Notes under the pieces: generated by a model
Database searches by the model: none
What the model was told of the DNA's origin: nothing
What the model saw: only the letters and a program-made list of their open reading frames with translations
Assembly (NCBI RefSeq): GCF_003182255.1
Contig: NZ_QGTQ01000016.1
Span: forward strand, 87,836-111,835
Direction: 5' to 3'
Length of the DNA stretch: 24,000 nt
Source of the DNA: Paenibacillus cellulosilyticus
GTDB lineage: Bacteria; Bacillota; Bacilli; Paenibacillales; Paenibacillaceae
Translations under genes and position numbers: made by a program
In this document: positions 1 to 24,000 of the stretch, in pieces
Position numbering within the stretch: position 1 is the stretch's first letter
Layout of the letters: each line of letters starts with the position of its first letter

Positions 1-493
1 ACACCACAATCGGCGCATCCGTTAGCGAGCGAATCTCCTCAATCGTGCTTTTTACATTGCCGAGTATGCCTGGCAATACCGACGACACAAGGCTCGCTTG
101 CAGCTGTGCGACGTCCAAAGTGCCGCTCGTTGAGGCGCTGGACACCGCCGCCAGCAGGTCATTGTTGCCGATGCTCAGTGTGACATAGTCCGCATGCTTC
201 AACTCTTGACGGTAGCTCTTATCGTTCTTCACCAGCTCCAGCAGCTGAGACGAGGTCAGCTTAGGAACAGCCAAGTTCGTCACCTTCAGCTTCGCCACTT
301 GCGCCATTAGATAAGGAAAAGCGTACTGGGAAGGTGCAGAATTGTCACTGCCCAGGTTGTAGCCGTATGTAATCGAATCCCCCAGTGCTGCTAAACTTTT
401 TCTCGCATTGTCACTTTTCGCGAATGCACTTGCAGCGAAAATGGACATCGCCAGAATCGAAACCATCATGATCGATAATACCTTGCTAAACAC
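1..493 (-). CDS. SGNH/GDSL-family hydrolase (lipase/esterase), secreted; 3' end truncated by the window edge
   Basis: The minus-strand frame runs open from a GTG at 493 to the window edge and is absent from the ORF track because it is partial. GGAGAG RBS at 503-508, 9 nt upstream. N-terminal signal-peptide-like VFSKVLSIMMVSILAMSIFAASAFA is followed by the block-I motif AALGDSITYGYNLG (approx. 355-395) and later LSIGNNDLL. Confidence 0.7.
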   Translation of the reverse strand, partial: MFSKVLSIMMVSILAMSIFAASAFAKSDNARKSLAALGDSITYGYNLGSDNSAPSQYAFPYLMAQVAKLKVTNLAVPKLTSSQLLELVKNDKSYRQELKHADYVTLSIGNNDLLAAVSSASTSGTLDVAQLQASLVSSVLPGILGNVKSTIEEIRSLTDAPIVV

Positions 494-632
494 GAATAGA
501 CACTCTCCTTCAAAAAATAGTAGATTTCGCCCCCTATTATATACGAATGAATTGTAAATGTACGTCGAACAAGCTGTGTTTTAATTAAGTTTAGATTATC
601 TTTAGGTTATTTTGTCAGTATTGTTCTAACGT

Positions 633-671
633 ACAACAAAGCCAGCACCGGCGCGGTACTGGCTTTGTTGT
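633..671 (-). terminator. Terminator-like hairpin downstream of the oxidoreductase gene
   Basis: Perfect 13-bp inverted repeat ACAACAAAGCCAG (633-645) / CTGGCTTTGTTGT (659-671) with a 13-nt loop, 35 nt after the stop at 706. There is no clean U-tract, so strength is uncertain. Confidence 0.4.
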
Positions 672-705
672 GCTGCATATGTCGGTCGCCGATGCCGGCC
701 CATTC

Positions 706-1749
706 CTATTCCGGGATGCGGATTGTTCGCTGGCTTTCGTGGCTTTGTATAGCGTATTGGATAATACGGATTGTATTGAGTGCATCCTCCGCCGATACCG
801 GCACAGGGCTGCCATGCTGGATTGCCTCATAGACGCCTTCATAGAACAACTCATAGCAGCCTGGCAGCGTCGGAATCGCCTCTTCAATGGACTGCTCGCC
901 GTCCATACGGCTCAGCTTGCCGTAGGTTTCGCGGTTGTCCTCGCCCCAGCCTTCGTCGCCGGGATGCTTTCCTTCACGGAGCTGACTTTCCTGCGGGTCG
1001 ATTCCGTACTTCACGAAGCTGCCCCGATCGCCGTGCAGCGTGAAGCGCGGACCGGCCATTTTGACAAGCGAGCCCGAATGGAGAATAGCCCTCATGTTCG
1101 GATAGCCGAGGATGAGATGGAAATAATCGACCGTCTGCGCCCCGTCGCGCTCAACTCTCAAATCGGCGTATACCGTCTGCGGCATCCCGAACAGATCCAG
1201 CGCCTGATCGATCAGATGCGAGCCGAGATCGTACAAAATGCCGGAGCCCGGCATGTCCTTCTCGCGCCAACGGTCCGCCACCTGCGGCCGGAACCGATCG
1301 AAATGCGCTTCGTACGTCGACAGCCGTCCGAGCATCTCCGTCTCAAGGAGTGCCTTCATGGTGCGAAAATCGTTATCCCAGCGGCGATTGTGATAGACCG
1401 CCAATCGGACGCCACGCTCCCTCGCCAGCGCGATCAATTGTTCCGCCTCGTCCGCCGTTACCGTGAAAGGCTTCTCGACGACGACATGCTTGCCAGTCTC
1501 AATCGCTTTCTTCGCATAGTCCACGTGCGTCGTATTCGGCGTGCAGATGACAACGAGATCGACGTTATCCTCCGCCAGCATCGTATCGATGTCTGCATAA
1601 ACCTTTATATGAGGGTAAGTCTGATGTACCTTAGCCGCATTCGAAGAAACGGCAGCCGCAAGTTCCAACCCTTCCACTCTCTCGATTATAGGGGCGTGAA
1701 ACACTGACCCTGACAGGCCGAAGCCTACGATGCCAACTCGAATTGTCAT
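706..1749 (-). CDS. Gfo/Idh/MocA family NAD(P)-dependent oxidoreductase
   Basis: 347-aa ORF. N-terminal Rossmann signature MTIRVGIVGFGLSGSVFHAPII, EKP motif (VVVEKPFT), and a typical C-terminal alpha/beta dimerisation region. RBS GAAAGGAA upstream. Confidence 0.9.
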   Translation of the reverse strand: MTIRVGIVGFGLSGSVFHAPIIERVEGLELAAAVSSNAAKVHQTYPHIKVYADIDTMLAEDNVDLVVICTPNTTHVDYAKKAIETGKHVVVEKPFTVTADEAEQLIALARERGVRLAVYHNRRWDNDFRTMKALLETEMLGRLSTYEAHFDRFRPQVADRWREKDMPGSGILYDLGSHLIDQALDLFGMPQTVYADLRVERDGAQTVDYFHLILGYPNMRAILHSGSLVKMAGPRFTLHGDRGSFVKYGIDPQESQLREGKHPGDEGWGEDNRETYGKLSRMDGEQSIEEAIPTLPGCYELFYEGVYEAIQHGSPVPVSAEDALNTIRIIQYAIQSHESQRTIRIPE

Positions 1750-1802
1750 GATGATCGTTCCTTTCGCGCGTATCCCCGCAAGGACAGTTAAAATGTTTCA
1801 TC

Positions 1803-1831
1803 AGTATAACGGTCGACTCCAAGGTTGTCTA
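1803..1831 (-). promoter_or_regulatory. Candidate sigmaA promoter for the oxidoreductase gene
   Basis: Minus strand reads TAGACA (complement of 1826-1831), a 17-nt spacer, then TATACT (complement of 1803-1808), about 55 nt upstream of the ATG at 1749. Confidence 0.35.
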
Positions 1832-1943
1832 CATAAGACCATTACCGTACAGTTCCTTCGTCTCAGGATGACAACGACACTTACAGCCAGTATATCCATA
1901 CCCTTTGACCGTATGAAAGACACCGTTCTTTCTCTTCGCACGT

Positions 1944-1968
1944 AAAAAAGACGAGCTTCCGCTCGTCT
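1944..1968 (-). terminator. Rho-independent terminator of the Mhq-like operon
   Basis: Stem GACGAGC (1950-1956) / GCTCGTC (1961-1967) with loop TTCC. On the minus strand it is followed by TTTTTT (complement of the A-run 1944-1949), about 75 nt after the flavin reductase stop. Confidence 0.7.
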
Positions 1969-2041
1969 CAACATTCCATGAAAGCCCGGGCATTCTAGGT
2001 GTCCACGCGGTAGAATCGTCTGGGGTCCTTCCGCTTCAATC

Positions 2042-2656
2042 TTAACTCGGACGCTCGATGACGAATACGTCGCCGAGCTTTGCGTAGAAGTCGCCCGCTA
2101 AGCGGCTGATCGGCTGCAATGCGACTGGATCGATATGGCCTTTGCCGTCGTAGACGGACTCCGAGACGTGGTACTGGACGATTCGGCCAATGAGCAGATC
2201 GGCTGCTGGCGCGCCTTCTAAGCCGCCAACCGGAATAGCCTGCTCGAGCACGCATTCCATGCGGATATGCGCCTCTTCAATGCCCGGCACAGCGATTCGA
2301 TCGCTCGCGACCGGCGTCAGTCCCGTCAGCGTTACTTCACTTTCGTCCGGCGGCAGGCTCGCTGCTGTCCGATTGACCTGCTCCAAGTAGGAGCTGTCGG
2401 TAATGTGGACGACCATCTCGCCACGCGCGATCGCATTGCGGGAAGTGTCCTTGCGCTCTCCTGCCTTGCGCTGAACAGAAACTGCAATCATCGGAGGGTT
2501 CGCCGTTACGATCGTGAAGTAGCTGAATGGCGCGGCGTTCAGTACGCCGTCCTCGGACAGCGTACTGACAAAGGCAATCGGCCTCGGGATGATGCTGCCA
2601 ATCAGCAGCTTGTAGTTGTCCCGTTCGGTTATCGCAGTCGGATCAATCGCTATCAT
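2042..2656 (-). CDS. Flavin reductase family protein (FMN-binding split-barrel domain)
   Basis: 204-aa ORF with the typical N-terminal pattern NYKLLIGSIIPRPIAFVSTLSEDGVLNAAPFSYF. Strong RBS GAGGAGGAAG. Lies 17 nt downstream of the esterase gene, so likely the same operon. Confidence 0.85.
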   Translation of the reverse strand: MIAIDPTAITERDNYKLLIGSIIPRPIAFVSTLSEDGVLNAAPFSYFTIVTANPPMIAVSVQRKAGERKDTSRNAIARGEMVVHITDSSYLEQVNRTAASLPPDESEVTLTGLTPVASDRIAVPGIEEAHIRMECVLEQAIPVGGLEGAPAADLLIGRIVQYHVSESVYDGKGHIDPVALQPISRLAGDFYAKLGDVFVIERPS

Positions 2657-2673
2657 CGGACTTCCTCCTCTTC

Positions 2674-3285
2674 CTATTTCACGAAATTGAGCTTAAACCA
2701 TTGCGCTGCCGCTTCCGCTTCCGTCTGTGTAAGACGATGGCCCGCACGTTCCCAGTGAACATCCACCAAGGCGCCTGCTTTGTCGAACAGCTCCTCCAGC
2801 TCCTCCGTCTCTACCGGCGAGCAGATCGGATCGTTCTCCCCTGCGCCGATGAAGATCGGCACGCCGGCCAGATCCGGCAGCTTCACGCCGCGGCGCGGCA
2901 CCATCGGATGGTGCAGAATCGCGCCTCTCAGCGATCTTGCGTAGTGGAACAACAGGCTGCCTGCAATGTTGGCGCCGTTCGAGTAACCGACGGCAACAAA
3001 GTTGCTGCGATCAAGCCCATAATCAGCTGCCGCTTGATCGAGGAAATCGTAGAGCTCCGTCGTGCGGAATACGAGATCCTCCTCGTCAAAGACGCCTTCC
3101 GCGATGCGGCGGAAAAATCGCGGCATCCCATTTTCAAGCACATTGCCTCTTACGCTTAATATCGATGATGTCGGCGAGATCAGCTCCGCGAGTCCGAGCA
3201 AATCCTGCTCGGTACCACCCGTACCGTGAAACATCACGAGTACGGGCGCTTTAGAATCCGAACCTTGCTTGAAAATATGCTTCAT
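2674..3285 (-). CDS. Phospholipase/carboxylesterase-family alpha/beta hydrolase (MhqD-like)
   Basis: 203-aa ORF with VLVMFHGTGGTEQD, the nucleophile elbow GYSNGAN, and C-terminal acid and His (ENDP, AGH). The start overlaps the dioxygenase stop (TAATG at 3285). Confidence 0.85.
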   Translation of the reverse strand: MKHIFKQGSDSKAPVLVMFHGTGGTEQDLLGLAELISPTSSILSVRGNVLENGMPRFFRRIAEGVFDEEDLVFRTTELYDFLDQAAADYGLDRSNFVAVGYSNGANIAGSLLFHYARSLRGAILHHPMVPRRGVKLPDLAGVPIFIGAGENDPICSPVETEELEELFDKAGALVDVHWERAGHRLTQTEAEAAAQWFKLNFVK

Positions 3286-4235
3286 TATTTGTCACCTTCC
3301 AATACCCGCACTTCAATCGGCGGCAAGAGTGATTCGATTACGGTACGTTTTGGCTCATACCATTCTGGCAATTTCAGCTCTTCACCAAGTGCGTCTGGCT
3401 CTTCGTCACGTGCGAATCCTGGAGGATCCGTTGCGATTTCGAACAGTATGCCGCCTGCCTCACGGAAGTACAACGCATTGAAGTATTGGCGGTCAACGAT
3501 TGGCGTTGGGTGGTAGCCGTTCGCTTCAACATGTGTTCTCCAGCGTGCATGCTCCGCATCGTCAACGGCGCGCCATGCGATGTGGTGAACCGTACCCGCT
3601 CCGCCTACACCATGCTCCATTGCTTGAACGGGGACATCAATGATGTTACCAATATCCGCAGTAGATGCATAGCGTGCATATAGACCCTCTTGACCGACTT
3701 TGTGCAAGCCCATGACGTGCTCAAGCAGATGCTGCGTTTGATCTGGCGCTGTGCTGTACAGGATCGCGCCGCCGAAGCCTTTGATCGCTTTGTCGACTGG
3801 CACGCCGCCGAATGCCCACTCGCTCAGTTTACCAGCTGCGCGTTCGACGATCTCCAGTTTCAGGCCGTCACGGTCTTCGAATTGCAGGAACGTTTCGCCG
3901 AAGCGCACCGTTTGCTCGAACGAAACGTTAAATTTCGTCAGGCGCTCTTTCCAGAAAGAAAAGCTGCCCGTTGGTACAACATAAGTCGTAACGCCAACTT
4001 GACCGCCGCCGACACGGCCTTTGCGTGAGTTCGCCCATGGGAAGAACGTAATGATCGTACCTGGGCTGCCTTGTTGGTCACCGAAGTACAGGTGGTACAC
4101 TTCCGGTGCGTCGAAGTTGATTGTTTTCTTTACGAGGCGGAGGCCAAGAACCCCTGCGTAGAAATCGACGTTTTCCTGTGCGTTGCGAACGAATGCCGTA
4201 ATGTGGTGAATACCTGCCGTTTGATAAGTTGTCAT
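3285..4235 (-). CDS. Ring-cleaving (extradiol-type) dioxygenase, VOC/glyoxalase superfamily, MhqA/E/O-like
   Basis: Two VOC repeats with HHITAFV and HHIAWRA metal-ligand motifs. I place the start at the ATG at 4235 (MTTYQTAGIHH), which has RBS AAAGGAGATGG 7 nt upstream, not at the ORF-track start 4325. Confidence 0.85.
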   Translation of the reverse strand: MTTYQTAGIHHITAFVRNAQENVDFYAGVLGLRLVKKTINFDAPEVYHLYFGDQQGSPGTIITFFPWANSRKGRVGGGQVGVTTYVVPTGSFSFWKERLTKFNVSFEQTVRFGETFLQFEDRDGLKLEIVERAAGKLSEWAFGGVPVDKAIKGFGGAILYSTAPDQTQHLLEHVMGLHKVGQEGLYARYASTADIGNIIDVPVQAMEHGVGGAGTVHHIAWRAVDDAEHARWRTHVEANGYHPTPIVDRQYFNALYFREAGGILFEIATDPPGFARDEEPDALGEELKLPEWYEPKRTVIESLLPPIEVRVLEGDK

Positions 4236-4287
4236 ATAGATCCATCTCCTTTTGGTAAGCCATTCTTTAAGTTCCTGTAAATTGAGA

Positions 4288-4303
4288 ATCTTTAATTTAA
4301 GAT
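4288..4303 (-). promoter_or_regulatory. MarR/MhqR-type operator-like palindrome upstream of the dioxygenase gene
   Basis: ATCTTTAATTTAAGAT has ATCT-N8-AGAT dyad symmetry and sits about 55 nt upstream of the 4235 start. As I recall it, the Bacillus subtilis MhqR box has the same architecture (ATCTcgaattcgAGAT). A second copy lies at 5079-5094. Confidence 0.45.
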
Positions 4304-4384
4304 ATAAGGTATAAGTTTGCAGCAATCGGCTGCTTTGCTGGCATTGAGGCCATCAGGCAGTGCCCGTCGATCTCCTCGCTATTG

Positions 4385-4846
4385 CTAGTAGCCTTGCTGC
4401 GCGTGCTTGCCTAACTTCTTCAGCAGCCCGCTCGCTGCTGTACGTTCCTCTGCCGTCAGTCCGGCCAATGCATGGTCGATTACTTCGGCATGCTGCGGGA
4501 ACACTCGCTCGATGAATTGCCTGCCCTCTTCCGTAATCTCGGCGTAAATCAGGCGGCGATCTTCCGTCGAAGTTCTTCGCGATACGAATTGCTTCTTCTC
4601 GAGCTTATCGACGACGTATGTGATGTTGCCGCTGCTCATGAGCACCTTGCTGCCAATCTGTTGAATCGGCTGCGGGCCCTTGTGGTACAGCAGCTCGAGA
4701 ACGCCGAATTCGGTTCGGTTCAATCCATGCCGACGAATGTCGCGGTCTGCATGTGCGTTGACCCATTGGCTAGCTCTCGATAGTGCGATGTACAGGTTCA
4801 ATGCGTCTTCCTTCTCGCTCATTGTACGATCTGGCATGATGATCAC
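4385..4846 (-). CDS. MarR-family transcriptional regulator (MhqR-like)
   Basis: 153-aa ORF with a winged-HTH MarR pattern (LNRTEFGVLELLYHKGPQPIQQIGSKVLMSSGNITYVVDKLEKKQFVSRRTSTEDRR). Sits directly upstream of the dioxygenase/esterase/flavin reductase genes. Confidence 0.9.
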   Translation of the reverse strand: MIIMPDRTMSEKEDALNLYIALSRASQWVNAHADRDIRRHGLNRTEFGVLELLYHKGPQPIQQIGSKVLMSSGNITYVVDKLEKKQFVSRRTSTEDRRLIYAEITEEGRQFIERVFPQHAEVIDHALAGLTAEERTAASGLLKKLGKHAQQGY

Positions 4847-5078
4847 CCTCTGCTGTTAGCGTTGTTCGTGCGCGTCATAACTATGCATGACTTGATGCAA
4901 GTTTGTTCAAAAGCTGATGTATGCTGGTGCTCTTGTTCGCTAGATGCGATTGTGTATGAGTGTTGTGACCAGCTTGCTTAATTCCAAGCTCGATCGCTGT
5001 TCGCTATTCTTGCTTCGATCATGCTCGACACTTGATCTCGACGACCTCGTTGCTGTCGTGTTTGCGTGTCGTTCATTT

Positions 5079-5123
5079 ATCTTGATTTAAAGATAATACA
5101 ATTTAAGATACATGTCAAGCGGT
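5079..5123 (-). promoter_or_regulatory. Candidate sigmaA promoter with an overlapping ATCT-N8-AGAT operator, for the MarR gene
   Basis: Minus strand reads TTGACA (complement of 5113-5118), exactly 17 nt of spacer, then TATCTT (complement of 5090-5095). The palindrome ATCTTGATTTAAAGAT (5079-5094) overlaps the -10 and +1 region. This implies a leader of roughly 240 nt before the ATG at 4846. Confidence 0.45.
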
Positions 5124-5434
5124 TGTTTGCACAGAAAATGAAAAAAGGTTGGAATGGTCGATTCACCTCAAATCTGGTCTGCCATCATTCGTATCTCCGT
5201 CCTACTCCGCCGGCCTTTGCATATTCACTCAAGTGGTCACGATGTGCACGCAAGTGGTCATCCAACTTATCTAATGAACGGAGGACACGCTATTCGCACC
5301 CCGCCCGTAACGAATCGTGCTATAAGCCCAATGCCAACCCGACCAAACGCCACTCCCGCATTCCCTCAGTCACTCACTACCTTCTAAGGAACTGAGCAGA
5401 CCTTATTCGTACCTCGCTCCGCCACTCTTACGTG

Positions 5435-5567
5435 TAAGGAACTCAGATGCACTTATATAGTTGGTTTCCGCGCAATTAGCGAGATTTCTGAACGAATAGT
5501 GACGGTGGAGTCCATTAGACTAACATTCGGGCGCTTCCCAGCCATATAGCGCTTCCTGAGTTCCTTA
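5435..5567. repeat. 133-bp MITE/REP-like element bounded by terminal inverted repeats
   Basis: Left end is TAAGGAACTCAGATGCACTTATATAG (5435-5460). The reverse complement of the right end (5544-5567) is TAAGGAACTCAGGAAGCGCTATAT, so the 12 terminal nt are identical and both share a TATAT block. Degenerate partial copies occur at 5385-5412 (TAAGGAACTGAGCAGACCTTATTCG) and around 5597-5608. Confidence 0.5.
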
Positions 5568-5737
5568 GAGCAGTTGAGCAACGTATTTACTTACACGAAT
5601 CCTTAGGGCGCATTTGAGTCATGTTTCGAATAATAACTATGCGACCCGTCCCAAGCACGCCACTCTGCAGCGCTCTCCCCCCACAAACCAAACAGCATCC
5701 GCCATGCGCCGAAGCACACGCGGATGCAGCTCTCTAC

Positions 5738-6376
5738 TCATAGCGGCGGCGTTCGGTGCTGAACGTAACGCGCATAGAAGCGACGCCACTCGTGACGATG
5801 CTTATAGCCCAGCAGCAGCACGCTAATGAGCCAGAACCATCGGATCGCATTCGAATAATTGGCTGCAATCAAGTAAACGCCGAGAAGCACCATCCCCAGC
5901 ACCACTTGCACGCCATCCGTCTCGGACGAATGGAACCCCGGCCAGCTGCGGCTGATCAAACGGACGATCACGAGCAACAGCGCTAGAATGATCGCATAGG
6001 CGAGCGATGCAGCGAACGCGGTCAGCGCACTCCAGACACCGAAGGTGACCGCAATTGCCTTCCCACCCTTCCACCTCAGGAAGGGCGAGAACATATGGCC
6101 GAGGAGCGCGGCAGCGGATGGAAGCAGCAAGCTGCTGCTATCTGTGGCGATGGCGCCAGTGTGCAAAAGCAGCAGGATCGGCACATACCCTTTTGCCCAA
6201 TCGAGCACGATTCCCGATATCCCGTACCAGCGACCTGCCGTCCTCCACAAATTCATCGCTCCAGGGTTTCCGTCTCCCTGCTGTTGTAAATCGTATCGAG
6301 CCAGCCGCCCGAGCCAATAAGAGAACATGAGCGAACCGGATAGAAACGACAGCAGCGTCCACAGGAGCAGCATCAT
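5738..6376 (-). CDS. PlsY-family (glycerol-3-phosphate acyltransferase-like) integral membrane acyltransferase
   Basis: Polytopic membrane protein with a PlsY-like motif GDGNPGAMNLWR (compare GSGNPGATN) and AKG/KGGKA motifs. I place the start at the ATGATG at 6376/6373, which has RBS GGAGGGAGGAG. It overlaps the upstream stop (ATGA), so the ORF-track start 6418 looks too long. Confidence 0.75.
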   Translation of the reverse strand: MMLLLWTLLSFLSGSLMFSYWLGRLARYDLQQQGDGNPGAMNLWRTAGRWYGISGIVLDWAKGYVPILLLLHTGAIATDSSSLLLPSAAALLGHMFSPFLRWKGGKAIAVTFGVWSALTAFAASLAYAIILALLLVIVRLISRSWPGFHSSETDGVQVVLGMVLLGVYLIAANYSNAIRWFWLISVLLLGYKHRHEWRRFYARYVQHRTPPL

Positions 6377-7482
6377 GGCTTGCTCCTCCCTCCGACCTTG
6401 ACCTGCCTGCCTTTCCAAGCGACCCGCCCGTGAAATACAACCTGATACACGGAGTACAGCATGATAAATAAGAAGAAGACTGTGCTAATGATAGGTACGG
6501 CAGGCAGCCAGATGCCGAATCTCCCCGTATAGTGAATGAAGCCATACAATTGCACGACATATACCAAGTACCCAACCGCGAGCGGCTGCCACCACGAGGT
6601 TCCGAGCAGGAATGGCGCCGTTTCCGCAGCAATCAACCCAACCAGCCACACAGCAACAAGCAGCGTCGTCCAACCGCTTAGCTTGCTCGTGCTGAGAACA
6701 GCCCCTTTGCTAAACCCTTCGATCTCGCTTCTGATGCCTCCTGGATACATGCGGAACGATACCATGCCATAGCCGATGTAATTGGTCACCGGAATGCCAG
6801 CACGTACGAATTGCGCCCCTAAATTCAGATCATCCAGCAGCTCGCCTTTGATTCCCTCATGACCACGCGCCTGTTCATAATCTGCTCTAGACGTCACTAT
6901 ACAAGAACCGTACAAGCCCTTATTCGGACTCGACCGTTCAAACGGCGAGGTGAAAGCATACAAGCCGAGCAAATTCGGAATGAGCGCCAGCCGCTCATAG
7001 AACCGGACCGCCTCATGATAAGGAACGACTGAGATCACACCGCCCGACTGCTCTCTGGCTGCCAGCAGCGATTTCAACGCATGAGGAGAGAGCCTTACAT
7101 CCGCATCGAGAAAGGCAATCAGATCGCCTGTAGCGTGCAAATAGCCGTTCCACACTGCCCAGTTCTTGCCTGTCCACCCTTCTGGCGGCTCCGTATTCGT
7201 AATGACGCGCACGCCAAAGCGCTCTGCAATCTCACGCGTGTGATCCTCAGAGCAGTCGTCTACAACAATAACCTCAATGAATTCGTAGGTTTGAAGCTCC
7301 AATGCGTGCAGCAAGTGAGGCAGGTTACGCTCCTCATTCCTCGAAGGAATAATAATCGACAGCTTCCCTGAAATCACCGGCCCCAGCCGACTGACGGGCA
7401 CCGTATTGCGGCGGAACAGAACAAAGCCTGCGGCGCACGCGCACAGCAGCAGCACGACGATTGCGGTCTCCATTCGCACCAC
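6373..7482 (-). CDS. Family-2 glycosyltransferase with membrane-spanning C-terminal half, CrtQ-like
   Basis: N-terminal TM segment, then a GT-A core (LSIIIPSRNEERNLPHLL, VVDDCSEDHT, AFLDADV), then about 4 C-terminal TM segments ending in VAWKGRQV. This order and these motifs match my recollection of staphylococcal CrtQ, the diaponeurosporenoate glycosyltransferase. Confidence 0.8.
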   Translation of the reverse strand: MVRMETAIVVLLLCACAAGFVLFRRNTVPVSRLGPVISGKLSIIIPSRNEERNLPHLLHALELQTYEFIEVIVVDDCSEDHTREIAERFGVRVITNTEPPEGWTGKNWAVWNGYLHATGDLIAFLDADVRLSPHALKSLLAAREQSGGVISVVPYHEAVRFYERLALIPNLLGLYAFTSPFERSSPNKGLYGSCIVTSRADYEQARGHEGIKGELLDDLNLGAQFVRAGIPVTNYIGYGMVSFRMYPGGIRSEIEGFSKGAVLSTSKLSGWTTLLVAVWLVGLIAAETAPFLLGTSWWQPLAVGYLVYVVQLYGFIHYTGRFGIWLPAVPIISTVFFLFIMLYSVYQVVFHGRVAWKGRQVKVGGRSKP

Positions 7483-7585
7483 CCCCTTCGCCTTGTTACT
7501 GTCAATATATTTCAGGAAGGGCGTTTATATGAACAATGAAAGAGATTCCAGCGGTAATAGGATAGCAGCAGCCCGTCTTCGGCAT

Positions 7586-7621
7586 AAAAAAAGAGCCAGC
7601 AGCCGTCTTACAAACGGCTGC
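7586..7621 (-). terminator. Rho-independent terminator of the MCP gene
   Basis: Stem GCAGCCGT (7599-7606) / ACGGCTGC (7614-7621) with a 7-nt loop. On the minus strand it is followed by a TTTTTTT run (complement of 7586-7592), 14 nt after the stop at 7635. Confidence 0.75.
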
Positions 7622-7634
7622 CGACTCCTCCTAA

Positions 7635-9389
7635 CTACAATCTAAACTTCTCAACCGCCGCCTCCAGCCCGTCACTGTTCTGCTGAAGCTGCTCCGTCGT
7701 GTCTGCGATTCGTTTCGCCGCCGCCAGCTGGCGAGCCGACATGCGCTGAATTGCAGCTGTATTATCAGCTGCCGTGTTCGAGATTTGCGCAATCTGCTCA
7801 ACCGATGCCGCAACCTCTTCAGAGCCAGCCAGCACTTCCTCCGCCGATGCCGATATTTCTTGGATTTGGCCGTTCACATGGATGAACCGCTCCACCGTCT
7901 GGTTGAACAGCAGCTCAACCTCGCCCGACAGCGTCGTTCCTCTGGTCATCTCTTCGCCGCTTGCCAGCATTCGAGCTCCGATGTTCGCCGATTCTTGTCC
8001 AATCTGCTGAAGCAGCGAAGTAATATGCATCGCCGATACCGTCGACGCTTCGGCAAGCTTCCGAACCTCACCCGCTACAATGGCAAAGCCTGCACCATGC
8101 TCCCCTGCTCTCGCAGCCTCAATCGATGCATTAAGCGCGAGCAGCTTCGTCTGGTCGGCAATGCTCGAAATCGATTGGAGCACCGGGGCGATTTCCTCCA
8201 TATGCGTATTCAGCAGCTCTACCGACTTCGTTGTCTGCTGCGCTACATCTGCAATCGTGGCAACCTGCTCTCGCAGCCACTGAATCGACTGCCGACCCTG
8301 TTCTGCCGTCTCAATCGCCTCGCCTGATGCCACGGAGACACTCGTCGAAGCTTCAGATACACGGCCGATTGCGAGTGTAATTTCCTCCATTGCCTTCGCG
8401 CTATCCTCTGCGCCTACGCGCTGGTGCCGCGCGCCATCTGCAAGCTGAACCATGGACTGTTCCAGCTCCTCGTTCAAGGCAACCATCTGATCCGCTTCTG
8501 AGCGGAAATCTGTAGTCGACGTCACAAGCTGCTGCGTCGTTACTTTCACATCGCGAACGACATCGCCAAGCGTAACGCCAAGTCGTTCAACCATTTGATT
8601 CATCGCTGCATACGCATTGCCGATCTCATCCTTCGATCGAACCTGCTTCGACTCCAGCTGCGCCTTCGCTTCTGCAAGATCACCGCGTGCCAATGCCTCT
8701 GCACTATTCACCACGACAGCTAGCGGACGAAGCGCACGCGCCATTAGCACTGCAATGACAACTGCTGCAAGCAAAGTGAGTACGCCGACCAGAATGAGCT
8801 GCGGCATGCTGTCTTTCACTACCTTATGATAAATCGTCGACGATACCGATATGTCCGTATCGATACCGAGCACCCCGATCACTGTGCCATCCGCATCATG
8901 AAGTGGTGCATAAGACGATATGTAATCTCCGTATTCTGGATTTTTGATAATACCCGACTTCGCTGTCTGCCCCTGCAGTACAGCTTCAATCGCATCAGTC
9001 GGCATATCCGTTACTTCACCGATCGGCGAAGCGGAGTCTGAGTCCTTGGGCTGACCGTCGATCAATAAGATCGGCTGCTTCTTGTCATCAATCTGTACCG
9101 TGTACACATACATGGCGCCGATCCGTTCGCGATACTCGTTCATTTGTTCCCGAATCGTCCAGTACAGTTCGCTTTCCTGCTGATCCTTCAGAAATGCATC
9201 GTACGACTTCACGTCGAACTGTCCCGCATACGCCTCTGCCGTATGGATGCTGAAGCTGCCGATCGCTTCCTCGCTCGCATACCTCGTGCTTTGAACCTCA
9301 ATGTAGATAAAGAAGGAAGACAAGACGATCAGTATTGCTACAATCGTAACAGAAAGCTTCATTACCAAGCGGCTTCGAAACAAAAACAT
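7635..9389 (-). CDS. Methyl-accepting chemotaxis protein with extracytoplasmic Cache-type sensor, HAMP and MCP signalling domains
   Basis: TM1 ([18 protein letters not shown]), then a Cache-like ectodomain of about 170 aa ([26 protein letters not shown]), TM2, HAMP, and the conserved hairpin tip [33 protein letters not shown] place the start at the ATG at 9389 (MFLFRSRL) with RBS AAAGGAG, rather than 9455. Confidence 0.9.
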
Positions 9390-9529
9390 GGGGATGCGCT
9401 CCTTTTGACAGTTAGTCTCGCTTGAAGTCAATCGACAGAATTTACTATATTTCAAGTCTTTTCGACAACCCTACGCTATTTCCTGCTGAGAATTGATTAG
9501 CTTTGTGTAAAAAATTATACCCCGAAGTA

Positions 9530-9580
9530 TAAAAAGGAAGCTGTCACCCAAACACCTAATCGGCTCGGGTAACAGCTTCT
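9530..9580 (-). terminator. Terminator hairpin downstream of the cellulase gene
   Basis: Stem GAAGCTGTCACCC (9537-9549) / GGGTAACAGCTTC (9567-9579), 12 of 13 bp paired. On the minus strand it is followed by CTTTTTAT, 45 nt after the stop at 9624. Confidence 0.6.
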
Positions 9581-9623
9581 ATTCAGACTTGAGTTAACGT
9601 GCAGCTATGCATCCGTGTACCGT

Positions 9624-11570
9624 CTAACGGAACATTCCTCTCCGGTGCAGCACAAGCGCGACACCTAGAGCAGCAACGACGAGAACAATGCCGCCAGCGC
9701 TGAACCACAGCGCTTCGGCCTCGCCTTCTGATGTTTCTTGATCGTCCGTGTCTTCCATCTGTGCAATCGGTGGTGATGATAACGTAGTTTCTTCGGTCTT
9801 CTCCACAGCTGCCGGTTTCGCCTCAGACGTTGTCTCACTCACCACGGCCTCCGAATCATCGCCTCCGATGCCCGACACCTTATTGCCGTCAACAACTAGC
9901 TTATAATCGACGACCGTCCCGCTCCAGAAATGCAGCTTCAGCAGCACCTCGCCGTCTTTCACTTGATCGAAAAATTCCTTGTTCAGCGTAATATAATTGT
10001 GGGCTGGATCAGGCTCGAATGACTTGCCGAATTGCTTGTACGGCGTCCAATCGTCTGGTCCTGCATTTCCACCTGCTGCATAAACCGCCTCCATCGTTGC
10101 CAAGTTGTCTCCATTAAAGGTCGTCGGAATGATGAACATCGCTCTCGTCGCCTCTACGCTTCGCACTTGCGGCGTGTTGTACTGGATGACATGGAAGCTC
10201 CATTGCGCCCCTGCTGAGAACGTGCACGTCAACACCGCATTGTCGCCCAGCTTGTCCGTCAGCAGCGATTGCAGCAGCCCTGCAGTCAGCGTCAGTTGGT
10301 CGCCATCGAGCTTATAGTCGGTGCCTGCTGTCAGCACACGATCACCAACTCGAATCTCGGTAAGCGTATTGCCGTTCATGTTCATTGGCATGGAGACATC
10401 CTTCACCGGATCGTGCTGCTTCAAGTAGATCGAGTCCGAGAGCGCGTTGGACGAACGGCTCTGAAGCCCTGCATGCATCACTTCATAAAAATCGGGGTTC
10501 TTCCAAGTAAAGCTGCTGCGATCAAAATGCTGGCCGTTATCCCACAGCATAAGCGTCAGCTGCCGCTGCTTCGCGTAATACGTTAAGTATTCAAAGTATT
10601 TCAGAATCTCGCCATGTTCGATCGTATCGACCGACGTATCGAAGCCAAGCAAGCCGAATTCGCCAACGACGACCGGAATGCCCTTCTCAACGAACGTATG
10701 ATAAGCCCTGTCGAACGAGTGCTCCACATCGGCGCGTGCCGTCTCATCGAAGGTTGTGGAACCGCCCATATTCACGCTAAACGGATAATAGCCGTAATAA
10801 TGGATCGTCGCGATAAGATTCGGATCGTTCATCTTGGTCATCGTCTTGTACAACTCATCTAGTCTCGCTTGCGAATGGTTGGCCGTAATCGACGGGATCA
10901 CTAGCGGGCGAAGCTTGTTCTTCCCGCCAGCATGACGCACGATGTTGAAGAACGATTGGTTGAGTTCGTCCAGCATCGTGAAGTATTCCGGTGTATCTTT
11001 ATTCCAATCATCCGAGAACCTCGGCTCATTGATGCTTTCGAACATCAACTTGTCCGGGTAATCCCGGAAATAAGCCGAGATCTGCTTCCAAACCGCATTG
11101 AATCGATTGAGTACCCCATCATGATCGGTTGTCATGTTGAATACCCAGTTGGAGTCGTGATGGAGGTTGATCATGACATACAGACCCGCATCAAGCGACC
11201 AGTCGATAACCTCTTGGATACGCTTCATGAACGTCTCGTCCAGCTTGTAGTCCGGCTCACTGCCGATTCGCCCTTCCCATGTAATCGGAATACGAATGCT
11301 GTGGTAGCCCTGCGCAGCGATCGCTTCTATAAGCTCCTTCGTAACGACGGGATTGCCCCAGGCCGTCTCCGAACCGGGCGCATCGAACGTATTCGCCAAG
11401 TTCCAGCCAGGCTGCATCGAGGCGACGTACTGCTGCATTTTAGTGCGGGATGCTGGATCATTCTGAGCTGCTTCCACTCTTGAGGGTATCGATAACGCAC
11501 AGAGACTGACAAGAAGGCTAACCACCAATGTAACCGCTGCCATTTTTCTAGATACGTTCGTCAATGCCAT
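9624..11570 (-). CDS. Glycoside hydrolase family 5 endoglucanase (cellulase) with C-terminal Ig-like/binding modules and a C-terminal membrane anchor
   Basis: Signal peptide (AAVTLVVSLLVSLCALSIPSRVEA). GH5 motifs IRIPITWEGR, NLHHD, the acid/base FESINEP and the nucleophile VVGEFG. Roughly 250 aa of beta-rich modules follow, then an acidic Ser/Thr/Glu linker, then a TM segment plus basic tail (GGIVLVVAALGVALVLHRRGMFR). RBS GGAGGAG. Confidence 0.9.
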   Translation of the reverse strand: MALTNVSRKMAAVTLVVSLLVSLCALSIPSRVEAAQNDPASRTKMQQYVASMQPGWNLANTFDAPGSETAWGNPVVTKELIEAIAAQGYHSIRIPITWEGRIGSEPDYKLDETFMKRIQEVIDWSLDAGLYVMINLHHDSNWVFNMTTDHDGVLNRFNAVWKQISAYFRDYPDKLMFESINEPRFSDDWNKDTPEYFTMLDELNQSFFNIVRHAGGKNKLRPLVIPSITANHSQARLDELYKTMTKMNDPNLIATIHYYGYYPFSVNMGGSTTFDETARADVEHSFDRAYHTFVEKGIPVVVGEFGLLGFDTSVDTIEHGEILKYFEYLTYYAKQRQLTLMLWDNGQHFDRSSFTWKNPDFYEVMHAGLQSRSSNALSDSIYLKQHDPVKDVSMPMNMNGNTLTEIRVGDRVLTAGTDYKLDGDQLTLTAGLLQSLLTDKLGDNAVLTCTFSAGAQWSFHVIQYNTPQVRSVEATRAMFIIPTTFNGDNLATMEAVYAAGGNAGPDDWTPYKQFGKSFEPDPAHNYITLNKEFFDQVKDGEVLLKLHFWSGTVVDYKLVVDGNKVSGIGGDDSEAVVSETTSEAKPAAVEKTEETTLSSPPIAQMEDTDDQETSEGEAEALWFSAGGIVLVVAALGVALVLHRRGMFR

Positions 11571-11786
11571 CCCTCTACTCCTCCATAACCTTCTCCGTCT
11601 GGGAGTTGCCTATCATCCATATTTTATATGAATAATCGCCAATTAGGAAATGAAGTTTAATCGATTCTGCACAAAATACTAGCCAACAAATTTGAATGGG
11701 TGATGTAAATCCGATTAGGAGGGTAATCAAAGCTATACAGCGAATAAACCAGAAGATGGAAGAACAAGCGCTAGGAGGACTCTCCA

Positions 11787-12284
11787 ATGATCGAACTGCT
11801 GCAGCAGCAATATGATTGGGTCAAATCTGCTAGAAACAATCTATTCGCTTTTCTCGAAGAGATACCGCCTCTCCTTCTGCATCAAGCACTCCCCTCGTTC
11901 GGCAGAGGGACGATTCTTAAGACGCATATTCATGTCGCCGACAGCTATCGTCTCTGGCTTGGATCGTTCGCATTCCGGCTGCCGCCAGACCATCATCAGG
12001 ACATATCCATCGATAAAATCAAACGTGCGGATGTCCCGTTCGTCCGCAATCTGTTCGCTGAAGTTGACGATACGGTGCAGCGATTTCTGAACGCGACTAA
12101 CGACTGGTCTGAACCGATCGTCCATCCGGTGTTCTGGCAGGACGAGCCGCATGTTGCGTCGCCACTGCATCTTTTTACGCATGTAGTTACACATGAATTC
12201 CATCACAAAGGGCAAATCGTCTCGATGGCCCGACAGCTTGGTTATCCCCCGCCAGCGGATGATCGCTTGGGCGGAATTTTCTGA
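11787..12284 (+). CDS. DinB-family (DinB/YfiT-like four-helix bundle) protein
   Basis: 165-aa ORF with RBS TAGGAGGAC. Has the DinB-type His triad context (THIHVADSY ... HVVTHEFHHKGQI). Confidence 0.85.
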   Translation: MIELLQQQYDWVKSARNNLFAFLEEIPPLLLHQALPSFGRGTILKTHIHVADSYRLWLGSFAFRLPPDHHQDISIDKIKRADVPFVRNLFAEVDDTVQRFLNATNDWSEPIVHPVFWQDEPHVASPLHLFTHVVTHEFHHKGQIVSMARQLGYPPPADDRLGGIF

Positions 12285-12721
12285 TGATCCTACATCCACA
12301 CGAAGCTGTTATCGAAATTGCAGATAACGGTTTTATTTTTACCGACGATAAATCTCGACTTCATCTCTATGAAGTGTGCGGACTGCTCAGGCAGTCACAC
12401 TGGGCGAAAGATCGCCCGATTGAGGTTATTGCCCGTACGATTGAAACCTCGCTCTGCGTAATGGTCTATCACAAGGGACGACAGATCGGATTCGCAAGAG
12501 TTGTCACGGATTATGCGGTCTACAGCTTAATCCTCGACGTCATAGTCGACGAACAGTATCGAGGCCATGGGCTTGGGAAGAAGCTCATTACGTTTATTAA
12601 TACTCATCCCCGTTTGAAGGACACGGCCAAGGTGCTCTGGACCAAATATGCCAAGCAGCTCTATGAACAGTGCGGGTTTCAGGAAGAGGAATGCTATACC
12701 TTCATGTTCAATCGGCCGTGA
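12284..12721 (+). CDS. GNAT-family N-acetyltransferase
   Basis: 145-aa ORF whose start overlaps the DinB stop (TGATG). Acetyl-CoA-binding motif VDEQYRGHGLGKKLI and C-terminal LYEQCGF. Confidence 0.9.
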   Translation: MILHPHEAVIEIADNGFIFTDDKSRLHLYEVCGLLRQSHWAKDRPIEVIARTIETSLCVMVYHKGRQIGFARVVTDYAVYSLILDVIVDEQYRGHGLGKKLITFINTHPRLKDTAKVLWTKYAKQLYEQCGFQEEECYTFMFNRP

Positions 12722-12750
12722 AGCAGGTGCATTAAACTTAGGAGGACATA

Positions 12751-13326
12751 ATGACAACTTATGTATATATGGTGCGGCATGGCCAATCCCCGCTGACCGA
12801 AGGAACTGAACGGACAAGAGGACTTACGGATAAAGGAATGCTGGATGCCTCTCGCATTACTGAGTTGCTCAAGTCCGAAGGGATTGAGGTGTTCGTCTCC
12901 AGCCCCTATCAACGTGCGATTCTAACAATTCAAGAGCTCGCGCATGATGCCGGACAAGAAATTATCGTCTACGAAAATCTAAAAGAGCAGCACTTCTCCT
13001 CGACGGAAATCCGAATGCCCGATGTTGAGCTGCTTCCCCTGCTCCAGCAGTGCTATGCAGATCCCACGTTCGCAAGACCCGATGGCGAGTCCAATGCCGA
13101 TTGCCAACAGCGCGCTGTCACAGTTCTGCAAGAGCTATTAACGACCTACCAAGGAAGAAAAATAGTGATTGGCACGCATGGCGCCGTCATGGCCTTAATG
13201 ATGGGCTACTATGATCGTAAATATGACTTGGCATTCATGCTGAACACTTCGAAACCGGATGTTTATCGCATGAAATTTGAGGGACATACATTATTAAGCG
13301 TAAAAAGAATATGGGGCGCTAAATAA
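12751..13326 (+). CDS. Histidine phosphatase family protein (phosphoglycerate mutase-like)
   Basis: 191-aa ORF with RBS TAGGAGGAC. Catalytic RHG motif (YMVRHGQSP) and distal GTHG motif. Confidence 0.9.
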   Translation: MTTYVYMVRHGQSPLTEGTERTRGLTDKGMLDASRITELLKSEGIEVFVSSPYQRAILTIQELAHDAGQEIIVYENLKEQHFSSTEIRMPDVELLPLLQQCYADPTFARPDGESNADCQQRAVTVLQELLTTYQGRKIVIGTHGAVMALMMGYYDRKYDLAFMLNTSKPDVYRMKFEGHTLLSVKRIWGAK

Positions 13327-13341
13327 CAACAATGCTTAATG

Positions 13342-13381
13342 AGGCGTGAACACCTGCTAATGCCAGTGTCCACGCCTTTTC
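13342..13381 (+). terminator. Terminator between convergent genes (plus-strand U-tract; possibly bidirectional)
   Basis: Stem AGGCGTG(AACAC) at 13342-13353 pairs with (GTGTC)CACGCCT at 13366-13377, followed by TTTT. Lies between the stops at 13326 (+) and 13389 (-). Confidence 0.6.
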
Positions 13382-13388
13382 CGAATGA

Positions 13389-14192
13389 CTACTGAGGGAG
13401 GACAAGCCCCCACACCTCTTGCAAAGCCTCAATGAACAAGCGATCCAGCCGTTCATCGATAGTCGCATCCGCCGACTTCAATGCATGTGCACGCTTCTCC
13501 AATGAGTCCAGCTCCTTGGCGATATACGCGTGAATCGCCTCTTGACGCGGCTCGTAGTCGAGCTCTTCGCCTGCCTTCTTCCGCTCGAGCAGCTGCTGCA
13601 CCTCGTTCCACAGCGCATCTTCTCTTGGGAGCAGCCGCTCGACCAGCTCATCGAACTTTATCGGCGGCATCTCGCCGAACTGCTCAATCCATTCGCAGGC
13701 GAGAATCGGACGCAGAACGTAGAAGTACTTCTTGATCTTCACCTGATCGCCTTGCAGGTACGTCCGGAAGTTGCCGCGCGCCATATGCAAGTAATGGAAC
13801 ATGCATGCCTTCGGCGAGAAAGCTTGCGATGACAGCGCACGAAGCTGGTCTGCCGTGCGGTATGGCTCGGCGTAACGGATTGGCGATTGCAGCCATTCAA
13901 GCAGCGGCGGATTCGATTTGCGATACAAGCCAAGTGCCTTCCGCAAATCCCAACCGCTAATGTCGAGCTGATCGCTGATCGGACGCTCGATGACGTCGCG
14001 TTTGTCCTGAATCGATAAATACCACTCCGGCCGCCGAACGTAGAGGAACCTCACATCATAGTCGCTGTCCTGCGACGGGAAGCCCCATGCGCGGCTGCCG
14101 GATTCGCATGCATATAGGATGCGAACCTGCTCCTCCTGCTCGATCCGCTTCAATTGTTCCGTTATCTCATTCCGTATCGCGTCTACTGTCAT
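13389..14192 (-). CDS. Pol-beta-superfamily nucleotidyltransferase (PF10127/RlaP-like, YcgL-like)
   Basis: 267-aa ORF with the NTase motif ACESGSRAWGFPSQDSDYDVRFLY (G-S ... D-x-D) and the family-typical helical C-terminal region. RBS GGAGGGAC. The start overlaps the last 26 nt of the upstream TROVE gene. Confidence 0.85.
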   Translation of the reverse strand: MTVDAIRNEITEQLKRIEQEEQVRILYACESGSRAWGFPSQDSDYDVRFLYVRRPEWYLSIQDKRDVIERPISDQLDISGWDLRKALGLYRKSNPPLLEWLQSPIRYAEPYRTADQLRALSSQAFSPKACMFHYLHMARGNFRTYLQGDQVKIKKYFYVLRPILACEWIEQFGEMPPIKFDELVERLLPREDALWNEVQQLLERKKAGEELDYEPRQEAIHAYIAKELDSLEKRAHALKSADATIDERLDRLFIEALQEVWGLVLPQ

Positions 14193-15708
14193 CCCGTGTC
14201 CCTCCTGCCTCTAGGTCGATCGCTTCGATCCGCTCCACCATCGAGCCATAACCTTTAGTCGCCTGAGCGATATAACGGAGAACCGTATCGCTCCAGCCGT
14301 AAATATAGAACGTGTTCGCATCCTGCGGCGGCACCATCGCGCTGCGATACGGCGCAATGTCGATCACGAACGCTTTGACATTCGGGTTCACCTTCGCCCG
14401 ATACTTCGCCAATGCGTCATAGAATGGACTACCGCTGTTCTGCTGCTCGTCGGTAATAATGATGATCTGGTCCACGCGCTGCCGCTCCGCGAGCAGCTTC
14501 CGCACAGGCGCTCCTGTATCGGTGCCGCCTCGTGCACGTATCCATTCCGCCTGCGTTAAAATGCTTTCATGACGTGACGGCCTCGCGTCCTCTACAGCCG
14601 TATCGAACAGCCAAAACAGCGAGTTCCCTGCGGTTTTCTTATATAACGCAAGCGCGAATACAGAGCCGATCTGCAAATATTGTCCTTCCATCGAGCCCGA
14701 TATATCGAGAAAAATAGCCGTTCGGCCCTCCAAGTCAGGCAAATTCTTGAACGTATACTCGACCGCGCTGCTCAATGCGCTGCGAACAGCATCGTTCCTA
14801 ACTTGCCGATAGGCGGTCGCGAAGCGGAACGGCAAAATGCGCGACTTCGTCAGCGCACGCGGATCCGTCAGTCGATCAACAACACGGTCGAGGCAGTAGC
14901 GATCCTGCAGCACACCCGCACGATCCAGCGCATTCAAGTTGCGAAGCAGCGCGAAGGTCGGCATTTGCTCCATGAGAACTTCCCATACGAGCTTCGTCGG
15001 CTTGATGGCACCCGTCACGATCTCGTGCGGCAGCCGGCCTGCTTCGATCCAGTAGATCTGCTCGATTTCCGTTGTCGCCTTCTTCAAATACTCCAGCGCC
15101 TCTACCTGCGGAATAAGCGACAAATTCGCCTCTTGGCCGCGCAAATAGCGGAACAATGCCTGCTGCTTCAGGTCGGCTGGCTTCGGATGCGCCGTCGCAA
15201 TTGCGTCGCCAAGGCTGAAGCCCCGGCCGCGTCCGTTGTATTTGATCGCCCAATACTCGGAGACGCCTGCAAGGAATCGATTGACCTGGCGCTTCACCGC
15301 ACGACCGCCCTGTCCCCGTCCCATCCCGCTCACAATCGTCAGGAAGTCCGATAGGTCCGAAGGGATTCGCACCACTTGCATGAAAATTTTGCTGAACAAA
15401 TCCGGGCGACATACCGACAGCACCGCCAAGCCGAACAACGGCTGCAGCCGCATGTGCCCTTCATTGCGTGCGTAGACCAGCGCCTTCGCCATAAACTGCG
15501 GATTATGCTCTGCCATCTCGCAGTGCAACGCCTCTGCTTCTTGCAGCAGCTCCTGCTGGTCAGCGTAGAACGTATTGCCCATCGTATTCGTTACGAGCGT
15601 CTGCACGTATTGCTCTTCTGCCGAGCGGATGTAGGCTGGATAGCTCTCACGGTTCGTCGTGGTCGGATTCATTCTCATATTGGCGAACAATTTCTTAGCG
15701 ATGCTCAT
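14167..15708 (-). CDS. rsr: Ro60 orthologue (Rsr): TROVE domain plus C-terminal vWA domain
   Basis: 513-aa ORF. The N-terminal region is typical of the TROVE HEAT-repeat ring (YVQTLVTNTMGNTFYADQQELL, ALVYARNEGHMRLQPLFGLAVL). The C-terminal vWA has a MIDAS motif (AIFLDISGSMEG ... GGTDTG ... IIIITDEQ). RBS AAGGGGG. Confidence 0.9.
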   Translation of the reverse strand: MSIAKKLFANMRMNPTTTNRESYPAYIRSAEEQYVQTLVTNTMGNTFYADQQELLQEAEALHCEMAEHNPQFMAKALVYARNEGHMRLQPLFGLAVLSVCRPDLFSKIFMQVVRIPSDLSDFLTIVSGMGRGQGGRAVKRQVNRFLAGVSEYWAIKYNGRGRGFSLGDAIATAHPKPADLKQQALFRYLRGQEANLSLIPQVEALEYLKKATTEIEQIYWIEAGRLPHEIVTGAIKPTKLVWEVLMEQMPTFALLRNLNALDRAGVLQDRYCLDRVVDRLTDPRALTKSRILPFRFATAYRQVRNDAVRSALSSAVEYTFKNLPDLEGRTAIFLDISGSMEGQYLQIGSVFALALYKKTAGNSLFWLFDTAVEDARPSRHESILTQAEWIRARGGTDTGAPVRKLLAERQRVDQIIIITDEQQNSGSPFYDALAKYRAKVNPNVKAFVIDIAPYRSAMVPPQDANTFYIYGWSDTVLRYIAQATKGYGSMVERIEAIDLEAGGTRDDSRRDTE

Positions 15709-15749
15709 CGGTTTAACCCCCTTTTATATACGAACGTCGATTGTTATGA

Positions 15750-15850
15750 AAAAAAGAAAGAGCGAGGAAATGTGCGAGAAGGCGGCGCGGAGCACTCGCC
15801 CGCAATAAACGTTGGATAGAAGTAGCCCTCTCTAGCGCCTCGCTCTATGC
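15750..15850 (-). ncRNA. Y-RNA-like structured RNA 2 (YrlB-like; no tRNA module), ending in a U-tract
   Basis: Read on the minus strand. Basal stem AUAGAGCGAGG (complement of 15838-15848) pairs with CCUCGCUCUUU (complement of 15757-15767). Then an asymmetric internal loop CGCUA / GCACAUUU, then a second stem GAGAGGGC / GCCUUCUC (8 bp, one G-U). The 3' end is CUUUCUUUUUUUC. The architecture and loop sequences are paralogous to the adjacent RNA at 15861-16001. Confidence 0.55.
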
Positions 15851-15860
15851 TGCTTATGTA

Positions 15861-16001
15861 ACAATCGTTGAGGAAAATGGCGGAAAGGCACAAGCTGCTC
15901 TACCAACTGAGCTACTCTGCCTTGCGGCAAAGGTTGGACTCGAACCAACGACAAGCCGATCTACAGTCGAAGTAACCCTTCCTAGCGCCTCAACGATCTG
16001 T
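15861..16001 (-). ncRNA. YrlA-like Y RNA with a circularly permuted tRNA-like domain
   Basis: Read on the minus strand. A 10-bp perfect basal stem AUCGUUGAGG (complement of 15988-15997) pairs with CCUCAACGAU (complement of 15864-15873). Inside are the internal loop CGCUA / GCCAUUUU and the stem GGAAGG / CCUUUCC. The apical module is T arm GUUGG-UUCGAGU-CCAAC (15933-15949), a 7-bp acceptor-like stem CUUUGCC / GGCAGAG closed by a GCAA tetraloop (15915-15932), UA, and D arm GCUC-AGUUGGUA-GAGC (15897-15912). It lies directly upstream of rsr on the same strand. Confidence 0.7.
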
Positions 16002-16120
16002 GCGGCCTCCGCTTTACAGCCTCGGCTTCACAACCTGATTTTCACCGAAATCCACCCCTGCGAACAGGGCAAAAGTATGGCGAAGAATAAAAAGTTTCCA
16101 TTTTCCCCAGTTGACGGGCT

Positions 16121-16129
16121 TGTTACAAT
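16121..16129 (+). promoter_or_regulatory. Candidate extended -10 promoter for the WYL operon
   Basis: TGTTACAAT (TGn + TACAAT) lies 46 nt upstream of the GTG at 16175. There is no good -35 at 17-nt spacing; a TTGACG is present only 7 nt upstream. It overlaps the dyad TTGT-N-ACAA (16120-16128). Confidence 0.3.
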
Positions 16130-16174
16130 GGAGCCATTACCCTTGTGATCGGACAAGATGAGGAGGAATGGACA

Positions 16175-17500
16175 GTGGCTCGAGAAAGCTTTGACAAAGA
16201 GGTGCAGCTGCTGCGGCTGCTCGCGCTCGCAGGCGGTGCATATAACCGGCAGCAGTTCGCGGCGCGGCTGGGCATCTCCGTACATACCTACGACAAAACG
16301 ATGCGCTACCTGAAGGAGATGCAAAGCTCGCTCAAGCAGCCGCTGTCCCCCGAGCAGGAGACCGAACTGTCAGACGGGCTTCGCTACAACTACTACGAAT
16401 CGGCCGACCCGCTGCTGTTATTCCTCTTCCGCGCCAAGTCGCTGAAGGAGTCGGAGAGCGTCCGGCTGTCCACGATATTAACTGTGCTGCAGGATCAGTC
16501 ACTGACCGCAAAAGAGCTGCTCGACTGCTGCAGCGAGACGATGTCTGCGGACTATCCAAGCCCTGACGAGAAGACGATCCGTGGCGATCTCAAATATCTT
16601 GAGGAGGTCGGCGTTATCGTCCGTACCTCAGACAGCCGCCCTTTCCGCTACACCGCAGCTATCGGACTGATTAATGAGCTGTCGGATGACGAGCTGATTG
16701 ATCTCTATGATTACGTCGATGTGATGGCGAATACGCAGGTTCCGTCTGTACAAGGCTACTTGCTTCGCGACACGCTGAAGAAGGCTTTGCGCAAGCGCGG
16801 CTTCGATCCATCGGCAGCCGAGACGCATCTGTACAAGTACCACTACCACTCGCGCATTCTTGACGAGGCGCATCTACATACGATTCACCGTGCGATTCGG
16901 GAGCGGCGACGGATTGATTTTGTATACCATGCACCTCGGAAGGGGAAAAACTACGCAGCTAAGAACACGAATCCACTGTTCGAACGCGAGGAGCAAAGTC
17001 AAACGCAGCCCCTCCTCCCGCTTCGTGTTATCTACGATCATCAATATGGACGCTGGTACCTCATCGGCCATACGCAGCGGAACGCGATTGCGAAATTCCG
17101 GATGGAAGGCATTACGCAGATCGAGGAAGGCGAGGTGGTTTCGGAGGAAGAGTTCAATCGGCACTTGAACACGGTTGAGCGTCAGATGGAGCGAAGCTGG
17201 GTTGTGGATACGCTGCGAACGATTAAGGTTGTGGCGAGATTTTTCAATCCGGAGCGACCTGGATCGAACTTCATTCGGGAACGTGTGGAGGCGCAGGGCC
17301 AATGGGGTTCGATCACGGAGGAATCCGACGAGTCTTTCCTCTATACGATTATGGTCAATGGCATCTACGAGATTAAGCCGTGGCTGCGGAGCTTCGGTTC
17401 CAGCTGTGAGGTGCTTGAGCCCGCATGGCTGCGCAAGGAGTTCATTGCGGAGTGGAAGGAGATTCAGGCCCATTATGAACCCGTTCGAAAAAATATTTAA
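16175..17500 (+). CDS. WYL-domain transcriptional regulator (HTH - second wHTH-like region - WYL - C-terminal WCX-like domain), PafB/PafC-like
   Basis: N-terminal HTH (YNRQQFAARLGISVHTYDKTMRYLKEM) and a second wHTH-like segment (LTAKELLDCC ... IRGDLKYLEEVGVIVRT). WYL signature LRVIYDHQYGRWYLIGHTQRNAIAKFRMEGI, plus a C-terminal extension domain. I prefer the GTG start at 16175 (AGGAGG at 16161-16166, 8-nt spacing). The ORF-track GTG at 16145 is an in-frame alternative. Confidence 0.85.
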   Translation: MARESFDKEVQLLRLLALAGGAYNRQQFAARLGISVHTYDKTMRYLKEMQSSLKQPLSPEQETELSDGLRYNYYESADPLLLFLFRAKSLKESESVRLSTILTVLQDQSLTAKELLDCCSETMSADYPSPDEKTIRGDLKYLEEVGVIVRTSDSRPFRYTAAIGLINELSDDELIDLYDYVDVMANTQVPSVQGYLLRDTLKKALRKRGFDPSAAETHLYKYHYHSRILDEAHLHTIHRAIRERRRIDFVYHAPRKGKNYAAKNTNPLFEREEQSQTQPLLPLRVIYDHQYGRWYLIGHTQRNAIAKFRMEGITQIEEGEVVSEEEFNRHLNTVERQMERSWVVDTLRTIKVVARFFNPERPGSNFIRERVEAQGQWGSITEESDESFLYTIMVNGIYEIKPWLRSFGSSCEVLEPAWLRKEFIAEWKEIQAHYEPVRKNI

Positions 17501-18275
17501 CTACCAAATGCTGTCGCGGCTCGACGAGTCGAACGCATTCGCCTTGACTACGCAGGAGCGCGCATGGCTGAAGATGCTGCTGTCTCACCAATCAGCGGAA
17601 AATGCCTTTACCTCGGATACGCTCGGCAAGCTGCGCGGACTGCTGGCGGACGAAGCCGCAGCCGACATTCGCGACATCATTATCGAGAAAGCGAAGAGCC
17701 GGGAGAAGCATGTGTACCACCCGATGCTGCGCTCGCTCCGCCGCATCATTGCGCAAGGCTTCGGCAGCTATATTACGTATCGGCTCAAGCATGGCGGCAT
17801 GCGGAATCAATTCGGCCTTCCGCTGAAGCTCGAATACAGCATGGTGAAACGGGAGTGGTATCTGCTCTGGTACAGCCCGCGAAGCCGCATGCTGATGGCG
17901 ACGAAGCTGGACAATCTCATCGCAGCTGACGCGGTCGAGCTGCACGCCGATCGTGCAGCATCGCTTCACCGTCGTGCGTCCGAGCTGCTCCACAATCGCA
18001 AGCAGCAAGCGGTTATTGAAGTCGTTCGCATGTATAACGAAGAGCTGTCGCGCATCCTTTATGCGTTCTCGTGCTTTGACAAGACGGTCAGCTATGACGA
18101 ACAGGCCGATCTGTATCATATCCACGTCACATATCCTGCCGACGAAGGCGAATATTTGCTGTCCAAAATCCGTTTTCTCGGCCTCCGAGTACGCGTTGCA
18201 GAAGGCAACTACCTGAAGCGGCGGATGTGGGAGTCCTCATCGAAGGCCATTGCGCGGTATGGAATAGGGGAATAA
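17475..18275 (+). CDS. WYL-domain protein without a recognisable N-terminal HTH (partner subunit, PafC-like)
   Basis: The in-frame ATG at 17475 (MNPFEKIFNYQ) overlaps the upstream gene's end by 26 nt. WYL signature ITYRLKHGGMRNQFGLPLKLEYSMVKREWYLLWYSPRS, plus a C-terminal WCX-like region (YHIHVTYPADEGEYLLSKIRFLGLRVRV). The first 100 codons of the ORF-track frame (from 17175) run inside the upstream gene and look non-coding (Arg/Ser-rich). Confidence 0.8.
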   Translation: MNPFEKIFNYQMLSRLDESNAFALTTQERAWLKMLLSHQSAENAFTSDTLGKLRGLLADEAAADIRDIIIEKAKSREKHVYHPMLRSLRRIIAQGFGSYITYRLKHGGMRNQFGLPLKLEYSMVKREWYLLWYSPRSRMLMATKLDNLIAADAVELHADRAASLHRRASELLHNRKQQAVIEVVRMYNEELSRILYAFSCFDKTVSYDEQADLYHIHVTYPADEGEYLLSKIRFLGLRVRVAEGNYLKRRMWESSSKAIARYGIGE

Positions 18276-18515
18276 GGGGTGCAGGCAGCATGATGGCATT
18301 GCGCATTGCGCACAGCGTCAACGCCCCCGTCGTGTTGGGGAAGCACGTGTGGAGTTAAGTGTAGCTGTACCACTCTTATTAATTTGCGACGACCCCATCA
18401 GGACGTTTAAGCGTGGCAGTTCCACACTGAAACCCATTGCAGCCTCCCATTTCCTACTCGTACGCTGCATTACGTGTGATTTTCCCGCTCTTGTTCGTCG
18501 GGGTTTGGCTGTAAT

Positions 18516-18546
18516 AAAAAAATAAGTGCGGTTGCACCGCACTTAT
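18516..18546 (-). terminator. Rho-independent terminator of the ABC efflux operon
   Basis: Stem ATAAGTGCGG(T) at 18522-18532 pairs with (A)CCGCACTTAT at 18536-18546 with a 3-5-nt loop. On the minus strand it is followed by TTTTTTT (complement of 18516-18522), about 90 nt after the stop at 18637. Confidence 0.75.
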
Positions 18547-18636
18547 GATGTCATGCTGTCCCAGCGACTGACCGCCTGCACGAGGAACGCAGCAAACAAC
18601 ATAAACCTAATCATCCTATGACAAAAAAGGAGAGCG

Positions 18637-19596
18637 TCACACGCCCTCCCCTTCTTCCTCTCGCTGTTCCTCCGACGGCCCAATCGTAACGCGCCTCCCA
18701 TCGAACGACAGCACCGCCTTGCCTCCCACATTCATCGACTCCAAATACTCCTTCGGAATTTGCAGCCTGCCAATATGGTCGATAACGACATACTGCTCGT
18801 GCCGAGAGCCGAAGCCTACAGCAGCTTGCGCGATTGCAGCGCCTGCCGATTCCATTTCCCCTGCCTCGCCCACACCATGCACAACGCCTGCCAGAGAACC
18901 CGTCTCTCCGCCCTCGCGCCTAATCCACTCCGTACTCGTTAACCCATCGCGTATCGCAACGACACGATCGACGCGATCGGCGACCGATAGATCATGCGTA
19001 ACGATGACAATCGTGACGCCCATCTCGGCATTCAGCCTGCGGAAAATCTCAAAAATCTGTTCGCCCGTCGCGCTGTCGACCGAGCCGGTCGGCTCGTCGG
19101 CCAGCAGCAGCTGCGGACGCCCTGCGAGCGCGATGGCGATCGCAACGCGCTGCTGTTCGCCGCCGCTCAGCTGCGTGAGGCGGCTGCCCATTCGATGCTC
19201 CAGCCCAACGGCGCTGAGCAGCTGCTTTGCAAATGCGCGATCCACTTTGCCTTGGATGAGCATGGGTAGTTCCACATTTTGCAGCGCGGTTAAATATGGA
19301 ATGAGATTACGTGCGTTATTTTGCCAAATAAATCCGACAGTCTCCCGCTTATAGGCAATAAGCTGCTCTTTCGTCATCTTAAGCAGGTTCCACTTCCCTA
19401 CGTGCGCCTGCCCGGCAGAAGGGCGGTCGAGGCCGCCCAATATATTCAGCAGCGTCGACTTTCCGCTCCCGCTGTTGCCGATGATCGCCATCATTTCGCC
19501 CTGCCTGACGTTTAAGTTCAGCCCTTGCAGCGCGACGACCTCGACGTCGTCGGTTTTATAGATTTTGACCATTCCCTCGCATCGAATCATCTCCAT
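18637..19596 (-). CDS. ABC transporter ATP-binding protein (MacB/LolD-type) with a C-terminal extension of about 90 aa
   Basis: Walker A GNSGSGKST, Q-loop, signature LSGGEQQR, Walker B LLLADEPT, H-loop VTHD. The C-terminal tail contains an AbrB/SpoVT-like pattern (IDHIGRLQIPKEYLESMNVGGKAVLSFDGRRVTIGP). RBS GGATGGAGG. Confidence 0.9.
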   Translation of the reverse strand: MEMIRCEGMVKIYKTDDVEVVALQGLNLNVRQGEMMAIIGNSGSGKSTLLNILGGLDRPSAGQAHVGKWNLLKMTKEQLIAYKRETVGFIWQNNARNLIPYLTALQNVELPMLIQGKVDRAFAKQLLSAVGLEHRMGSRLTQLSGGEQQRVAIAIALAGRPQLLLADEPTGSVDSATGEQIFEIFRRLNAEMGVTIVIVTHDLSVADRVDRVVAIRDGLTSTEWIRREGGETGSLAGVVHGVGEAGEMESAGAAIAQAAVGFGSRHEQYVVIDHIGRLQIPKEYLESMNVGGKAVLSFDGRRVTIGPSEEQREEEGEGV

Positions 19597-19611
19597 GCAA
19601 CAACCTCCATC

Positions 19612-22401
19612 CTACCGTTCCTCGCCAAGCTTCACGGCCTGTGTAATGCGCAGGCTGCGCAGCTGCCAGACGAGCAGGCAAGCTCCTGCTGCCAGCATAA
19701 CGCCAGTTGCAGCATACAGCTTTAATGCATCTTCCGCCTCGAACACAATGCGGAACGGCGGCACCTGTCTCTCGCTGTCGACGCCTCCGCCTTGCAGGAA
19801 TGGCAGGAACAAACGGCTTGCCGCTTGACCTAGCCCGATGCCTGCTGCCAGTGACAGCCCCGTCGTAAACAACTGCTCAAGCAGCAGCATACCGGTCAAT
19901 TGACCACGTGACAGCCCTGTCGCACGCAGAATACCGAGCTGAACGACTCTTCGCGATAACGAGAACAGCCAGAAAATCAAATACCCGAGCAGCGAGATTA
20001 GCAGCGTTATGATAAACCCAAGGCTCAGGATGCCAAATAGTCCTCCTTGTGCCGGATGGCTGCGCCGATCGACCAGTTCACTGCGCGCATCACTAGCATC
20101 GGTAACCGTAACGCCTCGATCCGCCAACGTATCCAGCACCGGCCCGAGCTTCGCGCCATCGTCCATATTCAGCCACACCTCGTACGGCGTTTTCTCAATC
20201 TGCTGATAAATATAGTCGAGGTTCGCGATGAAGTAAGGCGATTCATCCTCATACAAGCTCGGCCAGTACGGCACGATTCCAACGACAACGAAGTCCACCG
20301 CGGTGTTATCGTAGCCGACTCGCAGACTAATCGGATCCCCCTCCTTCAGCCCATGCTTACGTGCAAAAGCCTGCGATACGAGCACCGCCTGTTCCGCCGT
20401 GCCAAGCGCATCCAAATAATAATACGGATGAATCGCATACAGGTCATTGCGAAACCATGCCGCCTGCGCGAACTCGGCATTGTCGATGCCGACGAGTTGA
20501 CCGCTGCCAGCTGACTTGCCGCTAATCTCGACCTTGCCCGTCGCCTTATAGACGCGTGCCGCCGCTGTTACGCCATCCAACTGACGGAACGACTCGAACG
20601 ACGGCTCGGAATAATAAATCCGATTCTCATCATTCTCGTCCTGCACGCCTTCCCATGCCGTCTTCACCACGACATCAGCTCCGTATTGATACTGCGTACG
20701 GTCAGAGGCGTTAAGATCCATTGTTCGAGCGGCAGAGGAATTGTAAACGCCAAGCCCAATCGTCAGGATGAGCAGCAGCATGATCGGATAGAACGAAACG
20801 GCAGAGCGTGACAGCTGCGTAACAGTCAAGTAGATGGTTACCGGCATCCGATGCCTCATCATGGCGTTCCAGTAACGCAGCAGCAGCGGGAATAGGCGAA
20901 GCCCCAACAGGCCGGCTGCGAATATAAACAGCGCCGGTATGACGAAGATGACAGGCTGTATGCTCGCTTCACTATCAGCTCCCGACACCGACGACAGTTG
21001 GCCGGCATGAAGTGCATACCATCCTGCTCCTGCCAACCCAAGCAGCACCACATCGAGATACAACCGCTGCCACATCGGTCTGCCCGCTCCCCGCGAGCGC
21101 TGTTGAGCATGTTGAACTACTGATGATTCAGCGTACCTGCGAATCGGAGCAGTAGAGGCAATGGCAGCGAGTACCGCTGCCATCCCGCCGAGCAGCCACG
21201 CGGAGCGGCTGATACCAACCGGAATCGACTTCCGTCCAACAAAAGATAAGAAACCGCTGGAGGAGCCGATCACTTTGGCCATGAACCAAGCCAAGCATGC
21301 GCCGATTGCCAGCGCCGCTAAGCCGAGAATGGCGGCCTCGATCGCATACAAAGCAATGATTTGCCGCGGACTCGCCCCACGGCTATGCAGCACAGCAATG
21401 ACACCGCGCTGACGCTCTAAAGCCTGCTGCGCGTTAAGCGTAATGAAATAGAGCGCCATCGTCAGCACAGGTGCCGCCAGCGCGAACAGCATCGCCAGCA
21501 GCAGGACGCTCTGCTGCTGGAAATCGCGCAGCATCGACTCAAACGTCAGATTCATTTTCGTATCGGCCAGCATGCCGTGCAGCGTCACTTCCAGTCGCTG
21601 CAGCTCGTCAATAAGCGGCGACAAGTCCTGCATACGGATATTGTCTAGATTGAACGCATAGAACCATCCAGCAGAATCTGGTACGAGATTACTGTCACCT
21701 AATAGCGTACCCGTCATCGTGTCATTGCTGACCCATAGTGTGCTAGCCAGCTTGTCCTTACCGTCGATTGCCCAGCTTAGGTTCGTCTCGTCGCGCAGCT
21801 TATATGAGCCGGAGATGCGAACTGTCAGTCGTTGAACCTTGCCGTCCGCATTCTTGGCATCATAGTAGAACGTATCGCCGACATTCCAGTCATAACGTTC
21901 CATCGTCTCGCCCAAAACAAGCGCCTCTATCACGCCGTCCATCTTTCCTTCTGCGGGCAGCTTGCCGTCCACAAGTTCTGCTCCTTCAGGTATGCCGGCT
22001 TGCGTCGCCAGCTCCATCCGAACGAGTCGGTTCGCTGCGCCACTGCCTTGACTTACGGGACGAACCGTGGAGGCTGGCAAGCTGACCCGGCTGGAATAAC
22101 CCTCCACCGGGAAGCCCATACGCTTCGGCAGCGTCTCCCGGACCCAGCGGTCGGCCTCCGCGAGACCTTCGAGATCGGCCTCGTCATTGCCGTCGGACTG
22201 GTATTTCAAATAGAGCGATGCGGCGGGAAGCCCCTGCGTCTGCTCTTCAAGCGACTTTGCTACAACGCGTTTGAGTGTTCCATCCGCATACATCGGGATG
22301 CTCATGGCGAATGCAACGGCGACCGTCAGGCCTAATAGCGTGGTCAGGGTGAACCAACGGTTTTGCCGCATTTTGAGCAGTAGAAACAGAAGAATGCGCA
22401 T
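19612..22401 (-). CDS. Fused double-FtsX/MacB-type ABC permease (929 aa)
   Basis: By eye there are about 10 TM segments arranged as TM1, a large ectodomain (about aa 40-295), three TMs, two linker TMs, one TM, a second ectodomain (about aa 556-800), then three TMs. This amounts to two MacB-like halves in one chain. The start overlaps the adaptor stop (TAATG). Confidence 0.9.
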   Translation of the reverse strand: MRILLFLLLKMRQNRWFTLTTLLGLTVAVAFAMSIPMYADGTLKRVVAKSLEEQTQGLPAASLYLKYQSDGNDEADLEGLAEADRWVRETLPKRMGFPVEGYSSRVSLPASTVRPVSQGSGAANRLVRMELATQAGIPEGAELVDGKLPAEGKMDGVIEALVLGETMERYDWNVGDTFYYDAKNADGKVQRLTVRISGSYKLRDETNLSWAIDGKDKLASTLWVSNDTMTGTLLGDSNLVPDSAGWFYAFNLDNIRMQDLSPLIDELQRLEVTLHGMLADTKMNLTFESMLRDFQQQSVLLLAMLFALAAPVLTMALYFITLNAQQALERQRGVIAVLHSRGASPRQIIALYAIEAAILGLAALAIGACLAWFMAKVIGSSSGFLSFVGRKSIPVGISRSAWLLGGMAAVLAAIASTAPIRRYAESSVVQHAQQRSRGAGRPMWQRLYLDVVLLGLAGAGWYALHAGQLSSVSGADSEASIQPVIFVIPALFIFAAGLLGLRLFPLLLRYWNAMMRHRMPVTIYLTVTQLSRSAVSFYPIMLLLILTIGLGVYNSSAARTMDLNASDRTQYQYGADVVVKTAWEGVQDENDENRIYYSEPSFESFRQLDGVTAAARVYKATGKVEISGKSAGSGQLVGIDNAEFAQAAWFRNDLYAIHPYYYLDALGTAEQAVLVSQAFARKHGLKEGDPISLRVGYDNTAVDFVVVGIVPYWPSLYEDESPYFIANLDYIYQQIEKTPYEVWLNMDDGAKLGPVLDTLADRGVTVTDASDARSELVDRRSHPAQGGLFGILSLGFIITLLISLLGYLIFWLFSLSRRVVQLGILRATGLSRGQLTGMLLLEQLFTTGLSLAAGIGLGQAASRLFLPFLQGGGVDSERQVPPFRIVFEAEDALKLYAATGVMLAAGACLLVWQLRSLRITQAVKLGEER

Positions 22402-23474
22402 TATCGGCTCACAACCTTCTGGCCTTCCTCCAGCCCCTTAATAATCTCCGCATCCGTCGAAGTCTGAATGCCGACCTCTACGTCCACCTCGCCCTTGCTG
22501 CCATCAGCGTTCGAGACGAGCACATAATTTCGACTGTTCTGCGTTCGAAGGGCAGCAAGCGGAATCGATAATGCATTCGTCCTGCGCTCCACAATAACGG
22601 ATGCTGACAGTGGCGTGCCGCGCCCTGCACCTTCCGGCAGCTTATCGACGTCGATCAGCGTATAGGAATCAAGCGATTCCTCATCGTCGTCTTGGTCCGT
22701 GCTGATGGGCAGCCTACGGACCTTGCCTTTGTAATCACCTGCCGCATTGATGCTGACGACGGTTTCCATGCCCGGTGCAATGCTATCCAGATCGCTTGTA
22801 TTAAATTCTACGGCGACAACGAGCGAGGATAGGTCGGCGATTGTGCCGATCGTCTCATAAGCTTGGGTCAAATCACCCTTCTCCGCCGTGAAGCTGACAA
22901 TCATACCATCGTAAGGGGCGTACAGCTTCGAACCGGTCAAATCCTGCTGCAGCTCTGCGAGCTCATCCTTCAATAAACCATAATCGAGCTCTTGCTTGCG
23001 CAGCTGTGTGCTGCTCTCGGCTTCGTCCCCATCCAGGCCGCGCAAAGCATCCTTCAAATCCAGCTCCGCCTTCGCAATCTCGATCTGCTTGCGCTGAATC
23101 TGACTCTCGGTGTCGCCTGTATCAAGCGCGGCCAACAGCTGTCCCTTCTTCACCTTGTCGCCAGCTTTAACATAGACGTTCGTGATACGCTGGTTATCGA
23201 GCTCGAACAACAGATTGTCCTCCTGCTCCGACAACAGCTTCCCAGCCCCTGACGCCGTTAGCTCCAGCGTCTGTCGCGTCACCGGATACTCGATCTTCGT
23301 TGCGATCTTAGGCACTCGAATTTGTGGCAGCGACTCCTTCTCCTCTTCCTGCGGCAGCAGCGTGCAGCCCGCCGACAACAGCGATAAGCATAGCACGCTG
23401 ATCAATAGTCGGAATGCAGGCGCGCCGCGCTTACGCCGATTCGATTGTGCCGTCCGCCATTCGATAGACAACAT
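22401..23474 (-). CDS. Efflux periplasmic-adaptor (MacA/HlyD/YknX-like) lipoprotein
   Basis: Lipobox LLSAGC after a basic/hydrophobic signal. Biotinyl-lipoyl-like segments (VKAGDKVKKGQLLA ... LYAPYDGMIV), a coiled-coil hairpin (QIQRKQIEIAKAELDLKDALR ... LKDELAELQQDL), and a beta-barrel C-terminus. RBS GGGAGG. Confidence 0.85.
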   Translation of the reverse strand: MLSIEWRTAQSNRRKRGAPAFRLLISVLCLSLLSAGCTLLPQEEEKESLPQIRVPKIATKIEYPVTRQTLELTASGAGKLLSEQEDNLLFELDNQRITNVYVKAGDKVKKGQLLAALDTGDTESQIQRKQIEIAKAELDLKDALRGLDGDEAESSTQLRKQELDYGLLKDELAELQQDLTGSKLYAPYDGMIVSFTAEKGDLTQAYETIGTIADLSSLVVAVEFNTSDLDSIAPGMETVVSINAAGDYKGKVRRLPISTDQDDDEESLDSYTLIDVDKLPEGAGRGTPLSASVIVERRTNALSIPLAALRTQNSRNYVLVSNADGSKGEVDVEVGIQTSTDAEIIKGLEEGQKVVSR

Positions 23475-24000
23475 CTGCAGCCTCCCATAATGTAGAATCG
23501 TGTGTCGTCATGCATATGCCAATCCGCTCCACCTCAATGACGTCGCGGAATACGGCTAGAATACGAGCCGCCATCTGTGTATCCAATTCAGCAGTCGGCT
23601 CATCCGCCAGCAGCAGCGCAGGCTTGTGCGCAATGGCTTTCGCGATCGCCACCCGCTGCTGCTCACCGCCCGATAGCTCGAACGGGCGGTGAGCAGCCCG
23701 CTTCGTCAATCCGACGAGCTCAAGACAATGCGCGGTGCGTGCCTTCCACTCCGAACGATGAACACCGCTCATACGAAGCGACAGCTCGACGTTCTCCCAG
23801 GCCGTTAACAACGGCAGCAGCGCAAACGTTTGGAAGATGAAGCCGATGTCGCGCCGCCGGATTGCCGTAAGCTGCTTATCGGGCAGCTGATGCATCGCTC
23901 GTCCGCAGCAGTACACCTCGCCCTCACTCGGCCGATCAAGTCCGCCGAGCAGATTCAACAGCGTCGTCTTGCCCGACCCCGATCGACCGCGCAGCATCGT
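23431..24000 (-). CDS. ABC transporter ATP-binding protein (MacB-type); 5' end beyond the window
   Basis: The frame is open to the window edge. Walker A GRSGSGKTT, signature LSGGEQQR, Walker B LLLADEPT, H-loop TTHD. Its 3' end overlaps the adaptor gene start by 44 nt. Confidence 0.9.
   Translation of the reverse strand, partial: TMLRGRSGSGKTTLLNLLGGLDRPSEGEVYCCGRAMHQLPDKQLTAIRRRDIGFIFQTFALLPLLTAWENVELSLRMSGVHRSEWKARTAHCLELVGLTKRAAHRPFELSGGEQQRVAIAKAIAHKPALLLADEPTAELDTQMAARILAVFRDVIEVERIGICMTTHDSTLWEAADVVYRMADGTIESA

Follow-up and report, generated by a model that had tools for sequence, protein, structure and literature searches.

A divergent WYL gene pair and a conserved promoter box suggest probable WYL control of RNA-damage genes in bacteria without RtcR

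In enterobacteria, the rsr-yrlBA-rtcBA genes are under the control of RtcR, a sigma54 activator with CARF and AAA+ domains. In M. smegmatis, YrlA and YrlB are encoded upstream of rsr and are processed out of one precursor (PMC4201824). The translational-stress regulon of Anabaena, which includes a tRNA L-array and rtcB, is marked by two tandem 9-nt direct repeats that lie 2-3 nt apart (PMC8421152). The nucleotidyltransferase RlaP, which adds one or two NMPs onto RNA 3'-OH ends, is encoded in RNA repair operons, modular cassettes in which it is shuffled with Ro/Y RNA scaffolds and with ligases (RtcB, Pnkp/Hen1) (PMC12776372). Two WYL-domain activators respond to DNA damage: PafBC is a mycobacterial heterodimer, and Caulobacter DriD is a homodimer that senses ssDNA, binds an inverted repeat and controls DNA-damage genes. 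In promoters that have no -35 element, the DriD site extends over the -35 position, and its distance to the -10 element is constant (PMC13004042). Burroughs and Aravind group papers later than 2016 attribute the regulation of RNA repair pathways, in a general way, to transcription factors of the WYL and CARF kinds, and do not describe the WYL pair and promoter box reported here (PMC9503650).

The window analyzed here is a 24,000-nucleotide stretch of the Paenibacillus cellulosilyticus genome. Its minus strand carries, in this order, a YrlA-like RNA, a second Y-like RNA, rsr (TROVE and vWA domains) and rlaP (PF10127); divergent from these, the plus strand carries WYL1 (predicted HTH-wHTH-WYL-WCX) and then WYL2 (WYL-WCX, with no recognizable HTH). 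This layout had been proposed in the original prediction, and every part of it was found in its predicted position. The predicted absence of RtcB and RtcR from the window also held and extends beyond it: no gene for RtcB, RtcA or RtcR was found in the window or in the 10 kb on each side (approximately 44 kb in all). The intergenic region has no match to a sigma54 -24/-12 site, and there are no tRNA genes in the window. At a distance of 1.1 kb from rlaP there is a gene of the DinB family; the DinB, GNAT and phosphatase gene neighbors do not carry the box described below and are not conserved as neighbors in related loci.

The product of rsr (14167..15708, minus strand) is a bacterial Ro60 orthologue with Pfam matches to TROVE (E 4e-20) and vWA_Ro60 (E 4e-8), and its score of 97.9 bits with the NCBIfam Rsr model is far under the equivalog cut-off of 900. 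The last gene of the operon, rlaP (13389..14192, minus strand), encodes a Pol-beta-superfamily nucleotidyltransferase with a full-length match to Pfam RlaP (E 8e-101; 337 bits versus a gathering cut-off of 23), and the GS...DxD catalytic motif is readable in the translation (ACESGSRAWGFPSQDSDYDV). The ATG of rlaP, 7 nt behind the ribosome-binding site GGAGGG, is located 26 nt inside rsr, as predicted. A fixed stoichiometry of the two proteins had been deduced from this overlap, which is a weak argument because the 26-nt overlap is not conserved: in other loci rsr and rlaP are separated by gaps of 3-100 nt or by intervening genes. No RNA ligase gene is present beside rlaP in the window or in the 10 kb on each side, and the association of this rlaP with a ligase exists at the regulon level only, through a box that is common to rtcB.

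Directly 5' of rsr are two RNAs with a long terminal stem and a bulged Ro-binding helix, for which Rsr binding is predicted. The YrlA-like RNA (15860..15998, minus strand) combines the Ro-binding stem with a tRNA-like T-arm, D-arm and variable hairpin. It aligns with the full length of Rfam family RF02553 (YrlA; 15864-15994(-), model positions 1-114, E 7e-10), at 51.3 bits versus a gathering score of 69 bits, and from its sequence we treat it as a divergent member of that family. With a family-specific covariance model built from 15 orthologous loci it scores 160 bits. Among these orthologues, compensatory changes are found in 10 of the 36 pairs. The tRNA-like module inside the stem has an invariant T-arm (GGUUCGAnUCC) and an invariant D-arm (AGCUCAGuuGGUAGAGC), and the hairpin between the two arms covaries, with double changes in 5 of 7 pairs; the sequence of the Ro-binding stem is invariant, whereas compensatory changes are seen in the outer stem. 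The second, YrlB-like RNA (15754..15848, minus strand) has a bulged Ro-binding stem and a short insert in place of the tRNA-like domain. Its covariance model match (42.5 bits, filters off) covers the stem parts only, and it shares GAGGCGCUAGnGAGGGyUACUUC with the YrlA-like RNA. Extra Y-like RNAs equivalent to this one are present in most rsr loci. The anticipated association of Rsr with Y RNA is strict, the YrlA-like RNA being present in 33 of 33 rsr loci and in none of the rsr-less loci.

The WYL1 protein (16175..17500, plus strand) is a 441 amino acid transcription factor with Pfam WYL (E 3e-9) and WCX (E 1.6e-13) domains. The start codon that suits it best, GTG at 16175 (MARESFDKE), is in agreement with homologues and with the public gene call, also of 441 amino acids. 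Two HTH regions, each under the Pfam threshold, recur across WYL1 homologues, and the second is modeled as a wHTH at low confidence (AF2 model, pLDDT 62). The WYL2 gene (17475..18275, plus strand), which overlaps WYL1 by 26 nt, encodes a 266 amino acid protein with zero Pfam or NCBIfam matches. Its N-terminal helical region-WYL-WCX architecture is based on the PADLOC WYL HMM (residues 78-255, E 4e-7), on hhalign with the C-terminal half of WYL1 (E 1.5e-3) and on Foldseek matches of an AF2 model (pLDDT 78.5) to DriD (5e-9) and PafBC (2e-8), with CapW and BrxR also matched. The N-terminal 80 amino acids of WYL2 are conserved, helical and of low confidence in the model, with no HTH match. Foldseek matches to the low-confidence WYL1 model at E < 1e-3 are limited to DriD and PafBC. 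The closest predicted folds of both WYL proteins are the activators DriD and PafBC, and neither protein matches PafB or PafC significantly in sequence. The pair is also less even than PafBC, with two HTH-like regions in WYL1 and none that is recognizable in WYL2. Such a distribution of HTH regions fits a direct-repeat binding site.

The WYL1-WYL2 pair is kept in 79 of 80 species loci, fixed and translationally coupled. Repair genes are divergent from the pair in 73 of the 79, so that the expected linkage of a WYL pair with RNA-repair genes stood, and its supposed specificity for Ro and Y RNA did not. The commonest cassette partner is RlaP (66/79), followed by RtcB (44), the optional Rsr with Y RNA (33), Hen1 (22) and Pnkp (16); 55 of the 79 loci have a ligase (RtcB or Pnkp) within the cassette, and tRNA arrays are present in some related cassettes. 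In Paenibacillus, Cohnella, Brevibacillus, Gorillibacterium and Neobacillus alike, pair and cassette remain linked, with the cassette content shuffled. RlaP-containing RNA repair operons were reportedly described by Burroughs and Aravind in 2016. We found no description of RNA repair under the control of a WYL pair and box in the searchable literature, which did not cover the text of that paper.

The intergenic region shared by the WYL pair and the cassette carries a conserved cis-element, in line with the proposed regulation. This RNA-repair box (TCGCCATACTTTTGCCCTGTTCG; 16061..16083, minus strand) is 23 bp long, contains a 9-bp direct repeat that occurs twice at a period of 11 bp, and is the presumed WYL1/WYL2 site. 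Its PWM score in the window is 55.1 bits versus -22 for the next-best site. PWM sites number 120 in 92 sources and have 13 invariant or near-invariant positions. In the 81 strand-checked sources every box is on the cassette strand, upstream of repair sub-operons, and the five intact loci that lack repair genes have no box. In an unbiased test that set out from Rsr, metagenomic relatives of it with at least 71% identity and available upstream DNA have the box in 15 of 15 cases and an adjacent WYL pair in nine.

A stand-alone rtcB gene is present in P. cellulosilyticus approximately 500 kb away and is preceded by the same box with the same spacing (30.8 bits versus -22.6 for the next best in 21 kb); the stand-alone rtcB of P. 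terricola likewise carries the box. The module had been regarded as self-contained, and it is not, because the box extends to this unlinked rtcB. All identifiable box-bearing genes act on RNA (RtcB, Pnkp/Hen1, RlaP, Rsr/Y RNA and tRNA arrays), and no DNA-repair gene with a box was found. The best explanation is that the Paenibacillaceae have a dispersed regulon for RNA damage (tRNA/RNA repair), of which the window contains the regulator locus and a single operon.

Exactly 17 nt past the box is the sequence GAnnAT (GAAAAT in the window; 16038..16043, minus strand), a candidate -10 element of the operon promoter in which the A, A and T are conserved at 100%, 98% and 100% among 116 unique sites. 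In these 116 sites the box takes the place expected of a -35 element, with constant spacing to a -10 element that, like the transcription start, is predicted. A simple sigma70 scan of the region found no promoter. On the plus strand, the predicted promoter region of the WYL operon (16095..16129) is formed by the block TTTCCATTTTCCCC (16095-16108) and an extended -10 element TGTTACAAT (16121-16129), which are conserved in approximately 70 aligned upstream regions and are retained in loci without box and cassette.

We consider it somewhat more probable than otherwise that a WYL1/WYL2 heteromer binds the box, senses damaged nucleic acid and activates a dispersed RNA-repair regulon. The proteins encoded by the overlapping WYL1 and WYL2 genes would form a hetero-oligomer, in which the two HTH domains of WYL1 would read the two 9-bp direct repeats. 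The promoter would be activator dependent, because the box replaces the -35 element, 17 bp upstream of a weak -10 element (GAnnAT), as at DriD-controlled promoters. The complex would be turned on when its WYL domains bind nucleic acid fragments released by damage, whereupon RNA polymerase would transcribe yrlA-yrlB-rsr-rlaP and the unlinked boxed rtcB. The precursor would be processed to give the two Y RNAs, which would be loaded onto the Ro60 ring; 3' ends that have been trimmed would regain one or two nucleotides through RlaP, and the breaks would be resealed by RtcB.

Cleaved tRNA or other RNA is the favored ligand, with ssDNA as the alternative. We tentatively suggest that WYL1/WYL2 is the Gram-positive counterpart of RtcR, a heteromer that responds not to ssDNA but to damaged RNA, for example the ends of cleaved tRNAs, and activates its dispersed regulon through the tandem-repeat box at the -35 position. 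If so, the Ro-Y RNA RNP, RlaP, RtcB and Pnkp/Hen1 would belong to the regulon, joined in some species by arrays of spare tRNAs matching the anticodons typically attacked by anticodon nucleases. It is also possible that the pair is an ssDNA-binding DNA-damage sensor like PafBC and DriD, its closest folds in the models, and that RNA repair is one arm of a DNA-damage response. To our knowledge, every WYL transcription factor characterized so far binds ssDNA, not RNA. The Salmonella rsr-rtcBA genes are induced in the SOS response (PMC9879122), and a DinB-family gene is near rlaP; however, that gene and its GNAT and phosphatase neighbors are unboxed and not conserved in position, and the box is confined, as far as its genes are identifiable, to those acting on RNA. 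This alternative touches the ligand only and leaves the rest of the model intact.

Somewhat more doubtful is repression by WYL1/WYL2, through a tandem-repeat operator that would cover a -10 element (CATACT) and the start site, with de-repression by the ligand. CATACT/AATACT is invariant within the box, and TGGAAA is found 16-19 nt upstream of CATACT in the WYL-proximal copies. Repression has been proposed for the Anabaena tRNA-array/rtcB repeats, which lie over the -10 element and start site of strong promoters (PMC8421152), and CapW and BrxR, themselves WYL regulators, reportedly act as repressors (PMC11662680). However, TGGAAA is absent from the internal and distal boxes and from the rtcB box, and it persists in loci without a box and therefore belongs to the WYL promoter. 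A repressor would also leave the invariant GAnnAT 17 nt downstream unexplained, and the only matches of the WYL1 model at E < 1e-3 are activators.

It is unlikely that the box is read by something else, be it an alternative sigma factor or a regulator encoded elsewhere, and that the WYL pair is simply a neighbor of the cassettes and regulates itself or another target. Three box-bearing cassettes (L089, L092 and L093) have no WYL pair within 6-7 kb, the rtcB box of P. cellulosilyticus has no adjacent pair, and five WYL pairs have no box nearby; these cases make the linkage of pair and box strong rather than obligatory and leave room for a different reader of the box. Against this, 71 of 93 regex-defined boxes sit 100-115 nt from the WYL1 start codon, pair and cassette have stayed linked across five genera despite the shuffling, and unlinked boxes are the expectation for a trans-acting regulon. 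The anti-phage role first suggested, whether as defense or as abortive infection with the Ro RNP and nucleotidyltransferase as effectors, is very improbable: WYL regulators are common in defense islands, both WYL proteins match PADLOC WYL models and anticodon-nuclease conflicts involve phages, but Rsr and RlaP have no PADLOC match, the partners are repair enzymes and spare tRNAs that restore function rather than kill, and no toxin-like effector is seen in the cassettes. Support for such a role does not go beyond the PADLOC WYL matches.

Several known systems come close to that of Paenibacillus. Its cassettes resemble the RlaP repair operons in their modular content, although in the window RlaP is paired with Rsr/Y RNA only and the ligase is elsewhere. 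As in the Anabaena regulon, related Cohnella-type loci hold tRNA arrays and RtcB, together with the box, in one cassette; the Anabaena repeat is a different one (TGTWNWWNW...), its regulator is not identified, it has no Ro/Y RNA, and the window has no tRNA array. With PafBC the system has in common two adjacent paralogous WYL-WCX genes, a presumed heteromer, a fold-level similarity in the models and a dispersed regulon with a promoter motif replacing the normal -35 element. It differs in the lack of significant sequence similarity, in HTH distribution (PafB and PafC have one each), in its motif, which is a different one and is located at -35 and not at -26, in a regulon of RNA-repair rather than DNA-repair genes and in having no pup-proteasome context. 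DriD is the best structural match in the models for both WYL proteins, and the box has the same geometry as DriD sites relative to its predicted -10 element, in contrast to the single protein, inverted repeat, ssDNA ligand and DNA-damage genes of DriD. The closest functional relative would be the RtcR system. Both unite Ro60/Rsr, a tRNA-like YrlA, a second Y RNA and RtcB in one regulon, both have a divergent regulator with a domain of a type that senses nucleic-acid-derived ligands, and the Paenibacillus system likewise seems to be silent unless induced. Unlike the enterobacterial operon, the Paenibacillus locus has the Y RNAs upstream of rsr, as in M. smegmatis, the P. cellulosilyticus ligase gene is unlinked, and RtcR, CARF, the sigma54 site and RtcA are missing, their place being taken by the WYL pair and a predicted sigma-A-type promoter box. 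In function, control of RNA repair by a WYL pair would parallel that by RtcR.

The locus has the anatomy that was originally predicted for it in every item: two Y RNAs, rsr, rlaP, WYL1 and WYL2. The window corresponds to about 390-414 kb of CP054612.1. On the minus strand, rsr (15708-14167) encodes a TROVE plus vWA_Ro60 protein, and rlaP (14192-13389; PF10127, E 8e-101) has its own ribosome-binding site. On the plus strand, WYL1 (16175-17500) encodes a protein of 441 amino acids with Pfam WYL and WCX domains, the GTG at 16175 matching both the homologues and the public gene call as the start codon, and WYL2 (17475-18275) encodes 266 amino acids. In P. cellulosilyticus the overlap is exactly 26 nt for both rsr/rlaP (14167-14192) and WYL1/WYL2 (17475-17500); across the family a WYL1/WYL2 overlap of about 23-26 nt is kept and the rsr/rlaP overlap is not. 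RtcB and RtcR are missing from the window as predicted, and neither these, RtcA nor a sigma54 site is found within it or in the 10 kb beyond either edge. There are no tRNA genes in the window, and hence no tRNA array.

In the 62 nt that separate rlaP from the convergent histidine-phosphatase gene there is a GC-rich hairpin, GGCGTGGACA...TGTTCACGCC (13342-13377), which may be a bidirectional terminator; a terminator scan did not call it because it has no T-run. Tail-to-tail with rlaP, the stretch 11787-13326 (+) encodes a DinB-family protein, a GNAT acetyltransferase and the histidine phosphatase. These three were rejected as module members, being kept only in P. terricola and lacking a box. 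The mycobacterial WYL regulator SiwR, which controls DinB-like genes, was considered as a parallel, and we saw no connection between that case and the WYL pair of the window. A GH5 cellulase with CBM_X2 and CBM46 modules (9624-11570, minus) and a MacB-type ABC exporter consisting of ATPase, FtsX permease and membrane-fusion protein (18637-23474, minus) are ordinary neighbours. About 5.6-7.9 kb past the 3' end of the window (locus L082, 2790-5045) lies a gene for a Band_7/SPFH protein with zinc ribbons, followed by one for an unannotated 375-aa protein; there is no box near the Band_7/SPFH gene. SPFH modules have been proposed as scaffolds for RNA repair.

The WYL pair is attached to RNA-repair cassettes in general. 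A profile search with WYL2 homologues gave 80 species-level loci, out of at least 310 matching loci, that span Paenibacillus, Cohnella, Brevibacillus, Gorillibacterium and Neobacillus. In 79 of the 80, WYL1 directly precedes WYL2 and the two genes overlap, the exception being a truncated contig. P. polymyxa, too, has the pair. ORF clustering and Pfam assignments identified the divergent partners as RlaP (66/79), RtcB (44/79), Rsr (33/79), Hen1 (22/79) and Pnkp (16/79), together with DUF6847, an RNaseH-like PF04308 protein and a 534-aa protein of no assigned family. At least one RNA-repair cassette gene is present in 73 of 79 loci and a ligase in 55. The original prediction had linked the pair to a Ro/Y-RNA module; divergent linkage to repair genes stands, but it is RlaP that accompanies the pair most constantly, and Ro/Y RNA is optional. 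The ligase-less rsr-rlaP cassette is common to the window and P. terricola, and Paenibacillus sp. CCS19, the next-closest relative, additionally has Hen1-Pnkp. Five loci (L004, L009, L011, L057 and L073) encode WYL1-WYL2 with neither repair cassette nor box within 8 kb.

Alignment of the regions upstream of WYL1 revealed a 23-bp box, TCG(y)(m)ATACTT(n)CGCC(m)TGTTCG on the cassette strand, composed of two 9-bp direct repeats with an 11-bp period. The window copy, TCGCCATACTTTTGCCCTGTTCG, is at 16083-16061 on the minus strand. A position weight matrix (PWM) finds 120 box sites in 92 sources, with 13 positions invariant or near-invariant; strand was checked in 81 of the sources, and there all sites are on the cassette strand. 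Longer cassettes have an additional box ahead of each sub-operon (YrlA-rsr, RlaP-RtcB, Hen1-Pnkp and some unknown genes), and all five intact loci that have no repair genes also lack the box. The box is followed, at exactly 17 nt, by GAnnAT, in which A, A and T are conserved at 100, 98 and 100%; in the window the predicted -10-like element is GAAAAT (16043-16038, minus), about 40 nt before YrlA. For the WYL operon a separate, conserved extended -10 is predicted, TGTTACAAT (16121-16129, plus), and this element and a TTTCCATTTTCCCC block are conserved even in loci without box or cassette. Their retention in the five loci without a cassette suggests that the targets of those pairs are all unlinked. 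A simple sigma70 promoter scan of 13250-16300 found no site, and the promoter proposals therefore rest on comparative conservation. In P. terricola, the closest relative (L001, about 6490-6700), an insertion of about 100 nt separates the box from the WYL promoter, the distance from box to WYL1 start being 213 nt compared with about 110 nt elsewhere. Covariation of box variants with HTH residues was abandoned because both variants occur within single genomes.

The original prediction regarded the locus as a self-contained module, and this is contradicted by the genome itself. A search with a relative's RtcB located a stand-alone rtcB some 500 kb away from the window, on the 3.84-Mb chromosome that carries both. 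It is preceded, 74 nt before its ATG, by TCGTAATACTTCCACCGTGTTCA, then 17 nt, then GACAAT, and this box is the sole positive PWM score in 21 kb (30.8 bits, next-best -22.6). The same box arrangement precedes rtcB in P. terricola. The common box and spacing indicate that the window operon and rtcB have one promoter design, and the operon is, on this sequence evidence, a predicted part of a dispersed regulon. An approach from Rsr, in which an Rsr profile was searched against metagenome contigs, gave 30 loci. The box precedes YrlA-rsr in all 15 metagenomic Rsr loci with at least 71% identity and upstream DNA, and the WYL pair adjoins nine of these 15; L089, L092 and L093 have complete box-bearing cassettes with no WYL pair within 6-7 kb. 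At 42-66% identity, Rsr relatives lack both the box and the WYL pair. Linkage of box, pair and Rsr is thus strong in this clade and not obligatory, which fits trans-acting control.

Cohnella-type box-bearing cassettes contain 2-14 tRNA genes in an array, along with a further Y-like RNA and a gene for an RNaseH-like protein (PF04308). The arrays are found in L003, L005, L010, L019-L023, L026 and L032 (about 5200-6000, cassette strand) and in L089-L093, and encode tRNAs His-GTG, Gln-TTG, Glu-TTC, Asn-GTT, Lys-TTT, Asp-GTC, Pro, Trp, Ile and Tyr. These anticodons are classic targets of anticodon nucleases. Between rlaP and rtcB, ten loci encode a conserved protein of about 534 amino acids (e.g., L056:2028-3632, minus), which matches no family in Pfam, NCBIfam or PADLOC and is probably an additional RNA-repair component. 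Directly behind distal boxes are genes at L050:9707-11794(-), L067 (about 10833-12956), L017:12952-13629(-) and L052:14733-15056(-), whose products of 695-707, 225 and 107 amino acids have no Pfam match; these are candidate extra regulon members.

At the Rfam gathering threshold nothing in the window is matched, and YrlA surfaces only in E-value mode: the YrlA-like RNA at 15998-15860 (minus) reaches 51.3 bits (E 7e-10) against a gathering score of 69. The second Y-like RNA is shorter (15848-15754, minus); it keeps the bulged Ro-binding stem and has its tRNA-like module replaced. In an alignment of 15 orthologous YrlA regions the T-arm-like and D-arm-like sequences are invariant, and compensatory changes occur in 10 of 36 predicted pairs, chiefly in the inter-arm hairpin and outer stem. 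A family covariance model built from these 15 regions found full-length YrlA immediately before rsr in 33/33 rsr-bearing loci, at 91-165 bits, and none in the rsr-less loci; most rsr loci have one or two extra stem-only Y-like RNAs. The predicted Y RNAs of the window are, on this comparative evidence, real.

Searches of PDB sequences with WYL1 and a WYL2 profile gave chance matches only; a fold search was needed. For WYL1, whose model is weak (pLDDT 62), the sole matches at E < 1e-3 were DriD and PafBC, both activators; for WYL2 (AF2, pLDDT 78.5) DriD and PafBC were the best matches, followed by the repressors CapW and BrxR. WYL2 has no match in Pfam or NCBIfam even at E = 10; its residues 78-255 match the PADLOC WYL model (E 4e-7), and its N-terminal 80 residues are conserved and not assignable to a domain. 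Two regions of WYL1, residues 10-53 and about 106-163, are HTH-like; both are below Pfam cut-offs and recurrent in homologues. Two HTH domains on WYL1 would fit two direct repeats one helical turn apart.

We favor a model, based on the likeness of box geometry to DriD sites, in which the box promoters would be activated by a WYL1/WYL2 complex. The complex would bind the box, would be switched on by nucleic-acid fragments, either RNA or single-stranded DNA, on its WYL domains, and would bring sigma-A RNA polymerase to yrlA-yrlB-rsr-rlaP and rtcB. RlaP extends RNA 3' ends by one or two nucleotides, favoring damaged RNAs, and is required for aminoacylation recovery of the most heavily damaged repaired tRNAs (PMC12776372). 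The Aravind group has put forward, in general terms, CARF and WYL transcription factors as possible sensors of RNA ends and regulators of RNA repair pathways (PMC9503650).

The leading alternative is that the same box mediates repression, acting as an operator over a CATACT -10. There is precedent in the Anabaena tRNA-array/rtcB regulon, where two 9-nt direct repeats lie over the -10 and start site (PMC8421152); however, the TGGAAA upstream is absent from distal box copies, and repression leaves the invariant GAnnAT without explanation. A palindromic operator, CCCTG-CGAA-CAGGG in the window, was rejected since the palindrome is not conserved at other loci. An ECF-type reading of the box (GAAC...CGA, plus strand) was also rejected, as transcription from internal and distal copies would then run antisense to the genes behind them. 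Sigma54 control is dismissed because the intergenic region has no -24/-12 match.

To our knowledge, induction of RNA-repair genes is understood only for the proteobacterial RtcR system, and most Firmicutes, as far as we know, have RtcB, Pnkp/Hen1, RlaP or Ro/Y RNA and lack RtcR. The locus offers a testable candidate regulator (the WYL pair, with two HTH on one subunit), a precise 23-bp site and a defined regulon, making regulation of Gram-positive RNA repair directly testable. If activation by the pair is correct, WYL sensing would reach beyond DNA damage and phage defense to RNA damage, coordination of unlinked repair genes would be explained, and Ro/Y RNA would be functionally tied to RlaP and RtcB in Gram-positive bacteria; spare-tRNA arrays and RNA repair would form one response to anticodon nucleases. 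Ro/Y RNA, RlaP, RtcB and WYL regulators are already known. In the searchable literature on WYL together with RtcB, RlaP, Hen1, Pnkp or Rsr we found no account of the WYL pair of unequal architecture, the 23-bp box, the dispersed regulon or the spare-tRNA arrays in related cassettes, although the survey of Burroughs and Aravind (2016), outside our search, may mention WYL neighbors.

In M. smegmatis, where RtcR does not control the locus, YrlA and YrlB precede rsr and arise by cleavage of a single precursor (PMC4201824); the window has the same order, YrlA-YrlB-rsr. The site bound by DriD overlaps the -35 at a constant distance from the -10 and lies in promoters devoid of a -35 element (PMC13004042); relative to its predicted -10, the box would have this geometry.

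Follow-up and report, generated by a model that had tools for sequence, protein, structure and literature searches.

The window, the whole stretch of 24,000 nucleotides that was analysed, contains rsr and rlaP on the minus strand and, divergent from them, a gene for an HTH-WYL-WCX regulator (Table 1). The Rsr protein reaches 97.9 bits with the NCBIfam Rsr model, far below the equivalog cut-off of 900, and is a divergent Ro60. The stop overlap between rlaP and rsr measures 26 nt. For comparison we used a set of 80 related loci from Paenibacillus, Cohnella, Brevibacillus and Gorillibacterium; a RlaP match lies 3' of rsr in 56 of them (tblastn), and the WYL regulator is divergent from the RNA genes described below in 58. 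As the true start of the WYL gene is the GTG at 16175, the gap to rsr is 466 nt long and not 430 nt, as a sequence-only reading of this DNA had stated. Its other statement on the gap, that no credible open reading frame is present, holds, with no gene called there and only mechanical frames of 40-49 aa overlapping the modules (open-reading-frame listing of the window). All strings quoted in that reading were found on the minus strand in their assigned places (string check).

Table 1. Features of the rsr–WYL intergenic gap and the flanking genes (positions in the window).
Feature	Position	Strand	Size	Description
Module 1, YrlA-type Y RNA	15863..15998	(-)	~136 nt	5' and 3' ends paired as platform stem, apex tRNA-like
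Module 1 platform, 5' strand	15976..15998	(-)		basal GAUCGUUGAGG, loop CGCUA, second stem GGAAGGG
Module 1 platform, 3' strand	15863..15888	(-)		CCUUUCC, 8-nt loop GCCAUUUU, CCUCAACGAUU
Module 1 basal stem	15998-15988 / 15873-15864	(-)		GAUCGUUGAGG / CCUCAACGAU; U15863 adds a terminal G-U pair
Module 1 internal loop	15987-15983 / 15881-15874	(-)		CGCUA vs GCCAUUUU
Module 1 second stem	15982-15976 / 15888-15882	(-)		GGAAGG(G) / CCUUUCC
YUAY motif and V hairpin	15957..15975	(-)		UUAC, then CGA-CUGUAGA-UCG
T arm	15933..15949	(-)		GUUGG-UUCGAGU-CCAAC; T-loop UUCGAGU of tRNA type
Acceptor-like stem	15915..15932	(-)	7 bp	CUUUGCC/GGCAGAG, GCAA loop
UA linker, D arm and AGCU	15893..15914	(-)		D arm GCUC-AGUUGGUA-GAGC at 15912-15897
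Module 2, second Y-RNA-like gene	15757..15848	(-)	~92 nt	shared stem/internal-loop/stem platform
Module 2 basal stem	15848-15838 / 15767-15757	(-)		AUAGAGCGAGG / CCUCGCUCUUU; 10 of 11 pairs, one U-U mismatch
Module 2 internal loop		(-)		CGCUA vs GCACAUUU
Module 2 second stem	15832-15825 / 15783-15776	(-)		GAGAGGGC / GCCUUCUC
Module 2 apical hairpin	15803-15800 / 15790-15787	(-)		GCGG / CCGC, small
U-rich tract	15746..15756	(-)		CUUUUUUUCAU, directly 3' of module 2 basal stem
Conserved upstream motif	16061..16082	(-)		CGCCATACTTTTGCCCTGTTCG; one match in the window vs 0.01 expected
rsr–WYL intergenic gap	15709-16174		466 nt	no gene placed inside by the source contig
rsr (Ro60/TROVE + vWA)	14167..15708	(-)	513 aa	Pfam TROVE E 4e-20, vWA_Ro60 E 4e-8
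rlaP (RNA-repair-associated Pol-beta nucleotidyltransferase)	13389..14192	(-)		Pfam RlaP E 8e-101
HTH-WYL-WCX regulator gene	16175..17500	(+), divergent	441 aa	Pfam WYL, WCX and source-contig gene call

Read on the rsr strand, the gap holds two modules with the same stem/internal-loop/stem platform. Of the box GAGGCGNNNGNNNGGGNNNCTTC the 24 kb contain exactly two copies, one per module, against 0.02 expected, and none of 100 shuffles reached two. The second stems differ between the modules by two compensatory swaps (GGAAGGG/CCUUUCC vs GAGAGGG/CCUUCUC). A covariance model, R1, was built from 50 homologues with the window and its two nearest relatives, L001 and L002, excluded; in the window it returned only two matches, module 2 with 63.1 bits (E 6e-13) and module 1 with an E-value of 4e-9. 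The proposal of two paralogous modules on the rsr strand is thus borne out by the shared box, R1 and the covariation detailed below. Both show the features by which Y RNAs are recognised, namely a long stem formed by the paired ends, here supported by covariation, and a variable apical module. The apical parts differ between the two modules, as they do between the module classes of related loci.

The 5' strand of the platform, with the conserved sequence GAGGCG-NNN-G-NNN-GGG-NUNCUUC, is the presumed Rsr-binding strand by analogy with known Y RNAs. The published 5' motif of YrlA, GNCGAAN0-1G, proposed to contact Rsr, is not matched literally by either module. Instead, both carry GGCGCUAG (GAGGCG-NNN-G in the clade), which retains the G-N-C-G...G spacing with CU replacing AA, and which in the Rfam alignment is placed ~3-4 nt further 3' relative to the helices.

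Module 1 was matched by the Rfam YrlA model (RF02553) in a permissive search with 51.3 bits and an E-value of 1.1e-10, over model positions 1-114 of 114. This search had been proposed together with the assignment of module 1 as a YrlA-type RNA, and the full-length match at E 1e-10 upholds that assignment. The Rfam gathering score for YrlA is 69 bits; at the curated thresholds no Rfam model, YrlA included, gave a match in the window, and only tRNAs were retrieved among 16 related loci. At the permissive threshold, 9/9 relatives gave 37-49 bits, so that the Paenibacillaceae/Brevibacillus clade including the window spans 37-51 bits. Because these scores fall under the cut-off of 69, the RNA genes are left unannotated by pipelines. 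The discoverers of YrlA accepted E < 5e-5 for the best match near rsr, within 4 kb and on the same strand (PMC4201824, Methods). With RF02553 as a proxy for their own model, rescaling to a single-family search of a 7-Mb genome gives E ~3e-10 (arithmetic), under their limit, and module 1 ends 155 nt from the rsr ATG on the same strand. The same-strand placement near rsr holds for the module 1 type in all related loci.

The arm order of module 1, (V), T, closed acceptor stem-loop, UA and D, with loops of tRNA type, is that of YrlA, and its 5x8 internal loop has the dimensions of the Rfam YrlA consensus. The V hairpin, which the sequence-only reading had overlooked, consists of 3 bp and a 7-nt loop (C15969-G15957) and lies 5' of the T arm. 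By direct reading, the tRNA-core nucleotides are the UA linker, the D-loop GG, the T loop UUCGAGU and the pyrimidine C15950, which ends the variable linker; these nucleotides are conserved in YrlA and were named in the crystal-structure paper (bioRxiv 10.1101/312249). The nucleotides required for modification by TruB and DusA and for the L fold (T-loop U-U-C-R-A, D-loop GG and U8/A9) are present in the sequence.

The alignment of 67 distinct homologues of module 1 supports this structure. Of all cells, 96.7% are paired, vs 40-54% when the partners are slid, 20/37 pairs show double (compensatory) changes, and 0/500 shuffles reach the observed scores. Covariation was observed in the basal stem (e.g. 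C-G/U-A, 34/24), in 1/3 pairs of the V stem (A-U/C-G, 40/23) and in 2/5 pairs of the T arm (U-A/C-G), in which 100% of cells are paired. In the acceptor-like stem 6/6 scored pairs have compensatory changes, and the seventh pair is kept in 60/67 sequences. The D stem is 99% paired and invariant. The basal, second, T, acceptor and D helices were recovered independently by RNAalifold. The earlier description of the apex as a permuted tRNA, with T before D, is therefore confirmed for the T arm, the closed acceptor and the D arm, with covariation in the T and acceptor stems, and the covariation check suggested at that time gave a clear positive result for the basal helix and the second stem of each module. 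Of the proposed 4-bp anticodon-like stem, GGCU/AGCU, the two inner pairs, G15956-C15894 and C15955-G15895, both covary (2/2; G-C/A-U, 39/26), whereas the first G, G15957, belongs to the V hairpin. The 4-bp stem was accordingly rejected in favour of two covarying pairs and a separate V hairpin. In the window, U15954-A15896 may add a third pair, one outside the alignment scoring.

Module 2 is shorter and has no T, D or acceptor arm. In a MAFFT alignment of 57 homologues 93.8% of cells are paired, vs 48-60% for slid partners, with double (compensatory) changes in 8/19 pairs and a covariation score of 0.23 vs 0.13. The U-tract noted earlier after module 2 is present as sequence, but it is common to the two closest relatives only (L001 and L002) and absent where the module 2 class precedes rsr elsewhere; a terminator scan gave no call on it. 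A Y-RNA 3'-end signal in this tract, lacking conservation, was hence rejected as a family feature.

Generally, the folding energies are unimpressive, and the support for the RNAs therefore comes from homology and covariation, not from thermodynamics. Compared with shuffles, the folding-energy z-scores are weak, at -0.8 for module 1, where they carry no information, and -2.2 for module 2. For module 1 in the window sequence, the comparative fold (-45.6 kcal/mol vs -50.8 kcal/mol for the MFE) is energetically reasonable. The MFE fold has a competing hairpin in place of the T arm, for which reason single-sequence folding was not taken as evidence.

Over the 80 related loci R1 gave 203 matches, and 203/203 lie upstream of rsr on the rsr strand. 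Each locus has 2-4 modules, always in this position and orientation, and their order varies too. In Cohnella a whole tRNA array separates one module from rsr, and a class of module with only a T arm is present in relatives and absent from the window. Upstream of the first module, on the rsr strand, the motif CGCCATACTTTTGCCCTGTTCG was found with its exact core in 74/80 loci and, with mismatches allowed, in 78/80 (entry L081 in the exact-core table is the window's own contig). It probably serves the Y RNA-rsr transcript as a promoter or operator. Consensus scans for a sigma-70-type promoter or a terminator for the RNAs gave none, and comparison of the upstream block by eye with -35/-10 hexamers, a LexA (Cheo) box, a sigma-54 promoter and a PafBC-type motif revealed no consistent fit across loci.

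The location directly 5' of rsr on the same strand, with ~48 nt from module 2 to the ATG, would also suit two cis-acting structures in the rsr mRNA 5' leader (attenuator, stability or processing signals) rather than free-standing RNAs acting in trans. We regard this as unlikely, even though the scans detected no separate promoter or terminator and the U-tract 3' of the module 2 basal stem could give partial termination. The tract is not conserved, YrlA, to which module 1 is homologous, is proven to be bound by Rsr (PMC4201824), and the variation in module number and order, like the Cohnella module parted from rsr by a tRNA array, suits genes better than a fixed leader. The leader and Y RNA readings are, moreover, compatible, as the Y RNAs of Mycobacterium smegmatis are processed from an rsr precursor.

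False YrlA matches are known to arise from tandem tRNAs, as the discoverers warned (PMC4201824); adjacent real tRNAs at locus L003 score 32.6 bits with the YrlA model. Module 1 could by the same token be a decayed or tandem tRNA pair, comprising the T arm of one and the D arm of the next, with module 2 unrelated, and a weak partial match to the Rfam tRNA model was indeed obtained (20.1 bits, E 0.14; cut-off 29). Yet the score of 51 bits is well over the level of the tandem-tRNA artefact, and ARAGORN found no tRNA or tmRNA in the window. In place of a cloverleaf with free acceptor ends and an anticodon arm, module 1 has its acceptor stem as a closed hairpin; this 7-bp T-to-D segment, with six scored pairs covarying, is unlike a tRNA-tRNA spacer. 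The element is, furthermore, enclosed by two covarying long-range helices common to module 2. The tRNA-pair reading, to which we give almost no credence, is effectively refuted by the ARAGORN, covariation and R1 results. Hardly more credible are DNA-level features, either operator repeats for the WYL protein or a repetitive intergenic element, in place of RNA structure. A 23-nt box repeated 150 nt apart and adjoining a regulator gene fits this description, but compensatory changes 90-135 nt apart keep Watson-Crick or G-U pairing, of which G-U is meaningful only in an RNA of the rsr strand, all R1 matches are on one strand, and as an operator the separate motif conserved further upstream is the better candidate.

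We consider it very likely that two non-coding Y RNAs are encoded between rsr and the WYL gene, on the strand of rsr, where they probably form the 5' part of a transcript that continues through rsr and rlaP. The homology to YrlA, the structures, their conservation and the strand-specific linkage to rsr are direct observations; from these we infer that both RNAs are transcribed, processed and bound by Rsr, the presumed protein partner of both, and have a role downstream of binding. In each RNA the 5' and 3' ends are paired as a long stem, broken by the conserved 5x8-nt internal loop and followed by a second helix of 7-8 bp. This platform, with its conserved 5' strand, would form the binding site for Rsr (Ro60), as in characterised Y RNAs, with the apex, distinct in each RNA, as the presumed effector end. 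Module 1 has at its apex the whole YrlA-type tRNA mimic, in effect a circularly permuted tRNA with its ends exiting on the anticodon side. The small hairpin of module 2 would provide Rsr with a second RNP that has another partner or serves in gating. By analogy to Deinococcus Yrn1, the RNAs would tether Rsr to another factor, PNPase for example, and gate entry to the ring of Rsr. The setting would be an RNA-damage response that includes RlaP, with the divergent WYL regulator probably in control.

The closest known counterpart of module 1 is YrlA (RF02553), described in Salmonella Typhimurium and M. smegmatis (Chen et al. 2014, PMC4201824; PDB 6CU1, bioRxiv 10.1101/312249). Both share the long stem with a 5x8 loop, a 7-bp second stem, the YUAY motif and V arm described for YrlA (PMC4201824), the order of T arm, closed acceptor stem and D arm that was termed a circularly permuted tRNA (bioRxiv 10.1101/312249), the UA linker and a short anticodon-like stem. 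An acceptor stem of 7 bp also occurs in the YrlA of M. smegmatis; no other YrlA is known to undergo cleavage by RNase P and CCA addition. As in that species, where the tandem YrlA and YrlB precede rsr and arise by cleavage of a single precursor (PMC4201824), module 1 is upstream of rsr, whereas Salmonella YrlA is downstream. Both platform strands are conserved in the clade of the window; in Salmonella and M. smegmatis the 5' strand alone can be recognised. The neighbours differ as well, with RtcB, RtcA and RtcR near YrlA and RlaP and a WYL regulator near module 1.

Module 2 resembles YrlB of S. Typhimurium and M. smegmatis and Yrn2 of D. radiodurans in being a shorter second RNA beside a tRNA-like one (PMC4201824), with the same presumed Rsr-binding stem and no full tRNA mimic. 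It differs from M. smegmatis YrlB in lacking the T arm. Homologues of the published YrlB RNAs were undetectable outside their own species, and these RNAs 'eluded bioinformatic discovery' (PMC4201824); in contrast, the module 2 family is conserved in >55 species with covariation and is visibly paralogous to the local YrlA. Yrn1 of D. radiodurans and the metazoan Y RNAs (RF00019) share with the modules an Ro60/Rsr-binding terminal stem, an apical effector module and a location near rsr. In the window no sequence or model match to Yrn1 or Y_RNA was found (Rfam, curated and permissive), and the tRNA-like arms of Yrn1 are in another order than those of module 1. A tRNA-like domain is absent from metazoan Y RNAs, whose oligo-U tail results from Pol III termination; the U-tract of the window, unlike this tail, is not conserved. 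The RtcR-controlled rsr-yrlBA-rtcBA operon likewise combines Y RNAs and Rsr with an RNA-end-repair enzyme and a divergent ligand-sensing regulator (Hughes et al. 2020, PMC7790460). The repair enzyme in the window is, however, RlaP, with RtcB and RtcA missing, and the regulator is an HTH-WYL-WCX protein with a small WYL-like partner instead of a sigma-54 CARF activator.

The window agrees with published cases, in which a species has two or more Y RNAs including a tRNA-like one, and the find is expected because bacteria with Ro60 normally carry Y RNAs. With at least two Y RNAs beside rsr and an RNA-repair context the biology is what the field expects, and the result is useful rather than surprising. 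In the literature searched no description of Y RNAs from Paenibacillus or its relatives was found; the supplementary species list of Chen et al. 2014 might include a Paenibacillus YrlA. The rsr genes of these Firmicutes look as if they had no RNA partner because the Rfam YrlA cut-off excludes the Paenibacillaceae/Brevibacillus clade. Covariation-supported models are now at hand as a resource for the YrlA-like RNA and the second class, both present in the window; the alignments extend to a third class, found in relatives only.

More tentatively, and with considerable doubt, the Paenibacillaceae/Brevibacillus loci may hold a paralogous Y RNA family of up to four classes per locus together with a damage-response regulon. 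The classes may comprise a full tRNA mimic, an RNA with no tRNA element (module 2), one with a T arm only and a fourth ahead of tRNA arrays, all of which may share one Rsr-binding platform unlike the published GNCGAA motif. The regulon may join this family, co-located spare tRNA arrays, RlaP and a WYL-type sensor in a response to tRNA damage or anticodon nucleases. By analogy with M. smegmatis, the YrlA with its 7-bp acceptor could be opened by RNase P and receive CCA, as a decoy or a repair substrate. If true, a 'second Y RNA' family would for the first time be open to tracing and modelling across species; second Y RNAs have so far come from immunoprecipitation in single species only. An alignable family would allow the platform nucleotides read by Rsr to be mapped and the partners recruited by the apices that are not tRNA-like to be sought.

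On the other flank of the gap, a small WYL-like partner protein accompanies the HTH-WYL-WCX regulator. A long overlap of the open reading frame 17175-18275 with the WYL gene, hinted at by tblastn, was rejected, as its first 100 codons look out-of-frame; the real start is the ATG at 17475, which leaves an overlap of 26 nt with the WYL gene and agrees with the source-contig gene call.

In the gap between rsr and the divergent WYL gene lie two RNA structures that are conserved, strand-specific and linked to rsr; one of them, module 1, is a YrlA homologue. The finding of two Y RNA genes is real, and the interpretation of the sequence-only reading is correct: the elements it listed for both modules are all present on the minus strand where it placed them, and the gap, taken to lack a credible ORF, spans 466 nt with no gene called in the source contig.

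Features of the window and of related rsr loci (L numbers, each in its own numbering)
Feature	Position	Strand	Details
Module 1	15998-15863	minus	quoted strings checked
Module 1 basal stem			11 bp, GAUCGUUGAGG with CCUCAACGAUU; outermost pair G-U
Module 1 internal loop			asymmetric, CGCUA versus GCCAUUUU
Module 1 second stem			7 bp, GGAAGGG with CCUUUCC
Module 1 apex			T arm GUUGG-UUCGAGU-CCAAC; 7-bp hairpin closed by GCAA; UA linker; D arm GCUC-AGUUGGUA-GAGC
Module 2	15848-15757	minus	same stem/loop/stem frame as module 1
Module 2 basal stem			AUAGAGCGAGG with CCUCGCUCUUU
Module 2 internal loop			CGCUA versus GCACAUUU
Module 2 second stem			GAGAGGGC with GCCUUCUC
Module 2 apex			small hairpin; U-rich tract after the module
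rsr	15708-14167	minus	TROVE and Ro60 vWA; downstream of the modules, same strand
rlaP	14192-13389	minus	RNA-repair-associated Pol-beta nucleotidyltransferase; start overlaps rsr stop by 26 nt (14167-14192)
HTH-WYL-WCX regulator	start GTG 16175		441 aa; divergent from the RNA genes
266-aa protein	17475-18275	plus	directly after the WYL regulator, 26-nt overlap
22-nt motif	16082-16061	minus	CGCCATACTTTTGCCCTGTTCG; precedes the first module in almost every locus
22-nt motif, relatives	L025 2478-2499; L018 2657-2678
Class 1 modules			YrlA-like
Class 2 modules			module 2 type, no tRNA arm; two apical hairpins in most species
Class 3 modules	e.g. L003 2858-2980; L025 2833-2946		platform, V hairpin and T arm (GGCAGGUUCGACUCCUGC), no acceptor or D arm (alignment A4)
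Class 4 modules	L011 961-1090; L014 250-380; L015 249-383; L009 1049-1179; L017 1044-1169		same platform; Cohnella and relatives, between WYL-proximal motif and tRNA array
tRNA arrays	L003 2222-2483; L007 2096-2649; L014 1049-1670; L015 1141-1852; L008 1633-1953	plus

In a permissive Rfam scan module 1 matched the whole YrlA model (RF02553, positions 1-114) with 51.3 bits and an E value of 1.1e-10, in agreement with the proposed T-before-D, permuted-tRNA apex. The suggested Rfam search was positive only at this threshold; at curated thresholds nothing was reported in the window, and ARAGORN found no tRNA genes there. The alignment follows the YrlA consensus architecture, with a stem of at least 6 bp, a 5-nt 5' loop, a 7-bp stem and YUA, and further on the T arm, acceptor hairpin, UA, D arm, a short closing stem and an 8-nt 3' loop. 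The V hairpin is a 15-nt insertion relative to the model, and such a hairpin was described for many YrlA RNAs by Chen et al. (PMC4201824). As YrlA itself has been likened to a tRNA that is circularly permuted and closed at its acceptor stem (bioRxiv 10.1101/312249), the description of an inside-out tRNA is the textbook one. Model homology, location beside rsr, strand and domain architecture all point to YrlA, while two narrower features fail: the Rfam gathering score is not reached, and the literal GNCGAAN0-1G motif is not matched, the sequence there being GGCGCUAG. Module 1 is hence best called a divergent YrlA. Its 7-bp acceptor stem, kept in 60 of 67 module 1 sequences, matches the one RNase P-substrate feature of M. 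smegmatis YrlA, and module 1 may be cut and receive CCA in the same way; the loop sequence contains no conserved CCA precursor.

For comparison, 80 loci from Paenibacillus, Cohnella, Brevibacillus and Gorillibacterium were collected by alignment of Rsr homologues (66-88% identical to the Rsr of the window), and module 1 was discernible in about 69 of them. RNAalifold, applied to a MAFFT alignment of the 67 distinct module 1 sequences, recovered the basal stem, the second stem and the T, acceptor and D helices, with compensatory changes in 17 of 32 predicted pairs. When the full YrlA-type structure (V hairpin and an anticodon-like stem of 2 bp included) was scored on these sequences, 96.7% of cells were paired, compared to 40-54% with slid partners, and 20 of 37 pairs showed double changes; none of 500 shuffles reached the observed values. 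Covariation was seen in all six scored acceptor pairs, the V stem (A-U/C-G 40/23), the anticodon-like stem (G-C/A-U 39/26) and the second stem (A-U/C-G/U-A 46/11/7). The anticodon-stem equivalent, for which the reading by eye had no convincing fold and gave GGCU/AGCU as its best, is thereby settled: covariation supports G15956-C15894 and C15955-G15895, and in the window U15954-A15896 may pair as well. G15957 is part of the V hairpin.

For module 2, 57 homologues were aligned; its two helices were 93.8% paired versus 48-60% with slid partners, with double changes in 8 of 19 pairs, so that the covariation proposed as a check in related rsr-upstream regions is found for both modules. A covariance model of 50 module 2 homologues, built with the window, L001 and L002 (its closest two relatives) left out, detected two sites only in the whole window: module 2 with 63.1 bits and an E value of 6e-13, and module 1 with 46.5 bits and an E value of 4e-9. 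Since a model derived from module 2 homologues also matches module 1, the modules share one platform of basal stem, internal loop and second stem. Both contain the 23-nt box GAGGCGNNNGNNNGGGNNNCTTC, of which the 24-kb window has just these two copies (0.02 expected), and their second stems are set apart by two compensatory swaps. The folding-energy z-scores of -0.8 (module 1) and -2.2 (module 2) are not persuasive alone. Module 2 is best called a lineage-specific second Y RNA. The U-tract at its 3' side, previously read as an oligoU-like end, is common only to the window, L001 and L002 and is thus no family 3'-end signal.

The repeated boxes could have been DNA-level repeats; this is refuted by the long-range compensatory changes, the G-U pairs and a complete strand bias, with all 203 matches of the covariance model over the 80 loci on the rsr strand and upstream of rsr. 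A decayed tRNA pair in module 1 is refuted by two features, the closed acceptor hairpin, whose pairs covary, and the helices that enclose the element. That both structures form a pure cis-acting rsr leader is less likely, given the YrlA homology of module 1, the varying module number among loci and the tRNA arrays that part some modules from rsr.

Each locus has two to four such modules, of four classes in all. The window and its two nearest relatives hold classes 1 and 2 only, with the class 2 apical hairpins cut to one. Most related loci have class 3, which resembles the T-arm-containing M. smegmatis YrlB, immediately before rsr; these three lack it. Class 4 occurs in tRNA-array loci, which therefore carry up to four modules. 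In Paenibacillus wulumuqiensis (L078, ~2650-2790, plus strand) the place of the second and third modules, after the YrlA-like one and before rsr, is taken by about 16 tandem GAAGTA repeats. Nine relatives scored 37-49 bits for YrlA, and no clade member scanned reached the Rfam cut-off. In L003 (2358-2460, plus strand) two adjacent genuine tRNA genes gave a false 32.6-bit YrlA match, made up of the first gene's T arm and the second gene's D arm. Such a match shows the reason for the high cut-off, which also shuts out the real YrlA-like RNAs of the clade. The rsr-upstream Y RNA set fits the published generalisation that a species has at least two Y RNAs, of which one is tRNA-like, with both M. 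smegmatis Y RNAs upstream of rsr (PMC4201824). No paper about Paenibacillaceae Y RNAs turned up in our search, which did not extend to the species-list supplement of Chen et al. 2014. The added value lies in covariation-supported models and in showing that this clade has a conserved Y RNA family with several classes.

By analogy with known Y RNAs (PMC4201824; bioRxiv 10.1101/312249; PMC7790460), the terminal stem, which has a conserved 5' strand and an internal loop, would bind Rsr, and the apical domains would form the effector ends. The tRNA-like domain may stabilise the RNA or recruit a tRNA-binding factor, while the RNAs may tether Rsr, e.g. to PNPase, and gate it, possibly in an RNA-damage response, here with RlaP. 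The rsr-rlaP overlap suggests translational coupling. The window contains neither RtcB nor RtcA, so the Rsr/Y RNA locus pairs with RlaP alone; its remainder consists of ordinary chromosomal genes.

Scans of the window found no promoter or terminator for the RNAs. The 22-nt motif (consensus CG[TC][AC]ATACTTnnGCC[AC]TGTTCG) is the strongest candidate for a control element, probably a promoter or operator. On the rsr strand it precedes the first Y RNA module by 60-85 nt; of the 80 related loci, 74 match it exactly and 78 do so when mismatches are allowed. In the window's subtype the motif is followed by AAAATCAGGTTGTGAAGCCGAG, a sequence conserved in Cohnella too. None of the known promoter types tried fitted the motif consistently; it is plausibly a target of the divergent WYL regulator. 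The 266-aa protein keeps its position after this regulator in 47 loci. It has no Pfam or NCBIfam match, and a WYL-like stretch (REWYLLWY; LPLKLEYSMVKREWYLLWY) is weakly similar to the regulator's WYL motif (E 0.1); the two may form a PafB/PafC-like partner pair.

Arrays of 3-8 tRNA genes on the rsr strand, placed between the WYL gene and the Y RNAs, are found in the scanned Cohnella loci as well as in Gorillibacterium massiliense (L008) and Paenibacillus glycinis (L010); the window has none. Each array is bracketed by two copies of the 22-nt motif. The tRNAs (His, Gln, Lys, Glu, Asp, Pro, Asn, Trp and Ile) are rich in targets of anticodon nucleases in other systems, which suggests that they are spares co-regulated with the RNA-repair genes.

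Follow-up and report, generated by a model that had tools for sequence, protein, structure and literature searches.

What do two overlapping WYL genes control when they stand opposite an RNA-repair operon, and why does only one of them encode DNA-binding modules? The window analyzed here, i.e. a stretch of 24,000 nucleotides from Paenibacillus cellulosilyticus, carries such a pair, WYL1 and WYL2, facing a Y RNA-rsr-rlaP operon. To our knowledge, RtcR is the sole regulator of RNA repair studied so far, and we know of no account of how RNA repair is switched on outside enterobacteria. We found no experimental description of the pair in the literature searched. The reading we favor, and consider fairly probable, is that the pair is an asymmetric, PafBC-like, two-subunit WYL activator of an RNA-repair regulon that acts via a shared promoter box.

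WYL1 (16175..17500, plus strand) encodes a 441-aa regulator with the order HTH, wHTH, helical linker, WYL, and WCX, as seen from its open reading frame, ribosome-binding site (RBS), Pfam hits, and fold matches. We set its start at the GTG at 16175 because this codon lies 8 nt 3' of an RBS, GAGGAGG (16160-16166), and opens an N-terminus, MARESFDKE, that is invariant in 29 homologues. The original prediction gave the correct length of 441 aa but placed the start at 16145, which is merely the first in-frame GTG of the open frame; it is the GTG at 16175 that yields the 441 residues. The stop codon ends at 17500. The WYL domain, with the motif GRWYLIGH, covers aa 233-317 (16871..17125, plus strand; PF13280, E = 2.8e-9, 37.3 bits against a cut-off of 21.8), and the WCX domain covers aa 349-430 (17219..17464, plus strand; PF25583, E = 1.5e-13, 51.3 bits against a cut-off of 23.9).

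The two HTH modules proposed for this protein are both recovered. HTH1, an extra N-terminal helix-turn-helix (aa 10-48; 16202..16318, plus strand), is the most conserved stretch of WYL1, with F28, A29, L32, G33, I34, S35, H37, T38, D40, K41, and T42 invariant. Its support comes mostly from sub-threshold profile hits and the region has low confidence in the WYL1 model; specifically, in each of the 9 Paenibacillaceae orthologues compared, HTH_11, Mga, HTH_23, and HTH_20 hit the same residues, and one of these hits exceeds its curated cut-off (Mga, 23.6 vs 21.1 bits). The second module, wHTH2 (aa ~92-161; 16448..16657, plus strand), is predicted to be a canonical YafY/PafBC-type winged helix. It is modeled as three helices and two strands (pLDDT 67-89), has weak HTH_DeoR and HTH_11 hits, and its Foldseek matches also include the winged helices of BlaI/MecI, SmtB, and Fur.

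WYL2 (17475..18275, plus strand) encodes a 266-aa partner without an HTH that, based on its open frame, alignment, and model, consists of a short N-terminal stub, a helical linker, WYL, and WCX. Its start at 17475 is as originally proposed, with MNPFEKIFNYQ being invariant or nearly so in 31 homologues. The lack of a DNA-binding domain holds as well: no HTH hit is obtained, and the WYL2 profile aligns to residues ~80-330 of ~330-aa relatives, i.e. only beyond residue ~80. By alignment, WYL2 is a truncated form of these relatives from which the first 60-80 residues are missing.

The claim that both proteins bear WYL and WCX signatures is borne out by Pfam for WYL1, whereas WYL2 alone has no Pfam match at all (HTH, WYL, and WCX included), and its predicted WYL and WCX domains become visible at the family and fold level only. 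Among the 31 members of the WYL2 family, 20 have weak WYL hits (PF13280, best 1.4e-4) and 1 has a weak WCX hit, while WYL2 relatives have PF25583 hits of 21.7-22.2 bits, below the cut-off. Profile-profile comparison of WYL2 and WYL1 is co-linear over WYL and WCX with an E-value of 0.001, yet with a probability of 21%. Comparisons of sub-alignments give a weak signal for WYL against WYL (E = 3.6e-4) and no significant match for WCX against WCX. For the N-terminal pieces (WYL2 residues 1-85 against HTH1, wHTH2, and the linker of WYL1, and HTH1 against wHTH2), these comparisons are uninformative (E = 0.11-0.38).

At the fold level, the AlphaFold model of WYL2 has a mean pLDDT of 79.7, mostly >90 at residues 90-250, and its top PDB matches are DriD, PafBC, CapW, and BrxR (E = 6e-9 to 1e-3). 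The model includes a predicted WYL beta-barrel with the motif KREWYLLWY (aa 97-154, as delimited by the model strands; 17763..17936, plus strand; block pLDDT 77-93) and a predicted WCX-like domain that matches the DriD C-domain (aa 176-261; 18000..18257, plus strand; TM 0.58-0.61 normalized to the target). For WYL1, the model has a pLDDT of 64.5, which is modest, and its best PDB matches are PafBC and DriD (E ~1e-12), compared with an E-value of 1e-5 for the repressor BrxR. The PDB relatives of both proteins are visible by fold comparison alone, because searches of PDB sequences with the WYL1- and WYL2-family profiles return no significant match. Neither protein has a CARF or AAA+ match in Pfam. 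On these models, the wHTH-WYL-WCX regulator fold class takes in both proteins, WYL2 at the fold level and without the HTH. The proposed likeness to PafB/PafC stands for the fold class, PafBC and DriD being the best structural matches, but not for the distribution of the HTH modules or for the genomic context, which is one of RNA rather than DNA repair.

The arrangement of the genes suggests that the two proteins work together. Both open frames are present as described, with GRWYLIGH encoded by WYL1 and KREWYLLWY by WYL2, and the ATG of WYL2 lies 26 nt inside WYL1, producing an out-of-frame overlap (17475..17500, plus strand). The genes overlap in 19 of 20 related loci, by 14, 26, 32, or 53 nt and with no change of relative frame. 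The RBS of WYL2, AAGGAG (17456..17461, plus strand), is located inside conserved WKE codons of WYL1 and keeps a distance of 13 nt to the downstream ATG in each of the 19 loci in which the WYL2 start was located. Given the recurrence of the overlap, its constant frame, and an RBS built into conserved codons, the overlap is not due to chance in the loci compared.

Co-occurrence points the same way. A total of 74 of 121 Paenibacillaceae genomes have WYL1 and WYL2 together, 1 has WYL2 alone, and none has WYL1 alone; the genes are adjacent in 20 of 20 loci. Among other families of Bacillota, the pair is present in 8 of 11 loci fetched, and a ninth locus has the reverse gene order. Natural single-chain fusions are also found: P0346, a protein of 790 aa, shows an end-to-end alignment with WYL1 over its residues 14-422 (E = 1e-35) as well as a WYL2 profile match at residues 548-769, and P0384 has the same build. 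Because of this co-occurrence, the overlap, and the fusions elsewhere, WYL1 and WYL2 behave as a unit in the genomes compared, and we infer from the fusions and the coupling that their products form a heteromer.

The same data bear on two other roles for WYL2. One is that of a dominant-negative or anti-activator paralogue, with DNA-binding-deficient heterodimers holding WYL1 inactive until a signal arrives. WYL2 is co-translated with WYL1 and keeps the linker and WCX (dimerization) parts while having lost the HTH, all of which would suit such a role. However, single-chain WYL1-WYL2 fusions would then be permanently self-inhibited and, with two HTH modules in WYL1, one WYL1 and one WYL2 would together hold the full complement of a canonical dimer. 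As such, we regard an anti-activator as very improbable.

The other role is that of an RNA-binding repair accessory, similar to the WYL1 accessory protein of Cas13d, which would leave regulation to a WYL1 homodimer alone. The absence of an HTH fits this role, as does the fusion of a WYL2-like protein to RtcB in a single 756-aa frame in one genome of Bacillota (L070:5738-8008), and an HTH-less WYL protein is known to bind ssRNA and stimulate an RNase (PMC6547453). The RtcB fusion also counts against the reading we favor, in that it hints that WYL2 may act on the enzyme rather than on DNA. Yet WYL2-like modules are fused directly to WYL1-like proteins too, the genes overlap with a built-in RBS in nearly all loci, WYL1 never occurs without WYL2 in the genomes searched, and the non-palindromic box described below is a poor fit for a symmetric WYL1 homodimer; an accessory role for WYL2 with WYL1 as sole regulator is therefore improbable in our view. 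RspWYL1, the accessory protein of type VI-D CRISPR-Cas, lacks a transcription-factor-type wHTH and is the ssRNA-binding companion of an RNA-targeting system (PMC6547453, PMC5935466). Unlike WYL2, it has no wHTH-WYL partner, and we found no relation between the two proteins, with PDB 6OAW ("CRISPR Cas-related protein") being a weak fold match (E ~2e-4).

What the pair may control is suggested by its neighbors. The divergent operon consists of a YrlA-type Y RNA (15864..15994, minus strand) followed by rsr (14167..15708, minus strand) and rlaP (13389..14192, minus strand), all of them putative targets. The Y RNA matches Rfam RF02553 over the full model length (51.3 bits for a gathering score of 69, E = 1.3e-10), a match seen with relaxed Rfam thresholds only, and is conserved in 8 related loci; at the gathering threshold Rfam finds nothing in the window, where ARAGORN also finds no tRNA. 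The product of rsr is a Ro60 orthologue with TROVE and vWA domains (PF05731, E = 3.8e-20; PF25045, E = 4e-8) that scores 97.9 bits with NCBIfam Rsr, below the equivalog cut-off, and rlaP encodes an RNA-ligase-associated Pol-beta nucleotidyltransferase (PF10127, E = 7.8e-101). No proteasome gene is found among the open frames examined around the pair.

Between this operon and WYL1 we find a 23-bp non-palindromic box (consensus TCGYMATACTTYYRCCMTGTTCG; 16061..16083, minus strand), nearly invariant along its 23 bp, with two CGYMAT half-sites, and centered near -41 of the Y RNA/rsr promoter, which is a candidate binding site for the WYL pair. The genome holds three copies of the box at ≤1 mismatch, compared with one for a reversed control pattern, and each copy is directly upstream of an RNA-repair unit, i.e. 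Y RNA/rsr/rlaP, a unit of a tRNA-like RNA and SPFH/Band-7, and rtcB. Over 121 genomes, the box has 187 matches vs 19 for the control. It is present in 73 of 75 pair-positive genomes vs 3 of 46 others, counts that come from related, and hence not independent, genomes. One concern for the reading we favor is that box and pair may both merely travel with RNA-repair genes. The same short RtcB type is encoded in four pair-negative genomes that have no box, so the box follows the pair and not rtcB, although such genomes are few (n = 4).

Of 20 Paenibacillaceae loci, 19 have the box upstream of WYL1. On the other side of it, 18 of these 19 carry Rsr, RlaP, Band-7, or RtcB, and some also have Hen1 and Pnkp at a greater distance downstream. 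Relatives add Hen1-Pnkp and several proteins of unknown function to the putative regulon. Neither the tie to RNA repair nor a specific promoter box was part of the original prediction.

The position of the box is informative about how it may work. The Y RNA-rsr-rlaP unit has an extended -10 (TcgGtGAAAAT; 16038..16048, minus strand) with a predicted transcription start near 16031. This element follows the box at a fixed 18 nt, and its hexamer has the A, A, and T in 47 of 47 sites, preceded by G at -14 in 44 and T at -17 in 39 (TRnG). No -35 hexamer is found at the box-bearing promoters (47 sites). With this fixed spacing and no -35, the box would span ~-52 to -30, and a center at about -41 is the position from which class II activators act. 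The PafBC element is nearer the -10 (~-26), and the box differs in sequence from that element (RecA-NDp).

The box can also be read as part of the promoter core. Its invariant ATACTT could be a -10, as its second base is A and its sixth is T. The box would then overlap the core and the pair would act as a CapW/BrxR-type repressor until released by a nucleic-acid signal, contrary to the reading we favor. WYL repressors that leave DNA upon binding ssDNA are known (PMC11662680, PMC9122601), and CapW and BrxR are among the fold matches. However, the element 18 nt downstream has the exact extended -10 pattern, in which only the A, A, and T and the T and G ahead of them are kept, each in 39 to all 47 sites, and ATACTT and its flanks are invariant throughout, as for a protein-binding site. 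A repressor is thus unlikely in our judgment. The closest folds to WYL1 (DriD and PafBC), which are better matches than the repressors, are activators, and this too favors activation over repression. We infer that the pair binds the box and activates from it.

Several other readings of the box were rejected. It is not a sigma-54 promoter, as it lacks the TGGCAC-N5-TTGC spacing, and the upstream sequences inspected have no sigma-54-type -24/-12 element before the target genes. An ECF-type promoter (GAAC-N15-CGA, opposite strand) would be oriented away from rtcB. The box is not part of a noncoding RNA, since it also precedes the rtcB mRNA, which has a short leader, nor is it a conserved hairpin, which is present in the window and absent from most other sites. 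At the rtcB locus, the ECF-type reading would be antisense to the upstream gene.

Among known systems, PafBC of Mycobacterium and Arthrobacter (PDB 6SJ9, 9FND) is one of the closest to the pair. Its paralogous WYL-WCX subunits are encoded side by side and are also found as natural single-chain fusions (PMC6789036, PMC10853764), its site is non-palindromic, and of its two wHTHs that of PafB alone contacts DNA, with that of PafC bound to sigma region 4 (PMC10853764). WYL1 and WYL2 have it among their top fold matches and share with it the adjacent paralogous genes, the fusions and, if the pair binds the box as presumed, a non-palindromic element upstream of the -10 in place of a -35. By contrast, PafBC has one wHTH per subunit, whereas WYL1 has two HTH modules and WYL2 none, and identity in the fold alignments is 11-18%. 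PafBC depends on polymerase for its binding. Its own genes are linked to the Pup-proteasome locus and its regulon, reached via RecA-NDp, is one of DNA repair, while here RNA-repair neighbors and box-driven genes are found in a Firmicute.

DriD of Caulobacter crescentus (PDB 8TP8, 7TZV, 9PFQ) is a homodimer on a palindromic site that senses ssDNA in the DNA-damage response (PMC10853764). It has the same order of wHTH, helical bundle, WYL, and WCX, is an activator switched by a nucleic-acid effector in its WYL domain, and gives the best TM-scores for the C-terminal halves of WYL1 and WYL2 (0.58-0.70 normalized to the target). The present case differs from it in having two distinct chains, a box that is not palindromic, and a regulon of RNA repair. 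CapW and BrxR, homodimeric repressors of phage-defense islands that are released from palindromic operators by ssDNA (PMC11662680, PMC9122601), are of the same wHTH-WYL-WCX fold class; the pair, too, is found in defense loci in other Bacillota. RtcR of Salmonella and Escherichia coli, which responds to tRNA damage, is a switch dedicated to an RNA-repair operon, rsr-yrlBA-rtcBA in the case of Salmonella (PMC7790460, PMC10159003). Its role is the one we propose for the pair, but RtcR is an unrelated protein with CARF, AAA+, and HTH domains that acts on sigma-54 promoters, whereas the promoters here have an extended -10 of the housekeeping-sigma type and the pair has neither CARF nor AAA+.

In the asymmetric activator that we favor, WYL1 and WYL2 would be the two subunits of one WYL-class transcription factor. 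WYL1 would supply all DNA- and polymerase-contact modules (HTH1 and wHTH2) together with its WYL and WCX domains, and WYL2 would add a second linker-WYL-WCX unit without an HTH. Translational coupling would keep the two in a fixed proportion, and by analogy with DriD and PafBC they would probably pair through their WCX and linker domains. The complex would sit on the 23-bp box, ~41 bp upstream of the transcription start of promoters with an extended -10 and no -35, and would from there turn on the units of Y RNAs-rsr-rlaP, of the tRNA-like RNA and SPFH/Band-7, and of rtcB.

Given this likely output, we wondered what the WYL domains may respond to. The effectors of named WYL regulators are ssDNA for DriD, PafBC, and CapW, and c-di-GMP for one Lactiplantibacillus WYL factor (PMC10853764, PMC11662680, PMC11880434); a WYL regulator with an RNA effector was not found in the literature examined. 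In other Bacillota, the pair is located beside RtcB and Band-7 and also in defense loci that include a type III CRISPR-Cas locus, and as such a common signal derived from RNA cleavage is plausible. Our guess is a nucleic-acid ligand arising from RNA damage, e.g. single-stranded or broken RNA or tRNA fragments. The residues that may receive it are conserved in both proteins. In WYL1, R293, Y295, and R309 are invariant and K307 is nearly so; in WYL2, K125 never varies and conservation is 90% or more at R126 and Y129. These tyrosines and basic residues were compared with Arg189, Tyr192, Arg204, and Arg207 of DriD (PMC10853764) by motif position rather than by structural alignment. The suggestion that one of the WYL domains is a dedicated sensor finds no support here, as both keep the motif tyrosine and neighboring basic residues.

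A more elaborate form of the activator can be drawn up, although we hold it only tentatively. One HTH of WYL1 would read the box and the other would contact region 4 of sigma-A in place of a -35, in the manner of the PafC wHTH, while the HTH-less WYL2 would be the RNA-damage sensor that could also dock on RtcB, or be fused to it in some species, so that transcription of the regulon reports the load of broken RNA.

If this more elaborate form is correct, the pair would be the counterpart of RtcR in a Gram-positive bacterium, assembled from other parts, and its WYL effector would be an RNA. The favored reading would widen the reach of the WYL family, beyond the control of DNA damage and phage defense, to RNA damage, with a new subunit layout in which one chain holds both HTH modules of the dimer and its partner has none. 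The repair genes in question are RtcB, Pnkp-Hen1, Ro60 with Y RNAs, and putative SPFH/Band-7 systems with tRNA-like RNA. The locus offers clear handles, namely a two-gene regulator, a 23-bp box at a defined promoter position, and a small regulon of three units that includes proteins of unknown function.

The WYL operon has a promoter of its own as well. Its extended -10 (TGTTACAAT; 16121..16129, plus strand) is recognized from the sequence, and the pattern TGnTAnAAT is conserved in many orthologous WYL upstream regions.

Two long open reading frames occupy the plus strand of the window between 16145 and 18275. WYL1 (16175..17500) starts at a GTG and encodes 441 aa, and WYL2 (17475..18275) starts at an ATG and encodes 266 aa. 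The original prediction had both frames and their 26-nt overlap right; we place the start of the first gene at the GTG at 16175 and not at 16145, because GAGGAGG precedes this codon at a spacing of 8 nt and the resulting N-terminus (MARESFDKE) is invariant among 29 homologues. The WYL2 N-terminus (MNPFEKIFNYQ) is invariant or nearly so among 31 homologues, and its ATG falls 26 nt inside WYL1. The genes overlap in 19 of 20 related loci, by 14, 26, 32 or 53 nt and with a constant relative frame, and an AAGGAG located 13 nt before the WYL2 ATG is encoded by conserved Trp-Lys-Glu codons of WYL1. The persistence of the overlap, its constant frame, and a ribosome-binding site within these codons argue that it is a conserved device for coupled translation and not chance. 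Elsewhere in the window (14167-14192), rsr and rlaP likewise overlap out of frame, also by 26 nt.

Both WYL1 and WYL2 are found in 74 of 121 Paenibacillaceae genomes, with WYL2 alone in 1 and WYL1 alone in 0, and they are neighbours in all 20 loci fetched. Elsewhere in the phylum, 8 of 11 loci from other families have a WYL1-like gene immediately ahead of a WYL2-like one, and the order is reversed in a ninth. Two database proteins combine both parts in a single chain: in P0346 (790 aa), residues 14-422 align with WYL1 (E 1e-35) and residues 548-769 with the WYL2 profile, and P0384 has the same build. In Arthrobacter, PafB and PafC are likewise naturally fused (PMC6789036), and the fusions are the best available evidence that WYL1 and WYL2 may act jointly.

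Pfam identifies WYL (E 2.8e-9) and WCX (E 1.5e-13) domains in WYL1, both exceeding curated cut-offs. AlphaFold gives a model of WYL1 that is modest in quality (pLDDT 64.5, weak over the first 90 residues); in fold comparisons it matches full-length PafBC and DriD (E ~1e-12), and also resembles winged-helix repressors such as BlaI/MecI, SmtB, and Fur. The canonical winged helix covers residues ~92-161 and is preceded by an additional N-terminal segment of extremely high conservation. In 9 of 9 Paenibacillaceae orthologues, residues 10-48 of this segment match HTH_11, Mga, HTH_23, and further HTH families, at sub-threshold scores with one match above its cut-off. Given the winged helix and these recurrent matches, the earlier proposal of two HTH regions in the first protein is correct.

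By its own sequence, WYL2 has zero Pfam matches. Weak WYL matches are present in 20 of 31 members of its family, and a profile-profile comparison with the WYL-WCX half of WYL1 is co-linear (E 0.001, probability just 21%). The WYL2 model is confident over residues 90 to ~250, a block with pLDDT mostly >90, and its top PDB matches are DriD, PafBC, CapW, and BrxR. Among 1.84 billion representative proteins searched, many of 320-345 aa align over residues ~80-330 with WYL2 residues 22-264; these relatives share an M-x-L-F-x-E start, after which comes an N-terminal domain of 60-80 residues. Since WYL2 aligns only from residue ~80 of the longer relatives and has no counterpart of that domain, it is a form of the longer protein minus the N-terminal domain, with helical linker, WYL, and WCX kept.

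The pair is divergent from a YrlA-type Y RNA (15864-15994; Rfam 51.3 bits, E 1.3e-10), from rsr, the Ro60 orthologue with TROVE and vWA domains, and from rlaP (PF10127, E 8e-101), all in the opposite orientation. What lies on the divergent side differs among the 20 related loci: Rsr-RlaP, RlaP-Hen1-Pnkp, RlaP-unknown-RtcB, or an SPFH/Band-7 protein. A 2016 survey by Burroughs and Aravind, which compared RNA-repair systems, reportedly lists these modules. PMC7824862 cites RlaP and WYL from that survey, and an RlaP preprint (10.64898/2025.12.29.696909) cites RlaP.

A nearly invariant motif lies upstream of WYL1 in the window and in 19 of 20 related loci. In the repair-gene direction this box reads TCGYMATACTTYYRCCMTGTTCG; it is non-palindromic, with a weak suggestion of two CGYMAT-like half-sites in direct orientation, 11 bp apart. 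At ≤1 mismatch, the genome of the window has three copies, against one for a reversed control pattern: one at 16061-16083 (23-bp box; 16062-16082 for the 21-nt search pattern), one preceding a tRNA-like RNA and a Band-7 gene, and one 51 nt before rtcB. Over 121 genomes, matches number 187 versus 19 for the control, and the box occurs in 73 of 75 pair-positive versus 3 of 46 pair-negative genomes, counts that are descriptive because related genomes are not independent. Four pair-negative genomes have the same short RtcB type and zero boxes, which argues that the box follows the WYL pair rather than rtcB.

When 47 sites are aligned on the box, they share a second element at constant spacing, a hexamer N-A-N-N-A-T 18 nt beyond the box, with the A, A, and T in 47 of 47. 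Upstream of this hexamer are a G (44/47) and a T (39/47) spaced as in the Bacillus TRTGn extended -10, and no -35 hexamer was found in these sites. For the repair unit in the window, the -10 would be GAAAAT (16043-16038, minus strand), with a predicted transcription start near 16031. The box then covers about -52 to -30 and is centred near -41, classically where an activator stands in for the -35 contact. Alternatively, ATACTT within the box could itself be the -10, and the WYL pair would then be a repressor; we consider this reading less likely, since ATACTT is fixed together with all of its flanks, the pattern of a protein-binding site, and the downstream element shows precisely the variation of -10 hexamers. 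For comparison, the PafBC element is non-palindromic and upstream of a -10, the PafB wHTH alone contacts DNA, and PafC uses its wHTH to bind sigma region 4; the DriD homodimer binds a palindrome (PMC10853764). An asymmetric box suits a factor with HTH modules in one chain only.

The domain architecture, the coupling, the co-occurrence, the fusions, and the box with its position and downstream genes are observed, and from them we propose a mechanism. WYL1 and WYL2 would form a heteromer via their linker and WCX parts, as DriD and PafBC do with theirs. WYL1 would bind the box, the complex would activate transcription, and the WYL domains may sense an RNA-damage product, the ligand being a guess. 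The motif Tyr and nearby basic residues are kept in WYL1 (R293, Y295, K307, R309), and WYL2 keeps K125, R126, Y129, and K or R at 144, comparable by position to the residues with which DriD contacts ssDNA (Arg189, Tyr192, Arg204, Arg207; PMC10853764). Because both domains retain these residues, neither is singled out, and the idea of one WYL domain as a dedicated sensor gains no support. Two loci point to a signal that may derive from RNA cleavage. In a low-GC Bacillota (L071:4228-11089, +), a WYL1-like/WYL2-like pair lies within a type III CRISPR-Cas operon, flanked by Csx1 (CARF-HEPN) and Cas6-Cas10; in another Bacillota family (L070:5738-8008, -), a single 756-aa open frame directly after a WYL1-like gene encodes both a WYL2-like protein and RtcB (WCX at 300-335, RtcB ~340 to 753). 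This last fusion also keeps open a direct contact between WYL2 and RtcB.

By class, WYL1 and WYL2 are wHTH-WYL-WCX proteins, and in their proposed mode of action they come closest to PafBC. The pair is not PafBC, because WYL2 has no HTH and WYL1 has two, identity is 11-18% in fold alignments, and the regulon and genomic linkage differ. Its proposed role resembles that of RtcR (PMC7790460), with no domains in common. Full-text searches for WYL control of RNA-repair genes in Firmicutes returned no publication; the 2016 survey may mention such WYL neighbourhoods.

Downstream of the 47 box copies are genes for Rsr, RlaP, RtcB, Band-7, Hen1, and Pnkp, as well as DUF6847 and two unknown families of ~528 and ~705 aa. 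The ~705-aa protein has no Pfam match and lies 160-350 nt downstream of the box in at least 7 Paenibacillaceae loci (L050:5250-7367, +; L055:2660-4792, -; also L023, L056, L058, L060, and L063). It was not seen after any of the three box copies of the window's genome, and the family is an unknown member of the putative RNA-repair regulon. In box-driven operons, the ~528-aa protein, also without a Pfam match, is encoded between RtcB and either RlaP or Band-7 (L025:10038-11621, +; L026:10889-12478, +; also L028 and L057). DUF6847 proteins (PF20935, E 1e-51 to 1e-54) directly follow box copies at L064:4473-4970 (-) and L053:6744-7202 (+), and are possible further members.

On contig C50 of the window's genome (L044:5990-7636), a box is followed by ~500 nt of non-coding sequence and an SPFH/Band-7 gene. 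The non-coding segment has tRNA-like stretches, e.g. GGTTCAATTCCCC and TGGTAGAGCAC, and the arrangement resembles the Band-7 tRNA-like RNA system that was predicted in 2016. Another genome of this genus (L051; G075 contig C7, 1-13500) has three box/tRNA-like leader/Band-7 cassettes in tandem within 9 kb. Locus L053 (G096, 2512881-2524562) has three box copies within 2 kb, together with an 80-residue WYL2 fragment, DUF6847, and an RtcB interrupted by a stop codon, and has the appearance of a second, decayed version of the system.
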